A stretch of DNA of 64,000 bases from the IMG/VR virus record IMGVR_UViG_3300032665_000006, positions 69,478 through 133,477 of that record, one strand, 5' to 3'. Position 1 is the first letter of the stretch, and every line of letters begins with the position of its first letter. The notes beneath the pieces are model-generated. The model ran no database searches. It was not told the DNA's origin and saw only the letters and a list, made by a program, of their open reading frames with translations. Below, piece by piece: positions 1 to 64,000 of the stretch. The DNA comes from a virus. A program made the translations under genes and the position numbers.

Positions 1-435
1 AATCCGTATATTCGAAGAAGAAGTAGAGATATGTCGCAAAAATATCCTTGGGTATTTGAGTTAGATGAAAAATGTCATCATTGGGCGGTATATCATAAAA
101 CTATAGATCGTCCTTGTATAACTGATTGGTACGAATATTCGCCCGAAGTAATTGTATCTTATTTTAAATTACCGGTTGTACAAAAACTGTTAAATGACGA
201 AGTTCCAGGAAAGTTGTCTAATGAATCTACAAAGGTACAAGTACATCAAGAATATTGGCCTGATTTAGATTTAAGACAAAAGCTAATAGGATTCGAAGGT
301 CCACAGCCCGATAAATCTAAGCCCGATGTACAGCCATTTATGTTAGACTTTGGCAAAAAATATATTCGTGGAATTGTTACAGATAAAACTTATATTTTTT
401 CAGAAGAAGAGTTGCTTAATCGGATCGGTTCTTAG
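1..435 (+). CDS. 5'-truncated protein, possibly C-terminal half of the PP-loop-like family seen nearby
   Basis: Frame open from base 1; WYEYSPE resembles FFYWSPD/FYWGPE of the SGGxDS paralogs. Confidence 0.4.
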   Translation, partial: NPYIRRRSRDMSQKYPWVFELDEKCHHWAVYHKTIDRPCITDWYEYSPEVIVSYFKLPVVQKLLNDEVPGKLSNESTKVQVHQEYWPDLDLRQKLIGFEGPQPDKSKPDVQPFMLDFGKKYIRGIVTDKTYIFSEEELLNRIGS

Positions 436-1258
436 TGACCCATTGCCCAAAGTGAATACAGTGGTCCTCTAATCGATTCACTGTTTTCATTAACGGGAAA
501 TATTTTCCTTTTTGTAATTCGATAGTTTCGACATCTTCAAGGAATACATCTTCTAAAGTTTCAAATTCTACTCGCTTAGAAGGCAATGTTTCTGGGTCAT
601 AATAGAATTGTGTCATCCAGCTAAATCCAAACTCATTATTTGCGTCATCTGGTATAGTATAGTTAACAGATAAACAACCAGGACTATATTCAACAAATAC
701 ATACGGGTATATAAACAACCACCAGCCAGTTGAACAAGTTTGTAATATCCAGCCGTCGCCTTGCTCCATGCCTACTTCATCTAAATTAGTAACTTCGGCA
801 AGAGCTGGGTGTACTACATCTTCGCCTTTACGAATATGTAACAAATCTGCTTGAATTTCCATCATCCATAGCCAGCTGCCAGAACTTTTTCCGTTGTTGG
901 CGTGACTAAATTCTAAATTTGTTTCTTTAGCAAGGTCGTTAACCCAGTAATGATCTGGCTCAACAAAATCTTTAAACACTAATCCAGACTTTCCGATCTG
1001 AGCCTTACCGCATCCGATGTTACGGTCGTTGTTAAGCGGCTTGCCATCTTTATCCCATTCAAACCCGTGAAACTTACATACAATATTCTCTACAAATTCA
1101 CCCGGGTTCGCTAACGGATACATTCTATGTGGACATAACCGATGGAACAAGTTTACATCTGTTTGATTATTATTTAAAATATATTCTGGAGTAACAAAAT
1201 TTTGGGCAGATAGTACTGATTTATGGGCTAGTATTTTTGGAGGTTTATTGAATATCAT
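416..1258 (-). CDS. Rieske [2Fe-2S] oxygenase alpha-subunit-like protein
   Basis: CPHR...CKFHG Rieske motif; DxxH...H in the catalytic domain. Confidence 0.8.
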   Translation of the reverse strand: MIFNKPPKILAHKSVLSAQNFVTPEYILNNNQTDVNLFHRLCPHRMYPLANPGEFVENIVCKFHGFEWDKDGKPLNNDRNIGCGKAQIGKSGLVFKDFVEPDHYWVNDLAKETNLEFSHANNGKSSGSWLWMMEIQADLLHIRKGEDVVHPALAEVTNLDEVGMEQGDGWILQTCSTGWWLFIYPYVFVEYSPGCLSVNYTIPDDANNEFGFSWMTQFYYDPETLPSKRVEFETLEDVFLEDVETIELQKGKYFPLMKTVNRLEDHCIHFGQWVTKNRSD

Positions 1259-1302
1259 AATGTATTTATTTTAGCACCTATTGTAGCTAATGTAAATAGA
1301 GT

Positions 1303-1542
1303 ATGGACACATTTAAAATTAAATTTCAAGAACGAATCCCACGCAGTTTGGGCAAAGTTATTACTTGGCGCATTATCTTATCTATTCAATATTTCATTAT
1401 TGGGTATGCTACTACAGGTAGTTTGGCAAAAGCCGCTGGCTTAGTTGGAATCACTACCGTTGTTAATAGTGCCATCTACTACTTACACGAAAGAGCTTGG
1501 AATAAGTCTAATTGGGGTAAAGTAGAAACTATTGACGATTAA
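1303..1542 (+). CDS. DUF2061-like small membrane protein
   Basis: RSLGKVITWR...YYLHERAW pattern. Confidence 0.7.
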   Translation: MDTFKIKFQERIPRSLGKVITWRIILSIQYFIIGYATTGSLAKAAGLVGITTVVNSAIYYLHERAWNKSNWGKVETIDD

Positions 1543-2686
1543 TAGTATTCATTGGCCCAATTTTGTAATGTTGTATAAAAAATTGTAAGCCATCCGGGGT
1601 ACCATCGTCTTTGTATTTTAAAAACTTGGTTGCGTTTTTTGTAACGTAATCAAGTCCCTCTTGCCAAATTTTGTGTGCGGCGTGGTCTTTATATCCTGAA
1701 GTAAACCAAGTATCAAATTCACTATGCCAGTCACTAGTTGATTTATCAGTTTGAAACCATGATTGGTCCCAATTAGAATATATTACTGGTTTAATCATTG
1801 GTTCTTGTATTAGTCGCCAAGTGTCAGAACTTAAATTTTTACGATGCCAAATTTCTTGATACTGTGGATTAGCTTCTAAGAACCGTTTAATTACATGGCA
1901 TTGTTTACATAAAATATCTACGGCATCTGGGCTCCAGTAGAAAAACTCCAACGCTGAATTTGTGTAATCTTTAAAACTATCGTCAATCGGTACTATATTA
2001 ACGCCTTTATCAGTAAAGTACATATGAAGATTATTGTTTTCGATAACAGTTCTGGGTTTGTCGATACCAACCACCATAGCTACTTTGTGTGCTTTATCAA
2101 ATTGTTTTCTAACATCTTTAAAGTATGAATAATTATATCTTGTTACATTAAGAGGATTTAATCCTTCTTTACGGTCTAACACCCAGCTAGCATCTCCATA
2201 CGAAGTAAAAGCATCGAATAAATTTTCGGTTAAATCTAATATAGTTATTTTAGTTCTTGGAATAAGATGTGCTACTTCTTTTAAACGAGGTATAGTTTGT
2301 AATTGATGTTCGGCTCCGGTATTCCAACTAGCTTTTTGTTTAGGATCTAATACAACAAATTTATCCCATGCTGTTGACATATGGTTAACAACAATTTCAT
2401 CGATATGTAATCCTTGGCGAATAAAACTCATTAAAATGTTGTGACTATCTGATCCACCGCTATAACTTAGTATCAGGTAATCGTACTTTTCTCTTAGATT
2501 CCTGGTGCGTTCGTCATATAACTGGTCTAAAGTTTTTTCGGGTTCCTTAGTCCAGTCGTATGCGGCAAAAAATTCTCGATTAAAATTCCATTTAACTTCT
2601 TTGTTAACTGATGCCGCAAATAAGCAAGCACGAATTTTAGATTCAAACTTGATACCATCTACTTCATAAAAGCTGTTAATAATCAT
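1529..2686 (-). CDS. PP-loop (adenine nucleotide alpha hydrolase-like) protein
   Basis: LSYSGGSDS motif; paralog of 7178-8353 and 8350-9561. Confidence 0.7.
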   Translation of the reverse strand: MIINSFYEVDGIKFESKIRACLFAASVNKEVKWNFNREFFAAYDWTKEPEKTLDQLYDERTRNLREKYDYLILSYSGGSDSHNILMSFIRQGLHIDEIVVNHMSTAWDKFVVLDPKQKASWNTGAEHQLQTIPRLKEVAHLIPRTKITILDLTENLFDAFTSYGDASWVLDRKEGLNPLNVTRYNYSYFKDVRKQFDKAHKVAMVVGIDKPRTVIENNNLHMYFTDKGVNIVPIDDSFKDYTNSALEFFYWSPDAVDILCKQCHVIKRFLEANPQYQEIWHRKNLSSDTWRLIQEPMIKPVIYSNWDQSWFQTDKSTSDWHSEFDTWFTSGYKDHAAHKIWQEGLDYVTKNATKFLKYKDDGTPDGLQFFIQHYKIGPMNTINRQ

Positions 2687-3573
2687 AATTCTAATGTAGC
2701 AGTAAGTTCTTGTAGTATATCGGCTACAGATTTGATAGTAGTAATGTTATCAATAGACGTTCCAACAAATACATGACCATAGTTAGGATTTTTTATGCCT
2801 ATCTTTAATCCAGCAGTATGATTAAAATCTTCGTTATCTAATTTTCTAAAGACTAGCGAATTTTGTCGTGCGCCTTGGTCGAATCTGGTGATATCAGCAG
2901 ACGAAGATTCGATAAATTTAAGTTTAGTTTCGTTTGAAATTCGACTCTCTTCTGAAGCTGCTAATACTGTGCCGAGACCAACAGCTAGCGCACCGTTATC
3001 TATAAAATACTTAACTTGCTCGGCGGTACCGATGCCACCAGAAACAATGATATAAGCATTTGGACATTTATCTTTTATAATGCCAAATAGTTCAGTGAGG
3101 TCGTTGTACCCTCGACCAGCTCCGTTCACTCCTTTAAGTATGAATCCATCTACATCTGTCCGAATATCCTTAATACCTAAACATTTTACAAACACTTTAA
3201 TATTGTTAGCTTTTAATTTTGATAAAGCATCTGAAATCAATAAAGTATCAGCACCATCGGAATCTAATATAAGTTCAATAAATTCAATTTTATACTTTAT
3301 TATAATATTCAATATCTTATCTAGAACTAATTCGTTTAAGCTAATACTAAACAACAATTTACTGTCGTTGAATTCTTGTTGATACACAATAAAATCTTCT
3401 TCCATTTTAGCTAAGTCAATTTCGATACCGTAGTTGAACACAGATAGGCTAGGAATGCCACCAGCATATCGAACAGCTTTTGCTAATTTAATATCGGATA
3501 CTTGATTCATAGCCATGGCTACTATTGGATATTTACAACCTAACACTTCTTTAAATTTGTTGTTAGAACTCAT
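2683..3573 (-). CDS. nitronate monooxygenase / FabK-like flavoprotein
   Basis: YPIVAMAM, SGGIG...GALAVGLGT motifs; start moved to the ATG after TAAATA. Confidence 0.75.
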   Translation of the reverse strand: MSSNNKFKEVLGCKYPIVAMAMNQVSDIKLAKAVRYAGGIPSLSVFNYGIEIDLAKMEEDFIVYQQEFNDSKLLFSISLNELVLDKILNIIIKYKIEFIELILDSDGADTLLISDALSKLKANNIKVFVKCLGIKDIRTDVDGFILKGVNGAGRGYNDLTELFGIIKDKCPNAYIIVSGGIGTAEQVKYFIDNGALAVGLGTVLAASEESRISNETKLKFIESSSADITRFDQGARQNSLVFRKLDNEDFNHTAGLKIGIKNPNYGHVFVGTSIDNITTIKSVADILQELTATLEL

Positions 3574-3639
3574 ATAAAAAATATTTAGCTTAAAAACTGG
3601 GCACAAAAAAATAAACAAGTAAATAGTATACAGAGGTAT

Positions 3640-4116
3640 TTGATGATACAAAATCCAACAAAAGGTAGTTTAATAGGAACCGAACAGGATAAACTTGGAG
3701 CCACAGTATTGGTTAGTTTTATTGATGCTATAGGTGGATCGCCATTAGTTCCTTTGCTTATGAAAAACTTTGCAAAATTAATCGAAGACGGTCATGGTGC
3801 TAACTATGTAGCATTTGGTAACAAGAACAAAGCTGTTTATATAGAAGTTGATAATAAGATTGTGGGACATATCGTTTATTATCATATACCGGACGATTCG
3901 CTAAACACAGCCCGGATCATACTTAGTTGGGTTGACGAAAATTATCGACAACGCGGCCTTTATAAAATTTTACACAAATACTTTGAATTAGTTTTAAAAA
4001 CTGCTGGGTCTAAGCGTATTGCTAGCTATGTGGCTATAGACAATATCGCTCGTTTATCGAGTTGCGAGTCAGTTGGTATGCAAAAACATTCTTATCGAAT
4101 GGAAAAATTTTTATAA
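3640..4116 (+). CDS. GNAT acetyltransferase
   Basis: WVDENYRQRGL acetyl-CoA-binding motif. Confidence 0.75.
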   Translation: MMIQNPTKGSLIGTEQDKLGATVLVSFIDAIGGSPLVPLLMKNFAKLIEDGHGANYVAFGNKNKAVYIEVDNKIVGHIVYYHIPDDSLNTARIILSWVDENYRQRGLYKILHKYFELVLKTAGSKRIASYVAIDNIARLSSCESVGMQKHSYRMEKFL

Positions 4117-5181
4117 TCTAAACAATTTTTCGGCATTGCGAAATGCTATATTTTCTATATCTTGTTCCGAAAGCCCGGAAACGTATAAATCGCTGGTATC
4201 TTTCCATTTGTTTAATCCGCTAGGGTCGTGGTGTGGATAATCTGTACTAAACAGTAATCGTTTTGGACCAACATATTCCATTAAAACATTAAAACTAGGT
4301 CTCATTTCTATGTCAATAGTAAAATATATATTTTCTTTGATATAACTAAAAGGATGATTTTTACATTTATATAGACTTGGATCACGAGTATAAGACTCTG
4401 CTATATTCTTCAAAATTTTGCCTATCATTAGTTGGGCGCCTTCTGTTAGTATTATTTGAAGTTTTGGATGTCGGTCGAATATATTGTCAGATAATAAATC
4501 ATAAACGCCCATCTCTAATCGACCTACAGGTTTATTATTTGCAATAAGTTTAATGCGTTCTGGTAAAGAATATGCTATATCGTGCTGCATTGAAAAATGC
4601 GTGAATATAACAATATCATTCTTTTCACACATATCGTAAAATTCCTCCATACGGTCAATAGCTGACCACGGGACATCTCCTTTTGTAGTAGGATCGTACA
4701 CAGTATAATGTAAGTATGCTACTTTAAAATTATTATCAATAGCCCACTGTAATTCTAACAATGCCATATCCATATCTTGAAATGGCAGTAATGCGACCCC
4801 AAAGAATCTGTCTGGATATTGATCTACGATATTTTTAACTACTATATTATAGCTATGGGCCATGGCAGCTCCAAGATTTTTTTCGGTTGAATAGTTAAAC
4901 CTCATAGCTCGCTCCTGCGGAGCAAGCAATTGCATATCAACTTTCATCTTTGCTAAATCTTTAAATCTTTCGACTATGTTAGTAAGCCCGTATAAATCGC
5001 AATGAAGTGTATCTGGTTTGCTGTCGGTTTTGTTTATAATTGGATCTTTAGCATATTGTATATCAAACAATCTACCATCTTGATCAAAAAATAGCTTAGG
5101 TAAATCTTGTTTAAGGTTGTCTGGTACAAAGTCAAATATTTCTGGGGGAATAATATGACTGTCACAATCGATTATTTTCAT
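4111..5181 (-). CDS. amidohydrolase 2 family protein
   Basis: IIDCDSH...LLFSTDYPH...NAEKLF. Confidence 0.85.
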   Translation of the reverse strand: MKIIDCDSHIIPPEIFDFVPDNLKQDLPKLFFDQDGRLFDIQYAKDPIINKTDSKPDTLHCDLYGLTNIVERFKDLAKMKVDMQLLAPQERAMRFNYSTEKNLGAAMAHSYNIVVKNIVDQYPDRFFGVALLPFQDMDMALLELQWAIDNNFKVAYLHYTVYDPTTKGDVPWSAIDRMEEFYDMCEKNDIVIFTHFSMQHDIAYSLPERIKLIANNKPVGRLEMGVYDLLSDNIFDRHPKLQIILTEGAQLMIGKILKNIAESYTRDPSLYKCKNHPFSYIKENIYFTIDIEMRPSFNVLMEYVGPKRLLFSTDYPHHDPSGLNKWKDTSDLYVSGLSEQDIENIAFRNAEKLFRL

Positions 5182-5189
5182 AATAGTAT

Positions 5190-6110
5190 TTACTTCGATA
5201 CATCCAAGATTTTGACCCATTTATTGTAAGTAGGCTCTACTTCTCTTTCTATATAATCATTTTTTGGATTCATATCGATATTATAATCTTGTTCTTTATA
5301 AAAGTTAACTCTATTAGCTTTCATAAAACCGACAGTTATACTTCGAACAAGCAAATCTATGTCTTTAGTATCACGACTTACAGTTATTCCAAAATAATTA
5401 ACTAATGTAGGAACTGGAGCATACTTAGTAATACTAGGAACTCCGTTGATTCCGGTAGGTTGTGCTACACCTAAAATGCGTACTTGTGACCCTCGCAGAT
5501 TTAACGATCCATACGCATCTGAAACCATATCTACTTGTCCGCTCAGCAGAGCCATAAGCTCTTCGTTGCCGCCTTTGTATCTAATTGCCTGAATGTCGTG
5601 ATGACTATATTTGGCAATTTGTTTAACTAACATTTCGTGGGATTCTCCACCAACAGCAATGTTAATACTTTGTCTTGGAATTTTTTTATCAAACAAATCG
5701 CCGATTGATTTAAATTTACTGTCTGGTCTTACTGCGATAGCTAGTGGACTAGTTATTACTGGGCCAATAACCTTTAATCGATCAATAAAGTTATTTTCAG
5801 GATGTACAAGTGCTTCAAATAAAACTTGGCCACCCGATGTACCTAATATTGATTTGTTTGTTTGAGGTTTTTCAAAATAAGTTTTTAATGCGATAGAACC
5901 ATTTGCTCCAGGTCGTTCTAATACAATAAATTTTAAACGCCCAGCAGTATCAGCATCACTAACAAAAGTTCTAATGATAGTATTGGCGCCTCCAGCACCA
6001 TATCCTACTGTAACCACAACATCGTCTGACTCTGTAGTCCAAGGCATAGTATATGTGCCGGCCCATACCAAATTGCTAGTTAACAGTAATAATAAAAGTA
6101 GTTTTTTCAT
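5190..6110 (-). CDS. tripartite tricarboxylate transporter substrate-binding protein (TctC/Bug-like)
   Basis: Signal peptide; RPGANG, YKGG, LLSGQVD motifs. Confidence 0.75.
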   Translation of the reverse strand: MKKLLLLLLLTSNLVWAGTYTMPWTTESDDVVVTVGYGAGGANTIIRTFVSDADTAGRLKFIVLERPGANGSIALKTYFEKPQTNKSILGTSGGQVLFEALVHPENNFIDRLKVIGPVITSPLAIAVRPDSKFKSIGDLFDKKIPRQSINIAVGGESHEMLVKQIAKYSHHDIQAIRYKGGNEELMALLSGQVDMVSDAYGSLNLRGSQVRILGVAQPTGINGVPSITKYAPVPTLVNYFGITVSRDTKDIDLLVRSITVGFMKANRVNFYKEQDYNIDMNPKNDYIEREVEPTYNKWVKILDVSK

Positions 6111-6144
6111 AATCTAATACTTATCTTGTTATTTGCGTTGCCAT

Positions 6145-6172
6145 AAAAAAAGCACTCCGAAGAGTGCTTTGA
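6145..6172. terminator. intrinsic terminator hairpin
   Basis: aaaaaagcactc-cgaa-gagtgctttt. Confidence 0.7.
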
Positions 6173-6188
6173 TTTTATTACTATTTAA

Positions 6189-7145
6189 TTAAGCATTTTT
6201 AATGCGGTTAACCAAATCATCAGAGAAGTATGTAGTATACTTGTCATAGATTGGAGCCATCATGGCTTTGAACTTAGCAACTTCTGCTTCATCCCATTTA
6301 ACAACATTAACACCGTTAGCACGGCACTCTGCTTCAACACGAATAGCGTCTTCAACACTTTCGACACGCTCAATCTTAGCACTAGCTACACCAGCTGCTT
6401 TCATAGCGGCTTGCTGTTCTTCTGTTAATGTATTCCAAAACTCACGATTAACGATGATACTAGTACAAGCAACATTATGCTCCATATCATTGATGAATGG
6501 TAATGCTTTGTCATTGTTTAAAGGATAGTAACGTGTGTAAGTACACTCGCCAGCTTCTACTTCACCGGACAATGTGCGTTCTGTTAATTCTTCAACTGGG
6601 AAGAATGTAGTTTCAGCACCTAACGCATCAAATGTGTCTTTGATAACTGGCCCACTACTAACACGGAACTTAACGCCTTTAAAATCTTCTACACTAGCAA
6701 TAGACTTAGTAGCAGGAATAGTTCTATAACCACCAGAGTAAGTAAATGCTAATGCTTTGATCTTTTCGCCGCCTTCTGATTCTAATTTACCTAAAAGTTC
6801 TTCACCGATAGCACCGTCAAATACACGAGCTGCATGATCATGATCTTTAAACAAGAAAGGCATATCGATAACATTTAATGTACGGGAATAGCGATCAGCT
6901 AACCATGTTGTGTATAATTGACTTACTTGGATCTTACCAGCTTCCATTAAATCTAATACATCTTTTTTGCCGACTGGGACACCGTTGTTGTATTTTTCGC
7001 TGTATTCACTATCAGTTAATACTTCGATTTCGATCTGTCCTGGAACACGCTCTTCTAGCGCATCCTTGAAAAATTTAGCAGCACGGATAAACAAATATGC
7101 TGGATCGTGAGCAATAACCCACACAATTTTTTTACTTTGACTCAT
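6189..7145 (-). CDS. TRAP transporter substrate-binding protein (DctP-like), no signal peptide
   Basis: DMPFLFKD, DFKGVKFRV, ALGA motifs. Confidence 0.85.
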   Translation of the reverse strand: MSQSKKIVWVIAHDPAYLFIRAAKFFKDALEERVPGQIEIEVLTDSEYSEKYNNGVPVGKKDVLDLMEAGKIQVSQLYTTWLADRYSRTLNVIDMPFLFKDHDHAARVFDGAIGEELLGKLESEGGEKIKALAFTYSGGYRTIPATKSIASVEDFKGVKFRVSSGPVIKDTFDALGAETTFFPVEELTERTLSGEVEAGECTYTRYYPLNNDKALPFINDMEHNVACTSIIVNREFWNTLTEEQQAAMKAAGVASAKIERVESVEDAIRVEAECRANGVNVVKWDEAEVAKFKAMMAPIYDKYTTYFSDDLVNRIKNA

Positions 7146-7177
7146 TTTTATCTCCTTTAGATAATGTACAGTTTTAT

Positions 7178-8353
7178 TTATTCGATTTTTCCGATAACAT
7201 ATCGATTGCTATATAAACGAAAACCAGTGCCCTTTGGACGCAGATATTTGTGTTTAATATTCCTAAAAAAGTGGGTAAAATCACTAACAATAAGCTGATG
7301 CAATCGTGTTTCGCGATGATTTTTGTAAAACCAATAGTCATGACTAGCCATGAATACTTCTTTAGCTTTTTTAGCTTGGAAACTAGAAGTCATATCAATA
7401 TCAGGGTATATAATAGGCACTATAGCCCGTTCGTAAGTCCCATTCCTGCTAGCAATAAATTCTTTCTTTTCAGGCGACCATAAAGTTTCGTAATTTTCAA
7501 CATATCTGTGTTTACTCCAGTCAAATATGTAATCTTTTATATACTGGTATTGTGGTAACTTAATCATTTTAATTATTTCGTGCGACTGTTTTATTACTAT
7601 CTCGGGCAATCTTGGAGTTGAATAAAACAACACAATATCAACATTATCGTAAAATTGATCAAATGGTTGTCGGGGAACATTGATACTAGCATCGTTAAAT
7701 TCGGTATAAATTGTATCATTTTCAAAAGATAACTTTGGCTTTTCTATTCCGTAAACAACGGCTATTCGTTTGCCTTGATCAGCTAATGCTTTAAGATGTG
7801 TTAGTTGATCTAGCCGATATCTGGCAACAGTAGTAGGATGAATATGATCCGAAGATTGATAAAGCCATTCGTCGGTTTTATAGTCCAACATAGTTTTAAA
7901 AAAGTCATTAATAGAAATTTTTATATCAGGATGCGACATAGATACTTCGTGTAAATATGGCATAGTAGTTAACAGCCATTCACTTGCGTTATTGCTAGCC
8001 GCAGTATCAGTTGATGCTTTAAAATCTCGTAAGCCAGTTAACGGTACTCCGGCAACTACTTCGTCTACACGAATATTATTGTTTAAAAAACTGTGAAGTA
8101 CGTTAGTGCTATCAGCACCTCCGCTAAACATAACTACAACATAATCATATTCATCTCTGATTTGACGTGCTCTAATTTTGTAAAGCTCGGTTAATGATAA
8201 AGTTGGCTCAATAGTCCAATTAGTTTGGTTGAACTTGTCTATATGAAAGTCCCAAGTAATATCAGCTTCAGTTTTGCCTGCTTCTAAAATAGCTTCAATT
8301 TTATCTAGATATACTTTATTGTCAACAATATACTTGCCTAAATATTCCTTCAT
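7178..8353 (-). CDS. PP-loop-like protein
   Basis: MFSGGADS motif. Confidence 0.7.
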   Translation of the reverse strand: MKEYLGKYIVDNKVYLDKIEAILEAGKTEADITWDFHIDKFNQTNWTIEPTLSLTELYKIRARQIRDEYDYVVVMFSGGADSTNVLHSFLNNNIRVDEVVAGVPLTGLRDFKASTDTAASNNASEWLLTTMPYLHEVSMSHPDIKISINDFFKTMLDYKTDEWLYQSSDHIHPTTVARYRLDQLTHLKALADQGKRIAVVYGIEKPKLSFENDTIYTEFNDASINVPRQPFDQFYDNVDIVLFYSTPRLPEIVIKQSHEIIKMIKLPQYQYIKDYIFDWSKHRYVENYETLWSPEKKEFIASRNGTYERAIVPIIYPDIDMTSSFQAKKAKEVFMASHDYWFYKNHRETRLHQLIVSDFTHFFRNIKHKYLRPKGTGFRLYSNRYVIGKIE

Positions 8354-9561
8354 TGTATATTTTCCAAAAATTGTTTGTAGTGGCCAATCTTATAGCGTTG
8401 TGTGTATAATTTAAAACCAGTTTGTTGTGGTGACAAGTACATAGGGTTTATATTTTTATAAAATAATTTAAAATCACTTTCTAATAGTTGTGAAGTCCGT
8501 GTGTCTTTGTGTAATTGGTCAAACCAACTACTTTGAGGCGGCAAAAAAGCTACTGTAGATTTTTGACACTGAAACACCGGAGTAACTGTTGACGGATATA
8601 TAGCAGGAACAATACCGCGTTGATAATCTCCTTTTATATTAACAACAGCACTATCGTTTGGATCCTTACTTTTCCAAAAGCCAGGATTGCCCATATTTCG
8701 TACAGCGTCTACTAACCAACGATTTTCTTTTTTGTGAATATACTTAGCAGTTACATGACTCTGCTTAACTAAAACTTCGGGCATTTCTGGACCCCAGTAA
8801 AACAAGATACGATTAACATTAGGATAAAGAATGTCAAAAGGTAACACAACATTATTAACTCCTAAATCAGTAATCATAGTATAAACATTACCGTGTTCAT
8901 CATATCGCAACAACGGTTTATCGCAACCCCACACTATGCCTATGCGTTTGCCTGCTTCGGCCATGTCTTTAAGATACTTAAATTTGTTCAAGTCACCCTT
9001 GCCAGTTACTGAGGGTGTAATCCAGTCGGGGCATTTATAAAGCCAATCATCAGTTTTACTATTAATAATATCTTCGAAAAAATCATTAATAGTAACTTTG
9101 ACTTTTGGAAAGTTTACAGAAATTTCATGTAGCAATGGAAACAATGCGTATTTTGTTTCGCTCATTGTATTGCTAGCAGAAGTATCTTTATCGTTCCAAT
9201 CCCAGTTACTTAATCCGGACATAGGAGCTGATCCAATTACTTCGTCTACATGGATACCATTATTTAAAAAACTTTTAATTACATTGGTACTATCAGCGCC
9301 GCCGCTACACATAACGATTACATAATCGTATGAATCTCTAATTTGTTGGGCTCTTAGGCGATAAAGTTCGTCTAAGGATAACGCTGGCTCGGTAAGCCAG
9401 TCTATTTGATTGAATACATCTCTATGAAAATTCCATCTAATTTCAGTAAGCGTTTTTTGTGCTTCTAAAACAGCTTCAATTTTGCTTATAAAAACTTTAT
9501 TATTAACGCTGTAATGCCCAGCTTCCCAATAAGAAGCTGGAAAATTTTCGTAAAGATTCAT
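8350..9561 (-). CDS. PP-loop-like protein
   Basis: MCSGGADS motif; tandem paralog. Confidence 0.7.
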   Translation of the reverse strand: MNLYENFPASYWEAGHYSVNNKVFISKIEAVLEAQKTLTEIRWNFHRDVFNQIDWLTEPALSLDELYRLRAQQIRDSYDYVIVMCSGGADSTNVIKSFLNNGIHVDEVIGSAPMSGLSNWDWNDKDTSASNTMSETKYALFPLLHEISVNFPKVKVTINDFFEDIINSKTDDWLYKCPDWITPSVTGKGDLNKFKYLKDMAEAGKRIGIVWGCDKPLLRYDEHGNVYTMITDLGVNNVVLPFDILYPNVNRILFYWGPEMPEVLVKQSHVTAKYIHKKENRWLVDAVRNMGNPGFWKSKDPNDSAVVNIKGDYQRGIVPAIYPSTVTPVFQCQKSTVAFLPPQSSWFDQLHKDTRTSQLLESDFKLFYKNINPMYLSPQQTGFKLYTQRYKIGHYKQFLENIQ

Positions 9562-9565
9562 CTAA

Positions 9566-9871
9566 TTAGGAAACGGTCTCGTTGCTAAGAGTTGTTAAAC
9601 CAATCGAAGCATTATACGCAGATCTTTCGGTAGCAAGTGGTCTTGTTAATCTAGCAGAATGCCAAGCTGCGTAATTTTCTACAGTATCAAATACTACTGT
9701 ATAAACTTTAGTATTTTCGTCTGTGTTTTCGTAGTGTTGACTAACAAATCCTGGTTGCTGTGAAGTCCAAACATCATGAGCAGTTGCTTTAGCTTTGTTG
9801 TCGGCGCTTACATCGCCATAAAAAGTTGTACCAGCTGGTTTTCTTGAATAAATCGTAAGGGTAATTGCCAT
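9566..9871 (-). CDS. hypothetical protein (possible dimeric alpha-beta barrel)
   Basis: ORF with SD; QQPGFVS...VFDTVENY pattern. Confidence 0.5.
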   Translation of the reverse strand: MAITLTIYSRKPAGTTFYGDVSADNKAKATAHDVWTSQQPGFVSQHYENTDENTKVYTVVFDTVENYAAWHSARLTRPLATERSAYNASIGLTTLSNETVS

Positions 9872-11515
9872 TTAAATATCTCCTAATAGTATATTATTTA
9901 GTGATAATACTTTAGCAAACTCTGATTCTAACCAATTAAAATCATTGATTAACCCTAATGCTTCTAAGTCACCACTATTTGTTTTGCCATAATTGTAACC
10001 AGCAATAGCACCTTTAATAGCCCATTCTCCGTAAGGTTTGTATTTGCCCTCTGAACACCAAACTTTAAGTCGTTTTTGACTTTCCCGGGATAGTTGTCGT
10101 TTCATAATGCCCCCACTTAGTTTAGCACATTCTCTGAACGCACTACGCCAAGTATTAAATTCACTGGTATTAAACGCAGTAACATTACTAATTCTATCCA
10201 TAATTTTAAATTTTTTGCTAATACTAGTAGTCATATCAGTATTAGATGGATCTGCTAATAACATTAATTCTTTAGGGATTAATTTAACTCCGCCATAGCC
10301 GTATTCTAGATTATTGACAGGATTTATACTACGCCAAACATGAACACAGTCACGATCAAACAAATTAGGTTGGAATGTAAAATCCCATTCTTCCATTAAC
10401 CAAGCATCACCGTCTACAACATAAAACATATCGGTAGTTACTAATTCGGCGGCACACTTGTGAGCGTTAACAATTCCGTTAACTCCATCTACACGAAATG
10501 CTTGCGGAACTTTTTCTAAAACACGTTGCCAATTATCTTCAGCATTGGGTTCGTTATAACTTATAAACACAACATCTAATTGCTCAGGCAAATCAACTTT
10601 AATTTTTCCTACTACTTTAACACCTTTTGATTCGTGCGGGATAATTTTAGCAGCCCAAATTTCCTCGTAACTGTTAACTAATGTATCGTCGACAAGCCAG
10701 ATATGTTCATAATTTAAATCATAGTAAGGAATTTTATCTTCTATTGTGTAATTTAATTCAGGCAATGCTGGGTTATAAACTATCTTAGGTTTAACATATC
10801 CCATATCTTTTACAGGCTTAACACCACCGCCTCGAACTTTTAATTTAATGGCCCATACTCTATCGAGCGTAGGATTAAACTGATTATCTAAGTACCATAC
10901 ACATTCGTACTTTAAATCATACCATTGCATCTTATAATCAAAGTTATAATCTATTTTGGGAATATCGCGGTTATAAATAGTTCTAATTAACACATCGAGT
11001 GTCAGATAGCCCATATCCTTTGTACCCGATACTCCAAAGTCCGTTGCTTGAGCTTTTAATGCCCATACTTTATCGGGGGTGGGATTAAACTCAGGATCGA
11101 TATACCAAACTAATTGATATTTTAAGTCACTTAAATTCAATGTAGTAGAGGTTGGGTCATTAATAAACGGAATAGAACTATCTATGTCCGGATTTCTTTC
11201 CCATGTAATATTAATGTCATCTAGTGTTATAGTATAGAATCGTTTGATAGTCTGCCAAGATTTAGTAAAGTATTTTACTATCCACTGGCCTTGGCAATTC
11301 CACACGGTTGAATATTCATTTTGATATTTTTCCAAATCTATTTTTTCAAATAAACCCAAATGACTAAATTCTGGATTAATAACAATAAACTCATCTCGGC
11401 CTTGCCCTAGTTCGTATAAAGCATTGTTATAATCTAAGGAAATACCTTTCCATTCTACTTTTTCTACTTCTTCTTTAGGTACTATATAAACATTAATCAT
11501 TTTTGTATAAGCCAA
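9872..11515 (-). CDS. repeat-containing protein with C-terminal glycosyltransferase-like domain
   Basis: DVVFISYNE...VVDGD (DxD); three to four N-terminal internal repeats. Confidence 0.6.
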   Translation of the reverse strand: MAYTKMINVYIVPKEEVEKVEWKGISLDYNNALYELGQGRDEFIVINPEFSHLGLFEKIDLEKYQNEYSTVWNCQGQWIVKYFTKSWQTIKRFYTITLDDINITWERNPDIDSSIPFINDPTSTTLNLSDLKYQLVWYIDPEFNPTPDKVWALKAQATDFGVSGTKDMGYLTLDVLIRTIYNRDIPKIDYNFDYKMQWYDLKYECVWYLDNQFNPTLDRVWAIKLKVRGGGVKPVKDMGYVKPKIVYNPALPELNYTIEDKIPYYDLNYEHIWLVDDTLVNSYEEIWAAKIIPHESKGVKVVGKIKVDLPEQLDVVFISYNEPNAEDNWQRVLEKVPQAFRVDGVNGIVNAHKCAAELVTTDMFYVVDGDAWLMEEWDFTFQPNLFDRDCVHVWRSINPVNNLEYGYGGVKLIPKELMLLADPSNTDMTTSISKKFKIMDRISNVTAFNTSEFNTWRSAFRECAKLSGGIMKRQLSRESQKRLKVWCSEGKYKPYGEWAIKGAIAGYNYGKTNSGDLEALGLINDFNWLESEFAKVLSLNNILLGDI

Positions 11516-12447
11516 TCGTAGTATTCTTGAAATCCTTCTTCTATATCTATAGTAGGATAGTAGCCAAAGTCGCTCCGTGCTCGCATAGTGTTTAATTGAC
11601 CTCGAACTGGGAAGTTATTATCTCTAGATTTTACAATTACTGTGCCTTTACCTGCAATTTTAACAGCTAAATTTGCCGCATCTAACAAAGTACGTGATTG
11701 TCCGCGAGTGATATTATAAGTACCATTGAGTGTATTTTCACTTACAGCCGCCAATGCTATCCCTGTGGCCGCATCGTCGATAAAAGTAAAGTCTAAGGTA
11801 TCATCGATGCCGTTAACTATAAGTTCTCCGCCCTCGATAGCAGTAGTCAAATATTTACTGACTACTCTGTCAACTACATCATATGGTCCGTATATAGCAC
11901 TAGGGCGAATAATAGTATAATCCAAATTATATTGACGACTATAATCCTGTACTAGCCATTCGCCGGCTAATTTCATTATACCATATGCGCCAATAGGCCT
12001 ACAGTCGGCAGCTTCATCCATCCCATCAAAAAATTCGTGTTTACCAAAGTTTCCGTACACCATAGATGAACTTACATAAACAAACTTTTTAACTTTATGC
12101 TTAACACTTAGGTCTAATAAGTTAAGTAGCCCTTCGCTCATCACACGACTGCCCCATGTTGGGTTACTATTAACTACTTTTTGTCTAGGAAAGCTAGCTA
12201 AGTGTATTACAACATCTACACCTTCGAATATGCTATCATCAAAAGGTTTTTCAATGCTAGCAATACAAATATCACGAGTTTTAATGCGACACATACGCTC
12301 AAGCATTAAGTAATCTAATTCTGGTTGTGGAATAACGCCGTAAGTTGTTTTGTTATCGATAATAGCAACGTCGTGGCGGAAACTTTCGAGTACACGAACT
12401 ACATTGTGTCCTACGAAACCTAATCCACCGGTTACTAATATTTTCAT
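11497..12447 (-). CDS. NAD-dependent epimerase/dehydratase
   Basis: MKILVTGGLGFVG and YGIMK motifs. Confidence 0.9.
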   Translation of the reverse strand: MKILVTGGLGFVGHNVVRVLESFRHDVAIIDNKTTYGVIPQPELDYLMLERMCRIKTRDICIASIEKPFDDSIFEGVDVVIHLASFPRQKVVNSNPTWGSRVMSEGLLNLLDLSVKHKVKKFVYVSSSMVYGNFGKHEFFDGMDEAADCRPIGAYGIMKLAGEWLVQDYSRQYNLDYTIIRPSAIYGPYDVVDRVVSKYLTTAIEGGELIVNGIDDTLDFTFIDDAATGIALAAVSENTLNGTYNITRGQSRTLLDAANLAVKIAGKGTVIVKSRDNNFPVRGQLNTMRARSDFGYYPTIDIEEGFQEYYDWLIQK

Positions 12448-12658
12448 ACAAATAGTCCGTGAATGTAAATACCAACCATGATTAAGTTTAATATGATTAA
12501 AGAAGGCTCCTTCCATAAGAAACTTAACATAACCCATAGGCTAGCATTTAATAAACCTGAAAATTTATAGTAAGGAGCAACATCGTGTGCAGTTAACACT
12601 ACATGAGTAAGAGCAACAAAAGTAGCTAACCACTTTATATAAAAGTCTAAAGGTTTGT

Positions 12659-12997
12659 TTAAGAGTTTTTCCACTTGAGTGCCCAATAAGTTTGATCTTG
12701 CTCGGATAATCGAGCAATAATGTAATAGGTCCAACCAAAATTATAAGGATTCAACGCACGGTGCCAAAAAGGTTTTTCGACAGCGTGTTCCATAACCCAA
12801 CGGCCTGCTTCAGTCTCTTGCCATTCCCATATAGGTTGCGCTACATATAAATCTGGATCTTCGACATCGCCCATATTAATTTGATGAACCTTAACATCGG
12901 AAAACATTACAGTTTTGTCGCCAATAAGTTTCCATTCAGGTTCTTTGAATAGCTTGTCAGCTTCTTCGGATCGATTTGAATATTTTATGCCAGCCAT
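12659..12997 (-). CDS. hypothetical protein, FxLxW-ending family
   Basis: Ends QTYWALKW; promoter directly upstream. Confidence 0.6.
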   Translation of the reverse strand: MAGIKYSNRSEEADKLFKEPEWKLIGDKTVMFSDVKVHQINMGDVEDPDLYVAQPIWEWQETEAGRWVMEHAVEKPFWHRALNPYNFGWTYYIIARLSEQDQTYWALKWKNS

Positions 12998-13002
12998 ACT
13001 AT

Positions 13003-13031
13003 ATTATAGCATGGCTTATCTTACTTTACAA
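13003..13031 (-). promoter_or_regulatory. sigma70-like promoter
   Basis: TTGTAA-N17-TATAAT with extended TG. Confidence 0.55.
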
Positions 13032-13259
13032 GGAATTCGGTAACCATTGGAAAGATTGATTCCAAGGCAGCGGCACAGGCTTGTGCTACTTCTCTATGTT
13101 CCTTTTGAGTCTCTGGGCCAGAGCGTAATTCAATATGTTGTTTTGGTTAGCAGGATTGCTAACACGAGCGCAGTAAGCAACTAGCTCTTGAGCATTTACA
13201 ATGCCTTGTTCTGCTAGTTCCTTACTTGGCTGTGACGATGATACTAATGAGACTTTCAA
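13021..13259 (-). pseudogene. thyX: flavin-dependent thymidylate synthase with large internal deletion and frameshift
   Basis: TTG start gives ...AYCARVSNPANQNN; a second frame gives IELRSGPETQKEHREVAQAC...IFP; the RHR/SxR core is absent. Confidence 0.8.
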
Positions 13260-13558
13260 AGTTTTCCTAATAACTTATCTGTTTCGGGCTGAACTAAGGC
13301 AGCCACGCTTTTAATATCAACAACAAAGTCTACGTCTTTAATATCAGAGTCCATTTCAGAAAATGTTCTGGAAACTAATGACTCGATATCTTCAATTTGT
13401 AAACCTTGTTTGATAAGTGTATGTAAGTTAATTGTGCGTTGCTTACCATCATTTAACTTAATTACAATCTTTTTAATACATTCCAGTGGTACATCTGTTT
13501 TGTTTACTTCTTTAACAATAATTTCCCACTGGTCCAATAACTCATCAATTGGATGCAT
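13256..13558 (-). CDS. hypothetical protein
   Basis: ORF coupled to neighbours. Confidence 0.6.
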   Translation of the reverse strand: MHPIDELLDQWEIIVKEVNKTDVPLECIKKIVIKLNDGKQRTINLHTLIKQGLQIEDIESLVSRTFSEMDSDIKDVDFVVDIKSVAALVQPETDKLLGKL

Positions 13559-14298
13559 CGCTCACCGCGGCTTCTGCTTTAGGTGGACGGCCACGACGCT
13601 TAGGAGCTTCGGCTTGTGGAGGAGTCCAGGTAGCTTCACCTAAATTCACACCAGGAGTCATACGCTCGGCATCTTTTTTCATACGAGCAGCTTCGGCGAT
13701 CATAGAATTAGCTTCTACTTCCATGCGTTTGGCTTGTGCTAGCATATTAGCAGCGATTTGACGGTCACTTAAAACGCCATCTTGTGGGGCATTAAGATTG
13801 TTTGGCTCAACAAAGCGTGACTCTGCGGCTTGCTGTTTAGCAAGTTGTTCTTCTTTGTATTGAGCTTCGGCAGCACGTTTAACACTTGGATCAACCATAC
13901 CTCGTGAGGCATCATTTTGTTCCATTTTCTTACGAGCTTCGTCGCCTTTATTCATTTCGTTAACCATTTTGTTAAGTTCATCTAAACGAATAGTTGCGCC
14001 AGTTGCCGGGGTCATAATAACATCAGCAGTACGAATCTTTTTAATCATACGCTCGTTGTGTAATGTTTCGAGAATAGGACGACCATCTGGAAGCATAGAA
14101 CGATGTAAAGCATCGGCTAACTGATTAGCTTGCTGACCTACATCGCTTTCTACTACACGCTGGATAGCATCTTGCCAAGAAGCATTAAGAATCTCGGGAT
14201 AGATGACCAAGCACATATGATCTTCTTGTGGTACTTCGCGATACAATACTAAGACTTTGCGGTCTCCATTTTTTCCTACGTGTTTAATCTGTGCCATG
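13545..14298 (-). CDS. hypothetical protein with coiled coil and AT-hook-like KRRGRPPK
   Basis: GGAGGA SD before MAQIKH. Confidence 0.65.
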
Positions 14299-14547
14299 TT
14301 ATCCTCCTTGGACGCTATCAGACGATGCTGCGGTTGTATCTTCATCAGCAGTACCGTCGGCTTCGGCAGCTTCTTGTGCTGCTTTAGCTTTTGCTACTAC
14401 TGAATTTAGAAAAGCTGTGAGCTTGTCATAGACAGCTCCAACTTGTGTTAGTTCGGCTCCCTGGAATGCTCCGCGAGATGCCGCGAGATCTAAAATGTTG
14501 CGTACAGCATCTAGATCCGCTACTGTGATTTGATTTGTATTTTCCAT
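14299..14547 (-). CDS. small phage protein
   Basis: ILDLAASRGAF motif; TAAATA 5 nt upstream of ATG. Confidence 0.6.
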   Translation of the reverse strand: MENTNQITVADLDAVRNILDLAASRGAFQGAELTQVGAVYDKLTAFLNSVVAKAKAAQEAAEADGTADEDTTAASSDSVQGG

Positions 14548-14582
14548 ATAGATATTTAATAAAGATCCGCACCCACAAAAAA

Positions 14583-14609
14583 TAAAATGCCCCATTTATA
14601 GGGCATTTT
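14583..14609. terminator. intrinsic terminator
   Basis: aaaatgccc-cattta-tagggcatttt. Confidence 0.55.
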
Positions 14610-14796
14610 GGTAAAACTGAGAAGTGTTTTTACTTGTTTAACGCTAAGTTTAACCAAATTATTCCACCACTAACTAAGGCATTGAGATAATCTCCGCGGC
14701 CAAGACATTCAACAACATTAAGGCTTAACCAACCAATAACAAACCATGTAATTTTAGTTTGATTTACTAGATACCAAAATTTAAATTTTTCCATAA

Positions 14797-15297
14797 TTAA
14801 TCCAGTGGGAAAGGTGAAACAATAATGCGAGGCTCAATATACAATGGAGCTGCTTTTTTAGTCTTAGGATTTACACACAATACCCAAGTACCTTCTGCTG
14901 ACGCAGGGCTATACAATCCATTCGGATCTGCTTGCGGTATAGCAGCAACGCCATGGGCGTAATCGCTAATACGCTGTGGGTTAGTATATTGTGTAGCATA
15001 AGGTAATCCAAACCCAACAGAGTCACATAGTTTATGACGATTGCCATTTAAGTCTACAATGTAAGTAGTAGTTGGCGTATTTTGATCACGCAACTCGATG
15101 ATGTCTTTCATCATACGCTTTTCTGCAAAGTTAGTAATAGCAGGGAAGCCAACTGACTCCACACCTTGTTTGCTTAATTCTTCTTGTTTACGACGCTCAA
15201 TCTGTGTTGAGGTTGGATTATCATCGCAAGCTGTTAGCAAACATGACAAACCTAAAATGGCAATAAATGGTGCTACTGTAAAGATTTTATTTTTCAT
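14797..15297 (-). CDS. putative lipoprotein
   Basis: LTAC lipobox after a hydrophobic segment. Confidence 0.65.
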   Translation of the reverse strand: MKNKIFTVAPFIAILGLSCLLTACDDNPTSTQIERRKQEELSKQGVESVGFPAITNFAEKRMMKDIIELRDQNTPTTTYIVDLNGNRHKLCDSVGFGLPYATQYTNPQRISDYAHGVAAIPQADPNGLYSPASAEGTWVLCVNPKTKKAAPLYIEPRIIVSPFPLD

Positions 15298-15635
15298 TAT
15301 TGTTTTCCTGATCTTAAATCGTTATAAAAGTTACGCAAATTTGGCGGCATCTTATCTTCTGGATACACACTAAAGCGATGTAATACAATGGCACGAACAG
15401 CATCTTTATGTTCTTTATCTGCGTTAACATATTCCAACTGTAAGTTTTCCAAATCACGAATCATACCATCGTTGTACTGTTCAGATTGTTTGAACACTTG
15501 ATTATCCACAGCGCGATATTTAGGCGCAAAGAATTTATATGACTCGTACCCGCCATAACTTAATCCAAAAACTACCAATACAAATAATACAATGCCAATA
15601 ATACTTGAAAATACTAATTCAAAAAAATCCTTCAT
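15297..15635 (-). CDS. membrane-anchored protein paired with the lipoprotein
   Basis: N-terminal TM helix. Confidence 0.6.
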   Translation of the reverse strand: MKDFFELVFSSIIGIVLFVLVVFGLSYGGYESYKFFAPKYRAVDNQVFKQSEQYNDGMIRDLENLQLEYVNADKEHKDAVRAIVLHRFSVYPEDKMPPNLRNFYNDLRSGKQ

Positions 15636-15792
15636 TCTGTTTCCTTTCTTCCTTCCTTCCAACTAGCACCAAAGCATATTGCTAGTACAAATAACCACCC
15701 GCTACCATCTTTATAATAATAAAGATAACTTGCGCCACCTAATAACGCAAGATTATACAATGCTACAATTAAAAATTCCAAAGTTCTGTTCA

Positions 15793-16242
15793 TTAAAATG
15801 GTGCCTCTTCATCTTCTTCTTTGTTGCCAAACTTCAATAAGTCCCATATTTTTTTCTGTTCTTCTTTTTTCTGTTTAGCTTCATCCTCTCGGCGTCTGCG
15901 TTCAACATATTTTTCAATTGCTGCCTTGCGTTTTTTATCGTTAGTTAATCCAATAGCATCGTCTGTAATATAAACAAACTCCATACCTTGTAAAAAGTAT
16001 CTAGCTTCTTCGATGGTACCAGTAAACACAGCCGCATTTCGCGACCAGCAAGGATGATGATTATCTACAGGAGTTAAACTAATATTATCGCCCGACATTT
16101 CGTCAATCCATGTACCTGTCCAAGACGCTGTAGAATGAGAATACGCTGTAGTATGATTCTCTGGTTCGCGAATCTTTAGCCCTAATTTAGCGGCTAATTC
16201 TTCTAAGCGTCGAATACGCTCTATGGTTGCCCAGCCAGTCAT
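15793..16242 (-). CDS. hypothetical protein
   Basis: ORF in operon. Confidence 0.55.
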   Translation of the reverse strand: MTGWATIERIRRLEELAAKLGLKIREPENHTTAYSHSTASWTGTWIDEMSGDNISLTPVDNHHPCWSRNAAVFTGTIEEARYFLQGMEFVYITDDAIGLTNDKKRKAAIEKYVERRRREDEAKQKKEEQKKIWDLLKFGNKEEDEEAPF

Positions 16243-16484
16243 TGTTTTTCCTTTAACATATCCCACATTAATGTAGGATCAGTTTTTGGCACAACTGCTA
16301 TAGCCTTAACCCACCCTTTTTCAACAGCCCAGACAATATTATCAGCAATATGCTTTGGGCAACGGTCTGTAACTTCGATGCTAGCACGATTAGCTAAAGT
16401 ATAAGGGCCGTTTAGTTGAAAACTAGGATCACCTTTGCGTAAGGTTACCCAAGGAGTGTCACCGACAGTAAAGTTTATGGACAT
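16239..16484 (-). CDS. hypothetical protein
   Basis: ORF in operon. Confidence 0.55.
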   Translation of the reverse strand: MSINFTVGDTPWVTLRKGDPSFQLNGPYTLANRASIEVTDRCPKHIADNIVWAVEKGWVKAIAVVPKTDPTLMWDMLKEKQ

Positions 16485-16811
16485 AGTTTTACAATCTCTT
16501 CAGCACTACGACCAGTCTTGACCAACTCTAATCTACATTCTTTAGAACTTTTCATTGCTAGGCCACCCCCTACCATCATAGCAACGATAACAAAACCGAT
16601 GCCTAGGAATAACCATTTTTCAAACTGTGTAATCATTGATTAGTTTCCTTGGGAGACAACCATACAGTAATATCAAATATTTTTAGTCCAATATACCAAG
16701 CACCTAGAACTTGTAACACAGTTTCGGTCGTTTCTTTGTAGTTAAACAAACAACCCCAATAAACAATGGTCAATCCTGCGCCTAATAAGATTCTTTTGGT
16801 CATATAATTCA

Positions 16812-18098
16812 TTAGTGACTCTTTTCTTCTTCGTAATAAGCATATTGGCCAAATGGCGGAACAATACTAGTAGTACCATGCATAATGAACACAGTATCAC
16901 AGTACAACTCATCGCCCCAACTACCGCATGGATATCCGTCTGTAAACATAATATGACGCTTAGGTTGGATATCATTTGCTTTAAAATAATCAAATACACA
17001 GTCAAAGTCTGTACCGCCGCCGCCTTGTACTTCGTAATCGCAGATAGTATCCAAGTTATCACTATCATACTGCTGTGGATTGTAAGTGTTAGTATCAAAA
17101 GTTACAATATGAATCTTGTATGCTGGAAAGGTATCCATAATACCTTGTACTTCTGCTAAGAAGTCTTTAAGCATCTTTTCGCAAATAGATCCTGATGCGT
17201 CAATGCTAATAGCAATATCAATCATAGGATCCAATTGCATACCTGGCATAACAGCATCCATATGCCAACCCCTGCGACTTGCTCGCATCCAAGTAAAGTC
17301 AGACTTAATGGTAGATTCAAGTTGCATACGCAACAATTCACGCCAGTCCATTTTAGGAGCTGTCATATCTTGAATCATACGGCGTATGCCTGCTGGCAAG
17401 TTACCAGCACCGTCTGATGCGGCCGCGGCCGCTAGTACAGCTTCTTTAATCTCATCACGAATTTGATCTCTTTCAGATTGCGACAATTTGGGACGACCTT
17501 TACCTGGTTGATCACCATTGCCACTACCACCTTCGCCGTCATCTTCGCCATCCAAATGGTCATCGAGCAATTTGTCGATGAGATCTTCCATGTTAATCTT
17601 TTCAGCATTTTCGTACAAGATATCGTAGACTTGTTCGTAGCTCATACCGTCGTATTTTGGATCATATAAACAAGGAACGGTAGTAATCTTTTCACCCACA
17701 CGATGTTTAATCAAGTCCTGATTAACGCAATAGTCCGCGGCAATGTTAGATAATGTTGGGTCTCGGTCGCCTCGTCTACCCATGTGGTCGTAAACACAAT
17801 GTAATACTTCGTGTCCAAATAAGAATTCAATTTCTTTTGGACGAAGCATTTCAATAAAGCGAGAATTGTAGTAAAAATTACGACCATCTGTGGCGGCTGT
17901 AGTACACCACTCGTCGGCATTGATTAACTTTAAACGAGTAGCTAAATTACCAAAGAAGCTAGCACGAAGCAATAAACCCACACGGGCAGTAATCAATTTT
18001 TCGCGAACTATAGCATCTAACTTAGGGTCCATTGGACCTAGCAAGTCTTTGTACTTGTCTTTTTCTTTAGTGTTTGCTGTAGTACCTGCTGTAGACAT
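16812..18098 (-). CDS. metallopeptidase-like plus vWA domain protein (DUF2201-like)
   Basis: TAATDG, HEVLH, DASGS MIDAS, GGGTDF, FTDGY. Confidence 0.85.
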   Translation of the reverse strand: MSTAGTTANTKEKDKYKDLLGPMDPKLDAIVREKLITARVGLLLRASFFGNLATRLKLINADEWCTTAATDGRNFYYNSRFIEMLRPKEIEFLFGHEVLHCVYDHMGRRGDRDPTLSNIAADYCVNQDLIKHRVGEKITTVPCLYDPKYDGMSYEQVYDILYENAEKINMEDLIDKLLDDHLDGEDDGEGGSGNGDQPGKGRPKLSQSERDQIRDEIKEAVLAAAAASDGAGNLPAGIRRMIQDMTAPKMDWRELLRMQLESTIKSDFTWMRASRRGWHMDAVMPGMQLDPMIDIAISIDASGSICEKMLKDFLAEVQGIMDTFPAYKIHIVTFDTNTYNPQQYDSDNLDTICDYEVQGGGGTDFDCVFDYFKANDIQPKRHIMFTDGYPCGSWGDELYCDTVFIMHGTTSIVPPFGQYAYYEEEKSH

Positions 18099-18127
18099 TC
18101 TGTATCCTTTTTATTAACTATACTACT

Positions 18128-18156
18128 ATTATACAATTATATGAATTCTTTGTCAA
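18128..18156 (-). promoter_or_regulatory. sigma70 consensus promoter
   Basis: TTGACA-N17-TATAAT. Confidence 0.8.
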
Positions 18157-18458
18157 CCAGTGTATTTTAGGGTAAAAAGTGCTAGTTCTGCGTCGGATTT
18201 GAAGTATAATCGCATTTCATTGTGTTCCGTGTGCCATGCCCACGAATTCAGTGTTTCTAAGCCCTTTTCACCCACACCTAATGTAATCCACTTACGTTCT
18301 ACTCCAGGGCCAAAGGTATCCCAACACCAGTTACGATACTCCATAAATTTTGCTACTCTGTTTTCGCTACCCCAAATATCAAGTGTGATTTCGACATGAT
18401 ACTTCATAATATTATAGCAAGTATGTCTTCGATCTAATTTGGTGACTTTATAATTCAT
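18153..18458 (-). CDS. FxLxW-ending small protein
   Basis: LYFKSDAELALFTLKY. Confidence 0.6.
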   Translation of the reverse strand: MNYKVTKLDRRHTCYNIMKYHVEITLDIWGSENRVAKFMEYRNWCWDTFGPGVERKWITLGVGEKGLETLNSWAWHTEHNEMRLYFKSDAELALFTLKYTG

Positions 18459-18651
18459 ACTACAGTATAATACAGATTGATTTTATTGTCAATAACGAAT
18501 CATTCTTATTGTAAATTCGAACTGGTCAATAATTACTAAAGTGTTTCGTAGGGTATAATATTGATAATAAGTGGTTAGCCAAACGATACCGCCGCTAGTT
18601 GTTCTTACAGGCGGCCACGCATATTTTATAGTATAAATGGTACCGTTAAGT

Positions 18652-18948
18652 TTAAATGAGCTGTTCATTCTCCGTTTGGACATTTATATATTTAAGTACA
18701 AACCAAGATAATGCTGATTCGTTATAAAAATCCAAGTGAATTTGATCTGAATAGCTGAATCTAGTTGAATCTTCGTACCAAGGGACTAATGCTTTATGAT
18801 GTCTAACTGTAAAACCAAGTTCTCTTTTAAGGCGCCAAGAAATAGCAAAAATATGCTCACCAAAATCTTTTTTAATTTGATCCCGAACATAGGACCAATC
18901 GTATGGCTCTTCAAATATTATTAAGTTAGGTTTAATTTGAATTTTCAT
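18652..18948 (-). CDS. FxLxW-ending small protein
   Basis: LDFYNESALSWFVLKY. Confidence 0.6.
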   Translation of the reverse strand: MKIQIKPNLIIFEEPYDWSYVRDQIKKDFGEHIFAISWRLKRELGFTVRHHKALVPWYEDSTRFSYSDQIHLDFYNESALSWFVLKYINVQTENEQLI

Positions 18949-19154
18949 TCTCTACCCTCTAACTGATCTAATGTTCGTTTGGCGTGCCAACCCATACGGC
19001 CTTCTACATCCATTCGTCTAATATCATCTAATGCTGTACGCATAATTTCGTTTTCTTCTTCTAACTTATAAACACGGTTGCGTAGGTTGCTGGCATCTGC
19101 CCATGACATAATCATAGATACTAACTTAGCAAATAACGCACTCCAATCTATCAT
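18945..19154 (-). CDS. hypothetical protein
   Basis: ATGA-coupled ORF. Confidence 0.5.
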   Translation of the reverse strand: MIDWSALFAKLVSMIMSWADASNLRNRVYKLEEENEIMRTALDDIRRMDVEGRMGWHAKRTLDQLEGRE

Positions 19155-19468
19155 TTTCCTTGATGTTTCAACATAAAAATAAGATACTTTTGTTCATCGG
19201 TAACTTCATTTTCCAAACTCATTTCTCCGTTAGGAGTTAATTTTAATTTAACACCATAGTTATCATTTAACCAAGAATAAAAATCAACTTGTGGGTGATC
19301 TGTAGTATCAAACTCCTTTTTAGCCGATACAATCTGCATCCAAATAGTTTTACTATCTCCGATAATAGTATCTATTCTTGCCGCCTGACTATTATAATAT
19401 TCGTCTTTAGCTGTATCGGGTAATTGCTGACTAAATTTTTTCAGTCTTTTTTGCCAATCGTTATTCAT
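19151..19468 (-). CDS. FxLxW-ending small protein
   Basis: DEQKYLIFMLKH. Confidence 0.55.
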   Translation of the reverse strand: MNNDWQKRLKKFSQQLPDTAKDEYYNSQAARIDTIIGDSKTIWMQIVSAKKEFDTTDHPQVDFYSWLNDNYGVKLKLTPNGEMSLENEVTDEQKYLIFMLKHQGK

Positions 19469-19862
19469 CTTTGGGCCATGGACTCGGCGTCCACCCTAAT
19501 TTTAATAAATCTTCGGCTACTTCTTCAGTAACAGTTCCTTCCGGTACATACTGCTTTATAGCCATTTGCTGTTCATCTTCTAAGTAGTCATAAGATGCTA
19601 CACCGCCTATTCCTGAACAGTACCAATCCATATAATCTTCAACTGCTATATCATTACGCAACTCGGCTACAATGCCGCCGGCACTACGCCAACTACAAGT
19701 CCAGTACTCATCATTAAGTACTGGCCAAACTTCTTGTGGCTGCCAGCGCATATTACATAATGCGGCATAGATATTTTGAGCGTAACGATTCTCTTTGATT
19801 TTTTCTATGAACCAAGGAGAATTTTTCATATCGTCTTCTAAATCTCGTTCCATTATACCCAC
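19461..19862 (-). CDS. hypothetical phage protein
   Basis: YAALCN, SWRSAGG, DYMDWYCSG motifs. Confidence 0.65.
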   Translation of the reverse strand: MGIMERDLEDDMKNSPWFIEKIKENRYAQNIYAALCNMRWQPQEVWPVLNDEYWTCSWRSAGGIVAELRNDIAVEDYMDWYCSGIGGVASYDYLEDEQQMAIKQYVPEGTVTEEVAEDLLKLGWTPSPWPKDE

Positions 19863-20062
19863 CGTAACATAAACATCGTGGCTTCGGAGCCGTCAATAAA
19901 ATACCAAGATTGTAGTTCTCCAACAGGAGGTGTTGTAGCCCAACGGTCATCTAAATTCTCCATACACCATTGTTGCATCTCAAAACTTTTTTCTAGTGAT
20001 TCAACTTTAGTATCAATTTTATGTTGAAAGTCCCGCCAACTATAGCTGTATTCTTCGCTCAT
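19853..20062 (-). CDS. FxLxW-ending small protein
   Basis: WYFIDGSEATMFMLRWV. Confidence 0.6.
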   Translation of the reverse strand: MSEEYSYSWRDFQHKIDTKVESLEKSFEMQQWCMENLDDRWATTPPVGELQSWYFIDGSEATMFMLRWV

Positions 20063-20304
20063 GGTCCCCAGCGCATTAAAAAGTTAATACGATCAAAGTC
20101 AGTATCAAACTGTAATACCATACCTTGTTGATGTTCGATACCCCGCGGCAAACGCTCGTTCATCCAGTTTAGTATTTCCCGTTCGTTATCGGCCCACCAA
20201 TTATAATCTACAATCATTAGTCCTGGTAAAGGACTAGCTGGGCTATTCGCTAATTGAAATCTACTTGTTTTTAATATAGCTGGGGTACCAGGGCGATTAA
20301 TCAT
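20059..20304 (-). CDS. FxLxW-ending small protein
   Basis: LQFDTDFDRINFLMRWGP. Confidence 0.6.
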   Translation of the reverse strand: MINRPGTPAILKTSRFQLANSPASPLPGLMIVDYNWWADNEREILNWMNERLPRGIEHQQGMVLQFDTDFDRINFLMRWGP

Positions 20305-20573
20305 TCTCCAAATTTCCTTGCTTTCAATTTAATCCAAGTAAATTCTTTTGGATCTACTTCACCCCAAGAAGTATTACCACGAGGAGCCTTTACTAGTGTA
20401 ACTCCGTTGGCATTTTCCAGCCAAACCCTAATAGCATCTTTAAAAGCAAAATCGTGAATAGCATGATTCATACGACCGCCTTGCGCCGGACTACAATCGG
20501 TAAGCATATAATAGCCACCACCTGGACGACCTAATACACTAATATTTTCGGGAATTTCATAATAGTAATTCAT
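20301..20573 (-). CDS. small hypothetical protein
   Basis: DPKEFTWIKLKA end. Confidence 0.55.
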   Translation of the reverse strand: MNYYYEIPENISVLGRPGGGYYMLTDCSPAQGGRMNHAIHDFAFKDAIRVWLENANGVTLVKAPRGNTSWGEVDPKEFTWIKLKARKFGE

Positions 20574-20826
20574 TATCTTCTTGTCCGTACTTTAATTTGA
20601 ACCAACTTAATTCTTCATCGCCTTTTACATATATCATGTATATTTGATATACTATATGAAACGACCAATGTTCGTTATCGATTTTCTCACCGTGGGCTAA
20701 ACTTTCACAAGGACCGTAAGTTTGGCTAAACCAGTTCCTAGCTTCATGAAAGTTCAACATACCGTGTACTTGTACACCATATTTGAAATTTCTCTTATCT
20801 TTGGTATTGTGTAAGTTATAATTCAT
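20557..20826 (-). CDS. FxLxW-ending small protein
   Basis: IYVKGDEELSWFKLKYG. Confidence 0.6.
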   Translation of the reverse strand: MNYNLHNTKDKRNFKYGVQVHGMLNFHEARNWFSQTYGPCESLAHGEKIDNEHWSFHIVYQIYMIYVKGDEELSWFKLKYGQEDNELLL

Positions 20827-21023
20827 TGCTGTGGCCAACGAAGTAAAAAATAAGTACGACGCTCTGGTTCTTTAATAAACAGCATAGCACCATTCATACC
20901 AACATCCTTAGGATCAGCCCCTAGCCACTCAATAATAGAGTCTCTATTCTTTTGCCACCAGTTATTATTCATAATAACACATAACTCTGGCGCATCTAGT
21001 TCGGAGCAAAATTCGTAGTTCAT
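20823..21023 (-). CDS. FxLxW-ending small protein
   Basis: LFIKEPERRTYFLLRWP. Confidence 0.6.
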   Translation of the reverse strand: MNYEFCSELDAPELCVIMNNNWWQKNRDSIIEWLGADPKDVGMNGAMLFIKEPERRTYFLLRWPQQ

Positions 21024-21096
21024 AACTTATAAAAGGAAGGAGGGCGGTGCGAACACAGCCCTGTGTACAAACACTACACCACCCTCCTGTTAGCTA

Positions 21097-22182
21097 TTAA
21101 GCTGATGCGTTCAAGATGTACTTGCCATACTTCTTATGGAACTCATCGAAGTTTTTCAACTTAGTTGGTTGGAATGGAAGATTGTACACAGTTAACGCAA
21201 TACGAGCACCCATAACTACCAATTCAGTTTCAAAGTTCTTCATCATGTAAGCAAAGAAGTAATCTGCCATAGTGTGGAAGTCTTTGTCTGCTACTTTCTT
21301 CTCTACAGCATCTTTGAGCTCATAGCACATAGAAATAACTAGAGAATACATAGCTGAAACTTCTTTAACATCTAGGGTAGTAACTTTACCAGACAAAATG
21401 TCTTCTGGCTTAGGCATACGACCAGCAATCTTACGGTGTCCGTTAAACTTAATAGCAAGTCCTTCACCAATAGTACCAGAAATCAAGTTAGTAATTGTAT
21501 CTTCATCACCATCTTCTTCTGATAAAATTTCGCTTACAAAAGACCAACTACGAGGAGTAGCAAACGCACGACTTGAAGATTTAGGATCAAAGTCATACAA
21601 GTCTTGTTTATTAGAGCCTAAGTAACCAATAATATCCTTGTGGATGTTATGAGTAACGGCCCAATCTTGCCAGCTAGCGAAGTCTGTTTTCATCTCCTGG
21701 TGAATGAAACGATTAGCTAGCGGAGTAGGCATACGATATGTAACACCTTTGTCTGACTCACGATTACCAGCCGCAACCATAACAACATTATCTGGCAATT
21801 TATATTTGCCAATGCGTCGATTCAAAATTAGTTGATATGCCGCAGCTTGTACTGAAGGAGCCGCAGAGTTCATTTCGTCTAAGAATAGAACAACTACTGG
21901 ATACTGACTAGCTAATTCTTCGGATGGCAAATCAATAGGCTCGGCCCAATCCATCTTGCCAACTTCTTTATTATAAAACGGGATACCACGAATATCTGTC
22001 GGCTCCATTTGACCTAGACGTAAGTCAATCATATGGCCACCTAATTCAGTAGCAATATCAGCTACCAATTCTGATTTACCAATACCTGGAGGCCCCCACA
22101 AAAATAGTGGACGCTTGTGTTTGAAAGCCTTGAGCAAAGAGCGTTTGGCTTGTACCGATGTTACTTGTCTAGTTTCTGACAT
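21097..22182 (-). CDS. MoxR-like AAA+ ATPase
   Basis: GPPGIGKS Walker A, LFLDE Walker B, AAGN, LANRF, TPRSW. Confidence 0.9.
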   Translation of the reverse strand: MSETRQVTSVQAKRSLLKAFKHKRPLFLWGPPGIGKSELVADIATELGGHMIDLRLGQMEPTDIRGIPFYNKEVGKMDWAEPIDLPSEELASQYPVVVLFLDEMNSAAPSVQAAAYQLILNRRIGKYKLPDNVVMVAAGNRESDKGVTYRMPTPLANRFIHQEMKTDFASWQDWAVTHNIHKDIIGYLGSNKQDLYDFDPKSSSRAFATPRSWSFVSEILSEEDGDEDTITNLISGTIGEGLAIKFNGHRKIAGRMPKPEDILSGKVTTLDVKEVSAMYSLVISMCYELKDAVEKKVADKDFHTMADYFFAYMMKNFETELVVMGARIALTVYNLPFQPTKLKNFDEFHKKYGKYILNASA

Positions 22183-22227
22183 GGGCTGTGTTTCCTTTAT
22201 AAGTGATTAATTTAACTACTAAACTAC

Positions 22228-22256
22228 ATTATACGATTTAATGAATTTATTGTCAA
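22228..22256 (-). promoter_or_regulatory. sigma70 consensus promoter
   Basis: TTGACA-N17-TATAAT. Confidence 0.8.
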
Positions 22257-22467
22257 CCTGCTTAGATTCATCCATAAACACCCGTATTGCTCTTAATTCT
22301 GTGGGCGAAAGTTGTCGAAAATGCTTAACCATAAGTTCGATCCCTCTCAAAGGATCTACTTGATTAGCTTCTGAAAAATCGAGGATGATGTCAACGGCAT
22401 TTTCTAAGTTCATACAGCTATTATAGCAATATATCAATTTGTCGTCAACCTGGGTGCTAAATATAGA

Positions 22468-22966
22468 ATGTACACTATTATTGAAGATTGTAGCCCTTAT
22501 TACATTAGATTTACCCATCAAGGACTTGATCAAATTATTAATATATGTAAACAAAATGCCTATGAAAGATTCTATAAATTTTGATTCTAATCGTGTAGCG
22601 TTGTTTATTACAGAACCAGGAATTAAATCATCGATTCATAAAGACGGGAGTAAAATGCGTTGCGGTATCAATGTTACATTGACTGTATTAGATGATTGTT
22701 GTAAAACAAAATGGTATAGTGATGAATCTCTAAGTCGAGCGCCAAAACAATATAATGGGTACAGTCGCATTCGTTATCCAATTATAGAACCAGCACCAGT
22801 AAAAACAACAGTATTTGGAGCGAACGAATGTATTTTATTCAATACTGATATCTATCATTCCTGGGATAACTCAATATCAACTAATACAAGAACTGTACTA
22901 ACATTAAGAAATGTTGGCGGAGATTTATATTTTGATGAAGTTAAAAAATTGCTATTTGAATATTAA
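22468..22966 (+). pseudogene. HxD...H dioxygenase-like gene with apparent frameshift near 22550
   Basis: TAAATA-ATG frame (MYTIIEDCSPYYIRFTH...) stops at about 22584; HKD...YHSWDN...RTVLTLR lies in another frame. Confidence 0.55.
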
Positions 22967-23279
22967 CGGCCACGACCAGCACTACGGGTTGGTGGCTTTT
23001 TAGCTGGACCAGCCGAAGGCTTTACTTTAACTTTCTTTTCAACAGTAGCATTAACTTCAGAACCATCTACATGAGTCTTGCCCTGCTTCTTTGCTAATGC
23101 TTTAGCTAGTGTATCTGATAATTTTGACATTTCTCGTTCCTTTTTCTTAGCATCTAATTTTTTCATTAACTTGCGCCATTCAGCTTTAGTTAATTGTTTG
23201 CCCCAGTTAGTATTTTTAACTTCGGCTGCCATAGGACGACTAATGGGTCTACCTGGGTCTATATTTTTCTTAGTTACCA

Positions 23280-23696
23280 TTAATAACTCTTATCCAACGA
23301 ATATCTAACTCGTCTTGCGTGTCTTCCGTTGCCGCGGTTAGCACCTTTATAAGTTGGTGTTTGACTATGACAATTTGGACAAATCATACATAAATTCTTT
23401 GGAAGATTATTTTGACTATTGCCATCCTTATGTTCCAATTCTAATACAATAGGCTTACCGTTATGTTCAGTAATACCACAGTAAGCGCATTTATTATCTT
23501 GTTGGGCCAACAAATAACGCTTAATTGATAATTTAGTTCCATTAACTCCAGTACCGGTTTCGTCGCCATTTAACCATTTACTAATAAATTGCGCTTGCCG
23601 ATCCACAGATTGACATTTAATAGAACAATATATGTTACTTTTACTATGTTTAAATCTAGATTCAGTATTACAAGTTTTACAAGTGTAAGTTTTCAT
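23280..23696 (-). CDS. HNH endonuclease
   Basis: CAYC...LEHKDGN..NN...ICPNCH. Confidence 0.9.
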   Translation of the reverse strand: MKTYTCKTCNTESRFKHSKSNIYCSIKCQSVDRQAQFISKWLNGDETGTGVNGTKLSIKRYLLAQQDNKCAYCGITEHNGKPIVLELEHKDGNSQNNLPKNLCMICPNCHSQTPTYKGANRGNGRHARRVRYSLDKSY

Positions 23697-23751
23697 GGTA
23701 TATCACTCCTTACTTTTATTTATGTTCTACCTGTAATATTTAAAATTTTTT

Positions 23752-23825
23752 TGGTGCCCCTTGACAGAATCGAACTGCCATGTCAAGATTACAAATCTAG
23801 CATATTACCATTATATTAAAGGGGC
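23752..23825 (-). tRNA. tRNA-Thr(UGU)
   Basis: Cloverleaf, loop TT-TGT-AA, encoded CCA. Confidence 0.85.
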
Positions 23826-23839
23826 TATACTTCTAATTT

Positions 23840-23915
23840 TGGCTCCCCGACCTGGGCTCGAACCAGGGACCTGCGGATTAACAGTCCGTTACTCTACCAA
23901 CTGAGCTATCAGGGA
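23840..23915 (-). tRNA. tRNA-Asn(GUU)
   Basis: Canonical cloverleaf, CCA. Confidence 0.95.
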
Positions 23916-23925
23916 ATTGTACTAC

Positions 23926-24165
23926 TTACTCTACTACCGACTCCACCACCGCTTCTGCGGATACTGCTTCTACTGCTTTGACGAATCCTGGACGACTTTT
24001 TAATTCATTAATTCTACGATGAATTTTAGCAATATTCTTTTTACGAGCGTTTGATAATAGTTTTTCTAATTGCTCAATGTTCAACGGACCCAAACGCTCT
24101 TTACCATTCTTGGTACGCATTGGATCTGCTTTACGACTTTTTTGATTTCCACCTTTGGTTGCCAT
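23926..24165 (-). CDS. small basic protein
   Basis: ORF with SD. Confidence 0.55.
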   Translation of the reverse strand: MATKGGNQKSRKADPMRTKNGKERLGPLNIEQLEKLLSNARKKNIAKIHRRINELKSRPGFVKAVEAVSAEAVVESVVE

Positions 24166-24184
24166 GTAAGTTCCTTTGTTATTT

Positions 24185-24400
24185 TTACTTATTAGCGATG
24201 TTGATCATGGCTAAAATTTCGTCTACGGATTCTCTAACTTCCCAAGTACCGTATGGTGGGCAAAATATAAAAGTTTTGCGATCAATACTACCGTCAGGAT
24301 TAGTTACATCATCCATGATCATAGAAACTATTACATCGGTGTTAAGCGCAAGAGGTTTGTTGTTGAATTCGGTAGATGCTGAAGTTAAATGTATAAACAT
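24185..24400 (-). CDS. hypothetical protein
   Basis: WEVRESVDEI end, FlbD-like pattern. Confidence 0.55.
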   Translation of the reverse strand: MFIHLTSASTEFNNKPLALNTDVIVSMIMDDVTNPDGSIDRKTFIFCPPYGTWEVRESVDEILAMINIANK

Positions 24401-24421
24401 GAGTTCTTTCTATTTTAATAA

Positions 24422-24988
24422 TTATGCTATAAATCCAAGTGCTGATAATTTTTCACGAACTTCTTTGTAAGTAAAATGATTACCAAATTGTATCGATAAT
24501 GTGATTCTATGTACATCGCTGTTATTAACAACTCTATGAGGTATAGTAGTGTTAACTAAACAGCCATGTCCAAATGCTGATTCCTCGTATGTATCATGTA
24601 GAGTACTATCCTTGGTACCAGCCGCCAAATGCTTATAATTTTTATCAGGTTTAGGTAATATTAATTTTGAATTCCACTGAATAAGGCCAGTGCCTTCTAA
24701 TACCCAATTGATAGCAAACATAGTAGTTTCTGAATTAGTTCCGTCGATATGCCAAGGAAAAGATCCATTGGGTCGCCATCTAAAAATTCTAACTACAGTA
24801 GGAAAAATATTTTCAGCTGACAAACTCTCTCTAATTTCCTTAGTCCAAAATAAATTTTTAGCACCTATTAACGGGTAAGCTCTCCATCGCGGAATATTAT
24901 CTGTAATATCTGTAGGACTATTAGGCCATATTTTTTTGTAATTTATGTTTGGCGCAGGTAATGTAGTTTGAGTATAAAACTGATTCAT
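24422..24988 (-). CDS. HxD...H double-stranded beta-helix (2OG-Fe(II)/cupin-like) protein
   Basis: WHIDG, AINWV, IPHRV, RITLS. Confidence 0.65.
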   Translation of the reverse strand: MNQFYTQTTLPAPNINYKKIWPNSPTDITDNIPRWRAYPLIGAKNLFWTKEIRESLSAENIFPTVVRIFRWRPNGSFPWHIDGTNSETTMFAINWVLEGTGLIQWNSKLILPKPDKNYKHLAAGTKDSTLHDTYEESAFGHGCLVNTTIPHRVVNNSDVHRITLSIQFGNHFTYKEVREKLSALGFIA

Positions 24989-25004
24989 CTTATATTTAAG
25001 ATTA

Positions 25005-25097
25005 TGGCGGAGAGCTAGGGATTCGAACCCCAGATGGACTGTTTAGATCCATGCCCGCTTAGTAGGCGGGTGCCTTCGACCGCTCGGCCAGCTCTCC
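25005..25097 (-). tRNA. tRNA-Ser(ACU), unusual A34 anticodon
   Basis: Long variable arm, G73, loop CT-ACT-AA. Confidence 0.85.
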
Positions 25098-25108
25098 GTA
25101 ATTCTTTT

Positions 25109-25408
25109 TTACTTATGACGCTTGGGCGGCGCTGTAGATTTTAGTAAGTACTCTCCAGCATCGATCTCGCCTGCTTCAATTTCTAATAGTACTGTAACTA
25201 AATCGCCATAAGCCGACTTAACCTTGCGAGTATGTCCGGTACGCAATTCGCGAATACGAGCGGCACCAATTGAAATTAATTCATATCGGCCAACGACTTT
25301 AGCAGCCGCTTCAGATGTGCGCCCGGTGGTGTCCGTTGGATCATATTTGGTTGGAACCAAGCGTGGAACAATTTTATCGCCAGTTAGTGGTTGTTGTACT
25401 AATTTCAT
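25109..25408 (-). CDS. rpoZ: RNA polymerase omega subunit homologue
   Basis: RYELISIGAARIREL...LLEIEAGEI. Confidence 0.7.
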   Translation of the reverse strand: MKLVQQPLTGDKIVPRLVPTKYDPTDTTGRTSEAAAKVVGRYELISIGAARIRELRTGHTRKVKSAYGDLVTVLLEIEAGEIDAGEYLLKSTAPPKRHK

Positions 25409-25640
25409 ATATACCTTTATAGTGGTTGGATTACTTTGTTAAAAATTGTGTGTTACGGAATGCTTTAAGGATTTCATAAGTCTTTTTCTTACTAGCCATA
25501 ATTTGGCGACTAGCTTCTGCTCGTTTTTCAGTTTTAGACCATTGACCCGCTAATGTGCGCGAAAGTTCTGATGCTGTTTGTTGTGGTTTTGCCATGATGG
25601 TTCCTTTTATGTAAGTTATATTATACTACAATACTCGATG

Positions 25641-26282
25641 TTAGTCAAGCGGTTTGATGATTTCGTCTACCGATTTGTCTATTGCTACTGTAACAATTAA
25701 TCTGGGCCCTTCGCTTAATACTACAGCATGGGCACAATCGGTTTTTACAAAGGCACTAGGAGTTAATAAATTTGGAACGGATAATGTAGGTTCTTTTAGA
25801 TATTCCCACCGCTCTTCTGGATTGGATCCTGGTATTGCTTTGCTTACATACTCTTGTCCGGTAATACTATGAAATTTCCAATCAACTAGTCGAGAATCGC
25901 CGTATTCCATATTGCCCCACCAAACCATTGGGTCTTGGGGATTACCTTGAACCATTACATTAAATCGAGATTTAATTTTGTAAGCATTACCCTTGCTGAA
26001 CTTTGCGTCCATATGTGGATTACTTTTAATAGCATAAGGCATATTGCTAACAAATACATTTATGCCATAGTAACTTGTGTCGCAGTTATATTTAGATAAA
26101 AACTGTTTTAATTCTTGCCCTGCTAAACTATTTTGCCACTCGTTTTGATATTCGTACTGTGTAACATCTAAGTCGTGAAAGAATTTTCGATTGAATCTTT
26201 CTTCGTATCGATCCAATATCCACTGTCTAGCAGTTTCAGAAAAAGCAAAATCTGTTTTGTGAAAGAAAGTCATTTTTTCCAA
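25641..26282 (-). CDS. HxD...H dioxygenase-like protein
   Basis: PHMD...AHAV..GPRL; paralog of 42168 and 42766. Confidence 0.6.
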   Translation of the reverse strand: MEKMTFFHKTDFAFSETARQWILDRYEERFNRKFFHDLDVTQYEYQNEWQNSLAGQELKQFLSKYNCDTSYYGINVFVSNMPYAIKSNPHMDAKFSKGNAYKIKSRFNVMVQGNPQDPMVWWGNMEYGDSRLVDWKFHSITGQEYVSKAIPGSNPEERWEYLKEPTLSVPNLLTPSAFVKTDCAHAVVLSEGPRLIVTVAIDKSVDEIIKPLD

Positions 26283-26887
26283 TAAGGGGTAAGGTCTTTG
26301 GGCATTTCGTAATCATTACGATTCATTAGTATTTCGATATTATTATATTGTTCGTTTCCGGTCCACGGAGCACCGACTGCTAATGTAACCTTAACTTCGT
26401 CGGCAGTATTAACCATACCATGAGCCCAGCCACCGTCCATTAGAAAAGGACCTTCTGCACTTGGAGCGTACTTGTTACCATCTTTGGTTATAAAATATAA
26501 AGTATCAGTGCGCCCTTGTAATATAATTCTAAATTTGTGCTGTTTGGTATTAAGCTCGTGTGGATCACAATCTATGTGTTCGTAGTTAGCTACTCCAGGT
26601 TGCGTAATTAATGCCATAACTCTAGACTTCATGCCCATCCACGGAAATACTACATTATCAAACCAATCGCTAATAAGTTTTGGAGTATGGGCGTTCCAAT
26701 TAAATTCTCCCGGCAAACTATTTGACGCTATCATGCCACCTTTGCTCATTAAAGGAATCATTTTGGTATGTCTATAGTCGTCCCAAAAACTATATCTGTC
26801 TGGAATGTTTAAAATTTGTTCAGCCGCCTCTTTTTGATCTAGAGCAACTAAATTCACACTAGCAAAGAGTAAGTTATCATTTGGCAT
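26270..26887 (-). CDS. aspartyl/asparaginyl beta-hydroxylase-like dioxygenase
   Basis: EHIDC...WAHGMVN. Confidence 0.6.
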   Translation of the reverse strand: MPNDNLLFASVNLVALDQKEAAEQILNIPDRYSFWDDYRHTKMIPLMSKGGMIASNSLPGEFNWNAHTPKLISDWFDNVVFPWMGMKSRVMALITQPGVANYEHIDCDPHELNTKQHKFRIILQGRTDTLYFITKDGNKYAPSAEGPFLMDGGWAHGMVNTADEVKVTLAVGAPWTGNEQYNNIEILMNRNDYEMPKDLTPYWKK

Positions 26888-26911
26888 GGTGATATTTATA
26901 TAAATATTTTT

Positions 26912-27490
26912 ATGGACCACTATAAATTAATCAATTGGGATTCGGCACCAATTGAAGAAATCTTATCTATTATTACAATACAAAATAAGGATCGCGAACA
27001 AGTGGTTCCTATAAACAAAGAAACTGAACAAAAAATTTTAGAATTATTAAAAGTTAATGTGTCTAAAATTGATAGACGAAGAATTATGTTAGTGTACTTT
27101 CCGCCCAACAAAGCTATAAACATACATTCAGACAAACCCAAAGAAACTAAAGATCCAGGAAAACTACACAGATGTATATTCTTACCTTTGAAGAATTGTG
27201 AGAATTTAATATGGTCTTGGTTTGAACCTGCCGATCCTTCAAAAATATTTTACTACGGAGAATCAGAAAACTGGCAAACAGTTCCTATGATACATTATAA
27301 GTATGCTAAGGAAATTGAAAGCGTTGTTTGTGACAAACCATTTTTAAGTGATATTGGTACTTTCCATGCTTTACGCAATACTAGTGATAGTCCAGCGATT
27401 GGTATTAGCATTAGATTAATGCCCTGGGCATGGGAAACATTAGATACTGATCCTGTACTGCCACCCATTGATGCTATTACACTAAGATGA
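26912..27490 (+). CDS. HxD...H dioxygenase-like protein
   Basis: IHSD...FHALRN. Confidence 0.6.
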   Translation: MDHYKLINWDSAPIEEILSIITIQNKDREQVVPINKETEQKILELLKVNVSKIDRRRIMLVYFPPNKAINIHSDKPKETKDPGKLHRCIFLPLKNCENLIWSWFEPADPSKIFYYGESENWQTVPMIHYKYAKEIESVVCDKPFLSDIGTFHALRNTSDSPAIGISIRLMPWAWETLDTDPVLPPIDAITLR

Positions 27491-28026
27491 AATATTACAA
27501 ATACTTAGATTTAAATTTTGAAACAGTTTCCGCAAAATTAAACGATTACATAAACAAACACAGTCAACTATTTTTAGTGGACCAAAGAACTTCGTCTTGG
27601 AAATCAGTTGACTTAACTGACCTTTTAAAAGATGTGCCTGAATTAAGCGAAATGCTAGCTCCTTTAAACATTACATTAAGATATGCGGCATTTTTTGTTA
27701 GCGATTATGCTACCGGAACTTTACACATAGACCACGACATAAATTCTAATTGTAGAATAATCATACCAGTATTAAATTGTGAAAATACCGAAACTAGGTT
27801 TTTTACTACTAGCGCGGCACCTGAAAAAGTTTTACAACCTAATGGTATCCCGTTATTGAAATTAGATCCATCTAAATGTACTCATGTTGATCAATATTAT
27901 CTTGATAAACCTTTGATATTTAGAAATGATCAACCGCATCAAGTAGTGAGTAATAATCCAAATAATCCACGCATATCTTTTACAATGGGGTTTGTCGAAG
28001 ATATAGAATATCTATTATATGAATAA
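27487..28026 (+). CDS. HxD...H dioxygenase-like protein
   Basis: LHID...QPHQV...RIS. Confidence 0.65.
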   Translation: MKYYKYLDLNFETVSAKLNDYINKHSQLFLVDQRTSSWKSVDLTDLLKDVPELSEMLAPLNITLRYAAFFVSDYATGTLHIDHDINSNCRIIIPVLNCENTETRFFTTSAAPEKVLQPNGIPLLKLDPSKCTHVDQYYLDKPLIFRNDQPHQVVSNNPNNPRISFTMGFVEDIEYLLYE

Positions 28027-28582
28027 TTATTGTGTTGATCTTAGCCTAGATTTACCACTGTTCAAATCAGAACTATCTCCTGTTGAATTTTTAAAACAAA
28101 ATTACGAACTAACAGGACATTTTCAAATTAATATTAGTGACCTAAGTGTTGAGCTAGTAGAATTTTTAAATAAGCTGGGGTTAGCTGTAAGATTAGTTGA
28201 AATTTTTTATAGACAACCTTATGGTGGCGGGAATATACATAGTGATACAGAAGTAGCAGGTGACTATGCTAAATTAAATTGGGTTTATGGCAACGGCACA
28301 ATGTATTGGTACAAAACAAACAAAAATTATACGCCCACAGTTCTTAATACTACAGCTATTAAATCTTACGCTTTATATTATAATGAACCAGAAGTAGAGT
28401 TAGTACATTCACAAAAAGTAGGACAACCTAGTTTAGTACAAGTAGGATGTCCTCACAGAGTAGTTAATAGTGATACTGAAAGATTTTGTATAAGTCTGGT
28501 ATTTGAAACAATCAGTACTAAAGAAAGATTAACTTTTCAAGAAGCTGTAACTGTATTTTCTGAATTCATTAAAACTAAATGA
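28019..28582 (+). CDS. HxD...H dioxygenase-like protein
   Basis: IHSD...KLNWV...CPHRV...RFCIS. Confidence 0.65.
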   Translation: MNNYCVDLSLDLPLFKSELSPVEFLKQNYELTGHFQINISDLSVELVEFLNKLGLAVRLVEIFYRQPYGGGNIHSDTEVAGDYAKLNWVYGNGTMYWYKTNKNYTPTVLNTTAIKSYALYYNEPEVELVHSQKVGQPSLVQVGCPHRVVNSDTERFCISLVFETISTKERLTFQEAVTVFSEFIKTK

Positions 28583-29109
28583 ATCGGGTAATCACCAAAA
28601 CCAATAGTAACACTTAATCTTGGCTCAGTTAAGTTTGGATTAGTATAAACTCCATGCGGTACTTTTGAATTAAACACAACAGGTTGAATTAATTCAATAG
28701 AACCAATTTCTGGCATTGGATTAACTGCGGATATAGTTAAAAAACTATTACCGTTGGGATTGAATCGTTCTTCTACTTGATTACCGTTTAAGGCATAGAA
28801 CTTTGTATAACTACCTTGGCAATTTTTAACAGGCATTAACAGTCTATATTTGGCAGGACCTTGATCAATATGAATTTTGCCATCGTCACCTGGCGTTCTG
28901 TGTATTATAGAAATCATTTTAATGGGACAATTAACTAATTTAGCACAAGAATCTATTAACTCAGGAACAAAAGACAACACCTCTTCTAGATTAAGCGTAT
29001 TCCAATCGTATTTGTCTTCAAGTATTGTTGTATGGTTAACTACATAATCGTATAACTTATTTGATATAAGTTCTTGATTATCTATTGTTAAAAATTTGTA
29101 TAATTCCAT
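28537..29109 (-). CDS. HxD...H dioxygenase-like protein
   Basis: IHID...VPHGV...RLS. Confidence 0.65.
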   Translation of the reverse strand: MELYKFLTIDNQELISNKLYDYVVNHTTILEDKYDWNTLNLEEVLSFVPELIDSCAKLVNCPIKMISIIHRTPGDDGKIHIDQGPAKYRLLMPVKNCQGSYTKFYALNGNQVEERFNPNGNSFLTISAVNPMPEIGSIELIQPVVFNSKVPHGVYTNPNLTEPRLSVTIGFGDYPIHLVLMNSENTVTAS

Positions 29110-29138
29110 AGCAGTATTTATTACCTAATAAATAGTTC

Positions 29139-29663
29139 ATGACTGAATTTATGTATAAATTGGATTTGCCACCATTAGATGAAATTCTTACAGATTTTGG
29201 AAAGAAAGAATTACTAATAGGCAAAGACAAAACATTGTACAAACAATACCATCCCAAAGATCTAGTTAAACCCGAATGGTTATCATGGCGTGGTATTGAA
29301 TGGGATTTTGTTAACTTTTTCTATAAAAATAATTATCAAGGAATAATACACATTGACGGACCTGGCGTATGGGGCATTAATTGGATATACAACGGATACG
29401 GTACTATGGAATACTGGAGACCCGAAGATGTGGATCAGCACCCAGCAGAATATGATGATATAGGTAGTAAGCGAAGTGAATGTTTTGCCAAAGTAGAACC
29501 AATTAAAGTTTATAAAACTATGCCGGGAGCATACTTAACAGATGCGTCGGTTCCACATCGTCCTTCGGGATATAACGGAAGGTACGCTTTTAGTTTACGA
29601 TGCTATAGTAAAAATATAACTTGGCAAGAAGCAATTGATAAATTTCAAGATTTGTTTATATGA
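29139..29663 (+). CDS. HxD...H dioxygenase-like protein
   Basis: IHID...GINWI...VPH...RYAFSLR. Confidence 0.65.
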   Translation: MTEFMYKLDLPPLDEILTDFGKKELLIGKDKTLYKQYHPKDLVKPEWLSWRGIEWDFVNFFYKNNYQGIIHIDGPGVWGINWIYNGYGTMEYWRPEDVDQHPAEYDDIGSKRSECFAKVEPIKVYKTMPGAYLTDASVPHRPSGYNGRYAFSLRCYSKNITWQEAIDKFQDLFI

Positions 29664-30256
29664 TTAATATTAATGCTACTAAAAAACCTATTATTATATT
29701 TGCTAGTCCTAGAACTGGTAGTACTGCGCTAGGGCATCATTTGGAAAGTCTTTATCCTAATCTTAAATATTATAACGAACCTAATTTTTTTGTTGACGAA
29801 ATGAAAAATTTTATGGATAGATTCGACAGTGGCAATGATGATTATATTTTAAAATTAATGGGCACCTCATTAAATGTCTATCCATCTCATGTTATTGCTA
29901 AAATGTTTTCTAACGAAGTATTCAAAATTAAAATAACTCGTAAAGATATTATAGAACAAACAGCAAGTCATTATGTAGCAAATGAAAGAGATTTATGGGA
30001 TTATAAGGATGTTGATGATAACACTTGTAATAATTTAGCCTCACATAATATTGAAATTAATATAGATAGAGTTAATAAAAGTATTGAGTGTGTTGAATTT
30101 GATAACATGATTATCAGTAAGATTTCTGCCGACTTAGAATTATATTACGAAGATTTTGAAGAATTTAAATCGCCAACTAAAAGAACTCCGTTACCGCTTA
30201 ACTACCCGTTGCTTCTTCATGTAATAAAAAAGTTATATAGTACCAGGGTCAGTTAA
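29660..30256 (+). CDS. sulfotransferase-like protein (Stf0-type)
   Basis: SPRTGST PAPS-binding motif, R.D...Q..S, YYEDF. Confidence 0.65.
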   Translation: MININATKKPIIIFASPRTGSTALGHHLESLYPNLKYYNEPNFFVDEMKNFMDRFDSGNDDYILKLMGTSLNVYPSHVIAKMFSNEVFKIKITRKDIIEQTASHYVANERDLWDYKDVDDNTCNNLASHNIEINIDRVNKSIECVEFDNMIISKISADLELYYEDFEEFKSPTKRTPLPLNYPLLLHVIKKLYSTRVS

Positions 30257-30859
30257 ATCAAGTTGAGCAAAGCCCCACGCTCTTTCAGTACAACCGTTAC
30301 AAACATTACATCTGCCTACTTGATATTTTTCATCGGCACAACTATGAGTAATATAAAATAATACTTGTTGATTAAGTTTACATATCATATCTATGATATG
30401 ACTTTTATTAATTTTCTGAAATGGGGTTTTAAATCTAGCGGTTTCTCTGCTAGGTATTGGCTCCCAATTAACCATATGTTGTGGCAACTGTTCTATCACG
30501 CCAGCATATACTATATTAAACCCTAATGTAAGAGCTTCGTCTACTGCCGATTTTACTTGTTGTTCTTCTGGGAGAGTATTGTCGCCAACTATCTGTGGAT
30601 CTTGGAATGGCAATTGAAATAGCGGATTGATGTGTCCAACAACTAAGCTACTACAATATCTAGATCCTTCTTTACGCATTATAGAGATAGGCAGTATTTC
30701 GTGTACATTACCTCTTAGTTTGTTTTCTAATAATAGCAAGTAATATAAGATTGCGCTGTCTGTGCCGCCGCTAACTAATACTCCTATTTTAGATTTCTTT
30801 TTAGGAAGAGTAATTGATATAGTGCGTTGGTCGTCTTTTGGTCCGCAAGTAATATTCAT
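30233..30859 (-). CDS. QueC-like PP-loop protein
   Basis: VSGGTDS; THSC...CNVCNGC.ER..GF zinc site. Confidence 0.65.
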   Translation of the reverse strand: MNITCGPKDDQRTISITLPKKKSKIGVLVSGGTDSAILYYLLLLENKLRGNVHEILPISIMRKEGSRYCSSLVVGHINPLFQLPFQDPQIVGDNTLPEEQQVKSAVDEALTLGFNIVYAGVIEQLPQHMVNWEPIPSRETARFKTPFQKINKSHIIDMICKLNQQVLFYITHSCADEKYQVGRCNVCNGCTERAWGFAQLDLTDPGTI

Positions 30860-30876
30860 TGTACTCTATTTAGTGG

Positions 30877-30964
30877 TGGTGCCCCGGATGAGATTCGAAC
30901 TCACAACTAGGTTTTTCCTTCTTCCTTTTGAGAGAAGTGCGTCTGCCAATTTCGCCACCGGGGC
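30877..30964 (-). tRNA. tRNA-Leu(CAA)
   Basis: Long variable arm, loop CT-CAA-AA, CCA. Confidence 0.9.
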
Positions 30965-31203
30965 AATACTACATTGCGGGACCGTTGCCGTTCCTAAATC
31001 CTATAGTTCCACCTTCGGCTCCTGTCTGACGCTGTCCTAACCTGTAGCCACCAAAGAACAGCATAATAGTGGCCACTACACCAAACAAAAATCCCACGAC
31101 TTTAACTTGTTGATCCATTATCGTTGCCTCATAATAAAATAGGTTATTACGGAGCCAATGATATAGCCCGCCACATAGGGCAAGTAGTATTGTAAATATT
31201 CCA

Positions 31204-31461
31204 TCATAGTTCAACTCCAAAATGGTCTTGAATTCTTCGTTTAACTTCATGTAAAGCACCATTGTAATCTGTGTATAGTTCATTGCTGGTCCAACTGCCA
31301 TCTACATTACGATTTACTAAATCATCAGTAACACTAACACATTCCCGCACAATTAACTCGGCGAATTTCATTCTACTAAATGAATAGTATTCTTCGCCAG
31401 TGATAGGGTCAATTAGTTTTTCTTGTGCTAATGCAGAGAGTTCGTTAAATTTCTCGTTCAT
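31204..31461 (-). CDS. MNE...FAELI...HFGVE family small protein
   Basis: Shared anchor motifs. Confidence 0.65.
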   Translation of the reverse strand: MNEKFNELSALAQEKLIDPITGEEYYSFSRMKFAELIVRECVSVTDDLVNRNVDGSWTSNELYTDYNGALHEVKRRIQDHFGVEL

Positions 31462-31629
31462 TAATAATTCTCTTTAACAATACAGAAAGCTGGCTTTTTA
31501 TATTCTTCGACGATGTTTTGTTCTTTAATAAACTTATTCATCTCGGGTGCAGTAAAGAACATTTTATGTATAACTGGCTTGTGAGTTGATGTATCTACTA
31601 CTGATAGAAACCATGATTTTACGGCCATT

Positions 31630-31860
31630 TTATTTTGCTTTCTGATATTGTCGTTTAATTTGTTCTACTGCGTGAGTAACTGATGCATTGTATCCGTTTT
31701 CCCAGTCTTGATAGCCGGCAGCTGGTTCAGCAATTTTCTGACTTTTAATAATCTTGCAAATGTCACGGGCAATCAATTCTGCTAACAAGTTAGCACGGCC
31801 AGCAAGTTCCGGAGCAGCAAATCCTGCTTCGAGCATTAGTTCTCTAATCTTCTCGTTCAT
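31630..31860 (-). CDS. MNE family small protein (divergent)
   Basis: MNEKIREL...LAELI. Confidence 0.55.
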   Translation of the reverse strand: MNEKIRELMLEAGFAAPELAGRANLLAELIARDICKIIKSQKIAEPAAGYQDWENGYNASVTHAVEQIKRQYQKAK

Positions 31861-31959
31861 ATTAAAAGTATCCTAAAAAATGTAATACACCTAAAACTAT
31901 CCATGATATACCATAAGGAATAGACCACCAACTCATTCTCTCTACATACTCTGTATCAG

Positions 31960-32259
31960 TCATTCTTCAACTCCAAAATGTTGTTTAATACTATTAGACA
32001 ATTCTTCTCGCCATTCTTGATCCCACGATTGGTAATCCTTTTGGTCAACCACTCCTATACATTCCCGAACAGTTTCAATTGTTCCATCGCTACGACCCTG
32101 GATGTAGCCTGCGCTAAAGTATTTGGCTTCAAACTCTTTCTCCAGCAACTCGGCGAACTTTTCTCTTAAGGGCTCGGGAAGCATAATGGTAGCAAACTGA
32201 TGTTCCTTTGAAAACTCTTTTAAAGCCGTGTCCCAAAGGTTTTTAATATTCTCGTTCAT
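31960..32259 (-). CDS. MNE family small protein
   Basis: EKFAELL...HFGVEE. Confidence 0.65.
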   Translation of the reverse strand: MNENIKNLWDTALKEFSKEHQFATIMLPEPLREKFAELLEKEFEAKYFSAGYIQGRSDGTIETVRECIGVVDQKDYQSWDQEWREELSNSIKQHFGVEE

Positions 32260-32495
32260 TCTTCAACTCCGAAAACTGAAATTTTCTTAACCATATCACC
32301 TAACCGCAGTTCCACAGATAAACGACGCTCGTTTCCGTTAAACATGCCGTCGCTAACTACAGCCGTATTAGCGATTTCATTAAACAATAACTCGGCGAAC
32401 TTTTCTTTATCAAAAATCCAACCTTCGCCGCTGTTTGATGTTGGCTCAATATAAGTTGTAGCCTGTTCAGCAAGTTCTCGAATTCGTTCGTTCAT
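32256..32495 (-). CDS. MNE family small protein
   Basis: EKFAELL...FGVEE. Confidence 0.65.
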   Translation of the reverse strand: MNERIRELAEQATTYIEPTSNSGEGWIFDKEKFAELLFNEIANTAVVSDGMFNGNERRLSVELRLGDMVKKISVFGVEE

Positions 32496-32731
32496 CTTTC
32501 AACTCCAAAATGTTGTAAAATCTGTTCGCTACAATGTTCTCTACTTCTAACATCATCGCCAGGTCCTGGACGGCTAACACACAGTAAAGCACATTCCTTA
32601 ACAATCAACTCGGCGAACTTCTCCAAGTATTCTTCAGGAGTATAGTTGTCTATCATTTCTCTGCCACTATCGTCCCAAAGTGTAAATCCTATGCCAGCAT
32701 CAAGGGCAAGTTGTTTAATCTTCTCGTTCAT
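32492..32731 (-). CDS. MNE family small protein
   Basis: EKFAELIVKEC...HFGVER. Confidence 0.65.
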   Translation of the reverse strand: MNEKIKQLALDAGIGFTLWDDSGREMIDNYTPEEYLEKFAELIVKECALLCVSRPGPGDDVRSREHCSEQILQHFGVER

Positions 32732-33003
32732 ATTAATTTTCCATTCAATTCAATGACACGATATAATCTATTACATTCAGTGGTCATTGCTTCCACCAAC
32801 ATGGTCAACCGGTCCACTTCAATTTGTAATTCATCTGCTCGAACCATTTCGTGTGAGTGTGCCGAGAACAGCAGGTCTCGTTCCTTTTGTAGCTGGCGTA
32901 GCTTTGCCTCAGCTTTTATTAAATATGCTTCAGCATTTCCATAGTAGGATTCTGCGCCGGCAAGCATGGTTTTTATTTCATCAGCTAGTTCATTTGCGTT
33001 CAT
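32728..33003 (-). CDS. coiled-coil hypothetical protein
   Basis: MNANELADE start. Confidence 0.55.
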   Translation of the reverse strand: MNANELADEIKTMLAGAESYYGNAEAYLIKAEAKLRQLQKERDLLFSAHSHEMVRADELQIEVDRLTMLVEAMTTECNRLYRVIELNGKLI

Positions 33004-33293
33004 TACCATTGTTCTGTTCCAAATTTTAGTCTAAACCATACAGCATCTGCAGGATCTCTAAAATAGACCACGGTGTAATCTTCGGACCGGTCAGCCACAG
33101 GACTGCGGCGGTGCCGGGTCCTGCCCCAGCTCTTGTCGTGATATGCTTCTATTGTAACCGGGGTGATCAATCTAGCAAACCAACGGCGGCCTTTTTGAAC
33201 TCCAGCCGGTCCAAAGTTCTCTTCACAAAATGCGTATGTATAATACCAGGCGGCTGAATTACCTGCTCGAATTCGTGTAGTTGCTGTGCCCAT
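33003..33293 (-). CDS. FxLxW-ending small protein
   Basis: VYFRDPADAVWFRLKFG. Confidence 0.6.
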   Translation of the reverse strand: MGTATTRIRAGNSAAWYYTYAFCEENFGPAGVQKGRRWFARLITPVTIEAYHDKSWGRTRHRRSPVADRSEDYTVVYFRDPADAVWFRLKFGTEQW

Positions 33294-33655
33294 TATTCTA
33301 CCCACCATTCAATTTTAGGATTTGTTTTTTCATACTGTTCAACCAATTGGTCCATAGTCCACAAGTCATCAGTTTCAATAGTTTCTAACCATTTACCAAA
33401 TTGAGCCCACGATGAATCTTTCATAGGATCAACACCAATTTCCGCACCCCACGGACCTAACCCTGTGCCACAACAATCAATACGACCACATGAATAACTT
33501 TGTAGTATCTCATCATACTCAAATGATTCACCAGCTTTTCTGCCAGTGAGTTTGGAATCTTCTGTTAGTGTTCGGGTGACCCGTTTGGTCAATCCGCGAT
33601 CTATATACCATTGCAAGTTAATAACACCCATCCAATTTGTAGAATACCTAATCAT
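33293..33655 (-). CDS. hypothetical protein
   Basis: ORF in operon. Confidence 0.6.
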   Translation of the reverse strand: MIRYSTNWMGVINLQWYIDRGLTKRVTRTLTEDSKLTGRKAGESFEYDEILQSYSCGRIDCCGTGLGPWGAEIGVDPMKDSSWAQFGKWLETIETDDLWTMDQLVEQYEKTNPKIEWWVE

Positions 33656-33657
33656 CG

Positions 33658-33927
33658 TTAACTCCAGGCCAAACGGAAAAAGGTTGCCAACTGCTCGGAA
33701 GCAAATCTATAGCCCAATTCGGTCTGCTGATAATCGGTTCCACACTGATAGCCATGATCAACTAACCACTGACTCATGCCTTCGCATCGTTGAGCGATTT
33801 CTTTACGGATCTCAAGTCTGTCCTGATTCTTACCTGTGCCTAGACTAGTATAGCGACGCACCAAATCCGCATAAAACGGTTCGGTATCTACAGCAATACA
33901 AAGATGTGGGTATAGTAGTTGACTCAT
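33658..33927 (-). CDS. FxLxW-ending small protein
   Basis: YRFASEQLATFFRLAWS. Confidence 0.6.
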   Translation of the reverse strand: MSQLLYPHLCIAVDTEPFYADLVRRYTSLGTGKNQDRLEIRKEIAQRCEGMSQWLVDHGYQCGTDYQQTELGYRFASEQLATFFRLAWS

Positions 33928-33933
33928 GCTACT

Positions 33934-33962
33934 ATTATACTATCTTCAGTATTAAGAGTCAA
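33934..33962 (-). promoter_or_regulatory. sigma70-like promoter
   Basis: TTGACT-N17-TATAAT, ATG 6 nt downstream. Confidence 0.7.
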
Positions 33963-34098
33963 GTCGTAAAAACCCACTAAAGTGTGCTTCTGTGAGAGGC
34001 AGGGTGGGTATGTGGCTTTTTGGCTACAGTTTTATTGTTTGGTGGCCAATCTTTCCACGGCTTGTTGAGCCATGGCCCGGAATGGACCCGAGGAAGGA

Positions 34099-34704
34099 CT
34101 ACATTACGGGTCCATTCCCATTCTTAAATCCGACTTCCCCTCCCTGCTCTTTAATCCTCTTTAATACATCTTCAAATAAGATTGGAGCAAAGTCGGGTAG
34201 TTGTTCAACGGACACATTGAAATATCGTGGATCAATCTCGTCGCTATATAGAATTTTGCCGGTCTTGGCATCAACTCCGCGTGGCTTCATTACACGATTG
34301 GCGTGGAGGTGGCCGTGGATTGAGCAACCAAATCTACCTAGCGATTCTTCATGAATAGGAATATGGCTAAGAATCATTCCATTCATCACATGATATGCAC
34401 GAAGTTCACGGAAGTATTTCCGGTAGTCCTCATCTTTAAAAATGTCGTGATTACCACGAATAAGAACCTTGTCTCCGTTAAGTCTATCCATAATAGGCAA
34501 TGCTTTTCGATTCATAACAACATCACCTAAGTGGTAAACTTTGTCGTTAGGTCGTACTCTTTCGTTCCATGCTGTAATCATGGCCTCATCCATCTCCTCA
34601 GCAGAGTCCCACGGGCGAAGTTTTGTAACCCCATCACTACGAGTGAAGCGACATACACCGGCATGACCAAAGTGTGTATCGCTAACTAAAAATACTGCTG
34701 GCAT
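34099..34704 (-). CDS. calcineurin-like metallophosphoesterase
   Basis: SDTHFGH, HLGD, GNHD, HGHLH. Confidence 0.9.
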   Translation of the reverse strand: MPAVFLVSDTHFGHAGVCRFTRSDGVTKLRPWDSAEEMDEAMITAWNERVRPNDKVYHLGDVVMNRKALPIMDRLNGDKVLIRGNHDIFKDEDYRKYFRELRAYHVMNGMILSHIPIHEESLGRFGCSIHGHLHANRVMKPRGVDAKTGKILYSDEIDPRYFNVSVEQLPDFAPILFEDVLKRIKEQGGEVGFKNGNGPVM

Positions 34705-34734
34705 ATTATGCTCCTTTCTCTAAGTTAATAAAAC

Positions 34735-34763
34735 ATTATACTATAAAAGTATTTTTTTGTCAA
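34735..34763 (-). promoter_or_regulatory. sigma70 consensus promoter
   Basis: TTGACA-N17-TATAAT. Confidence 0.8.
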
Positions 34764-34766
34764 TTC

Positions 34767-34842
34767 TGGTGGAAATGGAGGGATTCGAACCCCCGACCTT
34801 GTCCGTATGAAGGACCTGCTCTACCAACTAAGCTACATTTCC
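34767..34842 (-). tRNA. tRNA-Met(CAU), elongator type
   Basis: Loop TT-CAT-AC, CCA. Confidence 0.85.
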
Positions 34843-34866
34843 GTAAATGAAAAAAGGCGTAGAGTA

Positions 34867-35268
34867 TTATCCCCAAACCTCTTTATATTTTTCTAAAGCC
34901 TTTTTTCTTGCTAACACAAGTCTAATTTTCATTTCATCCGAAATGTCTTGTACATCAGCTGTTTGGTCGACTAGCTCTGGACGACGATATCCAATTTGAA
35001 ACTCTGGAGTTTCATCGTAATAGTCATCATCGTTATCATTTAAAAATACACGAGCTAACGGTCGCTTAGGTAGATGTAGTTTTGCCTTCGTTCTTGTGAT
35101 GATAGCACGGACCCGACCGTTTGCTGTCGCAGTTGGGGCAACCCATTCTAAGCGATTGGAATCCAAAGACTGTGCCAACTCGGCTGAGCTTTTCTGGCTT
35201 ATTATTACTAAAGTCGCGAGTGTTAATACTTGTAACAGGGTGGGTATACATGAGTTTCTCCTAAGCAT
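34867..35268 (-). CDS. hypothetical protein
   Basis: ORF with hydrophobic N-terminal segment. Confidence 0.5.
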   Translation of the reverse strand: MLRRNSCIPTLLQVLTLATLVIISQKSSAELAQSLDSNRLEWVAPTATANGRVRAIITRTKAKLHLPKRPLARVFLNDNDDDYYDETPEFQIGYRRPELVDQTADVQDISDEMKIRLVLARKKALEKYKEVWG

Positions 35269-35329
35269 ACTATATTAACGCTTAAGAGTTACACTAAGTT
35301 GACAATAATATTGCCAAAATTATATCTTT

Positions 35330-35404
35330 TGGTCCGGCGTACAGGAATCGAACCCATATTCATCGGGTAGAAGCCGATTGTACTATCCATTGTACTAACG
35401 CCAG
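35330..35404 (-). tRNA. tRNA-Arg(UCU)
   Basis: Loop CT-TCT-AC, CCA. Confidence 0.9.
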
Positions 35405-35406
35405 CT

Positions 35407-35525
35407 TATATTGAAACACACTAGAAGAACCGTGACGAGCGGATTCATTTACCTTCCTCCAACAAGCGGAAGCCCATACCGGTCAGATATGGTGCCACTA
35501 CTAAGGATTAATGTGCTTCAATATA
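35407..35525 (-). ncRNA. unidentified structured RNA closed by a 17-bp helix
   Basis: TATATTGAAGCACATTA/TAGTGTGTTTCAATATA enclosing internal hairpins, between two tRNAs. Confidence 0.55.
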
Positions 35526-35528
35526 AAC

Positions 35529-35604
35529 TGGTCCAGGCGCAGAGATTTGAACTCTGAAAGTTCGGGTAAAAGCCGAATATGATAGCCAGTTTCATCACAC
35601 CTGG
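35529..35604 (-). tRNA. tRNA-Lys(UUU)
   Basis: Loop CT-TTT-AC, CCA. Confidence 0.85.
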
Positions 35605-35713
35605 ATTGTTTTTCTTGCTTGCGTAGAGCTTTATTGCTCTTGCGGTGCGAGCCCGCTTTCCGTTTATTTGCTAGTACAGCAAATATATTTCTTGCTTTCA
35701 TTTTACTTCTCCT

Positions 35714-36133
35714 TTAAAAATCTGTTAGTGGAACTAGTTCCTCTAAATTTACAACATCGGTCCAATCTTCAATATGGCCCGAGTAGTAACCGTTGTGTTC
35801 GTTGCGTACTTCAAAATCAATATATCCACGGTTAGTGCGAATAGTAAAGAAGCCATCTTCGACTACTTCTGCGTATTCGTCATCTGTCTCAACATTGACC
35901 CACTCTTTTTCTTCTACAGCAGTAACTAACGCACCACGTAGCAAATCAAAAGTGTTACCTTCTCCAATTACATCTCTACCTTGAAAGTGATTAATGTAAA
36001 CAGTATTACAACAATCGCCACATACATAAAATCCTAATACTTCTCCTTCGATGGTACGAAATGCAACTCTATCATGGTCTTCGTTTAGGAAAATACCATT
36101 AATGCGTTTTCCAACTAGCTTGTTTAAAACCAT
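35714..36133 (-). CDS. hypothetical phage protein
   Basis: GDCC...NGYYSG motifs; AGGAG SD. Confidence 0.65.
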   Translation of the reverse strand: MVLNKLVGKRINGIFLNEDHDRVAFRTIEGEVLGFYVCGDCCNTVYINHFQGRDVIGEGNTFDLLRGALVTAVEEKEWVNVETDDEYAEVVEDGFFTIRTNRGYIDFEVRNEHNGYYSGHIEDWTDVVNLEELVPLTDF

Positions 36134-36165
36134 GCCATTCTCCTTTTAAAATTTAAAACATATTA

Positions 36166-36241
36166 GGGGTGACCTGTGGAATTCGAATCCACCCTATCGG
36201 AATCACAATCCGAGGTGCTAACCGCTAACACTAAGGCCACA
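36166..36241 (-). tRNA. tRNA-His(GUG), CCA not encoded
   Basis: Loop TT-GTG-AT, C73; flanked by an extra inverted repeat. Confidence 0.85.
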
Positions 36242-36254
36242 CCTAATATGTCTA

Positions 36255-36330
36255 TGGTGCACCCTCTTGGTTACGCTCCAAGCCATCCAGCTCTTAGAGC
36301 TGGCGCTTCCACTAGGTTAGCTTAGGGTGC
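36255..36330 (-). tRNA. atypical tRNA, apparent anticodon UAA, no long variable arm
   Basis: 7-bp acceptor + ACCA; loop TC-TAA-GA; T-loop lacks TTC. Confidence 0.55.
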
Positions 36331-36546
36331 TCTACCTCTTGATATCCAACCATCATAGTTGTCGACATCTTTTACTTCGTCTACTCCTAGTTTACTCGTG
36401 CAGTTAGGATTTTCACTACACATCGTAACAAAGGTATGTCCAAGGCTACGATGGAATTGAGACGCAGATAATGCCATACTTAAATCATCAAACACTTCTG
36501 CGTGTGGTTTATTATCCACAGTATAATAAACTTTAAACATATTCAC
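36322..36546 (-). CDS. hypothetical protein
   Basis: FVTMCSENPN motif; stop lies inside the downstream tRNA. Confidence 0.55.
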   Translation of the reverse strand: MNMFKVYYTVDNKPHAEVFDDLSMALSASQFHRSLGHTFVTMCSENPNCTSKLGVDEVKDVDNYDGWISRGRAP

Positions 36547-36556
36547 TTTCTAAAAT

Positions 36557-36630
36557 TGGTACCTCGTGATGGTGTCGAACCACCGAGACCCACTTGTAAG
36601 GAGGGCAGTATACCGTTTACTTAACGAGGC
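36557..36630 (-). tRNA. tRNA-Val(UAC)
   Basis: Loop CT-TAC-AA, CCA. Confidence 0.85.
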
Positions 36631-36633
36631 ATT

Positions 36634-36707
36634 TGGTAGAGGTACTAAGATTTGAACTTAGACTAATGCCTTCAAAGGGCACGGTGCTGCCGTTACACTA
36701 TACCTCA
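36634..36707 (-). tRNA. tRNA-Gln(UUG)
   Basis: Loop CT-TTG-AA, CCA. Confidence 0.85.
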
Positions 36708-36713
36708 ACAGTT

Positions 36714-36787
36714 TGGTTGCGGGTTCTGGAATCGCACCAGAGACTAGGGCTTATGAGACCCTCGAGATACTCCTTCTCCAACCCGCG
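36714..36787 (-). tRNA. initiator-like tRNA-fMet(CAU)
   Basis: C1:A72 mismatch, CGCGGG acceptor, loop CT-CAT-AA; T-loop TGCGATT. Confidence 0.75.
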
Positions 36788-36793
36788 ATAGAT

Positions 36794-36868
36794 TGGTGGA
36801 CCGTGGGAGAGTCGAACTCCCTACTCCTGCGTGCAAGGCAGGTGTGTTCCCAATTATACCAACAGCCC
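36794..36868 (-). tRNA. tRNA-Ala(UGC)
   Basis: G3:U70, loop CT-TGC-AC. Confidence 0.9.
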
Positions 36869-37300
36869 TAAATTCTTTTGCCATTCATTAATAAATGGCA
36901 ATACTTCGTGTTTCCATTTGCTATGAACCATCTCGTGATGATTTGGGCATAGCGGTATTAAATTACTGGGCTTGTTATTTTTTCTATTCTCATCAATATG
37001 ATGGATAGCAACAATCTTGTCAAACCCGCAAATAATACACTTGTGTTCGTGATGCTGTTTTGCTATAGTCGCATAATGTGTGGCATTGTCTTTCCACCAA
37101 GAGCTTCTGTTATTAGCACAACTTCTACTACAAAATCTAGCTGTTTCAAATTGTTTGGTATTTTGTCTACCAGTCCAAACAAATTCTTTATTACAGCATC
37201 CGCAAATTTTAGTATGATCTTTTACTGGACCATACTTTCTATTTACTTTTGCTATTTGACCAGCTTTATAAGATTCTGTATAATATTTTCCGTTATTCAT
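36854..37300 (-). CDS. HNH endonuclease
   Basis: CIICG...IHHIDEN..NN...LCPNHH. Confidence 0.9.
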   Translation of the reverse strand: MNNGKYYTESYKAGQIAKVNRKYGPVKDHTKICGCCNKEFVWTGRQNTKQFETARFCSRSCANNRSSWWKDNATHYATIAKQHHEHKCIICGFDKIVAIHHIDENRKNNKPSNLIPLCPNHHEMVHSKWKHEVLPFINEWQKNLGLLV

Positions 37301-37315
37301 AATTTTTAATTACTT

Positions 37316-37389
37316 TGGAGCGGGTAGAGAGAATCGAACTCTCAACTAAACCTTGGCAAGGTCTCGGGTTACCATTACACCATACCCGC
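37316..37389 (-). tRNA. tRNA-Gly(GCC)
   Basis: Loop TT-GCC-AA, U73, CCA. Confidence 0.9.
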
Positions 37390-37393
37390 AAAT

Positions 37394-37909
37394 TTATAAA
37401 ATACTTTCTAATAACTTCCTAACATCTAATGTAATAGGTTGTAAGTTATTTACTACTGTAGAATCTTTACATATCCAATTAGCAACAGGCAGTCCTGGTT
37501 TTAAATTAAACTGCCCGCTTTTTGTTTCAAGATTCCTATTACATTCGTCCCACGATAATTGCGATATAGCAAACTTATGCGGGGCTGACTGAATACATAA
37601 CAAATAATCAAATGATTGATTAAATTTAGACTTATTAGTATTTTGAAGTGAAACTCGTCCTGTAATTGTATTCTTCGGTGAAAACATATCAGCTACTGAT
37701 TTAAATTCATATTTTGTATTAGTTTCTAAATCAATGCTATCATATCCTTCCTGGTCAACATACTTTAATCTTCCGTCTGTTGCTTTCTCTAATGCTAATG
37801 CTAGAACTTCGCCTTTGAGAAATCTATAAGATGGCTTATTAAGTTGCTTGCCAAGTTTAACTAAACAATCAACTACGGGTTGATAATCTACATCCTTCAA
37901 AAAACTCAT
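37394..37909 (-). CDS. putative PD-(D/E)xK nuclease-like protein
   Basis: E...GYD...YEFKS spacing. Confidence 0.5.
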   Translation of the reverse strand: MSFLKDVDYQPVVDCLVKLGKQLNKPSYRFLKGEVLALALEKATDGRLKYVDQEGYDSIDLETNTKYEFKSVADMFSPKNTITGRVSLQNTNKSKFNQSFDYLLCIQSAPHKFAISQLSWDECNRNLETKSGQFNLKPGLPVANWICKDSTVVNNLQPITLDVRKLLESIL

Positions 37910-37923
37910 AAGTTCCTTTAATT

Positions 37924-37997
37924 TGGAGCGGGATAAGAGAATCGAACTCTTGACCGAAGATTGGAAATCTGCTGTTTTACCATTAAACTAATCCCGC
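37924..37997 (-). tRNA. tRNA-Gly(UCC)
   Basis: Loop TT-TCC-AA, CCA. Confidence 0.9.
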
Positions 37998-37999
37998 AT

Positions 38000-38190
38000 T
38001 GGTGTCGTAACGGCAGGGCCCTTCAGGATGAGTTACGACGTTACTACATTGAGGCATTGCACCGTAGCTTACGCTACCCCCATCAACTGCCTCAAATTTT
38101 GTGTAGGGCTTCCACCTACTCCCACCTCGCTTTAAAGTCTGCGTGTCCAAGACTTAGTTCTATTGCTAGAACTGAAAATGTTACTTTCTA
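38000..38190 (-). ncRNA. structured non-coding segment ending in a CCA minihelix
   Basis: GTCGTAAC/GTTACGAC-A-CCA plus upstream hairpins. Confidence 0.45.
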
Positions 38191-38196
38191 ATACTT

Positions 38197-38228
38197 TGGT
38201 ACCTCGGGCCGGAATCGAACCGTTCGCG
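38197..38228 (-). pseudogene. tRNA remnant (T-arm, 3' acceptor strand and CCA only)
   Basis: cGGTTCGATTCCggcccgaggtACCA with no 5' half. Confidence 0.6.
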
Positions 38229-38234
38229 TTATAT

Positions 38235-38320
38235 TGGTGCCCGGAGCCGGACTCGAACCGGCATGCCTTTTAAAGCGGAAGATTTTAAGTCTTCTATGTA
38301 TACCATTTCATCACCCGGGC
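38235..38320 (-). tRNA. tRNA-Leu(UAA)
   Basis: Long variable arm, loop CT-TAA-AA. Confidence 0.9.
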
Positions 38321-38775
38321 GTTTGATCTATCTTGCGCCAACCTTTAGGTTTACCACCTTTTCTGTTAGCGGCAATTTTTGCCTTATGTTCTTCCGACTT
38401 TGGTTTTCCTTTATTTCCAGATCCATTAGTATTACCTAACATTACTTTGCTATTCATAGCAGATGCTTTTTCTAAACCATATTTTTCAACACGGCGTTCA
38501 AAAGGATTTTTATGTGTCCCAAACTCTTTACCATCAATGATGATATTATCGTAATCAGTGCCCCAATACAAATGTTTTGGATTACTACATTTACTATTAT
38601 TACAAGCATGACACAACAGTATGCGCCCGCTTGGAATAGTTGTATCTAAATATTGTGCTAATACACCTTTATGATTAGTAGAGTTACCGCCGCGTTCACA
38701 ACAAGGCTCGGATAAGTCTAAGTGAGCCCTGCGTTCTTCGCGAGATTTTTTAATAAATTCTTCTACTATAATCAT
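38311..38775 (-). CDS. HNH-like endonuclease with NUMOD3-like tail
   Basis: CHACNNSKCSNPKHLYWGT..DN; KPKSEEHKAKI. Confidence 0.8.
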   Translation of the reverse strand: MIIVEEFIKKSREERRAHLDLSEPCCERGGNSTNHKGVLAQYLDTTIPSGRILLCHACNNSKCSNPKHLYWGTDYDNIIIDGKEFGTHKNPFERRVEKYGLEKASAMNSKVMLGNTNGSGNKGKPKSEEHKAKIAANRKGGKPKGWRKIDQTPG

Positions 38776-38781
38776 AACAGT

Positions 38782-38810
38782 ATTATATAGTAATAATTTA
38801 TTACTGTCAA
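38782..38810 (-). promoter_or_regulatory. sigma70 consensus promoter
   Basis: TTGACA-N17-TATAAT, ATG 6 nt downstream. Confidence 0.75.
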
Positions 38811-38816
38811 ATATTT

Positions 38817-38901
38817 TGGTGGGCAAGGAGAGACTCGAACTCTCACGCCTTGCGGCACTGGCTTCTAAGACCAGCATGGCTACCAATTACATCACTCACC
38901 C
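38817..38901 (-). tRNA. tRNA-Leu(UAG)
   Basis: Loop CT-TAG-AA, long variable arm. Confidence 0.9.
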
Positions 38902-39366
38902 ATTTACTACTTTTAAACCTTTTAATCTATCTGCGGCATAACTAGCCGCAAACGCTTGTGGCTTAACTAGTGGCTCTACATTACATACGCCACGGATATA
39001 ACCAATAGCTTGACTTACAACATTAGAACTAGCATGAATTTCGTTAGGATTAATATCTAAATGTACTTCTACAGCACGACCTTCTAATACTTCTGCTAAT
39101 TTTAAATACAATTCACTAACCTTAAACACTTCAGTCATTAATCTAGTATTAGGTTTATCACAACGGTCATAATCTCGTTCTCTAGTCACTTCACCAAATA
39201 ACTTACAACCGTGATTACCGTCAATATGTACAACAATAGCGGCTGTATAGTCAGCATACCATTCTTTGCCACGCTTAATTCGTTCAGAGTCCACACCAAT
39301 ATAAATCTTAGTGTCTGGACCTTGAGCATCTATAAACTTTTTGATTTGTGGTATGTTAAACTTCAT
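38896..39366 (-). CDS. RNase H-like YkuK (DUF458) family protein
   Basis: IYIGVDS...RLMTEV...EVHLDIN...VKPQAFAASYAAD. Confidence 0.8.
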   Translation of the reverse strand: MKFNIPQIKKFIDAQGPDTKIYIGVDSERIKRGKEWYADYTAAIVVHIDGNHGCKLFGEVTRERDYDRCDKPNTRLMTEVFKVSELYLKLAEVLEGRAVEVHLDINPNEIHASSNVVSQAIGYIRGVCNVEPLVKPQAFAASYAADRLKGLKVVNG

Positions 39367-39387
39367 TATTCTCTTTCTTAAGTTATT

Positions 39388-39461
39388 TGGCGTCCCGGCA
39401 GGGATTCGAACCCCGACCAACAGTTTTGGAGACTGCGATGCTACCGTTACACTACCAAGAC
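39388..39461 (-). tRNA. tRNA-Trp(CCA)
   Basis: Loop CT-CCA-AA. Confidence 0.9.
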
Positions 39462-39481
39462 GTTGTACTACTATTTAATGT

Positions 39482-39558
39482 TGGTGCCTCAACCTAGACT
39501 CGAACTAGGGACCCTTGCGTTATCAACACAATGCTCTAACCAACTGAGCTATTGAGGC
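39482..39558 (-). tRNA. tRNA-Ile(GAU)
   Basis: Loop TT-GAT-AA. Confidence 0.9.
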
Positions 39559-39559
39559 A

Positions 39560-39636
39560 TGGTGGGTCTTGAGAGACTCGAACTCCCAACCGCTAGTTTC
39601 GAAGACTAGAACTCTAATCCATTGAGCTAAAGACCC
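39560..39636 (-). tRNA. tRNA-Arg(UCG)
   Basis: Loop CT-TCG-AA. Confidence 0.9.
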
Positions 39637-39641
39637 ATGTT

Positions 39642-39736
39642 TGGTAGTAGATATAGGTTATGATCCTATCCGTTGCAGCCCATCTGACCACTCTCCCAGG
39701 TTTATAAAACCCGGCCGCACACCAGTGCTATCTACC
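39642..39736 (-). tRNA. atypical tRNA-like RNA, apparent anticodon UAU
   Basis: 7-bp acceptor + ACCA, tiny D-arm, loop TT-TAT-AA, long variable region, non-canonical T-loop. Confidence 0.55.
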
Positions 39737-39746
39737 ATATTGTTAT

Positions 39747-39833
39747 TGGCGGAAAGTATTGGAGTCGAACCAATCCACCCATTGCTGAATGACAGATTAG
39801 CAATCTGTTGCCTTGCCGCTCGGCCAACTTTCC
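39747..39833 (-). tRNA. tRNA-Ser(GCU)
   Basis: Loop TT-GCT-AA, long variable arm. Confidence 0.9.
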
Positions 39834-39842
39834 TTAATTGTT

Positions 39843-39937
39843 TGGCGGAAGACAGAGGAGTCGAACCCCACCCGGCTCTTCACCAGGACCTGGTTTTCAA
39901 GGCCAGTCGCAGGACCATCCCCGCTGCATTATCTTCC
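39843..39937 (-). tRNA. tRNA-Ser(UGA)
   Basis: Loop CT-TGA-AA, long variable arm. Confidence 0.85.
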
Positions 39938-39943
39938 ATATTG

Positions 39944-40019
39944 TGGCTCCCCGAGCTGGGCTCGAACCAGCGACACCGTGATTAACAGTCACGTACTCTA
40001 CCAACTGAGCTATCAGGGA
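39944..40019 (-). tRNA. tRNA-Asn(GUU), second copy
   Basis: Loop CT-GTT-AA. Confidence 0.95.
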
Positions 40020-40027
40020 ATTGTTTT

Positions 40028-40105
40028 TGGTCTGTGAGGTAGGATTCGAACCTACAGCCTCCTGACTCCAGATCAGGCCGTCTACCAGATTGACATTACA
40101 CACAG
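40028..40105 (-). tRNA. tRNA-Pro(UGG) with atypical loop
   Basis: Loop TC-TGG-AG. Confidence 0.8.
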
Positions 40106-40113
40106 ATTGTTAC

Positions 40114-40188
40114 TGGTGCCCCAGAATGGAATCGAACCACCGAACCCGGCTTACAAGACCGGACCTTTACCACTAAGGATACAAGGGC
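40114..40188 (-). tRNA. tRNA-Thr(UGU), second copy
   Basis: Loop CT-TGT-AA. Confidence 0.85.
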
Positions 40189-40571
40189 TATTTTCTGTCT
40201 CTACCATTTCCTTTATTTTTAGCCTTATATGTAGGCGTCTGACTATGGCAGTTTGGGCATATTGCCCTTAAATTTTCTTCTTTGTTATTTTTATAATTCC
40301 CGTCGATATGATCTAATTCTAGATATAGCGGAAGACCATTATGTTCTTCGATACCACAAATAAGACATTTATTATTTTGTTTTGCCCTTATATAACGATG
40401 TATATACATACTAGTTTGATGTTTGCCTCGAAGGCCATCTTCTAAACCAGACTTCCACCGTTCTATGTAACTTTGATGCATTCCTTCTAAGTAATGCTTG
40501 CCACAATAGATTCTTTTTTCTTTATGTGTAAATACCGTAGAACATATTTTACAGCTATATTTTTGTAACAT
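40188..40571 (-). CDS. HNH endonuclease
   Basis: CLICG...LELDHIDGN..NN...ICPNCH; paralog of 23280-23696. Confidence 0.9.
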   Translation of the reverse strand: MLQKYSCKICSTVFTHKEKRIYCGKHYLEGMHQSYIERWKSGLEDGLRGKHQTSMYIHRYIRAKQNNKCLICGIEEHNGLPLYLELDHIDGNYKNNKEENLRAICPNCHSQTPTYKAKNKGNGRDRK

Positions 40572-40587
40572 ATAATCTTTCTTTAAC

Positions 40588-40664
40588 TGGCACTCTGTAG
40601 GGGTGACGATCCCCTCTTACCAACGTGAAAGGCTGGGGTCCTAACCAACATAGACGAACAGAGT
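40588..40664 (-). tRNA. tRNA-Glu(UUC)
   Basis: Loop CT-TTC-AC. Confidence 0.8.
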
Positions 40665-40670
40665 ATAACT

Positions 40671-40748
40671 TGGCGTCCTCACCGGGTGTCGATCCCGGTC
40701 CTACACCTTGAAAGGGTGTTGATCTAGCCAATCGTAATCTATGAGGAC
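40671..40748 (-). tRNA. tRNA-Glu(UUC), second type
   Basis: Loop CT-TTC-AA. Confidence 0.8.
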
Positions 40749-40754
40749 ATAACT

Positions 40755-40829
40755 TGGCGACTCCAGGGAGTAACGATCTCCCTCTTCCTCTTAGACAGAG
40801 AGGTGTGCGTCCATGAACACTTTGGAGCC
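40755..40829 (-). tRNA. tRNA-Asp(GUC)
   Basis: Loop CT-GTC-TA, G73. Confidence 0.8.
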
Positions 40830-40834
40830 TTTGT

Positions 40835-40908
40835 TGGTTGCGGGCTAGGGTAACGCTCCCTATTCCATCCTGGCTTATGAGACCGGAGTGTGGCTATCAC
40901 AACCCGCA
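40835..40908 (-). tRNA. degenerate fMet-like tRNA(CAU)
   Basis: GCGGG acceptor, loop CT-CAT-AA, reduced D-arm, T-loop AGCGTTA. Confidence 0.55.
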
Positions 40909-40916
40909 ATAGTTGT

Positions 40917-40994
40917 TGGAGGAACGGGTCGGATTCGAACCGACGACTTTACAGTTTTGCAGACTGTTGCTTTGGGCCACTCAGCCACCGTTCC
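40917..40994 (-). tRNA. tRNA-Cys(GCA)
   Basis: Loop CT-GCA-AA, U73. Confidence 0.9.
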
Positions 40995-41003
40995 GTTATT
41001 GTT

Positions 41004-41088
41004 TGGTGGGTGGTCATGGAGTCGAACCAAGTATGCCAGAGGCGTCTGATTTACAGTCAGGTGCGGTCGCCAGTGCCGCTCACCACCC
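41004..41088 (-). tRNA. tRNA-Tyr(GUA)
   Basis: Loop CT-GTA-AA, variable arm. Confidence 0.9.
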
Positions 41089-41108
41089 ATATAACGCTCT
41101 CTTTAGAA

Positions 41109-41220
41109 AGCGTGTAATAAAGCATACTAAGGCAATCATTTTTGCGCTGTGGAAAAGCGCCATGTCTTCGATCCGCGATGCCATTGACGGACCAGGTCTT
41201 TTAGTATGCTTTATTACGCT
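41109..41220 (-). ncRNA. unidentified structured RNA closed by a perfect 17-bp inverted repeat
   Basis: GTAATAAAGCATACTAA/TTAGTATGCTTTATTAC enclosing two GC-rich hairpins. Confidence 0.55.
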
Positions 41221-41316
41221 GTAGTTTTTTGCTCCACAAAAGGAGTTTCATCGTACAGGCCGCCCGTTTACTAGATGTTTTAAGTGCCTAGCGTGGACCT
41301 CGTTCCCACATAACAC

Positions 41317-41345
41317 ACTATACTACCTTACTGTTTATTTGTCAA
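41317..41345 (-). promoter_or_regulatory. sigma70-like promoter at the head of the tRNA array
   Basis: TTGACA-N17-TATAGT. Confidence 0.65.
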
Positions 41346-41509
41346 TCTTCTATTTGAAAATAAACAGCTTCTTTACGCTGCGAAGCAAGTAATACCTTTG
41401 CTCGCTCGATCTTATTCTGAATCAACTTCTGCTTTTGCTCATCACTGAGTGAATAACTATAAGCCTGTTCCACAATACGATCATTTAATTTACTATAATC
41501 TATTGTCAT
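41342..41509 (-). CDS. 55-aa protein directly downstream of the attenuator
   Basis: MTIDYSKLNDRIVEQAY...FQIED with AGGAAAG SD; not in the ORF track. Confidence 0.55.
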   Translation of the reverse strand: MTIDYSKLNDRIVEQAYSYSLSDEQKQKLIQNKIERAKVLLASQRKEAVYFQIED

Positions 41510-41523
41510 CTTTCTTTCCTTTT

Positions 41524-41559
41524 AAAAACAAAAAACCCGGAGTGTTTAGTTCCGGGTCC
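41524..41559 (-). terminator. intrinsic terminator with a competing antiterminator
   Basis: GGACCCGGA-N9-UCCGGGU followed by UUUUUGUUUUU. Confidence 0.8.
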
Positions 41560-41586
41560 TTAAAGTTTGTGATATTAAAATATTAC

Positions 41587-41748
41587 TTAATCATCATATC
41601 CTTCTTGGACCCTACTATAATCTTTCCCTGCCTCAATCATATTAAAGCCACTATTATGAATTGTTGAGCGTAAAGAGGCTACCGGGCTCCAGCAGAGTGC
41701 TGAACCTTGTGCTATTTGATACGTTACGGACAATCTTGTATTTTTCAT
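41587..41748 (-). CDS. putative 53-aa leader peptide
   Basis: MKNTRLSVTYQIAQGSALCWSPVASLRSTIHNSGFNMIEAGKDYSRVQEGYDD; ATG 9 nt after a perfect promoter. Confidence 0.6.
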   Translation of the reverse strand: MKNTRLSVTYQIAQGSALCWSPVASLRSTIHNSGFNMIEAGKDYSRVQEGYDD

Positions 41749-41757
41749 AATATGTTT

Positions 41758-41786
41758 ATTATAATGCTTAATTAATTCTTTGTCAA
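41758..41786 (-). promoter_or_regulatory. perfect sigma70 promoter
   Basis: TTGACA-N17-TATAAT. Confidence 0.85.
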
Positions 41787-41830
41787 CCTTCTTTTTTACT
41801 TCTCTGAACTTTTATTTACCTAATGTTGCA

Positions 41831-41859
41831 ATTATACGCATATTTCCATTGAAAGTCAA
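41831..41859 (-). promoter_or_regulatory. tandem sigma70 promoter
   Basis: TTGACT-N17-TATAAT. Confidence 0.7.
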
Positions 41860-41874
41860 CCACTTTTGGTAAAA

Positions 41875-42129
41875 TTAGTTGCCCCATCTTAAAAGGAAGA
41901 GTGATGAGTCGGTATCGCGAACAAAACTTACACCACATAAGTGTGGTTGATCCAATGTCCACATGGTCCAAGTCCAGTGTATGTAATGTCTACCTACTGT
42001 TGTTTCAAGCCAATATTCCATAGTATCCACTGCGGCGATCCAATCTAAATTTCCATTGGTTTCTATTATTGGCCAAGGCGCTACAGCTCTATAAGGAAGT
42101 TCAGGATGTTTGTCCCAAAGTGCTCGCAT
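41875..42129 (-). CDS. FxLxW-ending small protein
   Basis: VSFVRDTDSSLFLLRWGN. Confidence 0.6.
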   Translation of the reverse strand: MRALWDKHPELPYRAVAPWPIIETNGNLDWIAAVDTMEYWLETTVGRHYIHWTWTMWTLDQPHLCGVSFVRDTDSSLFLLRWGN

Positions 42130-42167
42130 AGAAGTATTTACGAGCCCAGAACTTTCATTATATGCTA

Positions 42168-42782
42168 TTAATTGATTAGATCTTCTATAGATTTTTCGAA
42201 CCCCACTGTAATTACTAATCTCGGTCCTGGGCTCAAATGTACGGTATGCACATAGTCTGTGCGTACAAATGCGCTAGGAGTTAGTAAATTTGATTCTGCA
42301 GCCGTAGCAGGGCCTAAATATTCCATTTTTTCTGCTACTGTTGTTCCTGGCATAGTTAGCCCAGTAAAAGGTAATCCAGTTCGAGTACTTACTTGAGTAA
42401 TCGAGTATAGTCTTTTATCAGTATGATGAAAATCGGTCCACCAATGCATAGGATCTTCTGGATTACCTTTTATTAATATATTAAATCTACTTTTTAAAAT
42501 TTTATGGTTTTCGTTATCCACATGGGGTCTTCCATAACCTTGATTTTCTAAATTAGCTAAATGTGCGGTTATGATTAGATTGGATGTATCACAATTATAT
42601 TGCGACAAATAATTTAATAATTCTTGTCCAGCACTTACTTCACGCCATTCGTGCTGTAACTTTCTTTGATCCCAATCTAAATTATGATAAAAATTTTCAT
42701 TAAAATGATTTTTATATCGATTAAGTATCCAATCTTTAGCTTCCTGCGAAAAATCAAAATCTGTTTTATGGAATAGTAACAT
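42168..42782 (-). CDS. HxD...H dioxygenase-like protein
   Basis: RPHVD...YVHTV..GPRL; recent tandem duplicate of 42766. Confidence 0.65.
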   Translation of the reverse strand: MLLFHKTDFDFSQEAKDWILNRYKNHFNENFYHNLDWDQRKLQHEWREVSAGQELLNYLSQYNCDTSNLIITAHLANLENQGYGRPHVDNENHKILKSRFNILIKGNPEDPMHWWTDFHHTDKRLYSITQVSTRTGLPFTGLTMPGTTVAEKMEYLGPATAAESNLLTPSAFVRTDYVHTVHLSPGPRLVITVGFEKSIEDLIN

Positions 42783-43413
42783 TGATTAACTCTTCTATAC
42801 TTTTATCGAAAGGCACAGTAATTACCAATCTTGGTCCAGGACTTAATTTTATAGTATGAATATAATCTGTGCGTACAAATGCGCTAGGAGTTAGTAAATT
42901 TGATGCTGTATCTGTAGCAGGACCTAGATACTCCATTTTTTCTTCATTAGTGTGTCCTGGCATAGATAAACTACTAAATTCTTGATTAGTACGTGTATTT
43001 AAAACATTACTATAGTACAAGCGTTTATCTGTATGGTGAAAGTTAGTCCACCAAAGCATAGGATCTTCTGGATTACCAAGCACTATTATATTAAATTTTG
43101 AAGTTACTGTTATTTTACCTTTAGCAGGTCCGTATAATTGTTCGGCGTCAACGTGCGGGCGACTATAATATGGTATTGTTAAATTTGCCAGATGAGCAGT
43201 TATGATCAGATTAGATGTATCGCAATTATATTGAGAAAGGTAAGACAATAATTCTTCTCCAGCAATAGATGCTCGCCATTCATGTTGTAGTTGATTTTGA
43301 ATCCAATCATAATTATGATAGAAATTTAATTTGAAGTGATCTTTATATCGGTTAAGTAACCAATCTTTAGCTTCTTGTGAGAAATCAAAATTTGTTTTAT
43401 GATATAACAGCAT
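42766..43413 (-). CDS. HxD...H dioxygenase-like protein
   Basis: RPHVD...YIHTI..GPRL. Confidence 0.65.
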   Translation of the reverse strand: MLLYHKTNFDFSQEAKDWLLNRYKDHFKLNFYHNYDWIQNQLQHEWRASIAGEELLSYLSQYNCDTSNLIITAHLANLTIPYYSRPHVDAEQLYGPAKGKITVTSKFNIIVLGNPEDPMLWWTNFHHTDKRLYYSNVLNTRTNQEFSSLSMPGHTNEEKMEYLGPATDTASNLLTPSAFVRTDYIHTIKLSPGPRLVITVPFDKSIEELINVTIP

Positions 43414-43913
43414 TATAATTTCCTACTAGTATTATCAAATTCTATCATAGTGACTCTTTTATTATCTAAAAAATATTTAATACCGTTAATAACTTGATTA
43501 ACATCAATGACTGTACGACCTAATTCAACGCACCTAGCATTATTTTCAAGAAAACCTGGTATCAACAATAAACATCTTTCTGGATAAAATGGTTTATGAT
43601 ATTGATATGTTTCGTGTATTATTTTTTTATTAACTTGATATGGATTGGTGCTATAGTATCCAGCAATACTTCCAATAGTAATTAAAGTTACTTTTGAATC
43701 TTTTAAATCTTTTATGATATTTGCTTGTATAGTACCTGAATAGGCATTATTGAATACTATGTCCGCTGATTTCATTATAGACAAGCACTCGTCGTACTTT
43801 GTAGTTAAATCGTATCCGTTACTACGACTTAACCCGATAACTTCTTCATTGGGGAATAATTCAACTATTTTGCTTCCTACTAAACCAGTATGTCCAGTGA
43901 TTACTATCTTCAT
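43413..43913 (-). CDS. short-chain dehydrogenase-like Rossmann protein
   Basis: ITGHTGLVG, FNNA, YxxxK. Confidence 0.7.
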   Translation of the reverse strand: MKIVITGHTGLVGSKIVELFPNEEVIGLSRSNGYDLTTKYDECLSIMKSADIVFNNAYSGTIQANIIKDLKDSKVTLITIGSIAGYYSTNPYQVNKKIIHETYQYHKPFYPERCLLLIPGFLENNARCVELGRTVIDVNQVINGIKYFLDNKRVTMIEFDNTSRKL

Positions 43914-43928
43914 TCTATATTTACCAAC

Positions 43929-43953
43929 AAAAAAAGGACCCGAAGGCCCTTTT
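43929..43953. terminator. intrinsic terminator
   Basis: aaaaaagg-a-cc-cgaa-gg-c-cctttt. Confidence 0.5.
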
Positions 43954-43970
43954 AGTTTAACTCGTAAAAA

Positions 43971-44423
43971 TTAGAACGAGTACTTAACACCTGCGGTTAC
44001 GATGTTGCCATTGTAAGCCTTAGTAATGTTATTACCTTTTTGGTAGGCATAATCAGCTACCAAATTTACATTCTTAACTACAGGATAGGCAATCCCTGCG
44101 CCAATAAATCCAGCACCACCATTACCTACGCCAGGTTTTTGTGTGTCAATAAATGCAGCTCCAGCACGAACATTAGTTTGTACGGGACCTAGTTTGATAA
44201 CGTCATAACTCACAGATGCTGTGTAACGATTAACATCAACAGCATTGGTAGTACTACGATCAAAAGTTCCTTGAACGCCAATTGCGCCAAATGATTGACC
44301 AACAGAAACGCCTGCGGTATCTTGTTTAGAGCCCATGTTGCGGCCACCAAAAACACCAACGTCAGTTGCGAAAGCAAAAGTAGTTGATGCTAATAATGCT
44401 ACTGCTAAAATTACTTTTTTCAT
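43971..44423 (-). CDS. outer-membrane beta-barrel protein
   Basis: Signal peptide; C-terminal AGVKYSF. Confidence 0.8.
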   Translation of the reverse strand: MKKVILAVALLASTTFAFATDVGVFGGRNMGSKQDTAGVSVGQSFGAIGVQGTFDRSTTNAVDVNRYTASVSYDVIKLGPVQTNVRAGAAFIDTQKPGVGNGGAGFIGAGIAYPVVKNVNLVADYAYQKGNNITKAYNGNIVTAGVKYSF

Positions 44424-44545
44424 ACTAATAGTTCCTTTATGTTTATACTACTGAACAAATATTTATTGTTTTTTTGCGTTGGCCTGCAAAAATTGCTAGG
44501 TTTTGGCATATTTTTAAGTTTAATATACGCATATAATGAAGTCAA

Positions 44546-44912
44546 AAGAATAGGGGTCGAAGCCCCTATCTGTTATTTTCTGTTTCGACGGATAACTCCG
44601 CAAAGCAGTGATTAAACTGCTAATGTTTGGCGTTGTGCTGTACGAGCAGAGAAACGAATTCCCTTACCTGAAACAGTTACTTCGCCTTTAGATGCGTTTG
44701 CATTTAAGTTTTTCGCTTGATTTACAGTCATCGCCTACTGTGTTGCCTCTTTCATTATCTCACCATGTCGAAACCTTGTCATCCCCACTGAAACATACTA
44801 CAGCTTTTGGCCTCGCTACCGATAACTCGGTTCGGTAATATGCTTCGGTGGAGATGCCGGGAATCGAACCCGGGTCCACAGCGCCTTCACTACGAAGGAA
44901 TTACAACAATTC
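44546..44912 (-). ncRNA. ssrA: permuted (two-piece) tmRNA
   Basis: Acceptor piece GGTTCGATTCCCGGCATCTCCACC precedes GGGGATG...TTTCGAC; G3:U70; TTAAAT-GCA resume signal; tag ends LAV*; terminal hairpin. Confidence 0.85.
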
Positions 44913-44913
44913 T

Positions 44914-45117
44914 TTACAGCGGAAGAATATTTGATGCTTGCTTGCCTTTAGGGCCTGCCACTACATCGAATGTTACCGCTTGATTCTCTTTTAAACTCTT
45001 AAAACCATTTGTGCTAATTGCGGAAAAATGTGCAAACAATTCCTCACCACCAGCATCGGGGGTAATAAATCCAAACCCTTTTGCATCATTAAACCACTTT
45101 ACTTTACCTGTTGCCAT
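44914..45117 (-). CDS. cspA: cold-shock protein
   Basis: [20 protein letters not shown] motifs. Confidence 0.95.
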
Positions 45118-45144
45118 GTTACTTTACTTCCTTTATTAAAAACT

Positions 45145-45174
45145 ATTATACTACTATTTTACCTATTTTGTCAA
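45145..45174 (-). promoter_or_regulatory. sigma70 promoter for csp-tmRNA
   Basis: TTGACA-N18-TATAAT. Confidence 0.7.
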
Positions 45175-45403
45175 CCAATTTGATATAAACAAGCGTAGCG
45201 TGATACTTAATATATCTAACCACTCTAAAACTCAAATGAGCATTAGTAGGTATATTTAGTATTGATCGGTTCCGAATTGCTGGCAATGGACCACAACCTA
45301 ATCTGCTCCACTCTTCTTCAGAGTAATAATACTGTTCAACTGGTTTTTTGTTCTGTTCCATAAATCTATTTAGTACTGGTAGGCCTTGTTACTTAAAGAC
45401 ATT

Positions 45404-45479
45404 TGGTGGTCCGGGTAGGACTTGCACCCACACTCCCCGAATTATGAGTTCGACGCTTTACTTTTTAAGCTACCGGGCC
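45404..45479 (-). tRNA. tRNA(CAU), probably Ile2 (lysidine type)
   Basis: GGCCC acceptor, loop CT-CAT-AA, atypical T-loop. Confidence 0.7.
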
Positions 45480-45508
45480 ATCTTTACTACATTGTAAGTA
45501 TAACATCG

Positions 45509-45877
45509 TTAGCTATAATTGTCAAGAAATTTTTCTAGACTACCATACAAATTAGCTAATACTGCTTCTTTACTACCAAAAAAAACAATAGACTTTGGTA
45601 CACCTTTAGTAGTTATAATATAGTAAGGCATTTGAAGTTTTCTATCAAGGTCTAGTATTGTATGCTGATTAAACTTCATAGGATCATCAATGCGATATTC
45701 ATAAAATTCAAGGTCTAATGTATCGGCTAAAGCAAACCAACCTAATTGAGTTAATCTAAGTCCGCCAGTTGGACGCAAATTATACCACCATGATACTCTA
45801 GCTGATTCTACGCTAATGCGTTGTTCTTCCGGGAGTTGATTTACTAATTGTTCTGTAAGTTTGAGTTTGTTACGCAC
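45509..45877 (-). CDS. hypothetical phage protein
   Basis: WW.N.R..GGLRLT..G motif. Confidence 0.6.
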   Translation of the reverse strand: MRNKLKLTEQLVNQLPEEQRISVESARVSWWYNLRPTGGLRLTQLGWFALADTLDLEFYEYRIDDPMKFNQHTILDLDRKLQMPYYIITTKGVPKSIVFFGSKEAVLANLYGSLEKFLDNYS

Positions 45878-45884
45878 AGTAATA

Positions 45885-46172
45885 TCAAGGATATACTTTT
45901 TCGCCTTGCTTGAGTAACACTACGCTAAACTTATCAGTTTTGAATTGTGTGTTGAGTTTTTTGGCAAGATTGATTGCGTGACCTGGATTACTAAAACTTA
46001 CTTTTTTATATTTAGGTCCAGGGTACTGAACTAATAAATTAGAAGTTTTAAGATTAACTGGTTTATTATCAAAGTAAACGGCCCATACTCCTTCCGAAGC
46101 AAGTACTTGCTCGGTTTTGTATGTTTGCTTGTTTGTAAGCTCAGCTAAAATGGTTGGCTTGGGGCGACTCAC
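45885..46172 (-). CDS. hypothetical phage protein
   Basis: GPKYKKVSFSNPGHA motif. Confidence 0.65.
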   Translation of the reverse strand: MSRPKPTILAELTNKQTYKTEQVLASEGVWAVYFDNKPVNLKTSNLLVQYPGPKYKKVSFSNPGHAINLAKKLNTQFKTDKFSVVLLKQGEKVYP

Positions 46173-46771
46173 TTAGAATTCCTTTTGAATAGTTCTTTTC
46201 GTGCTTCAGATATTTTTTTACAAGTTTCTGGAGAACGCTTTTTACCTTTGTGGAGCAACGATATTTTTTGTTTGAATTCCTCACTTCGTGGAACCATTAT
46301 TTGTTTAGCTCTAGCATCTTTTATTTTTTGTTTTGTTTCGTCACTATGCTTTTTTCCTAACATAGTAGGCGCTTGTTTTGCTCTAGCAGTTCGAATCTTT
46401 TCTTTACTAGACTCTGTATGTCTATAGTTTTTACTATTTTCTCTAATTTTTTGTCTAGTGGACTCTTTTACAGTACCGTAACTACCTCCCATTAATCCAT
46501 CTTCGGGTTTAATGTTAGCCCATTCTGCTGACTCGACAATTTTGTTTTCTGTAGAAAATTTTAAAGCGTATTCGACTAATGTTTCTTTATTATCGAATAG
46601 CTGACACCAAACGGTAGTAACATCTAGACCGTGTTTATTAAGATGTGCCCGCCAGTGTACGCCAGATCCTAAATATTTGTTAGGATCCCGTATAGTTTTT
46701 CCAAAGTATTTTAGACCGGTAGTATTATGTTGCTTAATGTACAACCAGGTAGGTTTAAACGGTTTCGACAT
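46169..46771 (-). CDS. free-standing Seg/GIY-YIG-like homing endonuclease with NUMOD3 repeats
   Basis: LYIKQH..TGLKYFGKT...YLGSG; HS.ETK.KI repeats. Confidence 0.8.
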   Translation of the reverse strand: MSKPFKPTWLYIKQHNTTGLKYFGKTIRDPNKYLGSGVHWRAHLNKHGLDVTTVWCQLFDNKETLVEYALKFSTENKIVESAEWANIKPEDGLMGGSYGTVKESTRQKIRENSKNYRHTESSKEKIRTARAKQAPTMLGKKHSDETKQKIKDARAKQIMVPRSEEFKQKISLLHKGKKRSPETCKKISEARKELFKRNSK

Positions 46772-46809
46772 AGTATATTATTTAGTCATAATATACCTAC
46801 TTATTTCAT

Positions 46810-47022
46810 TTATTTGAACCCACCGCCATCAATTTTAAGTTCAATAACCTGGTCCTGCTGGGGCTTTAATGCGGCTGTTTGTAGGGTTCTAAGTTCAAGT
46901 AATAGCTCGGTTAAGTCCGCGGCCATGCCTTTAGCATCTTTCATTGGCATAACAAAGTCTTTACTACCCCGAGCATCATTACCTCGAACCCGCTCAATAA
47001 ATTTTTGTAAGTGTAAGCTCAA
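46810..47022 (-). CDS. hypothetical protein
   Basis: Ends IDGGGFK. Confidence 0.55.
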   Translation of the reverse strand: MSLHLQKFIERVRGNDARGSKDFVMPMKDAKGMAADLTELLLELRTLQTAALKPQQDQVIELKIDGGGFK

Positions 47023-47393
47023 TGTTCTCTCTTTAAAAAGTTAGCTAGCTTAGGTGGTTCCCATCCCAATGGTTTAAGAATTTTACCATCTTCACGACGG
47101 CGTACTTTGCCCAGTTGACGGTCAATTTTGGCAAAGTTAGTAGCCATTACCTCACGCCAAGCACCTTCACCATCTGCGCCCATCGAATTGATTGCTCCGA
47201 TAGTAACGACAATAATATCGATTAAAGCATCAAGAGTTTCAACTTGATTTTTATTAGCAATAGCTACTTGTAGCTCGTCGTATTCTTCTGTAATCAATTT
47301 GGAGTAAAGTCTAAACTGATCATCATTCATGCCTGAGATAGTCTGCTCGCAAGCTGTCATAAATTTTGCTGAATCCTTAAACGGGTTTGTCAT
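47019..47393 (-). CDS. MazG-like/PRA-PH nucleotide pyrophosphohydrolase
   Basis: EEYDE...DALID...N.AK...DGKILKP. Confidence 0.8.
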   Translation of the reverse strand: MTNPFKDSAKFMTACEQTISGMNDDQFRLYSKLITEEYDELQVAIANKNQVETLDALIDIIVVTIGAINSMGADGEGAWREVMATNFAKIDRQLGKVRRREDGKILKPLGWEPPKLANFLKREH

Positions 47394-48010
47394 ACTTTTT
47401 CCTTTTTCTTTAATTGTGCGTTGCGTCTTGCTTCGGACCAAGGCTTACCTTTATGCTGTGATCCATAAATCTTTTTTCTCTCTTCTTCTGTAAGAGAACT
47501 TCTATGTTGTAATGCCTTTTCTTGCATCACTACTTTTGTATCTTCTGAATGTTCTTTATCTCTAAACGGATTATTTTCCTTCATCCATTCTCTGTGTTTT
47601 TCTTTTCTTCTCTTTGCTTCTTCTTTATCCTGTTGTATCTCTTCGTAAGTCTTGCCTTTGTTTTTACCTGGCTTACCTCTGCTGGCATTGCCTATTTTAG
47701 TTTTTGCTTCTTCGGTATGACTAAACGGACCACCATCGCCTGCTTCTGGTTTTAAGTTAGCCCACTCTGGACTATCTACTACCTGCCATAAGTCACTGTA
47801 GTACAGGCCCCAGGCTCTTATTTCTTCATTATCTTTACACTCTTTTAATATTTCTGTATCAACATCATTGCCGTGTTTCTCGATATGAGCTGACCAACGC
47901 TTACCAGAACCTTTGTAAGTGTACGGATCTTGATTAGTCTTACCTAAATATTTTAATCCGGTTTTACGATGAGTTTTAATGTACAAGTAAATCATATTGT
48001 ACTTAGTCAT
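47390..48010 (-). CDS. free-standing Seg/GIY-YIG-like homing endonuclease
   Basis: YLYIKTHRKTGLKYLGKT...YKGSG; NUMOD3. Confidence 0.8.
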   Translation of the reverse strand: MTKYNMIYLYIKTHRKTGLKYLGKTNQDPYTYKGSGKRWSAHIEKHGNDVDTEILKECKDNEEIRAWGLYYSDLWQVVDSPEWANLKPEAGDGGPFSHTEEAKTKIGNASRGKPGKNKGKTYEEIQQDKEEAKRRKEKHREWMKENNPFRDKEHSEDTKVVMQEKALQHRSSLTEEERKKIYGSQHKGKPWSEARRNAQLKKKEKV

Positions 48011-48200
48011 CGTAAAGGGTTAGTCATTTATTTCTCTTGTATCTTTTTCACTTCTATACAAGCCCATCCCGATGCTGATTTAACAAGTACTCCATCATTC
48101 ATTTCGCATTGGTTAGCTCTTTGTATTTGCTGATAAATCAAAAAAGGAACGGATAACAATATCAATAAAAGTATTGGCGGCCAAATTTTTTCAATTAAAT

Positions 48201-48650
48201 TCATTTAGGTAGTGCCTCTTCTTTAGTTTGAAATGGACCCTCGTAAGGGTAGCGTTGTAATACAATTAATTTAGGATCTTGCATAGCCGCCCAATGACGA
48301 CCTTTCTTGACTGTGTACCAACCAGCCGCATACCAAGATTTACTTTTCTTTGTTTTAGTGTAAACTGGTAGCTTTTGTGGAACGTCCCACATAGGATTAT
48401 ATACACGACCTGCTGCCGGAAAGCCATGTACTATATTGGTTGTTTTCTTTTTCTCAGGTTTAATAATAGCTTCAAAAGTAACATTGATATTTCGTTCAAC
48501 TAATTTAATACTTTTGTATTGTGCTACTACTTGATTATTAATCTTAACTTGATAGCCGCCATCGCAGGCTTCAATGTTCCCTACTTTATTATTATTTTCT
48601 TGTAAAATCCAAAACTGTTTATCTATTACGGGTTTAGCTACTAGACTCAT
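48201..48650 (-). CDS. hypothetical phage protein
   Basis: YTKT.KSKSWYAAGWY...PK...LQRY..GP. Confidence 0.65.
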   Translation of the reverse strand: MSLVAKPVIDKQFWILQENNNKVGNIEACDGGYQVKINNQVVAQYKSIKLVERNINVTFEAIIKPEKKKTTNIVHGFPAAGRVYNPMWDVPQKLPVYTKTKKSKSWYAAGWYTVKKGRHWAAMQDPKLIVLQRYPYEGPFQTKEEALPK

Positions 48651-48830
48651 TTAGTCATCCTTTTTCTACATTGTTCTTTTACTGCTACAGGATAGTCGGG
48701 ACTAATCTCTGCGATACCACAATCATACTTTACTGTTACATGGCGTACATCTGCGGGCCAAAATGCTAAGGCTAATATAGTTAACAATACAGCAAATGTT
48801 ACCGTAGTCCAAAACATATCTTTAGCCATA

Positions 48831-49043
48831 TTATTCTTCAACTCCAAAATGTTCTTTAATTACTCTGCCTACACCTAGAGTAATACCTTCGGCTTCTGAA
48901 TTATGGTCATTGGCAACTTCGGCACATTCCTGAACAATCAACTCGGCGAACTTGGCTAAATCGTCGTGCGACATATTGCCATCGCTTAGATTATTATCAG
49001 TGATACCAGCCTGTTCAGCAAGTTGTTTAATCTTCTCGTTCAT
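48831..49043 (-). CDS. MNE family small protein
   Basis: MNEKIKQLAEQAG...KFAELIVQEC...HFGVEE. Confidence 0.65.
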   Translation of the reverse strand: MNEKIKQLAEQAGITDNNLSDGNMSHDDLAKFAELIVQECAEVANDHNSEAEGITLGVGRVIKEHFGVEE

Positions 49044-49216
49044 TGCTTTAATTCCCAAATTTAATTGTATGCTACTATTGTAACAGAATTTAACCATACG
49101 GTCAACTATTTTGGTAACCTAATAAAATTAACGAAAGATAAATATGAACTAAATAAGTGTAGTTCGCGATCCTGGCAGATCCAACTACTCTAACAGTTAA
49201 AAAGGAACTATTAGCA

Positions 49217-49957
49217 ATGACTATTTACACGCTTTACATTAAGACGCATAAGAAAACAGGACTAAAATATTTAGGTCAAACTCATTACGATCCCTATGAA
49301 TACAAAGGTTCGGGGATTGATTGGAAAAAACATATTAAACAGTATGGAGACGATATTACTACTCAAGTTATTTATTCCGGAAAAAATCGTAATGAAATGT
49401 CGTCCTTGGGCAGATATTACAGCAACCTATACCGCATTACAACTTCTGTGGATGATTTTGGCAACAGAATTTGGGCTAACAGAACTATAGAAAACGGTGG
49501 AGGCGGATGGAACATAGGTAAAACATACTCTACAGAAGAACGAAAAAAGTTTGGGCATACTAAGCATAAGGGTTCTAAACGAACAGATAAACAAAAACAA
49601 AAAATGAAGGATAATCACGCAGATTTTTCTGGTAGCAATAATCCTAACTATGGCAAAAAAGCAAAAGATTCAACACTTACAAAAATGAGAGTCTCAAAAG
49701 TAAGAGTATGTCGCATAGTTGATCGCAAAGAAATGTCTGTAAACGAACTTACTGGCTGGATTAAGCGAGGCTGTAATCTAAAAGACAACTATCGACATGA
49801 TCCTACTATCTATTCATTTACTAACCTAATAACTAACGAAACTATTACTGCTACTAAACGAGAAATGATTGAACGATACAATCTAGATCAAAGTGCTATG
49901 AGTAGAGTATTAACCAGAAAGTTAAAATCTACTAAGGGATGGTCTTTAACTTTGTAG
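49217..49957 (+). CDS. free-standing Seg/GIY-YIG-like homing endonuclease
   Basis: LYIKTHKKTGLKYLGQT...YKGSG; NNPNYGK; C-terminal HTH-like. Confidence 0.8.
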   Translation: MTIYTLYIKTHKKTGLKYLGQTHYDPYEYKGSGIDWKKHIKQYGDDITTQVIYSGKNRNEMSSLGRYYSNLYRITTSVDDFGNRIWANRTIENGGGGWNIGKTYSTEERKKFGHTKHKGSKRTDKQKQKMKDNHADFSGSNNPNYGKKAKDSTLTKMRVSKVRVCRIVDRKEMSVNELTGWIKRGCNLKDNYRHDPTIYSFTNLITNETITATKREMIERYNLDQSAMSRVLTRKLKSTKGWSLTL

Positions 49958-50947
49958 TGATCCAGTGTAGTGCTTATTAAGCCAATCACCAAATGTTGCT
50001 GCGTTTTCGCTTACCTTTGTAAGTTCGTAACGCCCACAAAATTTAAGGAAGTGACTACCAACTTGTCCTACATCCTTGTGACTAATTTGTTCCTTAATAG
50101 TATCATCTACTACTTCTTTAACATCATCTGGTTGCGCTGTTAAATCTACTAATGCTACATTACGCTGATAATCGTCCAACACACGATGTTCTACACCATC
50201 TGGATCCGTCCAGCGTTGTAGCATCATATTGTTCCAATTATATCCCTTTTTGTCCTTGTCAGCGAATGCCTCCACAAGGCCAACCTTGTTTTTAGTGCCC
50301 TTTGTTCTGACACCGGGAAATGCCGAAAAGACATTGTCGCTCGAATCGCCGCGCATACATTTCTCAAAAAGTAACCACTGTGGATCCGGTATTGTTTTTG
50401 GTTCTTTAGTTTTCTTGTCGATGACTGGTCTACCTTTGGCATCAAAGATTCCTTCTATAGTATGTAATTCGTCGGTAATTCCGTTATACTGCTTGACATT
50501 TTGTGCTAATAATTGAACAAAGTCAGTATCACTGCTGATAATAACGTGTTCATCTTGTGGATGTAATGCGATCCAACGAGCTATAATATCATCCCCTTCT
50601 GCTGTTGGGCAACGGATAACACTACAGTTTGTTTTCTCTGACAAGTATTTAGTCAAGGAATCATAGGTTTCCCAGAACATCTTATCTTCTTCTTGTTCTG
50701 CTTCTGTAAGCGCAGCTCTAGATACAGCACGATTAGCCTTATATGGTTTGTAGAAGTCTTTGCGCCAACTGCGCCCTTCTAAAGCAAATACCACATGATC
50801 CGCCTCAAATCGACGAGCCATTTTGTTAGCGGCCATTAATGTTACATGGAGGGCAAATCCTACCTTTTCCCAAGTATCACTAGCACGAAAGGCTCCATGT
50901 CTAGCACGAAAGAAAAGATTAGCGGTATCTATAAGAACATATTTCAT
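49946..50947 (-). CDS. rnh: T4 RNase H-like 5'-3' exonuclease / flap endonuclease
   Basis: LIDTAN, YKANR, EGDD, SSDTD, RGDSSDN. Confidence 0.85.
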   Translation of the reverse strand: MKYVLIDTANLFFRARHGAFRASDTWEKVGFALHVTLMAANKMARRFEADHVVFALEGRSWRKDFYKPYKANRAVSRAALTEAEQEEDKMFWETYDSLTKYLSEKTNCSVIRCPTAEGDDIIARWIALHPQDEHVIISSDTDFVQLLAQNVKQYNGITDELHTIEGIFDAKGRPVIDKKTKEPKTIPDPQWLLFEKCMRGDSSDNVFSAFPGVRTKGTKNKVGLVEAFADKDKKGYNWNNMMLQRWTDPDGVEHRVLDDYQRNVALVDLTAQPDDVKEVVDDTIKEQISHKDVGQVGSHFLKFCGRYELTKVSENAATFGDWLNKHYTGSLQS

Positions 50948-50978
50948 ACAAACAGTATAGCAGAACTTATATTAAAAG

Positions 50979-51521
50979 TCAAACGAAATTGTTGGTAATA
51001 ATGTAATTTAGGAGTAAACGGTTCCAAAAAGAATGCCCGTCTTTACCAAAATGCTTAGAATTTGGGGATACCGTTTCGATATTGGCATTACGAATTTTAT
51101 CTTCGTAAGTATCTGATATAAAGCTATTGTTCCAATCGTGTTGGATGTTAAAAGATTGGCTACTGTTAAAAAATATATGTTTAATATTTTGGTTGGCTAA
51201 TTCCAAATGAAATTGCCAAATTTTTCCTTCATCTTCAGCAGTAGCAGGCCATTGGATAATAACTAAAACATCCTGCTTTTTCTCGTCTAACCATTTTTTT
51301 GTTGCGGCTATAATATCATCGGTGGTATTATCAACATACGCTTCGCAATGAAAACTATAACGAAGGGCTAGACTTAACATCTTGCCCCAACTGATTGCTA
51401 TATTATCAGGATGCGGTAGTTGGCCTAAATGAGCTATTCTTGCGTCATCGCCGGCAACAATATATTGATTTACAGCTTCGGCGGCTGTGGTGTGACTATC
51501 ACCGTTTACATATAATATCAT
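50979..51521 (-). CDS. SGNH hydrolase-like protein
   Basis: NGDSH N-terminus, HFGKDGH C-terminus. Confidence 0.55.
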   Translation of the reverse strand: MILYVNGDSHTTAAEAVNQYIVAGDDARIAHLGQLPHPDNIAISWGKMLSLALRYSFHCEAYVDNTTDDIIAATKKWLDEKKQDVLVIIQWPATAEDEGKIWQFHLELANQNIKHIFFNSSQSFNIQHDWNNSFISDTYEDKIRNANIETVSPNSKHFGKDGHSFWNRLLLNYIITNNFV

Positions 51522-51991
51522 TGTTGTTTTAAGAGTTTAAAAGTTTCAGCTTCGACTACACGTCTGCGTAAACTACTACTTGAAAACGAATGGTCACGAT
51601 CGTTAAAAATACATTCGATACCTCGTCGATAACATTCACTCTTTCCAGTAAATTCTTTATCCTCATACTCAATACCCAATACACGAACATCCAAAGGCAG
51701 TATTAGAAGCAAATCAACTAAGTCTTGTTCTGTTTGATAAACAACAACTTCGTCTACATAGCGACAAGCGGCTAATTGTATTTGCCGTTCAACAATACTT
51801 TGTACAGGTTTGTTTTTAGTATCTCGGTCAATAGTAGGATCTGTTTGCAATCCAGCAATTAAGTAATCACAATGGTTCTTAGCTTCGGATAGCATAGCAA
51901 TATGCCCAGCGTGTAGCATATCAAAAGTACTAAAGGTAATACCAATCTTTTTACCTTCTTCTGTAAGTCTGCGAATGTGATTAAAAATCAA
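51518..51991 (-). CDS. cytidylyltransferase (TagD-like)
   Basis: TFDMLHAGH, YVDEV, SSS motifs. Confidence 0.85.
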   Translation of the reverse strand: MIFNHIRRLTEEGKKIGITFSTFDMLHAGHIAMLSEAKNHCDYLIAGLQTDPTIDRDTKNKPVQSIVERQIQLAACRYVDEVVVYQTEQDLVDLLLILPLDVRVLGIEYEDKEFTGKSECYRRGIECIFNDRDHSFSSSSLRRRVVEAETFKLLKQQ

Positions 51992-52353
51992 CTTACTTCA
52001 CTCCTGCCATCGCCAACATCGCGACTTTTAACTACTCGCGGCGACATTGCTTCGTATTGTTCTGCTGTTTCTAATACTACATTACGACATACTGCGGTAA
52101 ACCAACGATCAATAATATCTGCGTCTGTATCTTTAGGATCCATCATATAGCCATGGCGAACCAAATCGGCAATCATTTTGTCATTCCAATCAAATTCAAA
52201 TGCGCCTGAATTAATATCGTTAGGATCTATGTCCATACTTAATACTTCAAAGTATGCTTCGCCTTTTTCAGTAGCAACTTGTTTAGCTGACTTAGCTTGT
52301 TGTTGCGCTACAGCCGCAATTGGCTTCTTTTTAAAAAAATCAAATATTCCCAT
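51988..52353 (-). CDS. hypothetical phage protein
   Basis: FEFDWN...IIDRWF. Confidence 0.6.
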   Translation of the reverse strand: MGIFDFFKKKPIAAVAQQQAKSAKQVATEKGEAYFEVLSMDIDPNDINSGAFEFDWNDKMIADLVRHGYMMDPKDTDADIIDRWFTAVCRNVVLETAEQYEAMSPRVVKSRDVGDGRSEVS

Positions 52354-53456
52354 TACTGATCCTTAAACAAATTTATTTCTTCCCATGGCAAATCTTTTTT
52401 GCCAAAGTGACCATAGTTAGTAGTCTTACTGTATATAGGTCTAAACAGCTTAAAGCGATTAATAATACCTAACGGAGTTAAATCTACATTATTATAAATC
52501 CACTCTGTTAACGCACGACTATCACCGTCTGACTCTATATAAAAACTCATAGGTTGTGCTACCCCAATAGCATAACTAATTTGTACAGTAGCCCAGTTAG
52601 CACGACCAGCGGCAACAATATTCTTAGCCAAATAGCGAGCCATGTAAGCGGCGCTACGGTCTACCTTAGTAGGATCCTTGCCACTAAACGCACCACCGCC
52701 GTGTGGGCTATATCCACCGTATGTGTCTACAATAATCTTACGACCTGTTAATCCTGTGTCACCATCAGGACCACCTACTACAAAACGCCCTGTTGGGTTA
52801 ATATAAAATTCTGTCTTTTCATCTACAAATTCTGTAGGTAATATATTACGAATAATATTGCCAACGTCTTTACGAACAGTTTCGATATCAACATCGGCAT
52901 TATGTTGTGTAGAACAAACTACTTTAGCAATACGAATAGGTTTGGCATCATCGCTGTATTCAAAAGTAACTTGACTCTTAGCATCTGGTCCAAGATAGTT
53001 AAGTACACCTTGTTTACGAACTTGTGTTAACCCTTCTACAATTCTATGACTCCAGTAAATTGCCGAAGGCATAAAGTTTTCTGTTTCGTTACAAGCATAT
53101 CCAAACATTAATCCTTGGTCGCCTGCGCCAAAGTTGTCTGTGCCTAACGCAATATCTGCGGACTGGCCATGTAGCAAGTTAATAATTTTAACAGTACGCC
53201 AATCAAATCCTGACTGCTCGTAACCAATATCTTTGATGACTCGACGAATAGCTGATTCTACTTCTTCTGAATGTAATACACCTTTATATTCTCCAGCAAC
53301 AATTACTGTATCTGTAGTTACCAATGTTTCACAAGCACAACGAAGACTAGTGTCTTCTTTACTCATTACTAAATCTAAAATAGCATCACTAATAGCATCT
53401 GCTACTTTGTCTGGATGTCCTTCTGATACTGATTCGCTTGTGAATAGATAGCTCAT
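52353..53456 (-). CDS. metK: S-adenosylmethionine synthetase
   Basis: FTSESVSEGHPDK, GAGDQG, GGGAFSGKD. Confidence 0.97.
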   Translation of the reverse strand: MSYLFTSESVSEGHPDKVADAISDAILDLVMSKEDTSLRCACETLVTTDTVIVAGEYKGVLHSEEVESAIRRVIKDIGYEQSGFDWRTVKIINLLHGQSADIALGTDNFGAGDQGLMFGYACNETENFMPSAIYWSHRIVEGLTQVRKQGVLNYLGPDAKSQVTFEYSDDAKPIRIAKVVCSTQHNADVDIETVRKDVGNIIRNILPTEFVDEKTEFYINPTGRFVVGGPDGDTGLTGRKIIVDTYGGYSPHGGGAFSGKDPTKVDRSAAYMARYLAKNIVAAGRANWATVQISYAIGVAQPMSFYIESDGDSRALTEWIYNNVDLTPLGIINRFKLFRPIYSKTTNYGHFGKKDLPWEEINLFKDQ

Positions 53457-53698
53457 TAATTTCCTTTTAATTTCCATATAAGATGTTCGGTACTGCTATG
53501 CCATTTGTATTGATACGCTGGTTCGCCTGGCCCGGACCATCCAGCTACGCCACGATAGGCATATTCTAGCCAGATTAACTTATTACTTAGCGCACATTTA
53601 TGGGGTAGCCAAGAAAATTTGAGTTCCCAAAATGCCTTTCTATAAAAAGGATCGATTAAATCAGGTATAGGCATACCATGAAATCCTTGTGGATACAA

Positions 53699-54553
53699 TC
53701 AAGTACCCCAGTCGTTTTTCCAAAGAACCACTTGAAGTCTATCACTATAGCGTAAGCCATTTGCCATAGCTAGTTCTGCTACTCGACGATTATTCAAAGT
53801 ATAAACACTTTCAACCCCGCCAACTGGCATTAAGTAAATTGGGCCTTTAAACCCAGCCGCTTGATAAATTTGCGATACTGCTAGTGCTTCTTCGGCATCT
53901 TCTTCTGTAGAGATTACAAATTTTAAATAAGTGTATCCAACTTCTTGATATTCGCAAACTACTTCAGGCTTAATAGCATCTTCACGCAATTCACCAGAGC
54001 AACTTAATTTAGCACTAACACTAAATGTAACTTGTTTAGGCTTGCCAACTCCATCTAATGACCAGTTAATCAAAAACTCTTTAAACTCTGGACTTAGCTT
54101 TTGAGTGCCATTCGTTTCAAAAGTAATTTCTCGTAAATTGGCCATCTTAGGATTGTTCAGCAAGTCTGGATAAGCACGTTGCCAACCTAACAAAGGTTCT
54201 CCGCCTGTGATAACCAAGTGCTCAGTGCCCCACTGACCAAATGGCAGAATCTCCATAATGCGATTAGCAATAGCATCTGACTCCATTAAAGGACTTAAAT
54301 CTTTAAAGCGCGGATCCCAACTAGCATAGCTATCACATCCTGTACTTACTAATGGCAAGTCTTCATATTTGGTAAACATATGAGCAACTTCTGCTATTTC
54401 TTCTACTTCTGTGCTAAGTTGACCTTTGGGCATACCAAATCCAGCACAGCGGAAATTACAGCCGAAAGTTCTAAGGAATATACTGGGCACTCCCATATAG
54501 CGACCTTCGCCTTGAATACTATAAAATAGTTCTGCTACTTTTAATTTACTCAC
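53699..54553 (-). CDS. queE: 7-carboxy-7-deazaguanine synthase (radical SAM)
   Basis: ELFYSIQGEG, FLRTFGCNFRC...CD, TGGEP, ETNG. Confidence 0.9.
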   Translation of the reverse strand: MSKLKVAELFYSIQGEGRYMGVPSIFLRTFGCNFRCAGFGMPKGQLSTEVEEIAEVAHMFTKYEDLPLVSTGCDSYASWDPRFKDLSPLMESDAIANRIMEILPFGQWGTEHLVITGGEPLLGWQRAYPDLLNNPKMANLREITFETNGTQKLSPEFKEFLINWSLDGVGKPKQVTFSVSAKLSCSGELREDAIKPEVVCEYQEVGYTYLKFVISTEEDAEEALAVSQIYQAAGFKGPIYLMPVGGVESVYTLNNRRVAELAMANGLRYSDRLQVVLWKNDWGT

Positions 54554-54839
54554 CGAATTCCTCTCTCATCATTTGATCATGTTCATTTTCTTCTTTAGCA
54601 CCTTTCCGTGCTTTTTGTTCTTGATAGCCGCGACTACCGTCTCCTTTGCCTTTTACTCTGCGCCCACACTCCGTACATTCGTGAAATCCTTGTACAAACT
54701 CTTTTCCACTATCAAATGTTATTACTTCTGTGCCTTCGATTGTGAATTTTTTGTAACACTGGTTAAAGGTACAAACCACTTTCATAGTTTCAGGATCTAT
54801 AAAAGATACGTCTACTTTTTTCTTTGACAATTTACTCAT
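54546..54839 (-). CDS. zinc-ribbon hypothetical protein
   Basis: CxxxxC...CxxC. Confidence 0.5.
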   Translation of the reverse strand: MSKLSKKKVDVSFIDPETMKVVCTFNQCYKKFTIEGTEVITFDSGKEFVQGFHECTECGRRVKGKGDGSRGYQEQKARKGAKEENEHDQMMREEFGE

Positions 54840-55390
54840 TTCTTCCACCACCCTTCATAAGGAAAATTAACCCATCGAGGGTCTTCGTTTTTATTAATCT
54901 CCATACCAGCATAGTTAATAGTTAATTCACTCTTACTTGGTAAGTTATCGATTAGTACTGCTACTCGTACATTGTTGCCCCAAACTTGTTCCCAAACTTC
55001 TGTAGCCTGCGGTAAGCAACTTGATTGCCAATCTTGTTTAATCCAGTTTAGAGTAGCACCTGTATCATTAATATCATCAACGATAAGAATATTTTTGCGT
55101 AGCTTTTTCTTAGAATATGATTCGTGATCTTTGCGGATTTCTAAGTTGACATACCCAAAGGCATCACTTGCCATTCCGCAATCACTTACACAATCTTGAT
55201 CATCCCGTAATGATACTTTAAGTGTTTGCATTGGCACGTCTAGATATTGGGATATAAGAACAGCTGGAAGTAACCCGCCACGAGTAAGTCCTACAACATA
55301 ATCGGGTTTCCAGCCGTCTTTCGTAATTTGACGTAGAATGTCTTGAGTTAAACATTCTACGTCTTTGTAAGTTAAATTAGTATGGTCCAT
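54836..55390 (-). CDS. type I phosphoribosyltransferase (Gpt-like)
   Basis: RGGL, LIVDDINDTGAT, W..FP.E. Confidence 0.85.
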   Translation of the reverse strand: MDHTNLTYKDVECLTQDILRQITKDGWKPDYVVGLTRGGLLPAVLISQYLDVPMQTLKVSLRDDQDCVSDCGMASDAFGYVNLEIRKDHESYSKKKLRKNILIVDDINDTGATLNWIKQDWQSSCLPQATEVWEQVWGNNVRVAVLIDNLPSKSELTINYAGMEINKNEDPRWVNFPYEGWWKK

Positions 55391-55396
55391 ACAAGT

Positions 55397-55425
55397 ATTA
55401 TACACACTTGTATTTAGGTCGTCAA
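55397..55425 (-). promoter_or_regulatory. sigma70-like promoter
   Basis: TTGACG-N17-TATAAT, ATG 6 nt downstream. Confidence 0.7.
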
Positions 55426-55429
55426 GCTA

Positions 55430-56323
55430 TTACGATAAAATTTGGCGAATACCTTCTTCAAACGACATAGGATTATAGTCAGGCATAATCGAACGAAGTT
55501 TGGTAATATCAGGACGGCGATTAGCAACAGAACCTGGCATACTTGGTAACTGTTCAAATACTGCGTCTGGATGACCTAATTCGGTAGCAATAACTTTAAC
55601 AGCATCACCAATTGAAATCTCGCGGTCATTGCCCACATTAACCAATTCACGAGTAGTGTTTTCGGCAACATAGATACTAGCACGGATAGCATCTGATACA
55701 TGACAGAAGCTACGAGTTTCTTGTGCGCCGATTACAGAGAAAATACCGTTTTTAATCTTGTTAATTTGGTCACCTAAGAAATGACCTTGTTTACTGTTTT
55801 CACCATATACATTAAAGTAACGGATCATAACATAAGGTAAGTCCGAATTAGCCAAATAGTTTTCACTAGTAATCTTAGCCAAACGATAACTCCAACGAGC
55901 ATTGTGTATATCTTTAATAAACACATCTGAATTCTCTGGAACTGGACTCGTAGGATCATCTGCTACAATTTCACTGCTCGAAGCATATACTAAGCTCTTA
56001 AGATTAGTACATTTACGAGCAAAATTGAAAATGTTTAAATCGCAAACAAAGTTATTTTCTAATACCTTGTTAGGCATTTTGTAAAAGTTAGTTGTACCGT
56101 TAATAGCACCATAGTGATAAATGTAATCAAAATCAGTTGGCAATAATTCATCAAACAATACTGTGTTATTTAAGTCAGCGGCAACAAACTTATCACAATC
56201 AGGAATACTTGAACTACGACTATGATTATCTAGTGCCCATACTTCATTGCCAGCGGCTTTAAGTTGTTTACAAAATTCTGTGCCTAGCAATCCGCTAGCG
56301 CCTGTAATTAAAATTTTAGCCAT
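55430..56323 (-). CDS. NAD-dependent epimerase/decarboxylase
   Basis: TGASGLLG, YRLAK, RYFNVYG. Confidence 0.9.
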   Translation of the reverse strand: MAKILITGASGLLGTEFCKQLKAAGNEVWALDNHSRSSSIPDCDKFVAADLNNTVLFDELLPTDFDYIYHYGAINGTTNFYKMPNKVLENNFVCDLNIFNFARKCTNLKSLVYASSSEIVADDPTSPVPENSDVFIKDIHNARWSYRLAKITSENYLANSDLPYVMIRYFNVYGENSKQGHFLGDQINKIKNGIFSVIGAQETRSFCHVSDAIRASIYVAENTTRELVNVGNDREISIGDAVKVIATELGHPDAVFEQLPSMPGSVANRRPDITKLRSIMPDYNPMSFEEGIRQILS

Positions 56324-57092
56324 TTACAATTTTCTCATTATCTTTAATAGTTGCTTCAATCATAGCGAAGTCAAGTCCTAAGTTCTTAACTAAGTTAGCC
56401 CACGCACTTGTATCTTTTGGCAAGCAATGTCCGCCAAAGCCACGCAAGTTTTCATTACACATCAAATATGCTGGATTAATACAATCACGCTTGGTAATAG
56501 CATTGTAAACATTATTATAATCTGCGCCTAATGCTTTACATACTTCATAAGCAATATTAGCAAAAATAATTTGTACAGAATGATTTACATTGTTGAAGTA
56601 TTTGATAACTTCTGCTTCTGCTGGCTTAACACAAGCAACATTTTGTGGCAAGTTACCATGGATAGCTTTAACAATAATATAATCTTCTTCGCGATTACTG
56701 CCAATTACTAATAAATCATGATTGTACATAAAATCAGCTAACGCTGTTTTAGCACGAAGAAATTCTGGAACGGAGCAAATACGCAAGTTAGGGTATTGGG
56801 CAGATAGCTTATCGCAAGTACCAGGAACACAAGTACTTTTAAGTCCTACTAAACCTTTGTAGCCAGCGTCGTTTAATTCGCCAACTACCTTTTCTACAAT
56901 ACTTGTATCGCAATCACCATTTGGCGCTTGGTTAGTAGGAACACAAATGAATACACATTCTGTATCTAATACATCATTAAGTGTTGATCCTTCGTATGCT
57001 GGATCAAAGAAACTCATTTGGTGACCCAAATGATTTAATCCTTCATAAACTGCTTTGCCTACTGTGCCTTTTCCTATTAAACCAATCTTCAT
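56316..57092 (-). CDS. UDP-glucose/GDP-mannose dehydrogenase family
   Basis: GKGTVG, CVPT, KST, PEFL, GFGGHCLPKD. Confidence 0.9.
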   Translation of the reverse strand: MKIGLIGKGTVGKAVYEGLNHLGHQMSFFDPAYEGSTLNDVLDTECVFICVPTNQAPNGDCDTSIVEKVVGELNDAGYKGLVGLKSTCVPGTCDKLSAQYPNLRICSVPEFLRAKTALADFMYNHDLLVIGSNREEDYIIVKAIHGNLPQNVACVKPAEAEVIKYFNNVNHSVQIIFANIAYEVCKALGADYNNVYNAITKRDCINPAYLMCNENLRGFGGHCLPKDTSAWANLVKNLGLDFAMIEATIKDNEKIVNG

Positions 57093-57689
57093 TCAATTCT
57101 CCTCTGGATATTTCATATCAACTAGTTGATTACTCTGAGCTGACGCCATGCTTAATATTTCTTGTGCCACATCTTCGGGTTCTAAACATATAGCCGAAGT
57201 TTTCATATCTATCATTTTAGTGCGTGTGCGTACTGGATTAATTAATCCTAATGTAACTTCACTGCCTTTAAAATACTCACAGGCACCTTGCCATACATTA
57301 TATAGTGCTGCTTTACTGGCGGCGTATAAAATGTAGTCTTTGCGTCCTGACTTATACGCACTAGATCCAACCATAATAATCTTTACAGGTTTCTTAGTAC
57401 CGTTACTAATGTAATGACGAATAATGGACCAATTCGATCCAATGTTTATATCAAATGTATTTGAATGTGTTTCGTTATTAGTTTTATCGAAATGACCTAC
57501 ACAATTTACAATAACATCTGGATCATTACTTGATAACATTTCTTGTATTTTAATATCGCTATCTAAATAAACAAAATTTACTTGATTTTTGCTAATAGGT
57601 TTGACAATATAGCCGGCTCGAGTGAAGGCTTCACAGGTAGCTTGACCGATGCCGCCATTAGATCCAAATATAACTGCTCGTTTAATCAT
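57093..57689 (-). CDS. short-chain dehydrogenase/reductase
   Basis: GSNGGIG, YAASK. Confidence 0.85.
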   Translation of the reverse strand: MIKRAVIFGSNGGIGQATCEAFTRAGYIVKPISKNQVNFVYLDSDIKIQEMLSSNDPDVIVNCVGHFDKTNNETHSNTFDINIGSNWSIIRHYISNGTKKPVKIIMVGSSAYKSGRKDYILYAASKAALYNVWQGACEYFKGSEVTLGLINPVRTRTKMIDMKTSAICLEPEDVAQEILSMASAQSNQLVDMKYPEEN

Positions 57690-58095
57690 GTTTTGGTAAA
57701 ATAGAATCTACACGGAATGTATCATTCTCGTAATCTTCGCCACCGCGTGGGCCTTCAGCAAAAGCAATAAACACACAGCCATCGCTACCAGCTTCCATAC
57801 CGTGGATCTCATTAGGTTCGCTAATAACCATATCCCCAGGACCGGCAGTGATTCCAACGGCTGGCTCATCACTATCAACAGGCTTAGAGTAATAGTGTAA
57901 AGTACCAGCTAACACATAGGTATACTGCGTAGTAAGTTTGTGATAATGATTAGCACGAATAGCACCAGGAGCGTTAGTAATAATACAAGCATGATTCATA
58001 TTTGCTTTGTAAAAAATATCGGTAATCGAACCACGGTCGTCTGCGTGTTTGCCTAAACCTTCTTCTGTATTGTTATAAATGTTGTAATGTCTCAT
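57682..58095 (-). CDS. cupin-fold NDP-sugar epimerase/isomerase
   Basis: DDRG, RANHYH, IHG. Confidence 0.75.
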   Translation of the reverse strand: MRHYNIYNNTEEGLGKHADDRGSITDIFYKANMNHACIITNAPGAIRANHYHKLTTQYTYVLAGTLHYYSKPVDSDEPAVGITAGPGDMVISEPNEIHGMEAGSDGCVFIAFAEGPRGGEDYENDTFRVDSILPKHD

Positions 58096-59321
58096 TGTGA
58101 TATAAACCTTGTGTTAGGGTTGATGCTTAATAGAGCTTTCTTTAGTGGCTCTCCGATATTCCAGCTTAGTACTAATGCGTATGGTTTTTCGTGTTTAGCA
58201 AACTCGTCATCGCTACGAATAGGAATACGAGTTAATGGTGTGTATTTGCCTTGTTTAAATTGACTAGCATCTGTAATACAAGTTAATACTGTTTTATCTA
58301 GTTTGTGCCAGTTTAACCAAGTATTAGCTTTGGCTGCCGCCCCAACACCAATAATAACAGCATCAGGTTCATCTGCTAAAATTTGATAAAAGTTAAGTAG
58401 CCACGCATTGCGTTGCTTTTCAAACTTGTCTTGTAATTTGGTATAGAAAGTAGTATCAAACAAACCCATAGCAGTTTCGTTTTCGATAGCACCACGAACC
58501 AAGAATGGCATTCCGTTGTTAGTAGTATGTTTAGCAATAACTCTAATACTGCCGCCATGATAATCAACTATATCAAAATCTACAATATCTAAACCAACTT
58601 GCTGTAGCAAGTTCCAAGCACTCTTAATAGTAAAGTAAGAAATGTGTTCGTGATAAACCATATCTACGAATCGACCACTTTCAATCATACTTGCCCAGTA
58701 CGGTAACTCAAATACAAATATACCATCTTTATCTAATAACTGTGAAACTCCCGAAGCAAAGTTAACAGGATCGTTAGCATGATTGAATACATTGTTAGCT
58801 ATAATTACCGAAGCCTTGCCATGTTCTTCGGCAACTTCAACTGCTGTATCAATATTGAATAAAGCAGCTAATGAGTCGACTCCTTTTTCTTTGGCAATAT
58901 CGCACATAGTTTGGGAAGAATCGATCCCAAGTACTTTGGTATCTGTATCTTGAAATTGTTTAATTAAGTAAGCATCGTTACTACCAATCTCTACAACCAA
59001 TCCCTCAGTGTTGTATTTGCTTTTGATAGTAGAAGCATATTCATCCCAGTGATCTCTGGCAGTTTTTGAATTTGACGATGTATAGCTATAACTGTATAAG
59101 TTATAACGATCTTCGGCATCGCTAACGAATCCTAATTGGATTTGCCCTGAACTAGAATTTAAATGTAGTTGTAGTGGAAATACTGGTTCAGACATATGAA
59201 GCTGATCTTCAGCAATGAATGTATCAGCATAAGCGTGTTGCCCGAAGTCTAAAATTTTTGTAACAAACTCGCCTGTAATTAAACAGCGATCTAAGTGGGT
59301 GCTTTCAGTTATTTTACTCAT
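58092..59321 (-). CDS. NDP-hexose C-methyltransferase
   Basis: EIGSND, NVFNH, YHEHISYF, HGGSIR, GAAAK, KQGKYTP. Confidence 0.85.
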   Translation of the reverse strand: MSKITESTHLDRCLITGEFVTKILDFGQHAYADTFIAEDQLHMSEPVFPLQLHLNSSSGQIQLGFVSDAEDRYNLYSYSYTSSNSKTARDHWDEYASTIKSKYNTEGLVVEIGSNDAYLIKQFQDTDTKVLGIDSSQTMCDIAKEKGVDSLAALFNIDTAVEVAEEHGKASVIIANNVFNHANDPVNFASGVSQLLDKDGIFVFELPYWASMIESGRFVDMVYHEHISYFTIKSAWNLLQQVGLDIVDFDIVDYHGGSIRVIAKHTTNNGMPFLVRGAIENETAMGLFDTTFYTKLQDKFEKQRNAWLLNFYQILADEPDAVIIGVGAAAKANTWLNWHKLDKTVLTCITDASQFKQGKYTPLTRIPIRSDDEFAKHEKPYALVLSWNIGEPLKKALLSINPNTRFISQ

Positions 59322-60148
59322 TATCTTTTTACCGGAGTTTGTATCATTTGTTTATTAATATCATTCTTTTTAAGTTTTTCCCAAGGATCCTGTTGACCTA
59401 GTTTTACATTTTGCCAGAAAGAAAGGTCTTTACCTTTTGACACTAGATAAGAAGCAATCTTTTCAGCGTCAACTAATCTGCCATTGCCATATGAAGGATG
59501 ATGGAAATCTTTTGGACTACTAGGATTACCTTCTAATACCTCACGATTTTTAAATGTAAGGTCTGCGTTGCTACCAGTTAAGTCATGTCTATCGTGTGTA
59601 GCGTAAATTTCTACAATTTCCATAATGTCAAGCATATAAGCAATTTGACTTAACTCAGCATCAATCATTTGATGACGTGAGAAGAATCCAAATAAGTCAT
59701 ACCATTCTTTAGGAACAATAGGGAAAATAGAATATGGATGTTCGCGATGAACATGGATTTTAAGTAGTTTGAATTCACCAGTATGATCAGTGATAATTTT
59801 ATCCCAACCTGTAGTTTCCATCAAAGCATCGTCATTCCAAACAAACAACCAATCAGCTGATGCTTGTGCGGCTAAGCCATTATAGTAACGATTTAATCCA
59901 ACATAACCCATTGGTTCAAATACCATTACAGTATAATGAATTCCTTTTTGTTCCATCCAAGGCTGGATTGATTCGGAAAAATATTTTAATCCAACTTCAT
60001 CATCATTATCAAATGCTAATAATAATTGGACCCCGTCAATATCAAGTACTCTGTTAAAAACACTAATAATACTTAATTTTAATGCTGTAGTTCTGCCTCT
60101 TGTAGGAAGCATTACCGCTATTTTATAATCGTTTTTGGACTGGGCCAT
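59321..60148 (-). CDS. GT-A (family 2-like) glycosyltransferase
   Basis: MLPTRGR, WNDD. Confidence 0.7.
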   Translation of the reverse strand: MAQSKNDYKIAVMLPTRGRTTALKLSIISVFNRVLDIDGVQLLLAFDNDDEVGLKYFSESIQPWMEQKGIHYTVMVFEPMGYVGLNRYYNGLAAQASADWLFVWNDDALMETTGWDKIITDHTGEFKLLKIHVHREHPYSIFPIVPKEWYDLFGFFSRHQMIDAELSQIAYMLDIMEIVEIYATHDRHDLTGSNADLTFKNREVLEGNPSSPKDFHHPSYGNGRLVDAEKIASYLVSKGKDLSFWQNVKLGQQDPWEKLKKNDINKQMIQTPVKR

Positions 60149-60207
60149 TGTTATCCTTTGTACAGTTTGTACTATTTACTGGATAATATAGGTACTTAAT
60201 AATTTTC

Positions 60208-60492
60208 TTAATCTTTGTAGATAGTGGACCATGTAACTAACTTAGCTGACTTTTTTAAGGTAGCATCGTGTAGTTCTTTCTCAGTAAATAGTTCGTGAGC
60301 TTTGAGTAATTCAATTAATAAAGTGACATCGCCTAATTCTTGTATCAATTCTTCGCGTTGAGTGCGCCCAGATTTGAGATTTTCTCCTTCTATCCCAAAT
60401 CTGCGGCACTTGCTTATAGCTTGAATAACTTCAGCACACTCTTCTTGTAGAATGTCTAAAATTTCGTTAATTTTAGGCGAAGAGGTCTTCAT
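60208..60492 (-). CDS. MazG-like pyrophosphatase
   Basis: EECAE...ELGDV. Confidence 0.75.
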   Translation of the reverse strand: MKTSSPKINEILDILQEECAEVIQAISKCRRFGIEGENLKSGRTQREELIQELGDVTLLIELLKAHELFTEKELHDATLKKSAKLVTWSTIYKD

Positions 60493-60976
60493 TCCATTCC
60501 CTGTGTCCTTCGCGATACGCCATGTTAGACATTGTTTCGCGAACTTCTACACGATAGCACCATAAGCGGTCAGCTTCGGATTGTCCCCACATATCAGGTA
60601 TGTAAACTCCGTTAACATATTTGTAAAGTTGATCAGCTAGGCCTTCACAACCTAATTTAGGAAGAATGGTTAGTTTAGCAAGATTGCGTTTTTCCATTTC
60701 TTTATAAAAGTCAAGTTCCGGATCATCTTCTGCTACTAACAATGTATGGTCAAACTGTGACTCTAATACCGATTTCAATTCTTTAAGTCCACCGTAATCG
60801 GCTGCCCAGTTGCGTACATCTAAATCATTTGTACCAAAATAAAACTTCATACTAAATGAATAGCCATGAATTAAATTACAATGACTATCAGCTCTCCATT
60901 GACGATAAGCGCAAGGAAATGCGTCATGATATTCTTTAGTACTTGTGTATTTGTATTGTATTGCTTGGTTTGCCAT
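60473..60976 (-). CDS. queD: 6-carboxy-5,6,7,8-tetrahydropterin synthase
   Basis: CNLIHGY, FDH, VEVRET. Confidence 0.85.
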   Translation of the reverse strand: MANQAIQYKYTSTKEYHDAFPCAYRQWRADSHCNLIHGYSFSMKFYFGTNDLDVRNWAADYGGLKELKSVLESQFDHTLLVAEDDPELDFYKEMEKRNLAKLTILPKLGCEGLADQLYKYVNGVYIPDMWGQSEADRLWCYRVEVRETMSNMAYREGHREWNEDLFA

Positions 60977-61050
60977 TTATTTCTCCTATGTTAGATTATA
61001 GCATAGGCAGCAGAATTTGTATACCGGGATGATGCTCAAAAGACCGGTTG
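60977..61050 (-). promoter_or_regulatory. candidate preQ1-I-like riboswitch with SD-sequestering hairpin
   Basis: ACCGG/CCGGU stem, AGCA/UGCU pseudoknot, CCUAUG/CAUAGG covering the SD. Confidence 0.45.
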
Positions 61051-61314
61051 AAACTATTTATTATCAGATTCTGGTGTAGCAGCAGGAGCTACTGGCTTTT
61101 CGGTAGTACCCATCTTTTTAGCAAGGTATGGATCAACATATGGTTTGTTAACTGTTTCGTCGGCCACATTCCAACCAATGGCACTAAAGAATCCTACAAT
61201 TAACCAAGTTCCTATAAGTTCAATGATCATATTTTTATTATTACGAAAAAAGATATTGTATAAATGCGACAAACATAATCCAATATATATAAATTTCGTG
61301 TAGTATCTGTTCAA

Positions 61315-62115
61315 TCATCTCGGGGCAAAGTCCTGTTGTAGTTTGATATTGTCCATAAACTCTTTCTTAGTGCCAGCATCTTCATTAAATGCTCCACGCA
61401 ATACAGTAGTCTGTGTCAGACTAGAGTGTGCCATAATACCTCTATTTTCGCAACAACCGTGAACAGCCTGTATATATACACCTACGTCTTTACTATCAGT
61501 TGCTTTCATTATTTCTTTAGCGATGTCATTACATAGTTCCTCTTGTAAAGTCCCACGGCGAGCACACCATTGAGCAATCCTTGTATACTTAGAAAGACCA
61601 ATGAGCTTGTTGGCAGCGATGATCCCGATATAGGCAACCCCACTAACTGGCTGATGATGATGACTACACATACTACGCAATTCACTGCGAACAACCAACA
61701 TACCTTCATATCTATCCTCTGAATTATTTGGAAACGCTGTACAATCTGGAGCCGGCTCATATCGCCCTGCCATAATTTCGTTAAAATACATCTTAGCTAA
61801 TCTTTTAGCTGTGCCTTTACTGTTGGGATCATTTTCGCGATCAATAAGCAATGCGTCTAGTACACCTTCAAATGCTATAGTGGCATTAGCAATTAATTCA
61901 TCTCTGTGCCCGACTACATACTCACTAATGTTATCCCCAGCCCAGAAGCGTTTCTTATCGCGTTTCATATTAAAACGGATAGCATCGGCTAAGGTTGCTT
62001 CTTCGTACCCTTTGTCGCTCATCATCATTGCGGCATCTTCGTAGCCAGGATGATACGGTGCTTCTTCTACTAATTTCTTAGCGTTTTCTCTATCTTCTGT
62101 TGTAAATGATGTCAT
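61315..62115 (-). CDS. folE: GTP cyclohydrolase I
   Basis: SMCSHH, GLSK, LQE, HGC...RG. Confidence 0.95.
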   Translation of the reverse strand: MTSFTTEDRENAKKLVEEAPYHPGYEDAAMMMSDKGYEEATLADAIRFNMKRDKKRFWAGDNISEYVVGHRDELIANATIAFEGVLDALLIDRENDPNSKGTAKRLAKMYFNEIMAGRYEPAPDCTAFPNNSEDRYEGMLVVRSELRSMCSHHHQPVSGVAYIGIIAANKLIGLSKYTRIAQWCARRGTLQEELCNDIAKEIMKATDSKDVGVYIQAVHGCCENRGIMAHSSLTQTTVLRGAFNEDAGTKKEFMDNIKLQQDFAPR

Positions 62116-62510
62116 TCGTTTTCCTCTGATAATCTGTCAATAATTTCTTGTTGCTCTTGTTCTTTCATTTGATTTATGTCTAACTTTTCAAATCTATAGC
62201 CATATCTCATTGATGGCATAAGCGCAATCTTTTCAAACATATCCATTTGGTCAGTTGTAACGCCATAGATATAGCCTCTAACTTCTTCACTTTCTGTTTC
62301 CGCGTTAGCAAGTTTAGAACCTCTTTTGGAAGCGCCATGTAGTGTAGAACGCCAAGCATAGTATTCTTCATCGATTGAATCAACAAACCCTTTTAATTTA
62401 GGATCATCCTTTTTAGCAACCCATACAATGTATAAGTTGTCAGATTCATATAACAAAGTATGCTCAGTTTCGTTAGAAGTTATACGCTCAAATTGTTCTG
62501 TTAGTATCAT
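62112..62510 (-). CDS. hypothetical protein
   Basis: ORF in operon. Confidence 0.55.
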   Translation of the reverse strand: MILTEQFERITSNETEHTLLYESDNLYIVWVAKKDDPKLKGFVDSIDEEYYAWRSTLHGASKRGSKLANAETESEEVRGYIYGVTTDQMDMFEKIALMPSMRYGYRFEKLDINQMKEQEQQEIIDRLSEENE

Positions 62511-62552
62511 ATATGCTTTTATTATAAAGGTTATTTAGGTTTAAGTCAATTA

Positions 62553-63608
62553 CTATGTAATATTTTTTAACAGATTTGTAGCCGAAAAGAAGTTTTCAGA
62601 AAGATCCTTGGCTTGTTTTTCGATATATGGAATTCGAACATCATATGATTCCATATCTTCTATAATAACCTTACATAAGTCTGGACGATAAACATTATAC
62701 GCTTCATAACTTTCAGTCCATATACTAGGATATTTGAAATGATTATAATACATTTCAGTATAACTTAATCGATCCGGAACTAGGGGAATGGCTCCTAGTA
62801 ATGCGCCTTCGTAACAGCTAATGCCAAGTGTTTCTTGTAAGTTAGCAGAGAACACAATCTTAGCTTCGCCCAACAATGTGTGATATTCATGTTTAGTAAG
62901 TTCTTGTTCTTGACAAACAACGAATTCATATTGTGGTAAGTGTGTAGCCAAATCTTTAAAAATGTCTACTTGTTTTTCTGGAGCAATACGATGTGGAAAT
63001 AAGATTAAGTCACGCTTTTTTAAATTCTTATAAGGAGCCAGTTCAGCTTCCATATACTCCATGGGCCATCCTGTTTGTGTTACATAAGGATTGGTACCAT
63101 TATCTTCTACATCAAATAAGTTTTTAGCAAACATTTTGATATGAAAATCTGTAGCAAAGTAGTTGTGGTCGTATGAAAAGAAATAACTCTTTTCAGCGTG
63201 ACGCACCCATGGCTTATCTCCAACTAAGCGTCCAAGAAAGTCTTGAGGATCATAACTGCCAGCATGCCATAAGCCATGTGTGGTTACAGGAATCTGTAAC
63301 AACTCGCTCATGTATTTTAAGTTTATGATGCCAGGATGCCAAGCATCAGTAAAAATGAAATGATCACCAGGATTAACTGCTCCGGAGCAAAATAAACGGC
63401 CCATCTGCTCAACTTGATTAGCCTTGTATATATTGGTGCCACCAAAATTAAGAAAAGCACCAGGAGTAGTGGCTTTAGGAATATCCTCAGGGCCAGCGAT
63501 AATTTGAACATCGTGTCCTCTCTTTCTAAGAAGGTTAGGTAAGTGAGTTTTCCACTCGCAGGTATAACGAGTGGAAACACTTTCTAGATCGACTAAAAAA
63601 ACGGTCAA
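62553..63608 (-). CDS. GT-B (family 4-like) glycosyltransferase
   Basis: HRIAPEK, ETLGISCYEG motif. Confidence 0.7.
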   Translation of the reverse strand: MTVFLVDLESVSTRYTCEWKTHLPNLLRKRGHDVQIIAGPEDIPKATTPGAFLNFGGTNIYKANQVEQMGRLFCSGAVNPGDHFIFTDAWHPGIINLKYMSELLQIPVTTHGLWHAGSYDPQDFLGRLVGDKPWVRHAEKSYFFSYDHNYFATDFHIKMFAKNLFDVEDNGTNPYVTQTGWPMEYMEAELAPYKNLKKRDLILFPHRIAPEKQVDIFKDLATHLPQYEFVVCQEQELTKHEYHTLLGEAKIVFSANLQETLGISCYEGALLGAIPLVPDRLSYTEMYYNHFKYPSIWTESYEAYNVYRPDLCKVIIEDMESYDVRIPYIEKQAKDLSENFFSATNLLKNIT

Positions 63609-63826
63609 ATCGGTCTTCCTAAACGACGTGCGTCTTCAACCCACATATTCTTAGCATTTTTGCCTTGAATAAATTTGTTGTACTGTTGCCAAGCATAGCT
63701 CTTAAAGTTATACAAGTCTCCTTCGTTGAAACGATATCCGTAGTCAACGCAGAAGTCTAGAAACTTACCAAGGTCATCTTGGACTGATAGTGCGCGAGCA
63801 CTGGGTTTATATTGTTGCTTACCCAT
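63605..63826 (-). CDS. hypothetical protein
   Basis: ORF with SD. Confidence 0.55.
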   Translation of the reverse strand: MGKQQYKPSARALSVQDDLGKFLDFCVDYGYRFNEGDLYNFKSYAWQQYNKFIQGKNAKNMWVEDARRLGRPI

Positions 63827-63835
63827 TGTGTTTCC

Positions 63836-64000
63836 TTAAAATTTAATACTATTTGTTGGGCGAGAAAGTTCATACTTTATGAGGCAACCGTTCTCACCAT
63901 CTTCGGCTACTTCAATCCATACAGCACGTTCAGGATACCTGGCGGCTATTTGTACATACAAGTCATCGGCTATCATTTCACATGACTTAAAATCGAGTTA
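63836..64000 (-). CDS. partial T-fold/QueD-like protein (3' end)
   Basis: LDFKSCEMIADDLY...IEVAEDGENG; runs off the window edge. Confidence 0.5.

Follow-up and report, generated by a model that had tools for sequence, protein, structure and literature searches.

Why should one short helix close several unrelated RNAs within a single phage genome? The question was raised by a sequence-only reading of a 64,000-nt stretch of viral DNA (the window; positions 69,478 to 133,477 of IMG/VR record IMGVR_UViG_3300032665_000006), which had proposed that the same helix brackets four different RNA elements of one array and releases them from a common transcript. Judged from comparisons of sequence, the helix shared by these unrelated cargos most likely does act as a processing site.

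Four helices in the window

All four helices lie on the minus strand, where the sequence-only reading had placed them (Table 1). Pairing is complete at all 40 core positions, and G-U pairs occur on the minus strand only; the variation among the copies thus preserves pairing, as had been claimed. The plus strand keeps its pairing in the third copy only, which is a perfect palindrome. No other fully paired set of ARRCAYAYUA and its partner exists in the entire 133,477-base contig. The window contains 13 occurrences of the single-arm pattern, compared with 4.9 expected, a number reached in none of 100 shuffles, bearing out the expectation that the motif would exceed chance. In minimum-energy folds, the helices lengthen to about 15–20 bp, with z-scores of -4.2 to -5.8. 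The existence of the helix is a direct observation.

Table 1. Positions of the helices, the elements they enclose, and neighboring features.
Feature	Position	Strand	Basis or content
Helix 1 core arms	35518-35509/35423-35414	-	AAGCACAUUA/UAGUGUGUUU, 85 nt inside
Stalk 1 with cargo "RNA 1"	35405..35527	-	arms, fold, R1 model match
Helix 2 core arms	36253-36244/36165-36156	-	AGACAUAUUA/UAAUAUGUUU, 78 nt inside, encloses tRNA-His 36240-36166
Diverged stalk around tRNA-His (36240-36166)	36153..36254	-	arms, fold, orthologous helices
tRNA-like cloverleaf	36255..36330	-	read from the sequence; cloverleaf fold z -3.3
YkuK-like RNase H-fold protein gene, in tRNA array	38896..39366	-	Pfam PF04308, E 1.3e-16
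Helix 3 core arms	41211-41202/41129-41120	-	AAGCAUACUA/UAGUAUGCUU, 72 nt inside
Stalk 3 with cargo "RNA 2"	41111..41220	-	arms, fold, R1 model match
Two-piece (permuted) tmRNA gene	44521..44949	-	ARAGORN; Rfam RF04321, RF01850
Helix 4 core arms	44845-44836/44800-44791	-	AAGCAUAUUA/UAGUAUGUUU, 35 nt inside, permuted tmRNA
Stalk 4, the tmRNA intervening segment	44787..44847	-	arms, fold, R1 model match

A covariance model (R1), trained on 36 stalks of related phages, recovered copies 1, 3, and 4 (E 2e-12 to 5e-8). Copy 1 scored 53.4 bits (E 2.3e-12), copy 3 38.8/42.0 bits, and copy 4 38.3 bits on the minus strand vs. 24.0 on the plus strand. The helix around tRNA-His gave no R1 match at E ≤ 10; because the model misses it while finding the other three, we regard it as a diverged variant. 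The covariance-model scan that the earlier reading had suggested thus upholds one conserved helix for three of the four copies, and the fourth has to be set apart.

In that variant, the arms extend inward through GG/CC, then a U(-1)·C73 mismatch, and then the acceptor stem; neither A76 nor G-1 is encoded in the tRNA-His gene. Orthologous helices at four loci (L117, L141, L223, and L058) are paired in 95 of 95 cells, with compensatory changes at two middle pairs. The cloverleaf next to this stalk carries an ACCA end one base ahead of it and overlaps the stop codon of an ORF (36546-36322); ARAGORN and Rfam made no call for it.

CCA is encoded in 29 of the 30 tRNA genes, the exception being tRNA-His (CC then U), and the acceptor piece of the tmRNA (ACC then G) is the only other tRNA-like end without it, just as had been noted. 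The comparison supports a link between the stem and these two ends, with cuts predicted right after CC in both.

The tmRNA gene scored 118.4 bits with RF04321 (threshold 47) and 117.6 bits with RF01850 (threshold 84), and ARAGORN likewise called a permuted gene together with its tag peptide, the acceptor piece lying upstream of the coding piece. It is co-transcribed with a cold-shock protein gene (45117-44914, Pfam CSD) from a consensus promoter at 45174-45145, and a terminator-like hairpin lies at 44570-44549. Transcripts of permuted tmRNA genes are described as being cut into two pieces by tRNA-processing enzymes, and one known spacer contains an entire tRNA-Ala (passages of PMC11915505). 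Stalk 4 is laid out as ...CUCCACC↓G-AAGCAUAUUA-35 nt-UAGUAUGUUU-CAG↓U-GGGGAUG. The predicted cuts (arrows) would fall between 44847 and 44846, after C75, and between 44788 and 44787, which would leave one leader nucleotide ahead of G1 (44786).

Stalk 1, whose outer extension is UUAUAUUG/CAAUAUAA, fills the gap between tRNA-Lys (CCA end at 35529) and tRNA-Arg (start 35404); its predicted RNase III cuts lie between 35520 and 35519 and between 35411 and 35410. Homologues of its cargo occur in L173, L195, and L198, with compensatory change in 11 of 32 predicted pairs. Stalk 3 has Watson-Crick pairs throughout its core and predicted cuts between 41213 and 41212 and between 41117 and 41116. It sits between a near-consensus promoter upstream (41345-41317) and tRNA-Tyr downstream (41088), and a near-identical copy of the element is found in L072. 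A search of Rfam 15 at the gathering threshold and at E ≤ 5 returned no family at 35405-35527 or 41111-41220, and none for the stalk. Identity with bacterial Y RNA (YrlA)/Ro was considered and rejected: the consensus stem differs, RF02553 gave no stalk match and only weak matches to tRNA pairs (24 bits vs. a threshold of 69), and no TROVE-domain gene was found in the phage's own contig, which is 39% complete.

A family of stems in related phages

The stem is present at no fewer than 122 IMG/VR loci, in two settings. In the spacers of permuted tmRNA genes, it begins one base past CCA; between tRNA genes, it is lengthened to about 19 bp and takes in the upstream CCA. All five of these phages that were checked encode a T4-type capsid protein. 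The stem is a family spread across many T4-like phages and is not private to the lake phage of the window. Among cultured phages, stalk 1 gave no relevant blastn match, and a megablast search with the 9.7-kb region returned tRNA-sized pieces only. Of the 24 sequencing runs listed as containing this DNA, none is an RNA run. A literature search with the 10-mers yielded primers and the like, and the stem is not described in the accessible portions of the literature on two-piece tmRNA, T4 tRNA precursors, and phage tRNA arrays with RNase III.

Conservation acts at the level of RNA. Stalks of related phages that contain G-U pairs have them on the tRNA strand in 68 cases vs. 1, and compensatory changes also appear in tmRNA spacers chosen independently of the search pattern and in 20 bystander elements found by the model. 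Variation clusters at positions 4–6 (the middle box) and 10 (the closing pair); positions 1–3 and 7–9 hold steady by comparison.

What the stem encloses is far more varied. More than 100 different interiors, some of them tRNA-like, are wrapped by it in related uncultured phages, with lengths from 3 to 242 nt. At the syntenic site of tRNA-Lys, stalk, and tRNA-Arg, the cargo in the window differs from that in L068; one cargo family is found both in tmRNA spacers and at inter-tRNA sites; and L005 and L075 have empty stalks, enclosing just a 3-nt loop, between tRNA-Lys and tRNA-His.

Likeness to RNase III sites and what it suggests

Seven of the 10 core pairs are identical to those in the upper stem of the phage T7 site R1.1 (AAGGUCAUUC/GAGUGGCCUU vs. 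AAGCACAUUA/UAGUGUGUUU), and the hairpins upstream of T7 genes 0.5 and 1.3 have AAG...CUU and AGUG in common with it. Ten folded T7 intergenic hairpins also resemble one another in sequence. For T7 sites other than R1.1, the RefSeq record carries no annotation. T7 relies on the RNase III of its host to cut its processing sites. The likeness of the stem to mapped RNase III substrates is observed directly; RNase III as the enzyme and the exact positions of the cuts are inferred.

The determinants described by Pertzev and Nicholson (PMC1540722, in part) comprise a helix of at least 11 bp from the scissile bond to the helix end, a proximal box (GC, AU/UA, AU, AU/UA) that has neither GC nor CG at its position 2, and a distal box (UA then UG), with about 22 bp of helix for full contacts. 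They were defined on R1.1 for the E. coli enzyme and may not be the preferences of the host enzyme here. The published proximal box maps to core positions 3, 2, 1, and 0, and the distal box to 9 and 8. The 10-bp core plus position 0 supplies the helix of at least 11 bp, within total lengths of 15–20 bp in the window and about 19 bp for stems between tRNA genes. The pairs of the distal box, U-A at position 9 and U·G at position 8, are present in window copies 1 and 4; position 8 is C-G in copy 3 and U-A in the tRNA-His copy, and across the family it is U·G in 47–65% of elements and C-G in 34–52%. Copies 1, 3, and 4 have A-U at both positions 1 and 2, and the tRNA-His copy has G·U at proximal box position 2. 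Position 3 is G·U or G-C, or A-U in AAAC variants; in many elements, G·U or A-U takes the place of G-C there. About half of the stems between tRNA genes have G-C at position 0, a catalytic antideterminant in E. coli. Many members of the family thus deviate from the optimum. In the same inter-tRNA class, the conserved outer extension YAA↓UAUGG provides a further proximal box in mirror image.

The register of the predicted cuts is tight. Of 55 distinct tmRNA spacers, 45 would be cut exactly after CCA (37) or CC (8), and the other 10 one base further on. Between the predicted cuts, stems of the inter-tRNA class have the two pairs U-A/U-A, a place where E. coli sites cut in vivo usually have G-C (PMC6212723, in part). 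A rule-based scan of T7 gave one match, R1.1 itself, against a shuffle mean of 0.2. No phage-encoded RNase III was found in any of 21 large records (7 of them ≥ 90% complete) or in the phage's own contig, which makes the host enzyme the natural candidate. That contig (39% complete) also yielded no gene for a CCA-adding enzyme.

On sequence grounds, we consider it reasonably probable that the stem is a portable processing stalk of the RNase III type, served by the host enzyme. Host RNase III would bind the conserved 10–11 bp core, recognizing a proximal-box-like AAG/YUU at its outer end and a distal-box-like UU/AG at its inner end, and would cleave each strand at that outer end, the two cuts being staggered by 2 nt. 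Such cutting would divide the phage's mixed mRNA-tRNA-small-RNA transcripts, with three consequences: the stem-closed cargo RNA would be set free; the upstream tRNA or tmRNA acceptor piece would end at CCA or within 4 nt of it; and the tRNA or the tmRNA coding piece downstream would keep a leader of 1–6 nt for RNase P. In the tmRNA of the window, the cut would come after CC, and A76 would then be supplied by a CCA-adding enzyme. If this is correct, one short stem is a universal wrapper in a clade of T4-like phages, punctuating tRNA arrays, dividing the precursors of two-piece tmRNA precisely at the CCA end, and setting free a large set of small structured RNAs that are absent from catalogues; the removal of permuted-tmRNA spacers would also gain a concrete, testable answer. 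The stem could then serve as a simple sequence tag for spotting unknown phage small RNAs in metagenomes, and it would suggest a compact natural design for obtaining several RNAs out of one transcript.

A bolder extension, which we hold to be rather improbable, is that the stem works as an RNase III site in both directions and takes over the making of tRNA ends. The core is quasi-palindromic (NAGYRYRUUN on both strands) and presents a proximal and distal box set from either strand; therefore, either its outer end or its cargo end could be the place where RNase III cuts. The G·U of the tRNA-His variant is displaced by one pair, which puts the predicted inner cut at precisely CC↓U in the 3′ arm and G↓U in the 5′ arm. 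Were this so, tRNA-His would have a CC end and an extra 5′-phosphorylated U at -1, where G is usual, and the -1 residue needed by histidyl-tRNA synthetase would come from RNase III, not RNase P; the mature 3′ end of the phage two-piece tmRNA would likewise be made by RNase III.

Other explanations of the stem were weighed against RNase III processing. It is unlikely, though worth serious thought, that the stem is a structural clamp and cassette border that insulates the folding of adjacent RNAs, shields cargo ends against exonucleases, and provides short homology arms for recombinational swaps of cassettes, its sequence identity being kept by exchange rather than by the preference of an enzyme. 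The cargos swapped at syntenic sites and the cargo family common to both settings favor this idea, and T4-like phages recombine readily. However, empty stalks are retained, and the fixed register to CCA and G1, together with position-specific conservation vs. covariation, points to recognition of particular base pairs. A clamp or border function is compatible with cleavage by RNase III.

We also find it quite unlikely that the stem is a site for a dedicated phage protein, YkuK-like or other, with the likeness to RNase III signals being coincidental. Sequence conservation far beyond what RNase III is usually presumed to need could equally reflect such a protein, and a YkuK-like gene is found in the window's array and in 8 of the 21 large records with pattern matches, including 3 of 4 records ≥ 90% complete with clear stalks. 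Yet co-occurrence is expected from shared descent among related phages, and PF04308 is missing from a 165,637-base record rated 100% complete (G013), whose locus L079 has a clear tmRNA-spacer stalk. Moreover, the T7 hairpins resemble one another, yet their sites use the host enzyme. The shared processing site postulated by the sequence-only reading is thus supported as a probable one, an RNA-level helix that resembles an RNase III site, with predicted cuts after CC; the YkuK-like nuclease, one of the enzymes it had proposed, is not supported.

That the repeats act in DNA, as mobile-element ends or a recombinase or attC-like site, appears very improbable: they are inverted repeats around variable cassettes just past tRNA and tmRNA CCA ends, but the G-U asymmetry favors the transcribed strand (68 vs. 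1), compensatory changes preserve pairing in RNA, and an integrase-type gene was not noticed among 18 scanned array ORFs. Chance likeness of AT-rich hairpins, a thought prompted by the AT-rich genome and the many bare-pattern matches in a scan of bacterial genomes (our chance control for that pattern), is refuted to near certainty by the share of matches whose helix continues outward for 6 bp or more (117 of 268 viral vs. 7 of 137 bacterial matches among those listed) and by model E-values down to 2e-12; recurring cargo families and flanks also argue against it.

Comparison with known systems

The T4 tRNA region contains rnaC and rnaD (species 1 and 2), annotated as small stable RNAs of unknown function that are co-transcribed with tRNAs; they are not closed by a stalk-type stem, and the stalk model matches nowhere in the region (best E 0.4). 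Copy 4 is exactly the intervening segment of permuted tmRNA genes (RF04321, RF01849-51), for which the accessible part of PMC11915505 describes neither a conserved spacer helix nor a role for RNase III. The Rfam beta_tmRNA consensus has a spacer start, CCACC-c-AAGggCAUU, that looks similar to the stalk; a search of 151 genomes for bacterial beta-type examples gave no match above the cut-off.

The T7 RNase III signals and the stalks are both hairpin stems repeated with shared sequence in one phage genome, both lie between genes of long transcripts, and both have AAG...CUU proximal to the cut and UU over AG (U·G, U-A) distal to it. T7 sites have small loops, an internal loop, and a single cut. 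The stalks, unlike T7 sites, are fully paired to about 19 bp, carry cargos that include a tRNA, and adjoin the CCA ends of tRNAs and tmRNA.

In bacterial rRNA operons, the flanks of a stable RNA pair in a long helix, and cleavage by RNase III releases the RNA inside. Those leader-trailer stalks are specific to their operon rather than a short, conserved, portable module; the phage stem, in contrast, is a single sequence of about 19 bp set around many unrelated small RNAs.

A conserved RNA stem in the window and in related phages

One helix, approximately ARRCAYAYUA/UARURUGYUU, had been placed by the sequence-only reading around four elements on the - strand, and all four were found at those sites: stalks 1 and 3, whose enclosed RNAs (cargos) we call RNA 1 and RNA 2, stalk 2 around tRNA-His, and stalk 4 in the tmRNA spacer. 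Pairing is complete at every position, G-U pairs are seen on the - strand reading only, and the helices reach 15–20 bp on folding, with z-scores of -4.2 to -5.8. The whole contig holds no further paired copy. The motif also exceeds chance: in the window the single-arm pattern occurs 13 times vs. 4.9 expected, and 0 of 100 shuffles reached 13.

Related uncultured phages carry the same stem. IMG/VR was scanned for AAGCAYAYTA followed, after a gap of 30–60 or 61–91 bases, by TAGTRTGYTT; these scans yielded at least 118 and at least 111 stretches, respectively. At least 268 elements in these loci were fully paired, and the helix extended outward by six or more pairs in 117 of 268 among the matches listed. 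When bacterial and archaeal genomes were scanned with this pattern, such extensions were found in 7 of the 137 matches listed, none of which lay beside a tmRNA acceptor end. The bare pattern is therefore often a chance match, whereas the extended form is characteristic of phages.

After deduplication, the matches listed yielded 55 class A and 94 class B elements; another 77 fell outside both classes, and many of these are probably due to chance. Classes A and B occupy at least 122 distinct loci. Class A is the permuted tmRNA spacer (...CUCCACCA-N-AAGCAYAYUA-cargo-UAGURUGYUU-YUGAU-GGGG...), and class B lies within tRNA arrays (...CCAUAUUR-AAGCAYAYUA-cargo-UAGURUGYUU-YAAUAUGG...), its CCA often being the 3' end of the preceding tRNA. 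Among the matches listed, a same-strand tRNA ends no more than 12 nt upstream of 39 elements, and the loci are rich in tRNA genes (1373 tRNA/tmRNA calls, 147 of 229 sources). A close relative of the window, L072, has an additional stalk (AAACAUACUU/UAGUGUGUUU; 3601-3692, -) with a 54-nt cargo downstream of its stalk 3 copy, where the window has tRNA-Tyr.

The stem is an RNA-level structure. Among the matches listed, stalks bearing G-U pairs share the strand of neighboring tRNA genes in 68 cases and oppose it in 1, a bias that speaks against a role at the DNA level, which we regard as unlikely. A covariance model, which the sequence-only reading had suggested as a check, was derived from 36 class B stalks whose cargos are unrelated. 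It recovered copies 1, 3 and 4, but the tRNA-His helix was not found at E<=10 and is therefore no canonical family member. Copy 1 scored 53.4 bits on the - strand vs. 33.9 on the +, and copy 4 scored 38.3 vs. 24.0; the scores for copy 3, with its perfectly palindromic core, were about equal on both. Run on the first 100 viral loci, the model gave 144 matches at E<=0.001, both strands counted. Twenty of 29 inspected matches were elements overlooked by the pattern scan, with compensatory variants such as AAGUACAUUA/UAGUGUACUU, AAGCAUAUUG/CAGUGUGUUU and AAACACAUUC/GAGUGUGUUU. Likewise, tmRNA spacers outside the pattern selection vary compensatorily (AAGUGUAUUG/CAAUAUACUU in L108, AGAUACAUUA/UAGUGUAUCU in L198, AAGCAUAUUU/AAGUAUGUUU in L163).

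Gene setting, tRNA-His and interchangeable cargos

The window makes up the final 64 kb of an IMG/VR virus contig of 133,477 bases with a completeness rating of 39%. A T4-type major capsid protein is encoded in 5 of 5 contigs (this one and four large relatives). The runs holding the region are DNA, from lake and freshwater metagenomes, with no RNA run among them. Several promoters serve the - strand of this region, and tRNAs, small RNAs and mRNAs would therefore share a few long transcripts.

Helix arms and neighboring features of the window
Feature	Position	Strand
Helix arms, copy 1	35518-35509/35423-35414	-
Helix arms, copy 2 (tRNA-His)	36253-36244/36165-36156	-
Helix arms, copy 3	41211-41202/41129-41120	-
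Helix arms, copy 4 (tmRNA)	44845-44836/44800-44791	-
Permuted tmRNA	within 34.7-45.5 kb	-
HNH endonuclease genes, YkuK-like RNase H-fold gene, cold-shock protein gene	within 34.7-45.5 kb	-
Consensus sigma-70-type promoters	45174-45145, 41786-41758, 38810-38782, 34763-34735	-
Near-consensus sigma-70-type promoter	41345-41317	-

The cold-shock-domain protein gene and its perfect consensus promoter (together 44914-45174, -) lie directly upstream of the tmRNA, and the two genes appear to share a transcript. At 42168-43413 (-) are two neighboring paralogous ORFs of 204 and 215 aa, alike in sequence; neither had a match in Pfam or PHROG.

ARAGORN called 30 tRNA genes on the - strand in the whole window, and 29 of the 30 encode CCA. 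As had been remarked from the sequence, tRNA-His and the tmRNA acceptor do not: the former ends in CC then U, the latter in ACC then G. The layout AGACNNAUUAGG-U-[tRNA-His]-CC-UAAUNNGUUU is common to five phages (the window, L117, L141, L223 and L058), in which the helix is paired in 95 of 95 cells, with compensatory changes at both middle pairs, and is always AGAC..GUUU. The five enclosed tRNA-His genes (36166-36243, -, in the window) have U at -1, no A76, and CC-U for CCA. In contrast, the loci examined contain 28 further phage tRNA-His genes with G at -1, which mostly encode CCA. Directly upstream of the tRNA-His helix, at 36255-36330 (-), is an uncalled tRNA-like cloverleaf with a 7-bp acceptor stem, the anticodon-arm loop UCUAAGA and a non-canonical T loop, AGCGUAA; its ACCA end falls 1 base before the stalk, and it overlaps the stop codon of ORF 36546-36322.

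Other - strand stretches of the array are also tRNA-like. Directly after tRNA-Leu, ~38197-38232 resembles a tRNA 3' half (GGUUCGAUUCCGGCCCGAGGUACCA); a ~190-nt non-coding stretch follows, with a final ACCA-tailed hairpin at 38040-38000 that folds no better than shuffles. Between tRNA-Ser and tRNA-Asn, 39847-39937 scores 38.3 bits for tRNA-Sec (RF01852), below the threshold of 47. The tRNA-Asp/tRNA-Cys spacer (~40830-40916) resembles a non-canonical tRNA, GCGGGUU...CCCGCAACCA, with CAU at the anticodon position, for which ARAGORN and Rfam gave no call.

The cargos are interchangeable and optional. Stalk interiors cluster into 154 groups among the matches listed, and the syntenic slot tRNA-Lys/stalk/tRNA-Arg holds an 85-nt cargo in the window vs. 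an unrelated 58-nt cargo in L068. One cargo family (GAAUCYGUAAAA...) was found in tmRNA spacers as well as between tRNAs, and tRNA-like T arms are present in some cargos. Empty stalks, with the full 19-bp stem and a loop of only 3 nt, occur at L005 6637-6677 and L075 1608-1648; that of L005 reaches exactly from the tRNA-Lys CCA to the tRNA-His G-1/G1. Neither RNA 1 nor RNA 2 had an Rfam match. L173, L195 and L198 contain homologues of RNA 1, with compensatory change in 11 of 32 predicted pairs, and RNA 2 was seen in the near-identical relative L072 only.

Likeness to RNase III sites and predicted cuts

The upper stem of the phage T7 RNase III site R1.1 (AAGGUCAUUC/GAGUGGCCUU) agrees with the stalk core (AAGCACAUUA/UAGUGUGUUU) at pairs 1, 2, 3 (G-C vs. 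G-Y), 6, 7, 8 (U.G) and 9, numbered 1–10 from the outer end, with position 0 just outside. AAGGUC...GAGUGGCCUU is common to two T7 hairpins, one preceding gene 0.5 and the other gene 1.3, which the T7 record leaves without annotation. According to Pertzev and Nicholson (PMC1540722), the E. coli RNase III substrate is an 11-bp helix with a distal box (U-A followed by U.G) adjoining the loop, a middle box of 2 bp in which change is tolerated, and a proximal box (G-C; A-U or U-A; A-U; A-U or U-A) whose fourth pair is next to the scissile bond. On the stalk core these fall at positions 9 and 8, 5-6, and 3, 2, 1 and 0, respectively; the determinants were themselves derived from R1.1, and a scanner built on them finds, in T7, R1.1 only. 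Core positions 4-6 and 10 covary and 1-3 and 7-9 are almost invariant, a variation that fits this box map.

The predicted cuts precede position 0 in the 5' arm and come three bases beyond the 3' arm. Among the class A spacers listed, the predicted cut lies exactly after CCA in 37 of 55, exactly after CC in 8 and one base beyond in 10. In every case the 3' spacer has 4 additional bases (3 in the CC type), an offset that pairing demands. Cleavage of the window tmRNA would give ...CUCCACC-3' and a leader of 1 nt ahead of G1, and that of stalk 1 a tRNA-Lys with a 9-nt trailer and a tRNA-Arg with a 6-nt leader. The outer cuts of the His element would fall exactly after the ACCA of the preceding tRNA-like RNA and 19 nt ahead of the next gene's start codon (36133).

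In class B, the conserved 3' flank, which reads UAUGG after the predicted cut, and CCAUA of the 5' flank form a mirror-image proximal box. Between its predicted cuts class B has U-A/U-A, where E. coli sites in vivo usually include a G-C (PMC6212723). Pairs below the optimum are also found in many stalks (C-G at position 8, G.U or A-U at 3, G-C at 0). Because of these pairs and the class B U-A/U-A, it is possible that the stem serves a dedicated phage protein. With moderate confidence, we read the module as an RNase III-type wrapper that is portable and conserved in sequence. A search of 21 large records with pattern matches revealed no RNase III gene, so that a host enzyme would act. The YkuK-like gene, previously put forward as a possible nuclease, is a weak candidate, being present in 8 of those 21 and missing from the complete 165-kb record to which L079 belongs.

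RNase III stalks surround rRNAs, and RNase III sites lie between T7 genes. The tRNA cluster of phage T4 holds two stable RNAs of unknown function; it differs in being without such a stem. The tmRNA database paper (PMC11915505) ascribes cleavage of permuted precursors to tRNA-processing enzymes and names a spacer with a tRNA inside; the available portion of that account does not describe a conserved spacer helix, and no description of the stem module was found in the literature searched. The Rfam beta_tmRNA (betaproteobacterial two-piece tmRNA) consensus spacer begins CCACC-c-AAGggCAUU, which is close in sequence to both the stalk and T7 R1.1. This hints that a site of this type may also be present in bacterial two-piece tmRNA spacers.

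What the first reader, a model, noticed from the sequence alone, without database searches (positions are those of the whole stretch)
41342..41859. Candidate all-amino-acid leader-peptide attenuator upstream of the phage tRNA array
Seen: two tandem near-consensus sigma70 promoters (41831-59, 41758-86) precede an SD-less 53-codon ORF (41748-41587, missing from the ORF track). It contains all 20 amino acids and 36 different sense codons, including all four Gly codons and GC-rich codons (CCG, CTC, CGC, AGG, ACG). Its last codons carry GGGUCC-AAG-AAGG-AUAU, which can pair with AUAUC...CUUU-AA-GGACCC downstream. That GGACCC is also the 5' arm of the terminator GGACCCGGA/UCCGGGU-U-tract (41559-41524), so the two folds are mutually exclusive. 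Established: this is trp/his attenuator logic, where a ribosome reaching the stop masks the antiterminator and a stalled one frees it. Inference: the leader senses loss of any charged tRNA (e.g. host anticodon-nuclease defence) and allows read-through into a 55-aa ORF and the downstream tRNA array. Caveats: 36 of 53 codons is about what uniform random usage gives, and a separate promoter (41317-45) lies below the terminator.
Basis: partly seen in the sequence, partly recalled or inferred. Interest (0 to 1): 0.88.

Follow-up and report, generated by a model that had tools for sequence, protein, structure and literature searches.

The report
All-amino-acid leader switch before phage tRNAs
An uncultured giant lake-water phage starts its tRNA gene cluster with a tiny translated gene that holds all 20 amino acids and ends inside a stop/go RNA switch, so slow decoding probably lets transcription run on towards the phage's own tRNA genes.

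Summary
On the minus strand two near-consensus promoters precede a near-leaderless 53-codon ORF and an intrinsic terminator. Its 5' arm can pair instead with the ORF's last codons.

The layout recurs in all 37 distinct related loci examined. Lineages differ in helix sequence, yet ORF ends fit their own terminator arm better than other lineages' arms (0 of 20000 permutations).

All 22 distinct long leaders (48-55 aa) contain all 20 amino acids, against 4-8% expected each. The 12 distinct short leaders have 16-19.

Best reading: a ribosome-dependent transcription attenuator that senses decoding speed broadly, like the whiB7 uORF (PMC10274678), here gating a small protein, a structured RNA and the tRNA array.

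Caveats:
- No usable expression data.
- Covariation among close relatives is weak.
- This phage has a promoter below the switch that can bypass it for the tRNAs.
- The anticodon-nuclease link is speculation.

This scan noted the same kind of element before on other DNA. My six literature searches found no published account for tRNA genes.

The parts
41831..41859 (-). Upstream promoter P1 (sigma-70 type, 11 of 12 consensus positions, 17-nt spacer)
   Evidence: Conserved in the 53-aa-leader clade. Homology between relatives begins just upstream of it.
41758..41786 (-). Promoter P2 (12 of 12, 17-nt spacer). Its -10 hexamer ends 9 nt before the leader ATG, so the transcript is leaderless or nearly so.
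   Evidence: In relatives the -10 to ATG distance is 6-11 nt. Near-leaderless starts are common in this phage: 7 of 19 strong promoter-like sites.
41587..41748 (-). Leader ORF: 53 codons plus a TAA stop, all 20 amino acids, 36 different codons
   Evidence: Intact in all 37 distinct related loci. Pooled pN/pS is 0.43 in frame against 0.79 and 1.11 in the other frames.
41554..41612 (-). Antiterminator hairpin enclosing the stop codon. Its basal 5' strand (41612-41607, codons 46-48) pairs with 41559-41554, which is the start of the terminator 5' arm.
   Evidence: Base-pair states C-G, U-A and U-G occur at one basal pair among close relatives. Cognate-versus-non-cognate test.
41524..41559 (-). Intrinsic terminator: 9-bp stem, 9-nt loop, T run
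   Evidence: 100% paired in 13 relatives, with 2 compensatory pairs; 0 of 500 shuffles reach the score.
41342..41520 (-). Shine-Dalgarno sequence (41520-41514) and 55-aa ORF (41509-41342) directly behind the terminator: the first gated cargo
   Evidence: AlphaFold2 predicts a two-helix hairpin, mean pLDDT 75.4. No Pfam, PHROGs or Atlas match.
41317..41345 (-). Promoter P3 (11 of 12) below the switch. It can drive the structured RNA and the tRNAs independently.
   Evidence: A comparable promoter is absent from 27 of 37 distinct related loci.
41089..41316 (-). Conserved structured RNA of unknown kind between P3 and the first tRNA
   Evidence: The alignment of 17 lineages shows at least three hairpins with compensatory changes by eye. 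No Rfam match at E up to 1.
34767..41088 (-). Main tRNA block: 26 of the window's 30 tRNA genes, interspersed with ORFs, starting with tRNA-Tyr at 41088-41004
   Evidence: The whole 133-kb contig has 30 tRNA genes for 19 amino acids and none for Phe.

Best explanation
This is a ribosome-dependent (leader-peptide) transcription attenuator at the head of the phage's tRNA region. RNA polymerase starts at a very strong promoter. The transcript begins at or a few bases before the leader ATG, so a ribosome can load as soon as the 5' end emerges.

If the ribosome keeps pace and is translating the last codons, or sitting at the stop, when the polymerase makes the next 50 bases, the ORF's 3' end is held in the ribosome. 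It cannot pair with the terminator's 5' arm, the terminator hairpin forms, and transcription stops.

If the ribosome is late or stalled anywhere in the ORF, the long hairpin around the stop codon forms first and sequesters the terminator's 5' arm. Transcription then runs on into the 55-aa ORF and, together with P3, into the structured RNA and the tRNA array.

Because the leader is kept stocked with all 20 amino acids, shortage of any charged tRNA, or any general slowing of elongation, should open the switch.

Shown by computation: the parts, their conservation, the mutual exclusivity of the two folds, the co-variation of ORF end and terminator arm across lineages, coding selection, and the excess amino-acid diversity. 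Inferred: that ribosome position decides the fold, that stalls increase read-through, and that the purpose is tRNA supply.
For: 1. Anatomy: confirmed.

2. Conservation of the layout: all 37 distinct related loci have exactly one candidate leader ending in the window of 80 nt upstream of, to a few nt into, the terminator's 5' arm, behind a strong promoter. These are 16 distinct versions (the window's own among them) anchored on the leader, and 21 anchored on the neighbouring 55-aa protein and therefore unbiased for leader content. One locus also has an overlapping 28-codon ORF in another frame.

3. Nascent-RNA fold: in 21 of 21 representatives the nascent RNA up to the terminator 5' arm folds so that this arm pairs with the last codons and the stop codon lies inside the hairpin. 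The 5' strand lies 31 to 1 nt before the stop. The terminator arm starts 18-30 nt after the stop. Energies are -19.6 to -34.2 kcal/mol against -11.8 to -20.9 for the terminators.

4. Lineage-specific helices: the helices differ in sequence between lineages, yet each ORF end fits its own terminator arm best. The cognate mean is -16.2 against -10.9 kcal/mol for non-cognate pairs. 0 of 20000 permutations reach the cognate total, and the cognate arm ranks in the top 3 of 21 for 15 of 21 leaders.

5. Control terminators: the 5' arms of leader terminators are paired upstream in the nascent RNA with mean probability 0.69 (n=32), against 0.33 for 19 other terminators in the same loci.

6. Frame change: in one lineage (L065/L016) the nucleotides of the ORF end resemble the window's but are read in another frame, and a stop sits at the same place relative to the hairpin. 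The RNA and the stop position are kept, not the peptide tail.

7. Translation: pN/pS is 0.43 in frame against 0.79 and 1.11 out of frame. Indels are in frame. Lineages with a 5' UTR have a purine-rich, Shine-Dalgarno-like stretch before the ATG, clear in two of the four (read by eye).

8. Amino-acid completeness: 22 of 22 distinct long leaders (48-55 aa) hold all 20 amino acids. Independent draws from the family's own composition give 0.042-0.076 each. The product over 7 lineages that share 12-38% identity (one pair 50%) is 2e-9. Eleven short representatives sum to 193 distinct residues against 173.5 (sd 4.8) expected; 0 of 100000 simulations reach that.

9. Relocating residues: the only His and the only Cys change position between lineages but are never absent (34 of 34 peptides).

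10. Cargo: a same-strand tRNA follows the terminator within 130-1156 nt in 35 of 37 loci, and 27 of 37 have no strong promoter in between.

11. Fold prediction: AlphaFold2 gives no confident fold for the leader (pLDDT 53.0 with 9 sequences). The neighbouring 55-aa protein reaches 75.4 with 7 sequences.

12. Precedent: the whiB7 uORF works this way. The M. smegmatis uORF encodes every amino acid but Cys. Genes for 18 of 20 amino acids were hits. Removing the Trp or His codons removes that response, and loss of the start codon raises basal expression (PMC10274678, abstract and section 7).
Against: - No experiment exists. The only RNA-library signal is one 151-nt contig over 41537-41687, and DNA carry-over is not excluded.
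- Among close relatives the antiterminator is 94% paired but has only one pair with changes on both sides, and it does not exceed shuffles (202 of 500 for cells paired). RNAalifold on that set prefers the upper stop-codon hairpin plus the terminator.
- In the per-lineage shuffle test, 6 of 21 representatives were not significant: 19 to 209 of 300 shuffles reached the observed energy.
- In the long leaders, the window's included, the strand that pairs with the terminator arm lies 16-31 nt before the stop (the window's MFE adds a few pairs down to 9 nt). That is at or beyond the edge of a terminating ribosome's footprint. Masking must therefore happen while the last codons are being read, or through steric exclusion.
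- No conserved pause or protector hairpin was found that would synchronise ribosome and polymerase (one search shows one only in some sequences).
- P3 (11 of 12) lies below the switch in this phage.
- Transcripts from P1 carry a 5' UTR without a Shine-Dalgarno sequence.
- The 12 distinct short leaders lack 1-4 amino acids, mostly Phe, Arg and Gln.
- A conserved peptide core and pN/pS below 1 leave room for a role of the peptide itself.
- What a leader lacks does not mirror what its tRNA array lacks. This contig has no tRNA-Phe although its leader has a Phe codon.
Confidence: 0.68

Rival explanations
1. The same RNA switch exists, but it reads whether the leader is translated at all rather than the supply of charged tRNAs. 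The signal would be ribosome availability, the state of leaderless initiation, or the phase of infection. It would then be a timer or translation-capacity gauge, and the complete amino-acid set would be secondary.
For: The near-leaderless start is conserved (-10 to ATG distance of 6-11 nt). Without translation the default fold is the antiterminator. Short leaders lack 1-4 amino acids. Leader repertoires do not mirror the arrays.
Against: This does not explain why amino-acid diversity far exceeds draws from the family's own composition, nor why single His and Cys codons relocate but are never lost. Four lineages use a purine-rich 5' UTR instead of a leaderless start and still keep the rest of the layout.
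Confidence: 0.15
2. The 53-aa ORF is an ordinary small phage protein gene with its own strong promoters and its own terminator. The complementarity between ORF end and terminator arm is incidental, or serves mRNA stability.
For: pN/pS is 0.43 and a peptide core is conserved within the clade. Five proteins of this family were called as genes in public data. Covariation among close relatives is weak.
Against: ORF ends and terminator arms co-vary across lineages (0 of 20000 permutations). Other terminators in the same loci do not show the upstream pairing (0.33 against 0.69). The peptide diverges to 20-31% identity between the window and the other long-leader lineages and changes length from 32 to 55 aa, while the neighbouring 55-aa protein keeps 51-71%. 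The C-terminal frame changes in one lineage with the RNA kept. There is no confident fold and no family match. In 27 of 37 loci the tRNAs have no other strong promoter.
Confidence: 0.1
3. The leader is a nascent-peptide arrest sensor of the TnaC/SecM type. A conserved peptide segment would stall the ribosome in response to a small molecule or factor and thereby set the switch.
For: A 12-residue core with Trp, Cys and Pro is nearly invariant in the 53-aa clade. Trp and Cys are present in 34 of 34 peptides.
Against: The core is not conserved in position or sequence across lineages: Cys lies next to Trp in some and near the N-terminus in others. At the stop codon the core would lie more than 25 residues from the peptidyl-transferase centre. 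The comparison with known arrest peptides rests on recall and was not tested.
Confidence: 0.05

Closest known systems
whiB7 (wblC) uORF transcription attenuator of mycobacteria (PMC10274678; I read the abstract and section 7)
   Same: A fairly long uORF with a broad amino-acid repertoire sits before an antiterminator/terminator pair. Stalling at many different codons causes read-through. Which amino acids are sensed depends on which are encoded. Loss of the start codon raises basal expression, the same default as predicted here.
   Different: There is no sequence relation. The host is an actinobacterium, not a phage of Gram-negative hosts. The cargo is a transcription factor, not tRNA genes. 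The uORF is enriched for Ala, and in M. tuberculosis it lacks several amino acids. The completeness seen here in 22 of 22 long leaders is stricter.
Leader-peptide attenuators of amino-acid operons (trp, his, leu, phe; multivalent thr and ilvGMEDA). Textbook knowledge, recalled.
   Same: Promoter-proximal leader ORF, intrinsic terminator, mutually exclusive antiterminator, and ribosome position as the signal.
   Different: Those leaders carry runs of codons for one to three amino acids and have a protector (1:2) hairpin, so that no translation gives termination. Here there are no codon runs, no conserved protector was found, and the predicted default without translation is read-through. No Rfam leader family matched at E up to 1.
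toiL uORF of E. coli topAI-yjhQ (PMC12121999) and antibiotic-sensing uORF attenuators such as vmlR (PMC9226507). I saw only the search listing and the start of each abstract.
   Same: Short uORFs that report general translation stress through ribosome stalling.
   Different: Their abstracts describe them as sensors of ribosome-targeting antibiotics. They control toxin-antitoxin or resistance genes, not tRNA genes, and they are cellular, not viral.
Cryptic long tRNA operon of Anabaena, induced under translational stress (PMC8421152; repressor TrcR, PMC10272220). I saw only the search listing and the start of each abstract.
   Same: An extra tRNA array that is off by default and switched on when translation is impaired: the same physiological logic.
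   Different: Per the second abstract it is controlled by a protein repressor, not by a leader-peptide attenuator, and it lies on a bacterial megaplasmid, not in a phage.

Membership tests
Ribosome-dependent (leader-peptide) transcription attenuators | Short ORF directly behind the promoter with a credible translation start | tested here: met
   The ATG lies 9 nt after the -10 of a 12-of-12 promoter. The arrangement is the same in relatives. 7 of 19 strong promoter-like sites in the window open ORFs of 53 aa or more in this way.
Ribosome-dependent (leader-peptide) transcription attenuators | The leader ORF is translated | tested here: inconclusive
   The evolutionary signature fits: pN/pS is 0.43 in frame against 0.79 and 1.11 out of frame, indels are in frame, and the ORF is intact in 37 of 37 distinct loci. 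There are no ribosome-profiling or peptide data.
Ribosome-dependent (leader-peptide) transcription attenuators | Intrinsic terminator between the leader and the regulated genes | tested here: met
   Stem plus T run at 41559-41524, -14.9 kcal/mol. 100% paired in 13 relatives with 2 compensatory pairs.
Ribosome-dependent (leader-peptide) transcription attenuators | Conserved alternative hairpin that excludes the terminator | tested here: met
   Seen in 21 of 21 representatives. Cognate against non-cognate arms: 0 of 20000 permutations. Against other terminators: 0.69 versus 0.33. Within close relatives alone the evidence is weak.
Ribosome-dependent (leader-peptide) transcription attenuators | A ribosome at the end of the ORF overlaps the antiterminator's 5' strand but not the terminator | tested here: inconclusive
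   The terminator arm starts 18-30 nt after the stop in 21 of 21. The 5' strand ends 1-9 nt before the stop in the short leaders, L069 and the window's own MFE, but 16-22 nt before it in the other long leaders; the window's basal strand lies 18-23 nt before the stop. The footprint limits are recalled, not measured.
Ribosome-dependent (leader-peptide) transcription attenuators | Run of regulatory codons for the controlled amino acid(s) | tested here: not met
   There is no run. Instead all 20 amino acids are present, most of them one to four times.
Ribosome-dependent (leader-peptide) transcription attenuators | Read-through rises when the ribosome stalls in the leader | not testable with these tools
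   This needs reporter, Term-seq or in vitro coupled assays. The single RNA-library contig says nothing about regulation.
whiB7-type broad uORF attenuator | uORF with a wide amino-acid repertoire that determines what is sensed | tested here: met
   20 of 20 amino acids in the window's leader and in 22 of 22 distinct long leaders. Sensing itself was not tested.
whiB7-type broad uORF attenuator | Homology to, and position before, a WhiB7/WblC regulator gene | tested here: not met
   The cargo is a 55-aa protein with no family match, a structured RNA and tRNAs. It works alike but is not a member.
T-box riboswitch and curated Rfam leader families | Match to the family covariance model | tested here: not met
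   cmscan of 34000-46000 at E up to 1 lists tRNAs, tmRNA and chance-level hits over tRNA genes. Nothing falls between 41089 and 41860.

The most novel reading that the evidence does not exclude
The leader is a pan-tRNA damage alarm. When a host defence nuclease cuts any tRNA species, or charging of any tRNA fails, the pioneer ribosome stalls on the matching codon of this 53-codon test gene. Transcription then runs past the terminator and delivers the phage's replacement tRNAs, together with the co-gated 55-aa protein and the structured RNA, which would be further parts of a tRNA-rescue or counter-defence module. The leader would be a one-copy-per-amino-acid checklist maintained by selection. 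That would explain why single His and Cys codons move but never vanish.
Probability: 0.2. Interest if true: 0.92.

Novelty: new variant of a known kind. Interest (0 to 1): 0.8.

Why it matters
Why phages carry tRNA genes is still debated. The proposals are codon compensation and escape from tRNA-cutting host defences (PMC10264068 and PMC11555353; I saw only the listing and the start of each abstract). How such arrays are controlled is little studied.

A translated checklist of all 20 amino acids, wired to a terminator in front of the array, would mean the phage measures decoding directly and makes tRNAs on demand. It is a simple, testable circuit. It extends leader-peptide attenuation from amino-acid and resistance genes to tRNA genes and to viruses.

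It also offers a rare case in which selection acts on the composition of a peptide rather than on its sequence. The element is compact, about 260 bp from P2 to the end of the terminator T run. It could serve as a general reporter of elongation stress.

Tried and rejected
- **Cultured-phage relatives.** blastn of 41000-42200 against 50,697 phage records gave one weak hit, over a tRNA only. tblastn with the leader and with the 55-aa protein gave only chance-level hits (E 2 to 10).
- **Family searches.** Pfam and PHROGs gave nothing for the leader, the 55-aa protein or the two upstream ORFs. The ESM Atlas gave nothing for the 55-aa protein.
- **Known RNA families.** Rfam had none in the element.
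- **Covariation among close relatives.** The antiterminator does not exceed shuffles, so I turned to diverged lineages.
- **A crude control.** The z-score comparison of leader against other terminators mis-sorted several leader terminators into the control set. I dropped it and replaced it. (window only, 5 sites) is too small to carry weight.
- **Re-dealing test.** favours the observed value because each helix was taken from its own fold. One search is the fair version.
- **Leader as mirror of the array.** Rejected for this family. The arrays fetched for four relatives and the own contig do not lack the same amino acids as their leaders. Those stretches are partial.
- **RNA evidence.** Of 24 runs listed, one is an RNA library. 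Laid on 40900-41900, it gave a single 151-nt contig at depth 2.5. This shows neither transcription nor ends.
- **Structure prediction.** The low confidence for the leader is weak evidence only, because the alignment is shallow.
- **Not used.** Complex prediction, fold search, build_rna_model and the search of protein representatives were not used. Supplements of papers were not consulted.
Full report
**What is there.** The element lies on the minus strand of a 133-kb viral contig that CheckV rates 39% complete. Its only hit among cultured phages is a weak match over a tRNA to a 344-kb Ralstonia jumbo phage.

Reading 5' to 3', the parts are:
- Promoter P1 at 41859-41831: 11 of 12 consensus positions.
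- Promoter P2 at 41786-41758: 12 of 12.
- A 53-codon ORF at 41748-41587. Its ATG lies 9 nt after the -10 of P2.
- A hairpin plus T run at 41559-41524.
- A third promoter, P3, at 41345-41317: 11 of 12.
- About 230 nt of non-coding sequence.
- tRNA-Tyr at 41088, the first gene of a block that holds 26 of the window's 30 tRNA genes.

RNAfold gives about -14.9 kcal/mol. The leader holds all 20 amino acids and 36 different codons. Without the terminator's 3' arm, the RNA folds into a long hairpin around the stop codon, and the base of that hairpin uses the terminator's 5' arm.

**Relatives.** No cultured phage has the leader or the 55-aa protein. Public viral and metagenome contigs do.
- Searches anchored on the leader returned 25 loci. 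With the window these make 16 distinct DNA versions.
- A search anchored on the 55-aa protein, which is blind to leader content, returned 28 loci and 21 distinct upstream regions.

In all 37 distinct versions, one ORF of 32-55 codons ends shortly before an intrinsic terminator, behind a strong promoter. One locus also has an overlapping 28-codon ORF in another frame. Sequence similarity between clades begins at P1, and the genes upstream differ. The module therefore travels with the tRNA region and not with its left-hand neighbours.

**Is the leader translated?** Several lines of evidence say yes.
- In the 53-aa clade, pooled pN/pS is 0.43 in frame, against 0.79 and 1.11 in the other two frames.
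- Variable columns by codon position number 20, 18 and 28 of 53.
- Length differences are in frame.
- Lineages that have a 5' UTR have a purine-rich stretch before the ATG, clearly Shine-Dalgarno-like in two of the four (read by eye).
- The near-leaderless start is not odd here. 7 of 19 strong promoter-like sites in the window have an ATG 5-10 nt after the -10 that opens an ORF of 53 aa or more.

Translation is thus likely but not shown.

**Is the alternative fold real?** Among 13 close relatives the terminator is 100% paired, with two compensatory pairs (0 of 500 shuffles). The antiterminator is 94% paired but has only one pair with changes on both sides (C-G, U-A and U-G). It does not exceed shuffles, and RNAalifold prefers the upper hairpin plus the terminator. 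Taken alone, that is weak.

The diverged lineages decide the matter. Their ORF ends and terminator arms have different sequences, yet they remain complementary to each other.
- **Fold:** in 21 of 21 representatives the minimum-energy fold of the nascent RNA pairs the terminator arm with the last codons.
- **Geometry:** the stop codon lies inside the hairpin. The 5' strand lies 31 to 1 nt before the stop. The terminator arm starts 18-30 nt after the stop. Energies are -19.6 to -34.2 kcal/mol, against -11.8 to -20.9 for the terminators.
- **Shuffles of the ORF end:** at most 4 of 300 reach the observed duplex energy in 12 of 21 representatives, and at most 15 of 300 in 15 of 21. Six are not significant.
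- **Cognate versus non-cognate:** when every ORF end is tried against every lineage's arm, cognate pairs average -16.2 and non-cognate pairs -10.9 kcal/mol. 0 of 20000 permutations reach the cognate total.
- **Other terminators:** 19 other terminators in the same DNA have their 5' arm paired upstream with mean probability 0.33, against 0.69 for 32 leader terminators. The leader terminators are related to one another, so that P value is generous.
- **Frame change:** in one lineage the ORF-end nucleotides resemble the window's but are read in another frame, and a stop codon sits at the same place relative to the hairpin.

**Amino-acid completeness.** There are 34 distinct leader peptides. All 22 long ones (48-55 aa) contain all 20 amino acids. 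The 12 short ones (32-42 aa) contain 16-19 and most often lack Phe, Arg and Gln.
- Same-length pieces of this phage's own proteins contain all 20 in 3.9-6.8% of cases.
- Independent draws from the leader family's own composition give 4.2-7.6%.
- The seven long lineages share 12-38% identity by a global aligner (one pair 50%). Treated as independent, the joint probability is 2e-9. It stays small if they count as only four.
- Eleven short representatives sum to 193 distinct residues, against 173.5 (sd 4.8) expected.
- His sits at column 31, 10 or 6 in different branches of the 53-aa clade.
- Cys sits next to Trp in some lineages and near the N-terminus in others.
- Cys, Trp and His are present in 34 of 34 peptides.

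This is what selection for presence, rather than for position, would produce.

The window's leader also uses more distinct codons than same-length phage gene pieces (36 against 29.8, P 0.016). It also uses rarer codons (1.6th percentile).

AlphaFold2 finds no confident fold for the leader (pLDDT 53.0). The neighbouring 55-aa protein reaches 75.4 at similar alignment depth and keeps 51-71% identity to the window's copy in six relatives. The window's leader keeps 20-31% identity to the other long-leader lineages.

**What is gated.** A same-strand tRNA follows the terminator within 130-1156 nt in 35 of 37 distinct loci. The other two loci run out or show none within 900 nt. 27 of 37 have no promoter-like site of 10 of 12 or better in between. 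The window is among the 10 that do, so here the switch strictly gates only the 55-aa ORF and adds to P3-driven transcription further on.

Between the switch and the first tRNA lies a conserved RNA with at least three hairpins that show compensatory changes. It has no Rfam match. Leader repertoires do not mirror the arrays, and this contig has tRNAs for 19 amino acids but none for Phe.

**Mechanism proposed.** A ribosome that keeps pace with the polymerase holds the ORF's 3' end while the terminator is being made, so termination follows. A late or stalled ribosome lets the stop-codon hairpin form and capture the terminator's 5' arm, so read-through follows. The parts and their co-variation are shown by computation. 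The role of the ribosome is inferred from the geometry and from known attenuators.

Three weak points remain:
- In the long leaders the pairing strand lies at the edge of a terminating ribosome's footprint.
- No pause element was identified.
- P1 transcripts lack a ribosome-binding site.

**Known relatives in function.** The closest is the whiB7 uORF attenuator (PMC10274678, abstract and section 7 read). Classical amino-acid leaders differ in having codon runs and a protector hairpin (recalled). The Anabaena stress-induced tRNA operon shares the physiology but, by its abstracts, uses a repressor.

Four of my six searches of the held library looked for, and found no, account of a leader-peptide attenuator before phage tRNA genes. 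sought comparators and context. Papers outside that library cannot be excluded.

Earlier AI notes of this scan describe the same kind of element on other DNA, one of them clearly in this family. I treated them as leads. One led me to the whiB7 paper, and I tested everything reported here independently.

**Verdict.** The mechanism remains inferred.

Noticed in passing
window 41089-41316 (minus strand); also L003, L005, L009, L012, L013, L016, L021, L040, L048, L051, L053, L057, L061, L064, L069, L070: A conserved structured RNA lies between the switch (or the 55-aa ORF) and the first tRNA. At least three hairpins show compensatory changes across 17 lineages, with conserved loop and linker words, followed by a long helix with a variable insert. 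There is no Rfam match at E up to 1.
   Followed up: partly
window, minus strand: promoter-like sites at 62549, 55425, 41786, 38810, 33962, 22448, 18492: 7 of 19 strong sigma-70-like sites have an ATG 5-10 nt after the -10 hexamer that opens an ORF of 53 aa or more. This phage appears to use leaderless or near-leaderless mRNAs routinely.
   Followed up: partly
window 41342-41509 (minus strand) and 28 related loci (L043-L070): This is a 52-62-aa protein family with a nearly invariant N-terminal segment and a predicted two-helix hairpin (pLDDT 75.4). Wherever it is present it sits directly behind the leader terminator with its own Shine-Dalgarno sequence. No Pfam, PHROGs or Atlas match; function unknown.
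   Followed up: partly
L016/L065 about 2870-2910 compared with window 41587-41615: The last 27 or so nucleotides of the leader resemble each other between these lineages but are read in different frames. A one-base difference puts the stop codon at the same place relative to the hairpin.
   Followed up: yes
L015/L056 downstream of the 55-aa ORF: In this lineage the switch and the 55-aa ORF are followed by a protein-coding gene, phosphoesterase-like by eye only. A tRNA follows about 800 nt after the terminator, and the structured RNA was not found there.
   Followed up: no
L043-L070, promoter spacers upstream of the leaders: Many of the leader promoters share the same A/T-rich word in the 17-nt spacer, across lineages whose leaders are otherwise unalike (seen by eye).
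   Followed up: no
window 44521-44949 and 45404-45479 (minus strand); L021, L022, L023, L042: A phage-encoded permuted tmRNA with a 29-aa tag, and a tRNA-Met, lie upstream of the module in the window and in several relatives.
   Followed up: no
own contig G000 (133 kb): There are 30 tRNA genes for 19 amino acids and none for Phe, all of them inside the window. They include a tRNA-Ser read by ARAGORN with an ACU anticodon and a tRNA-Ile with UAU.
   Followed up: no
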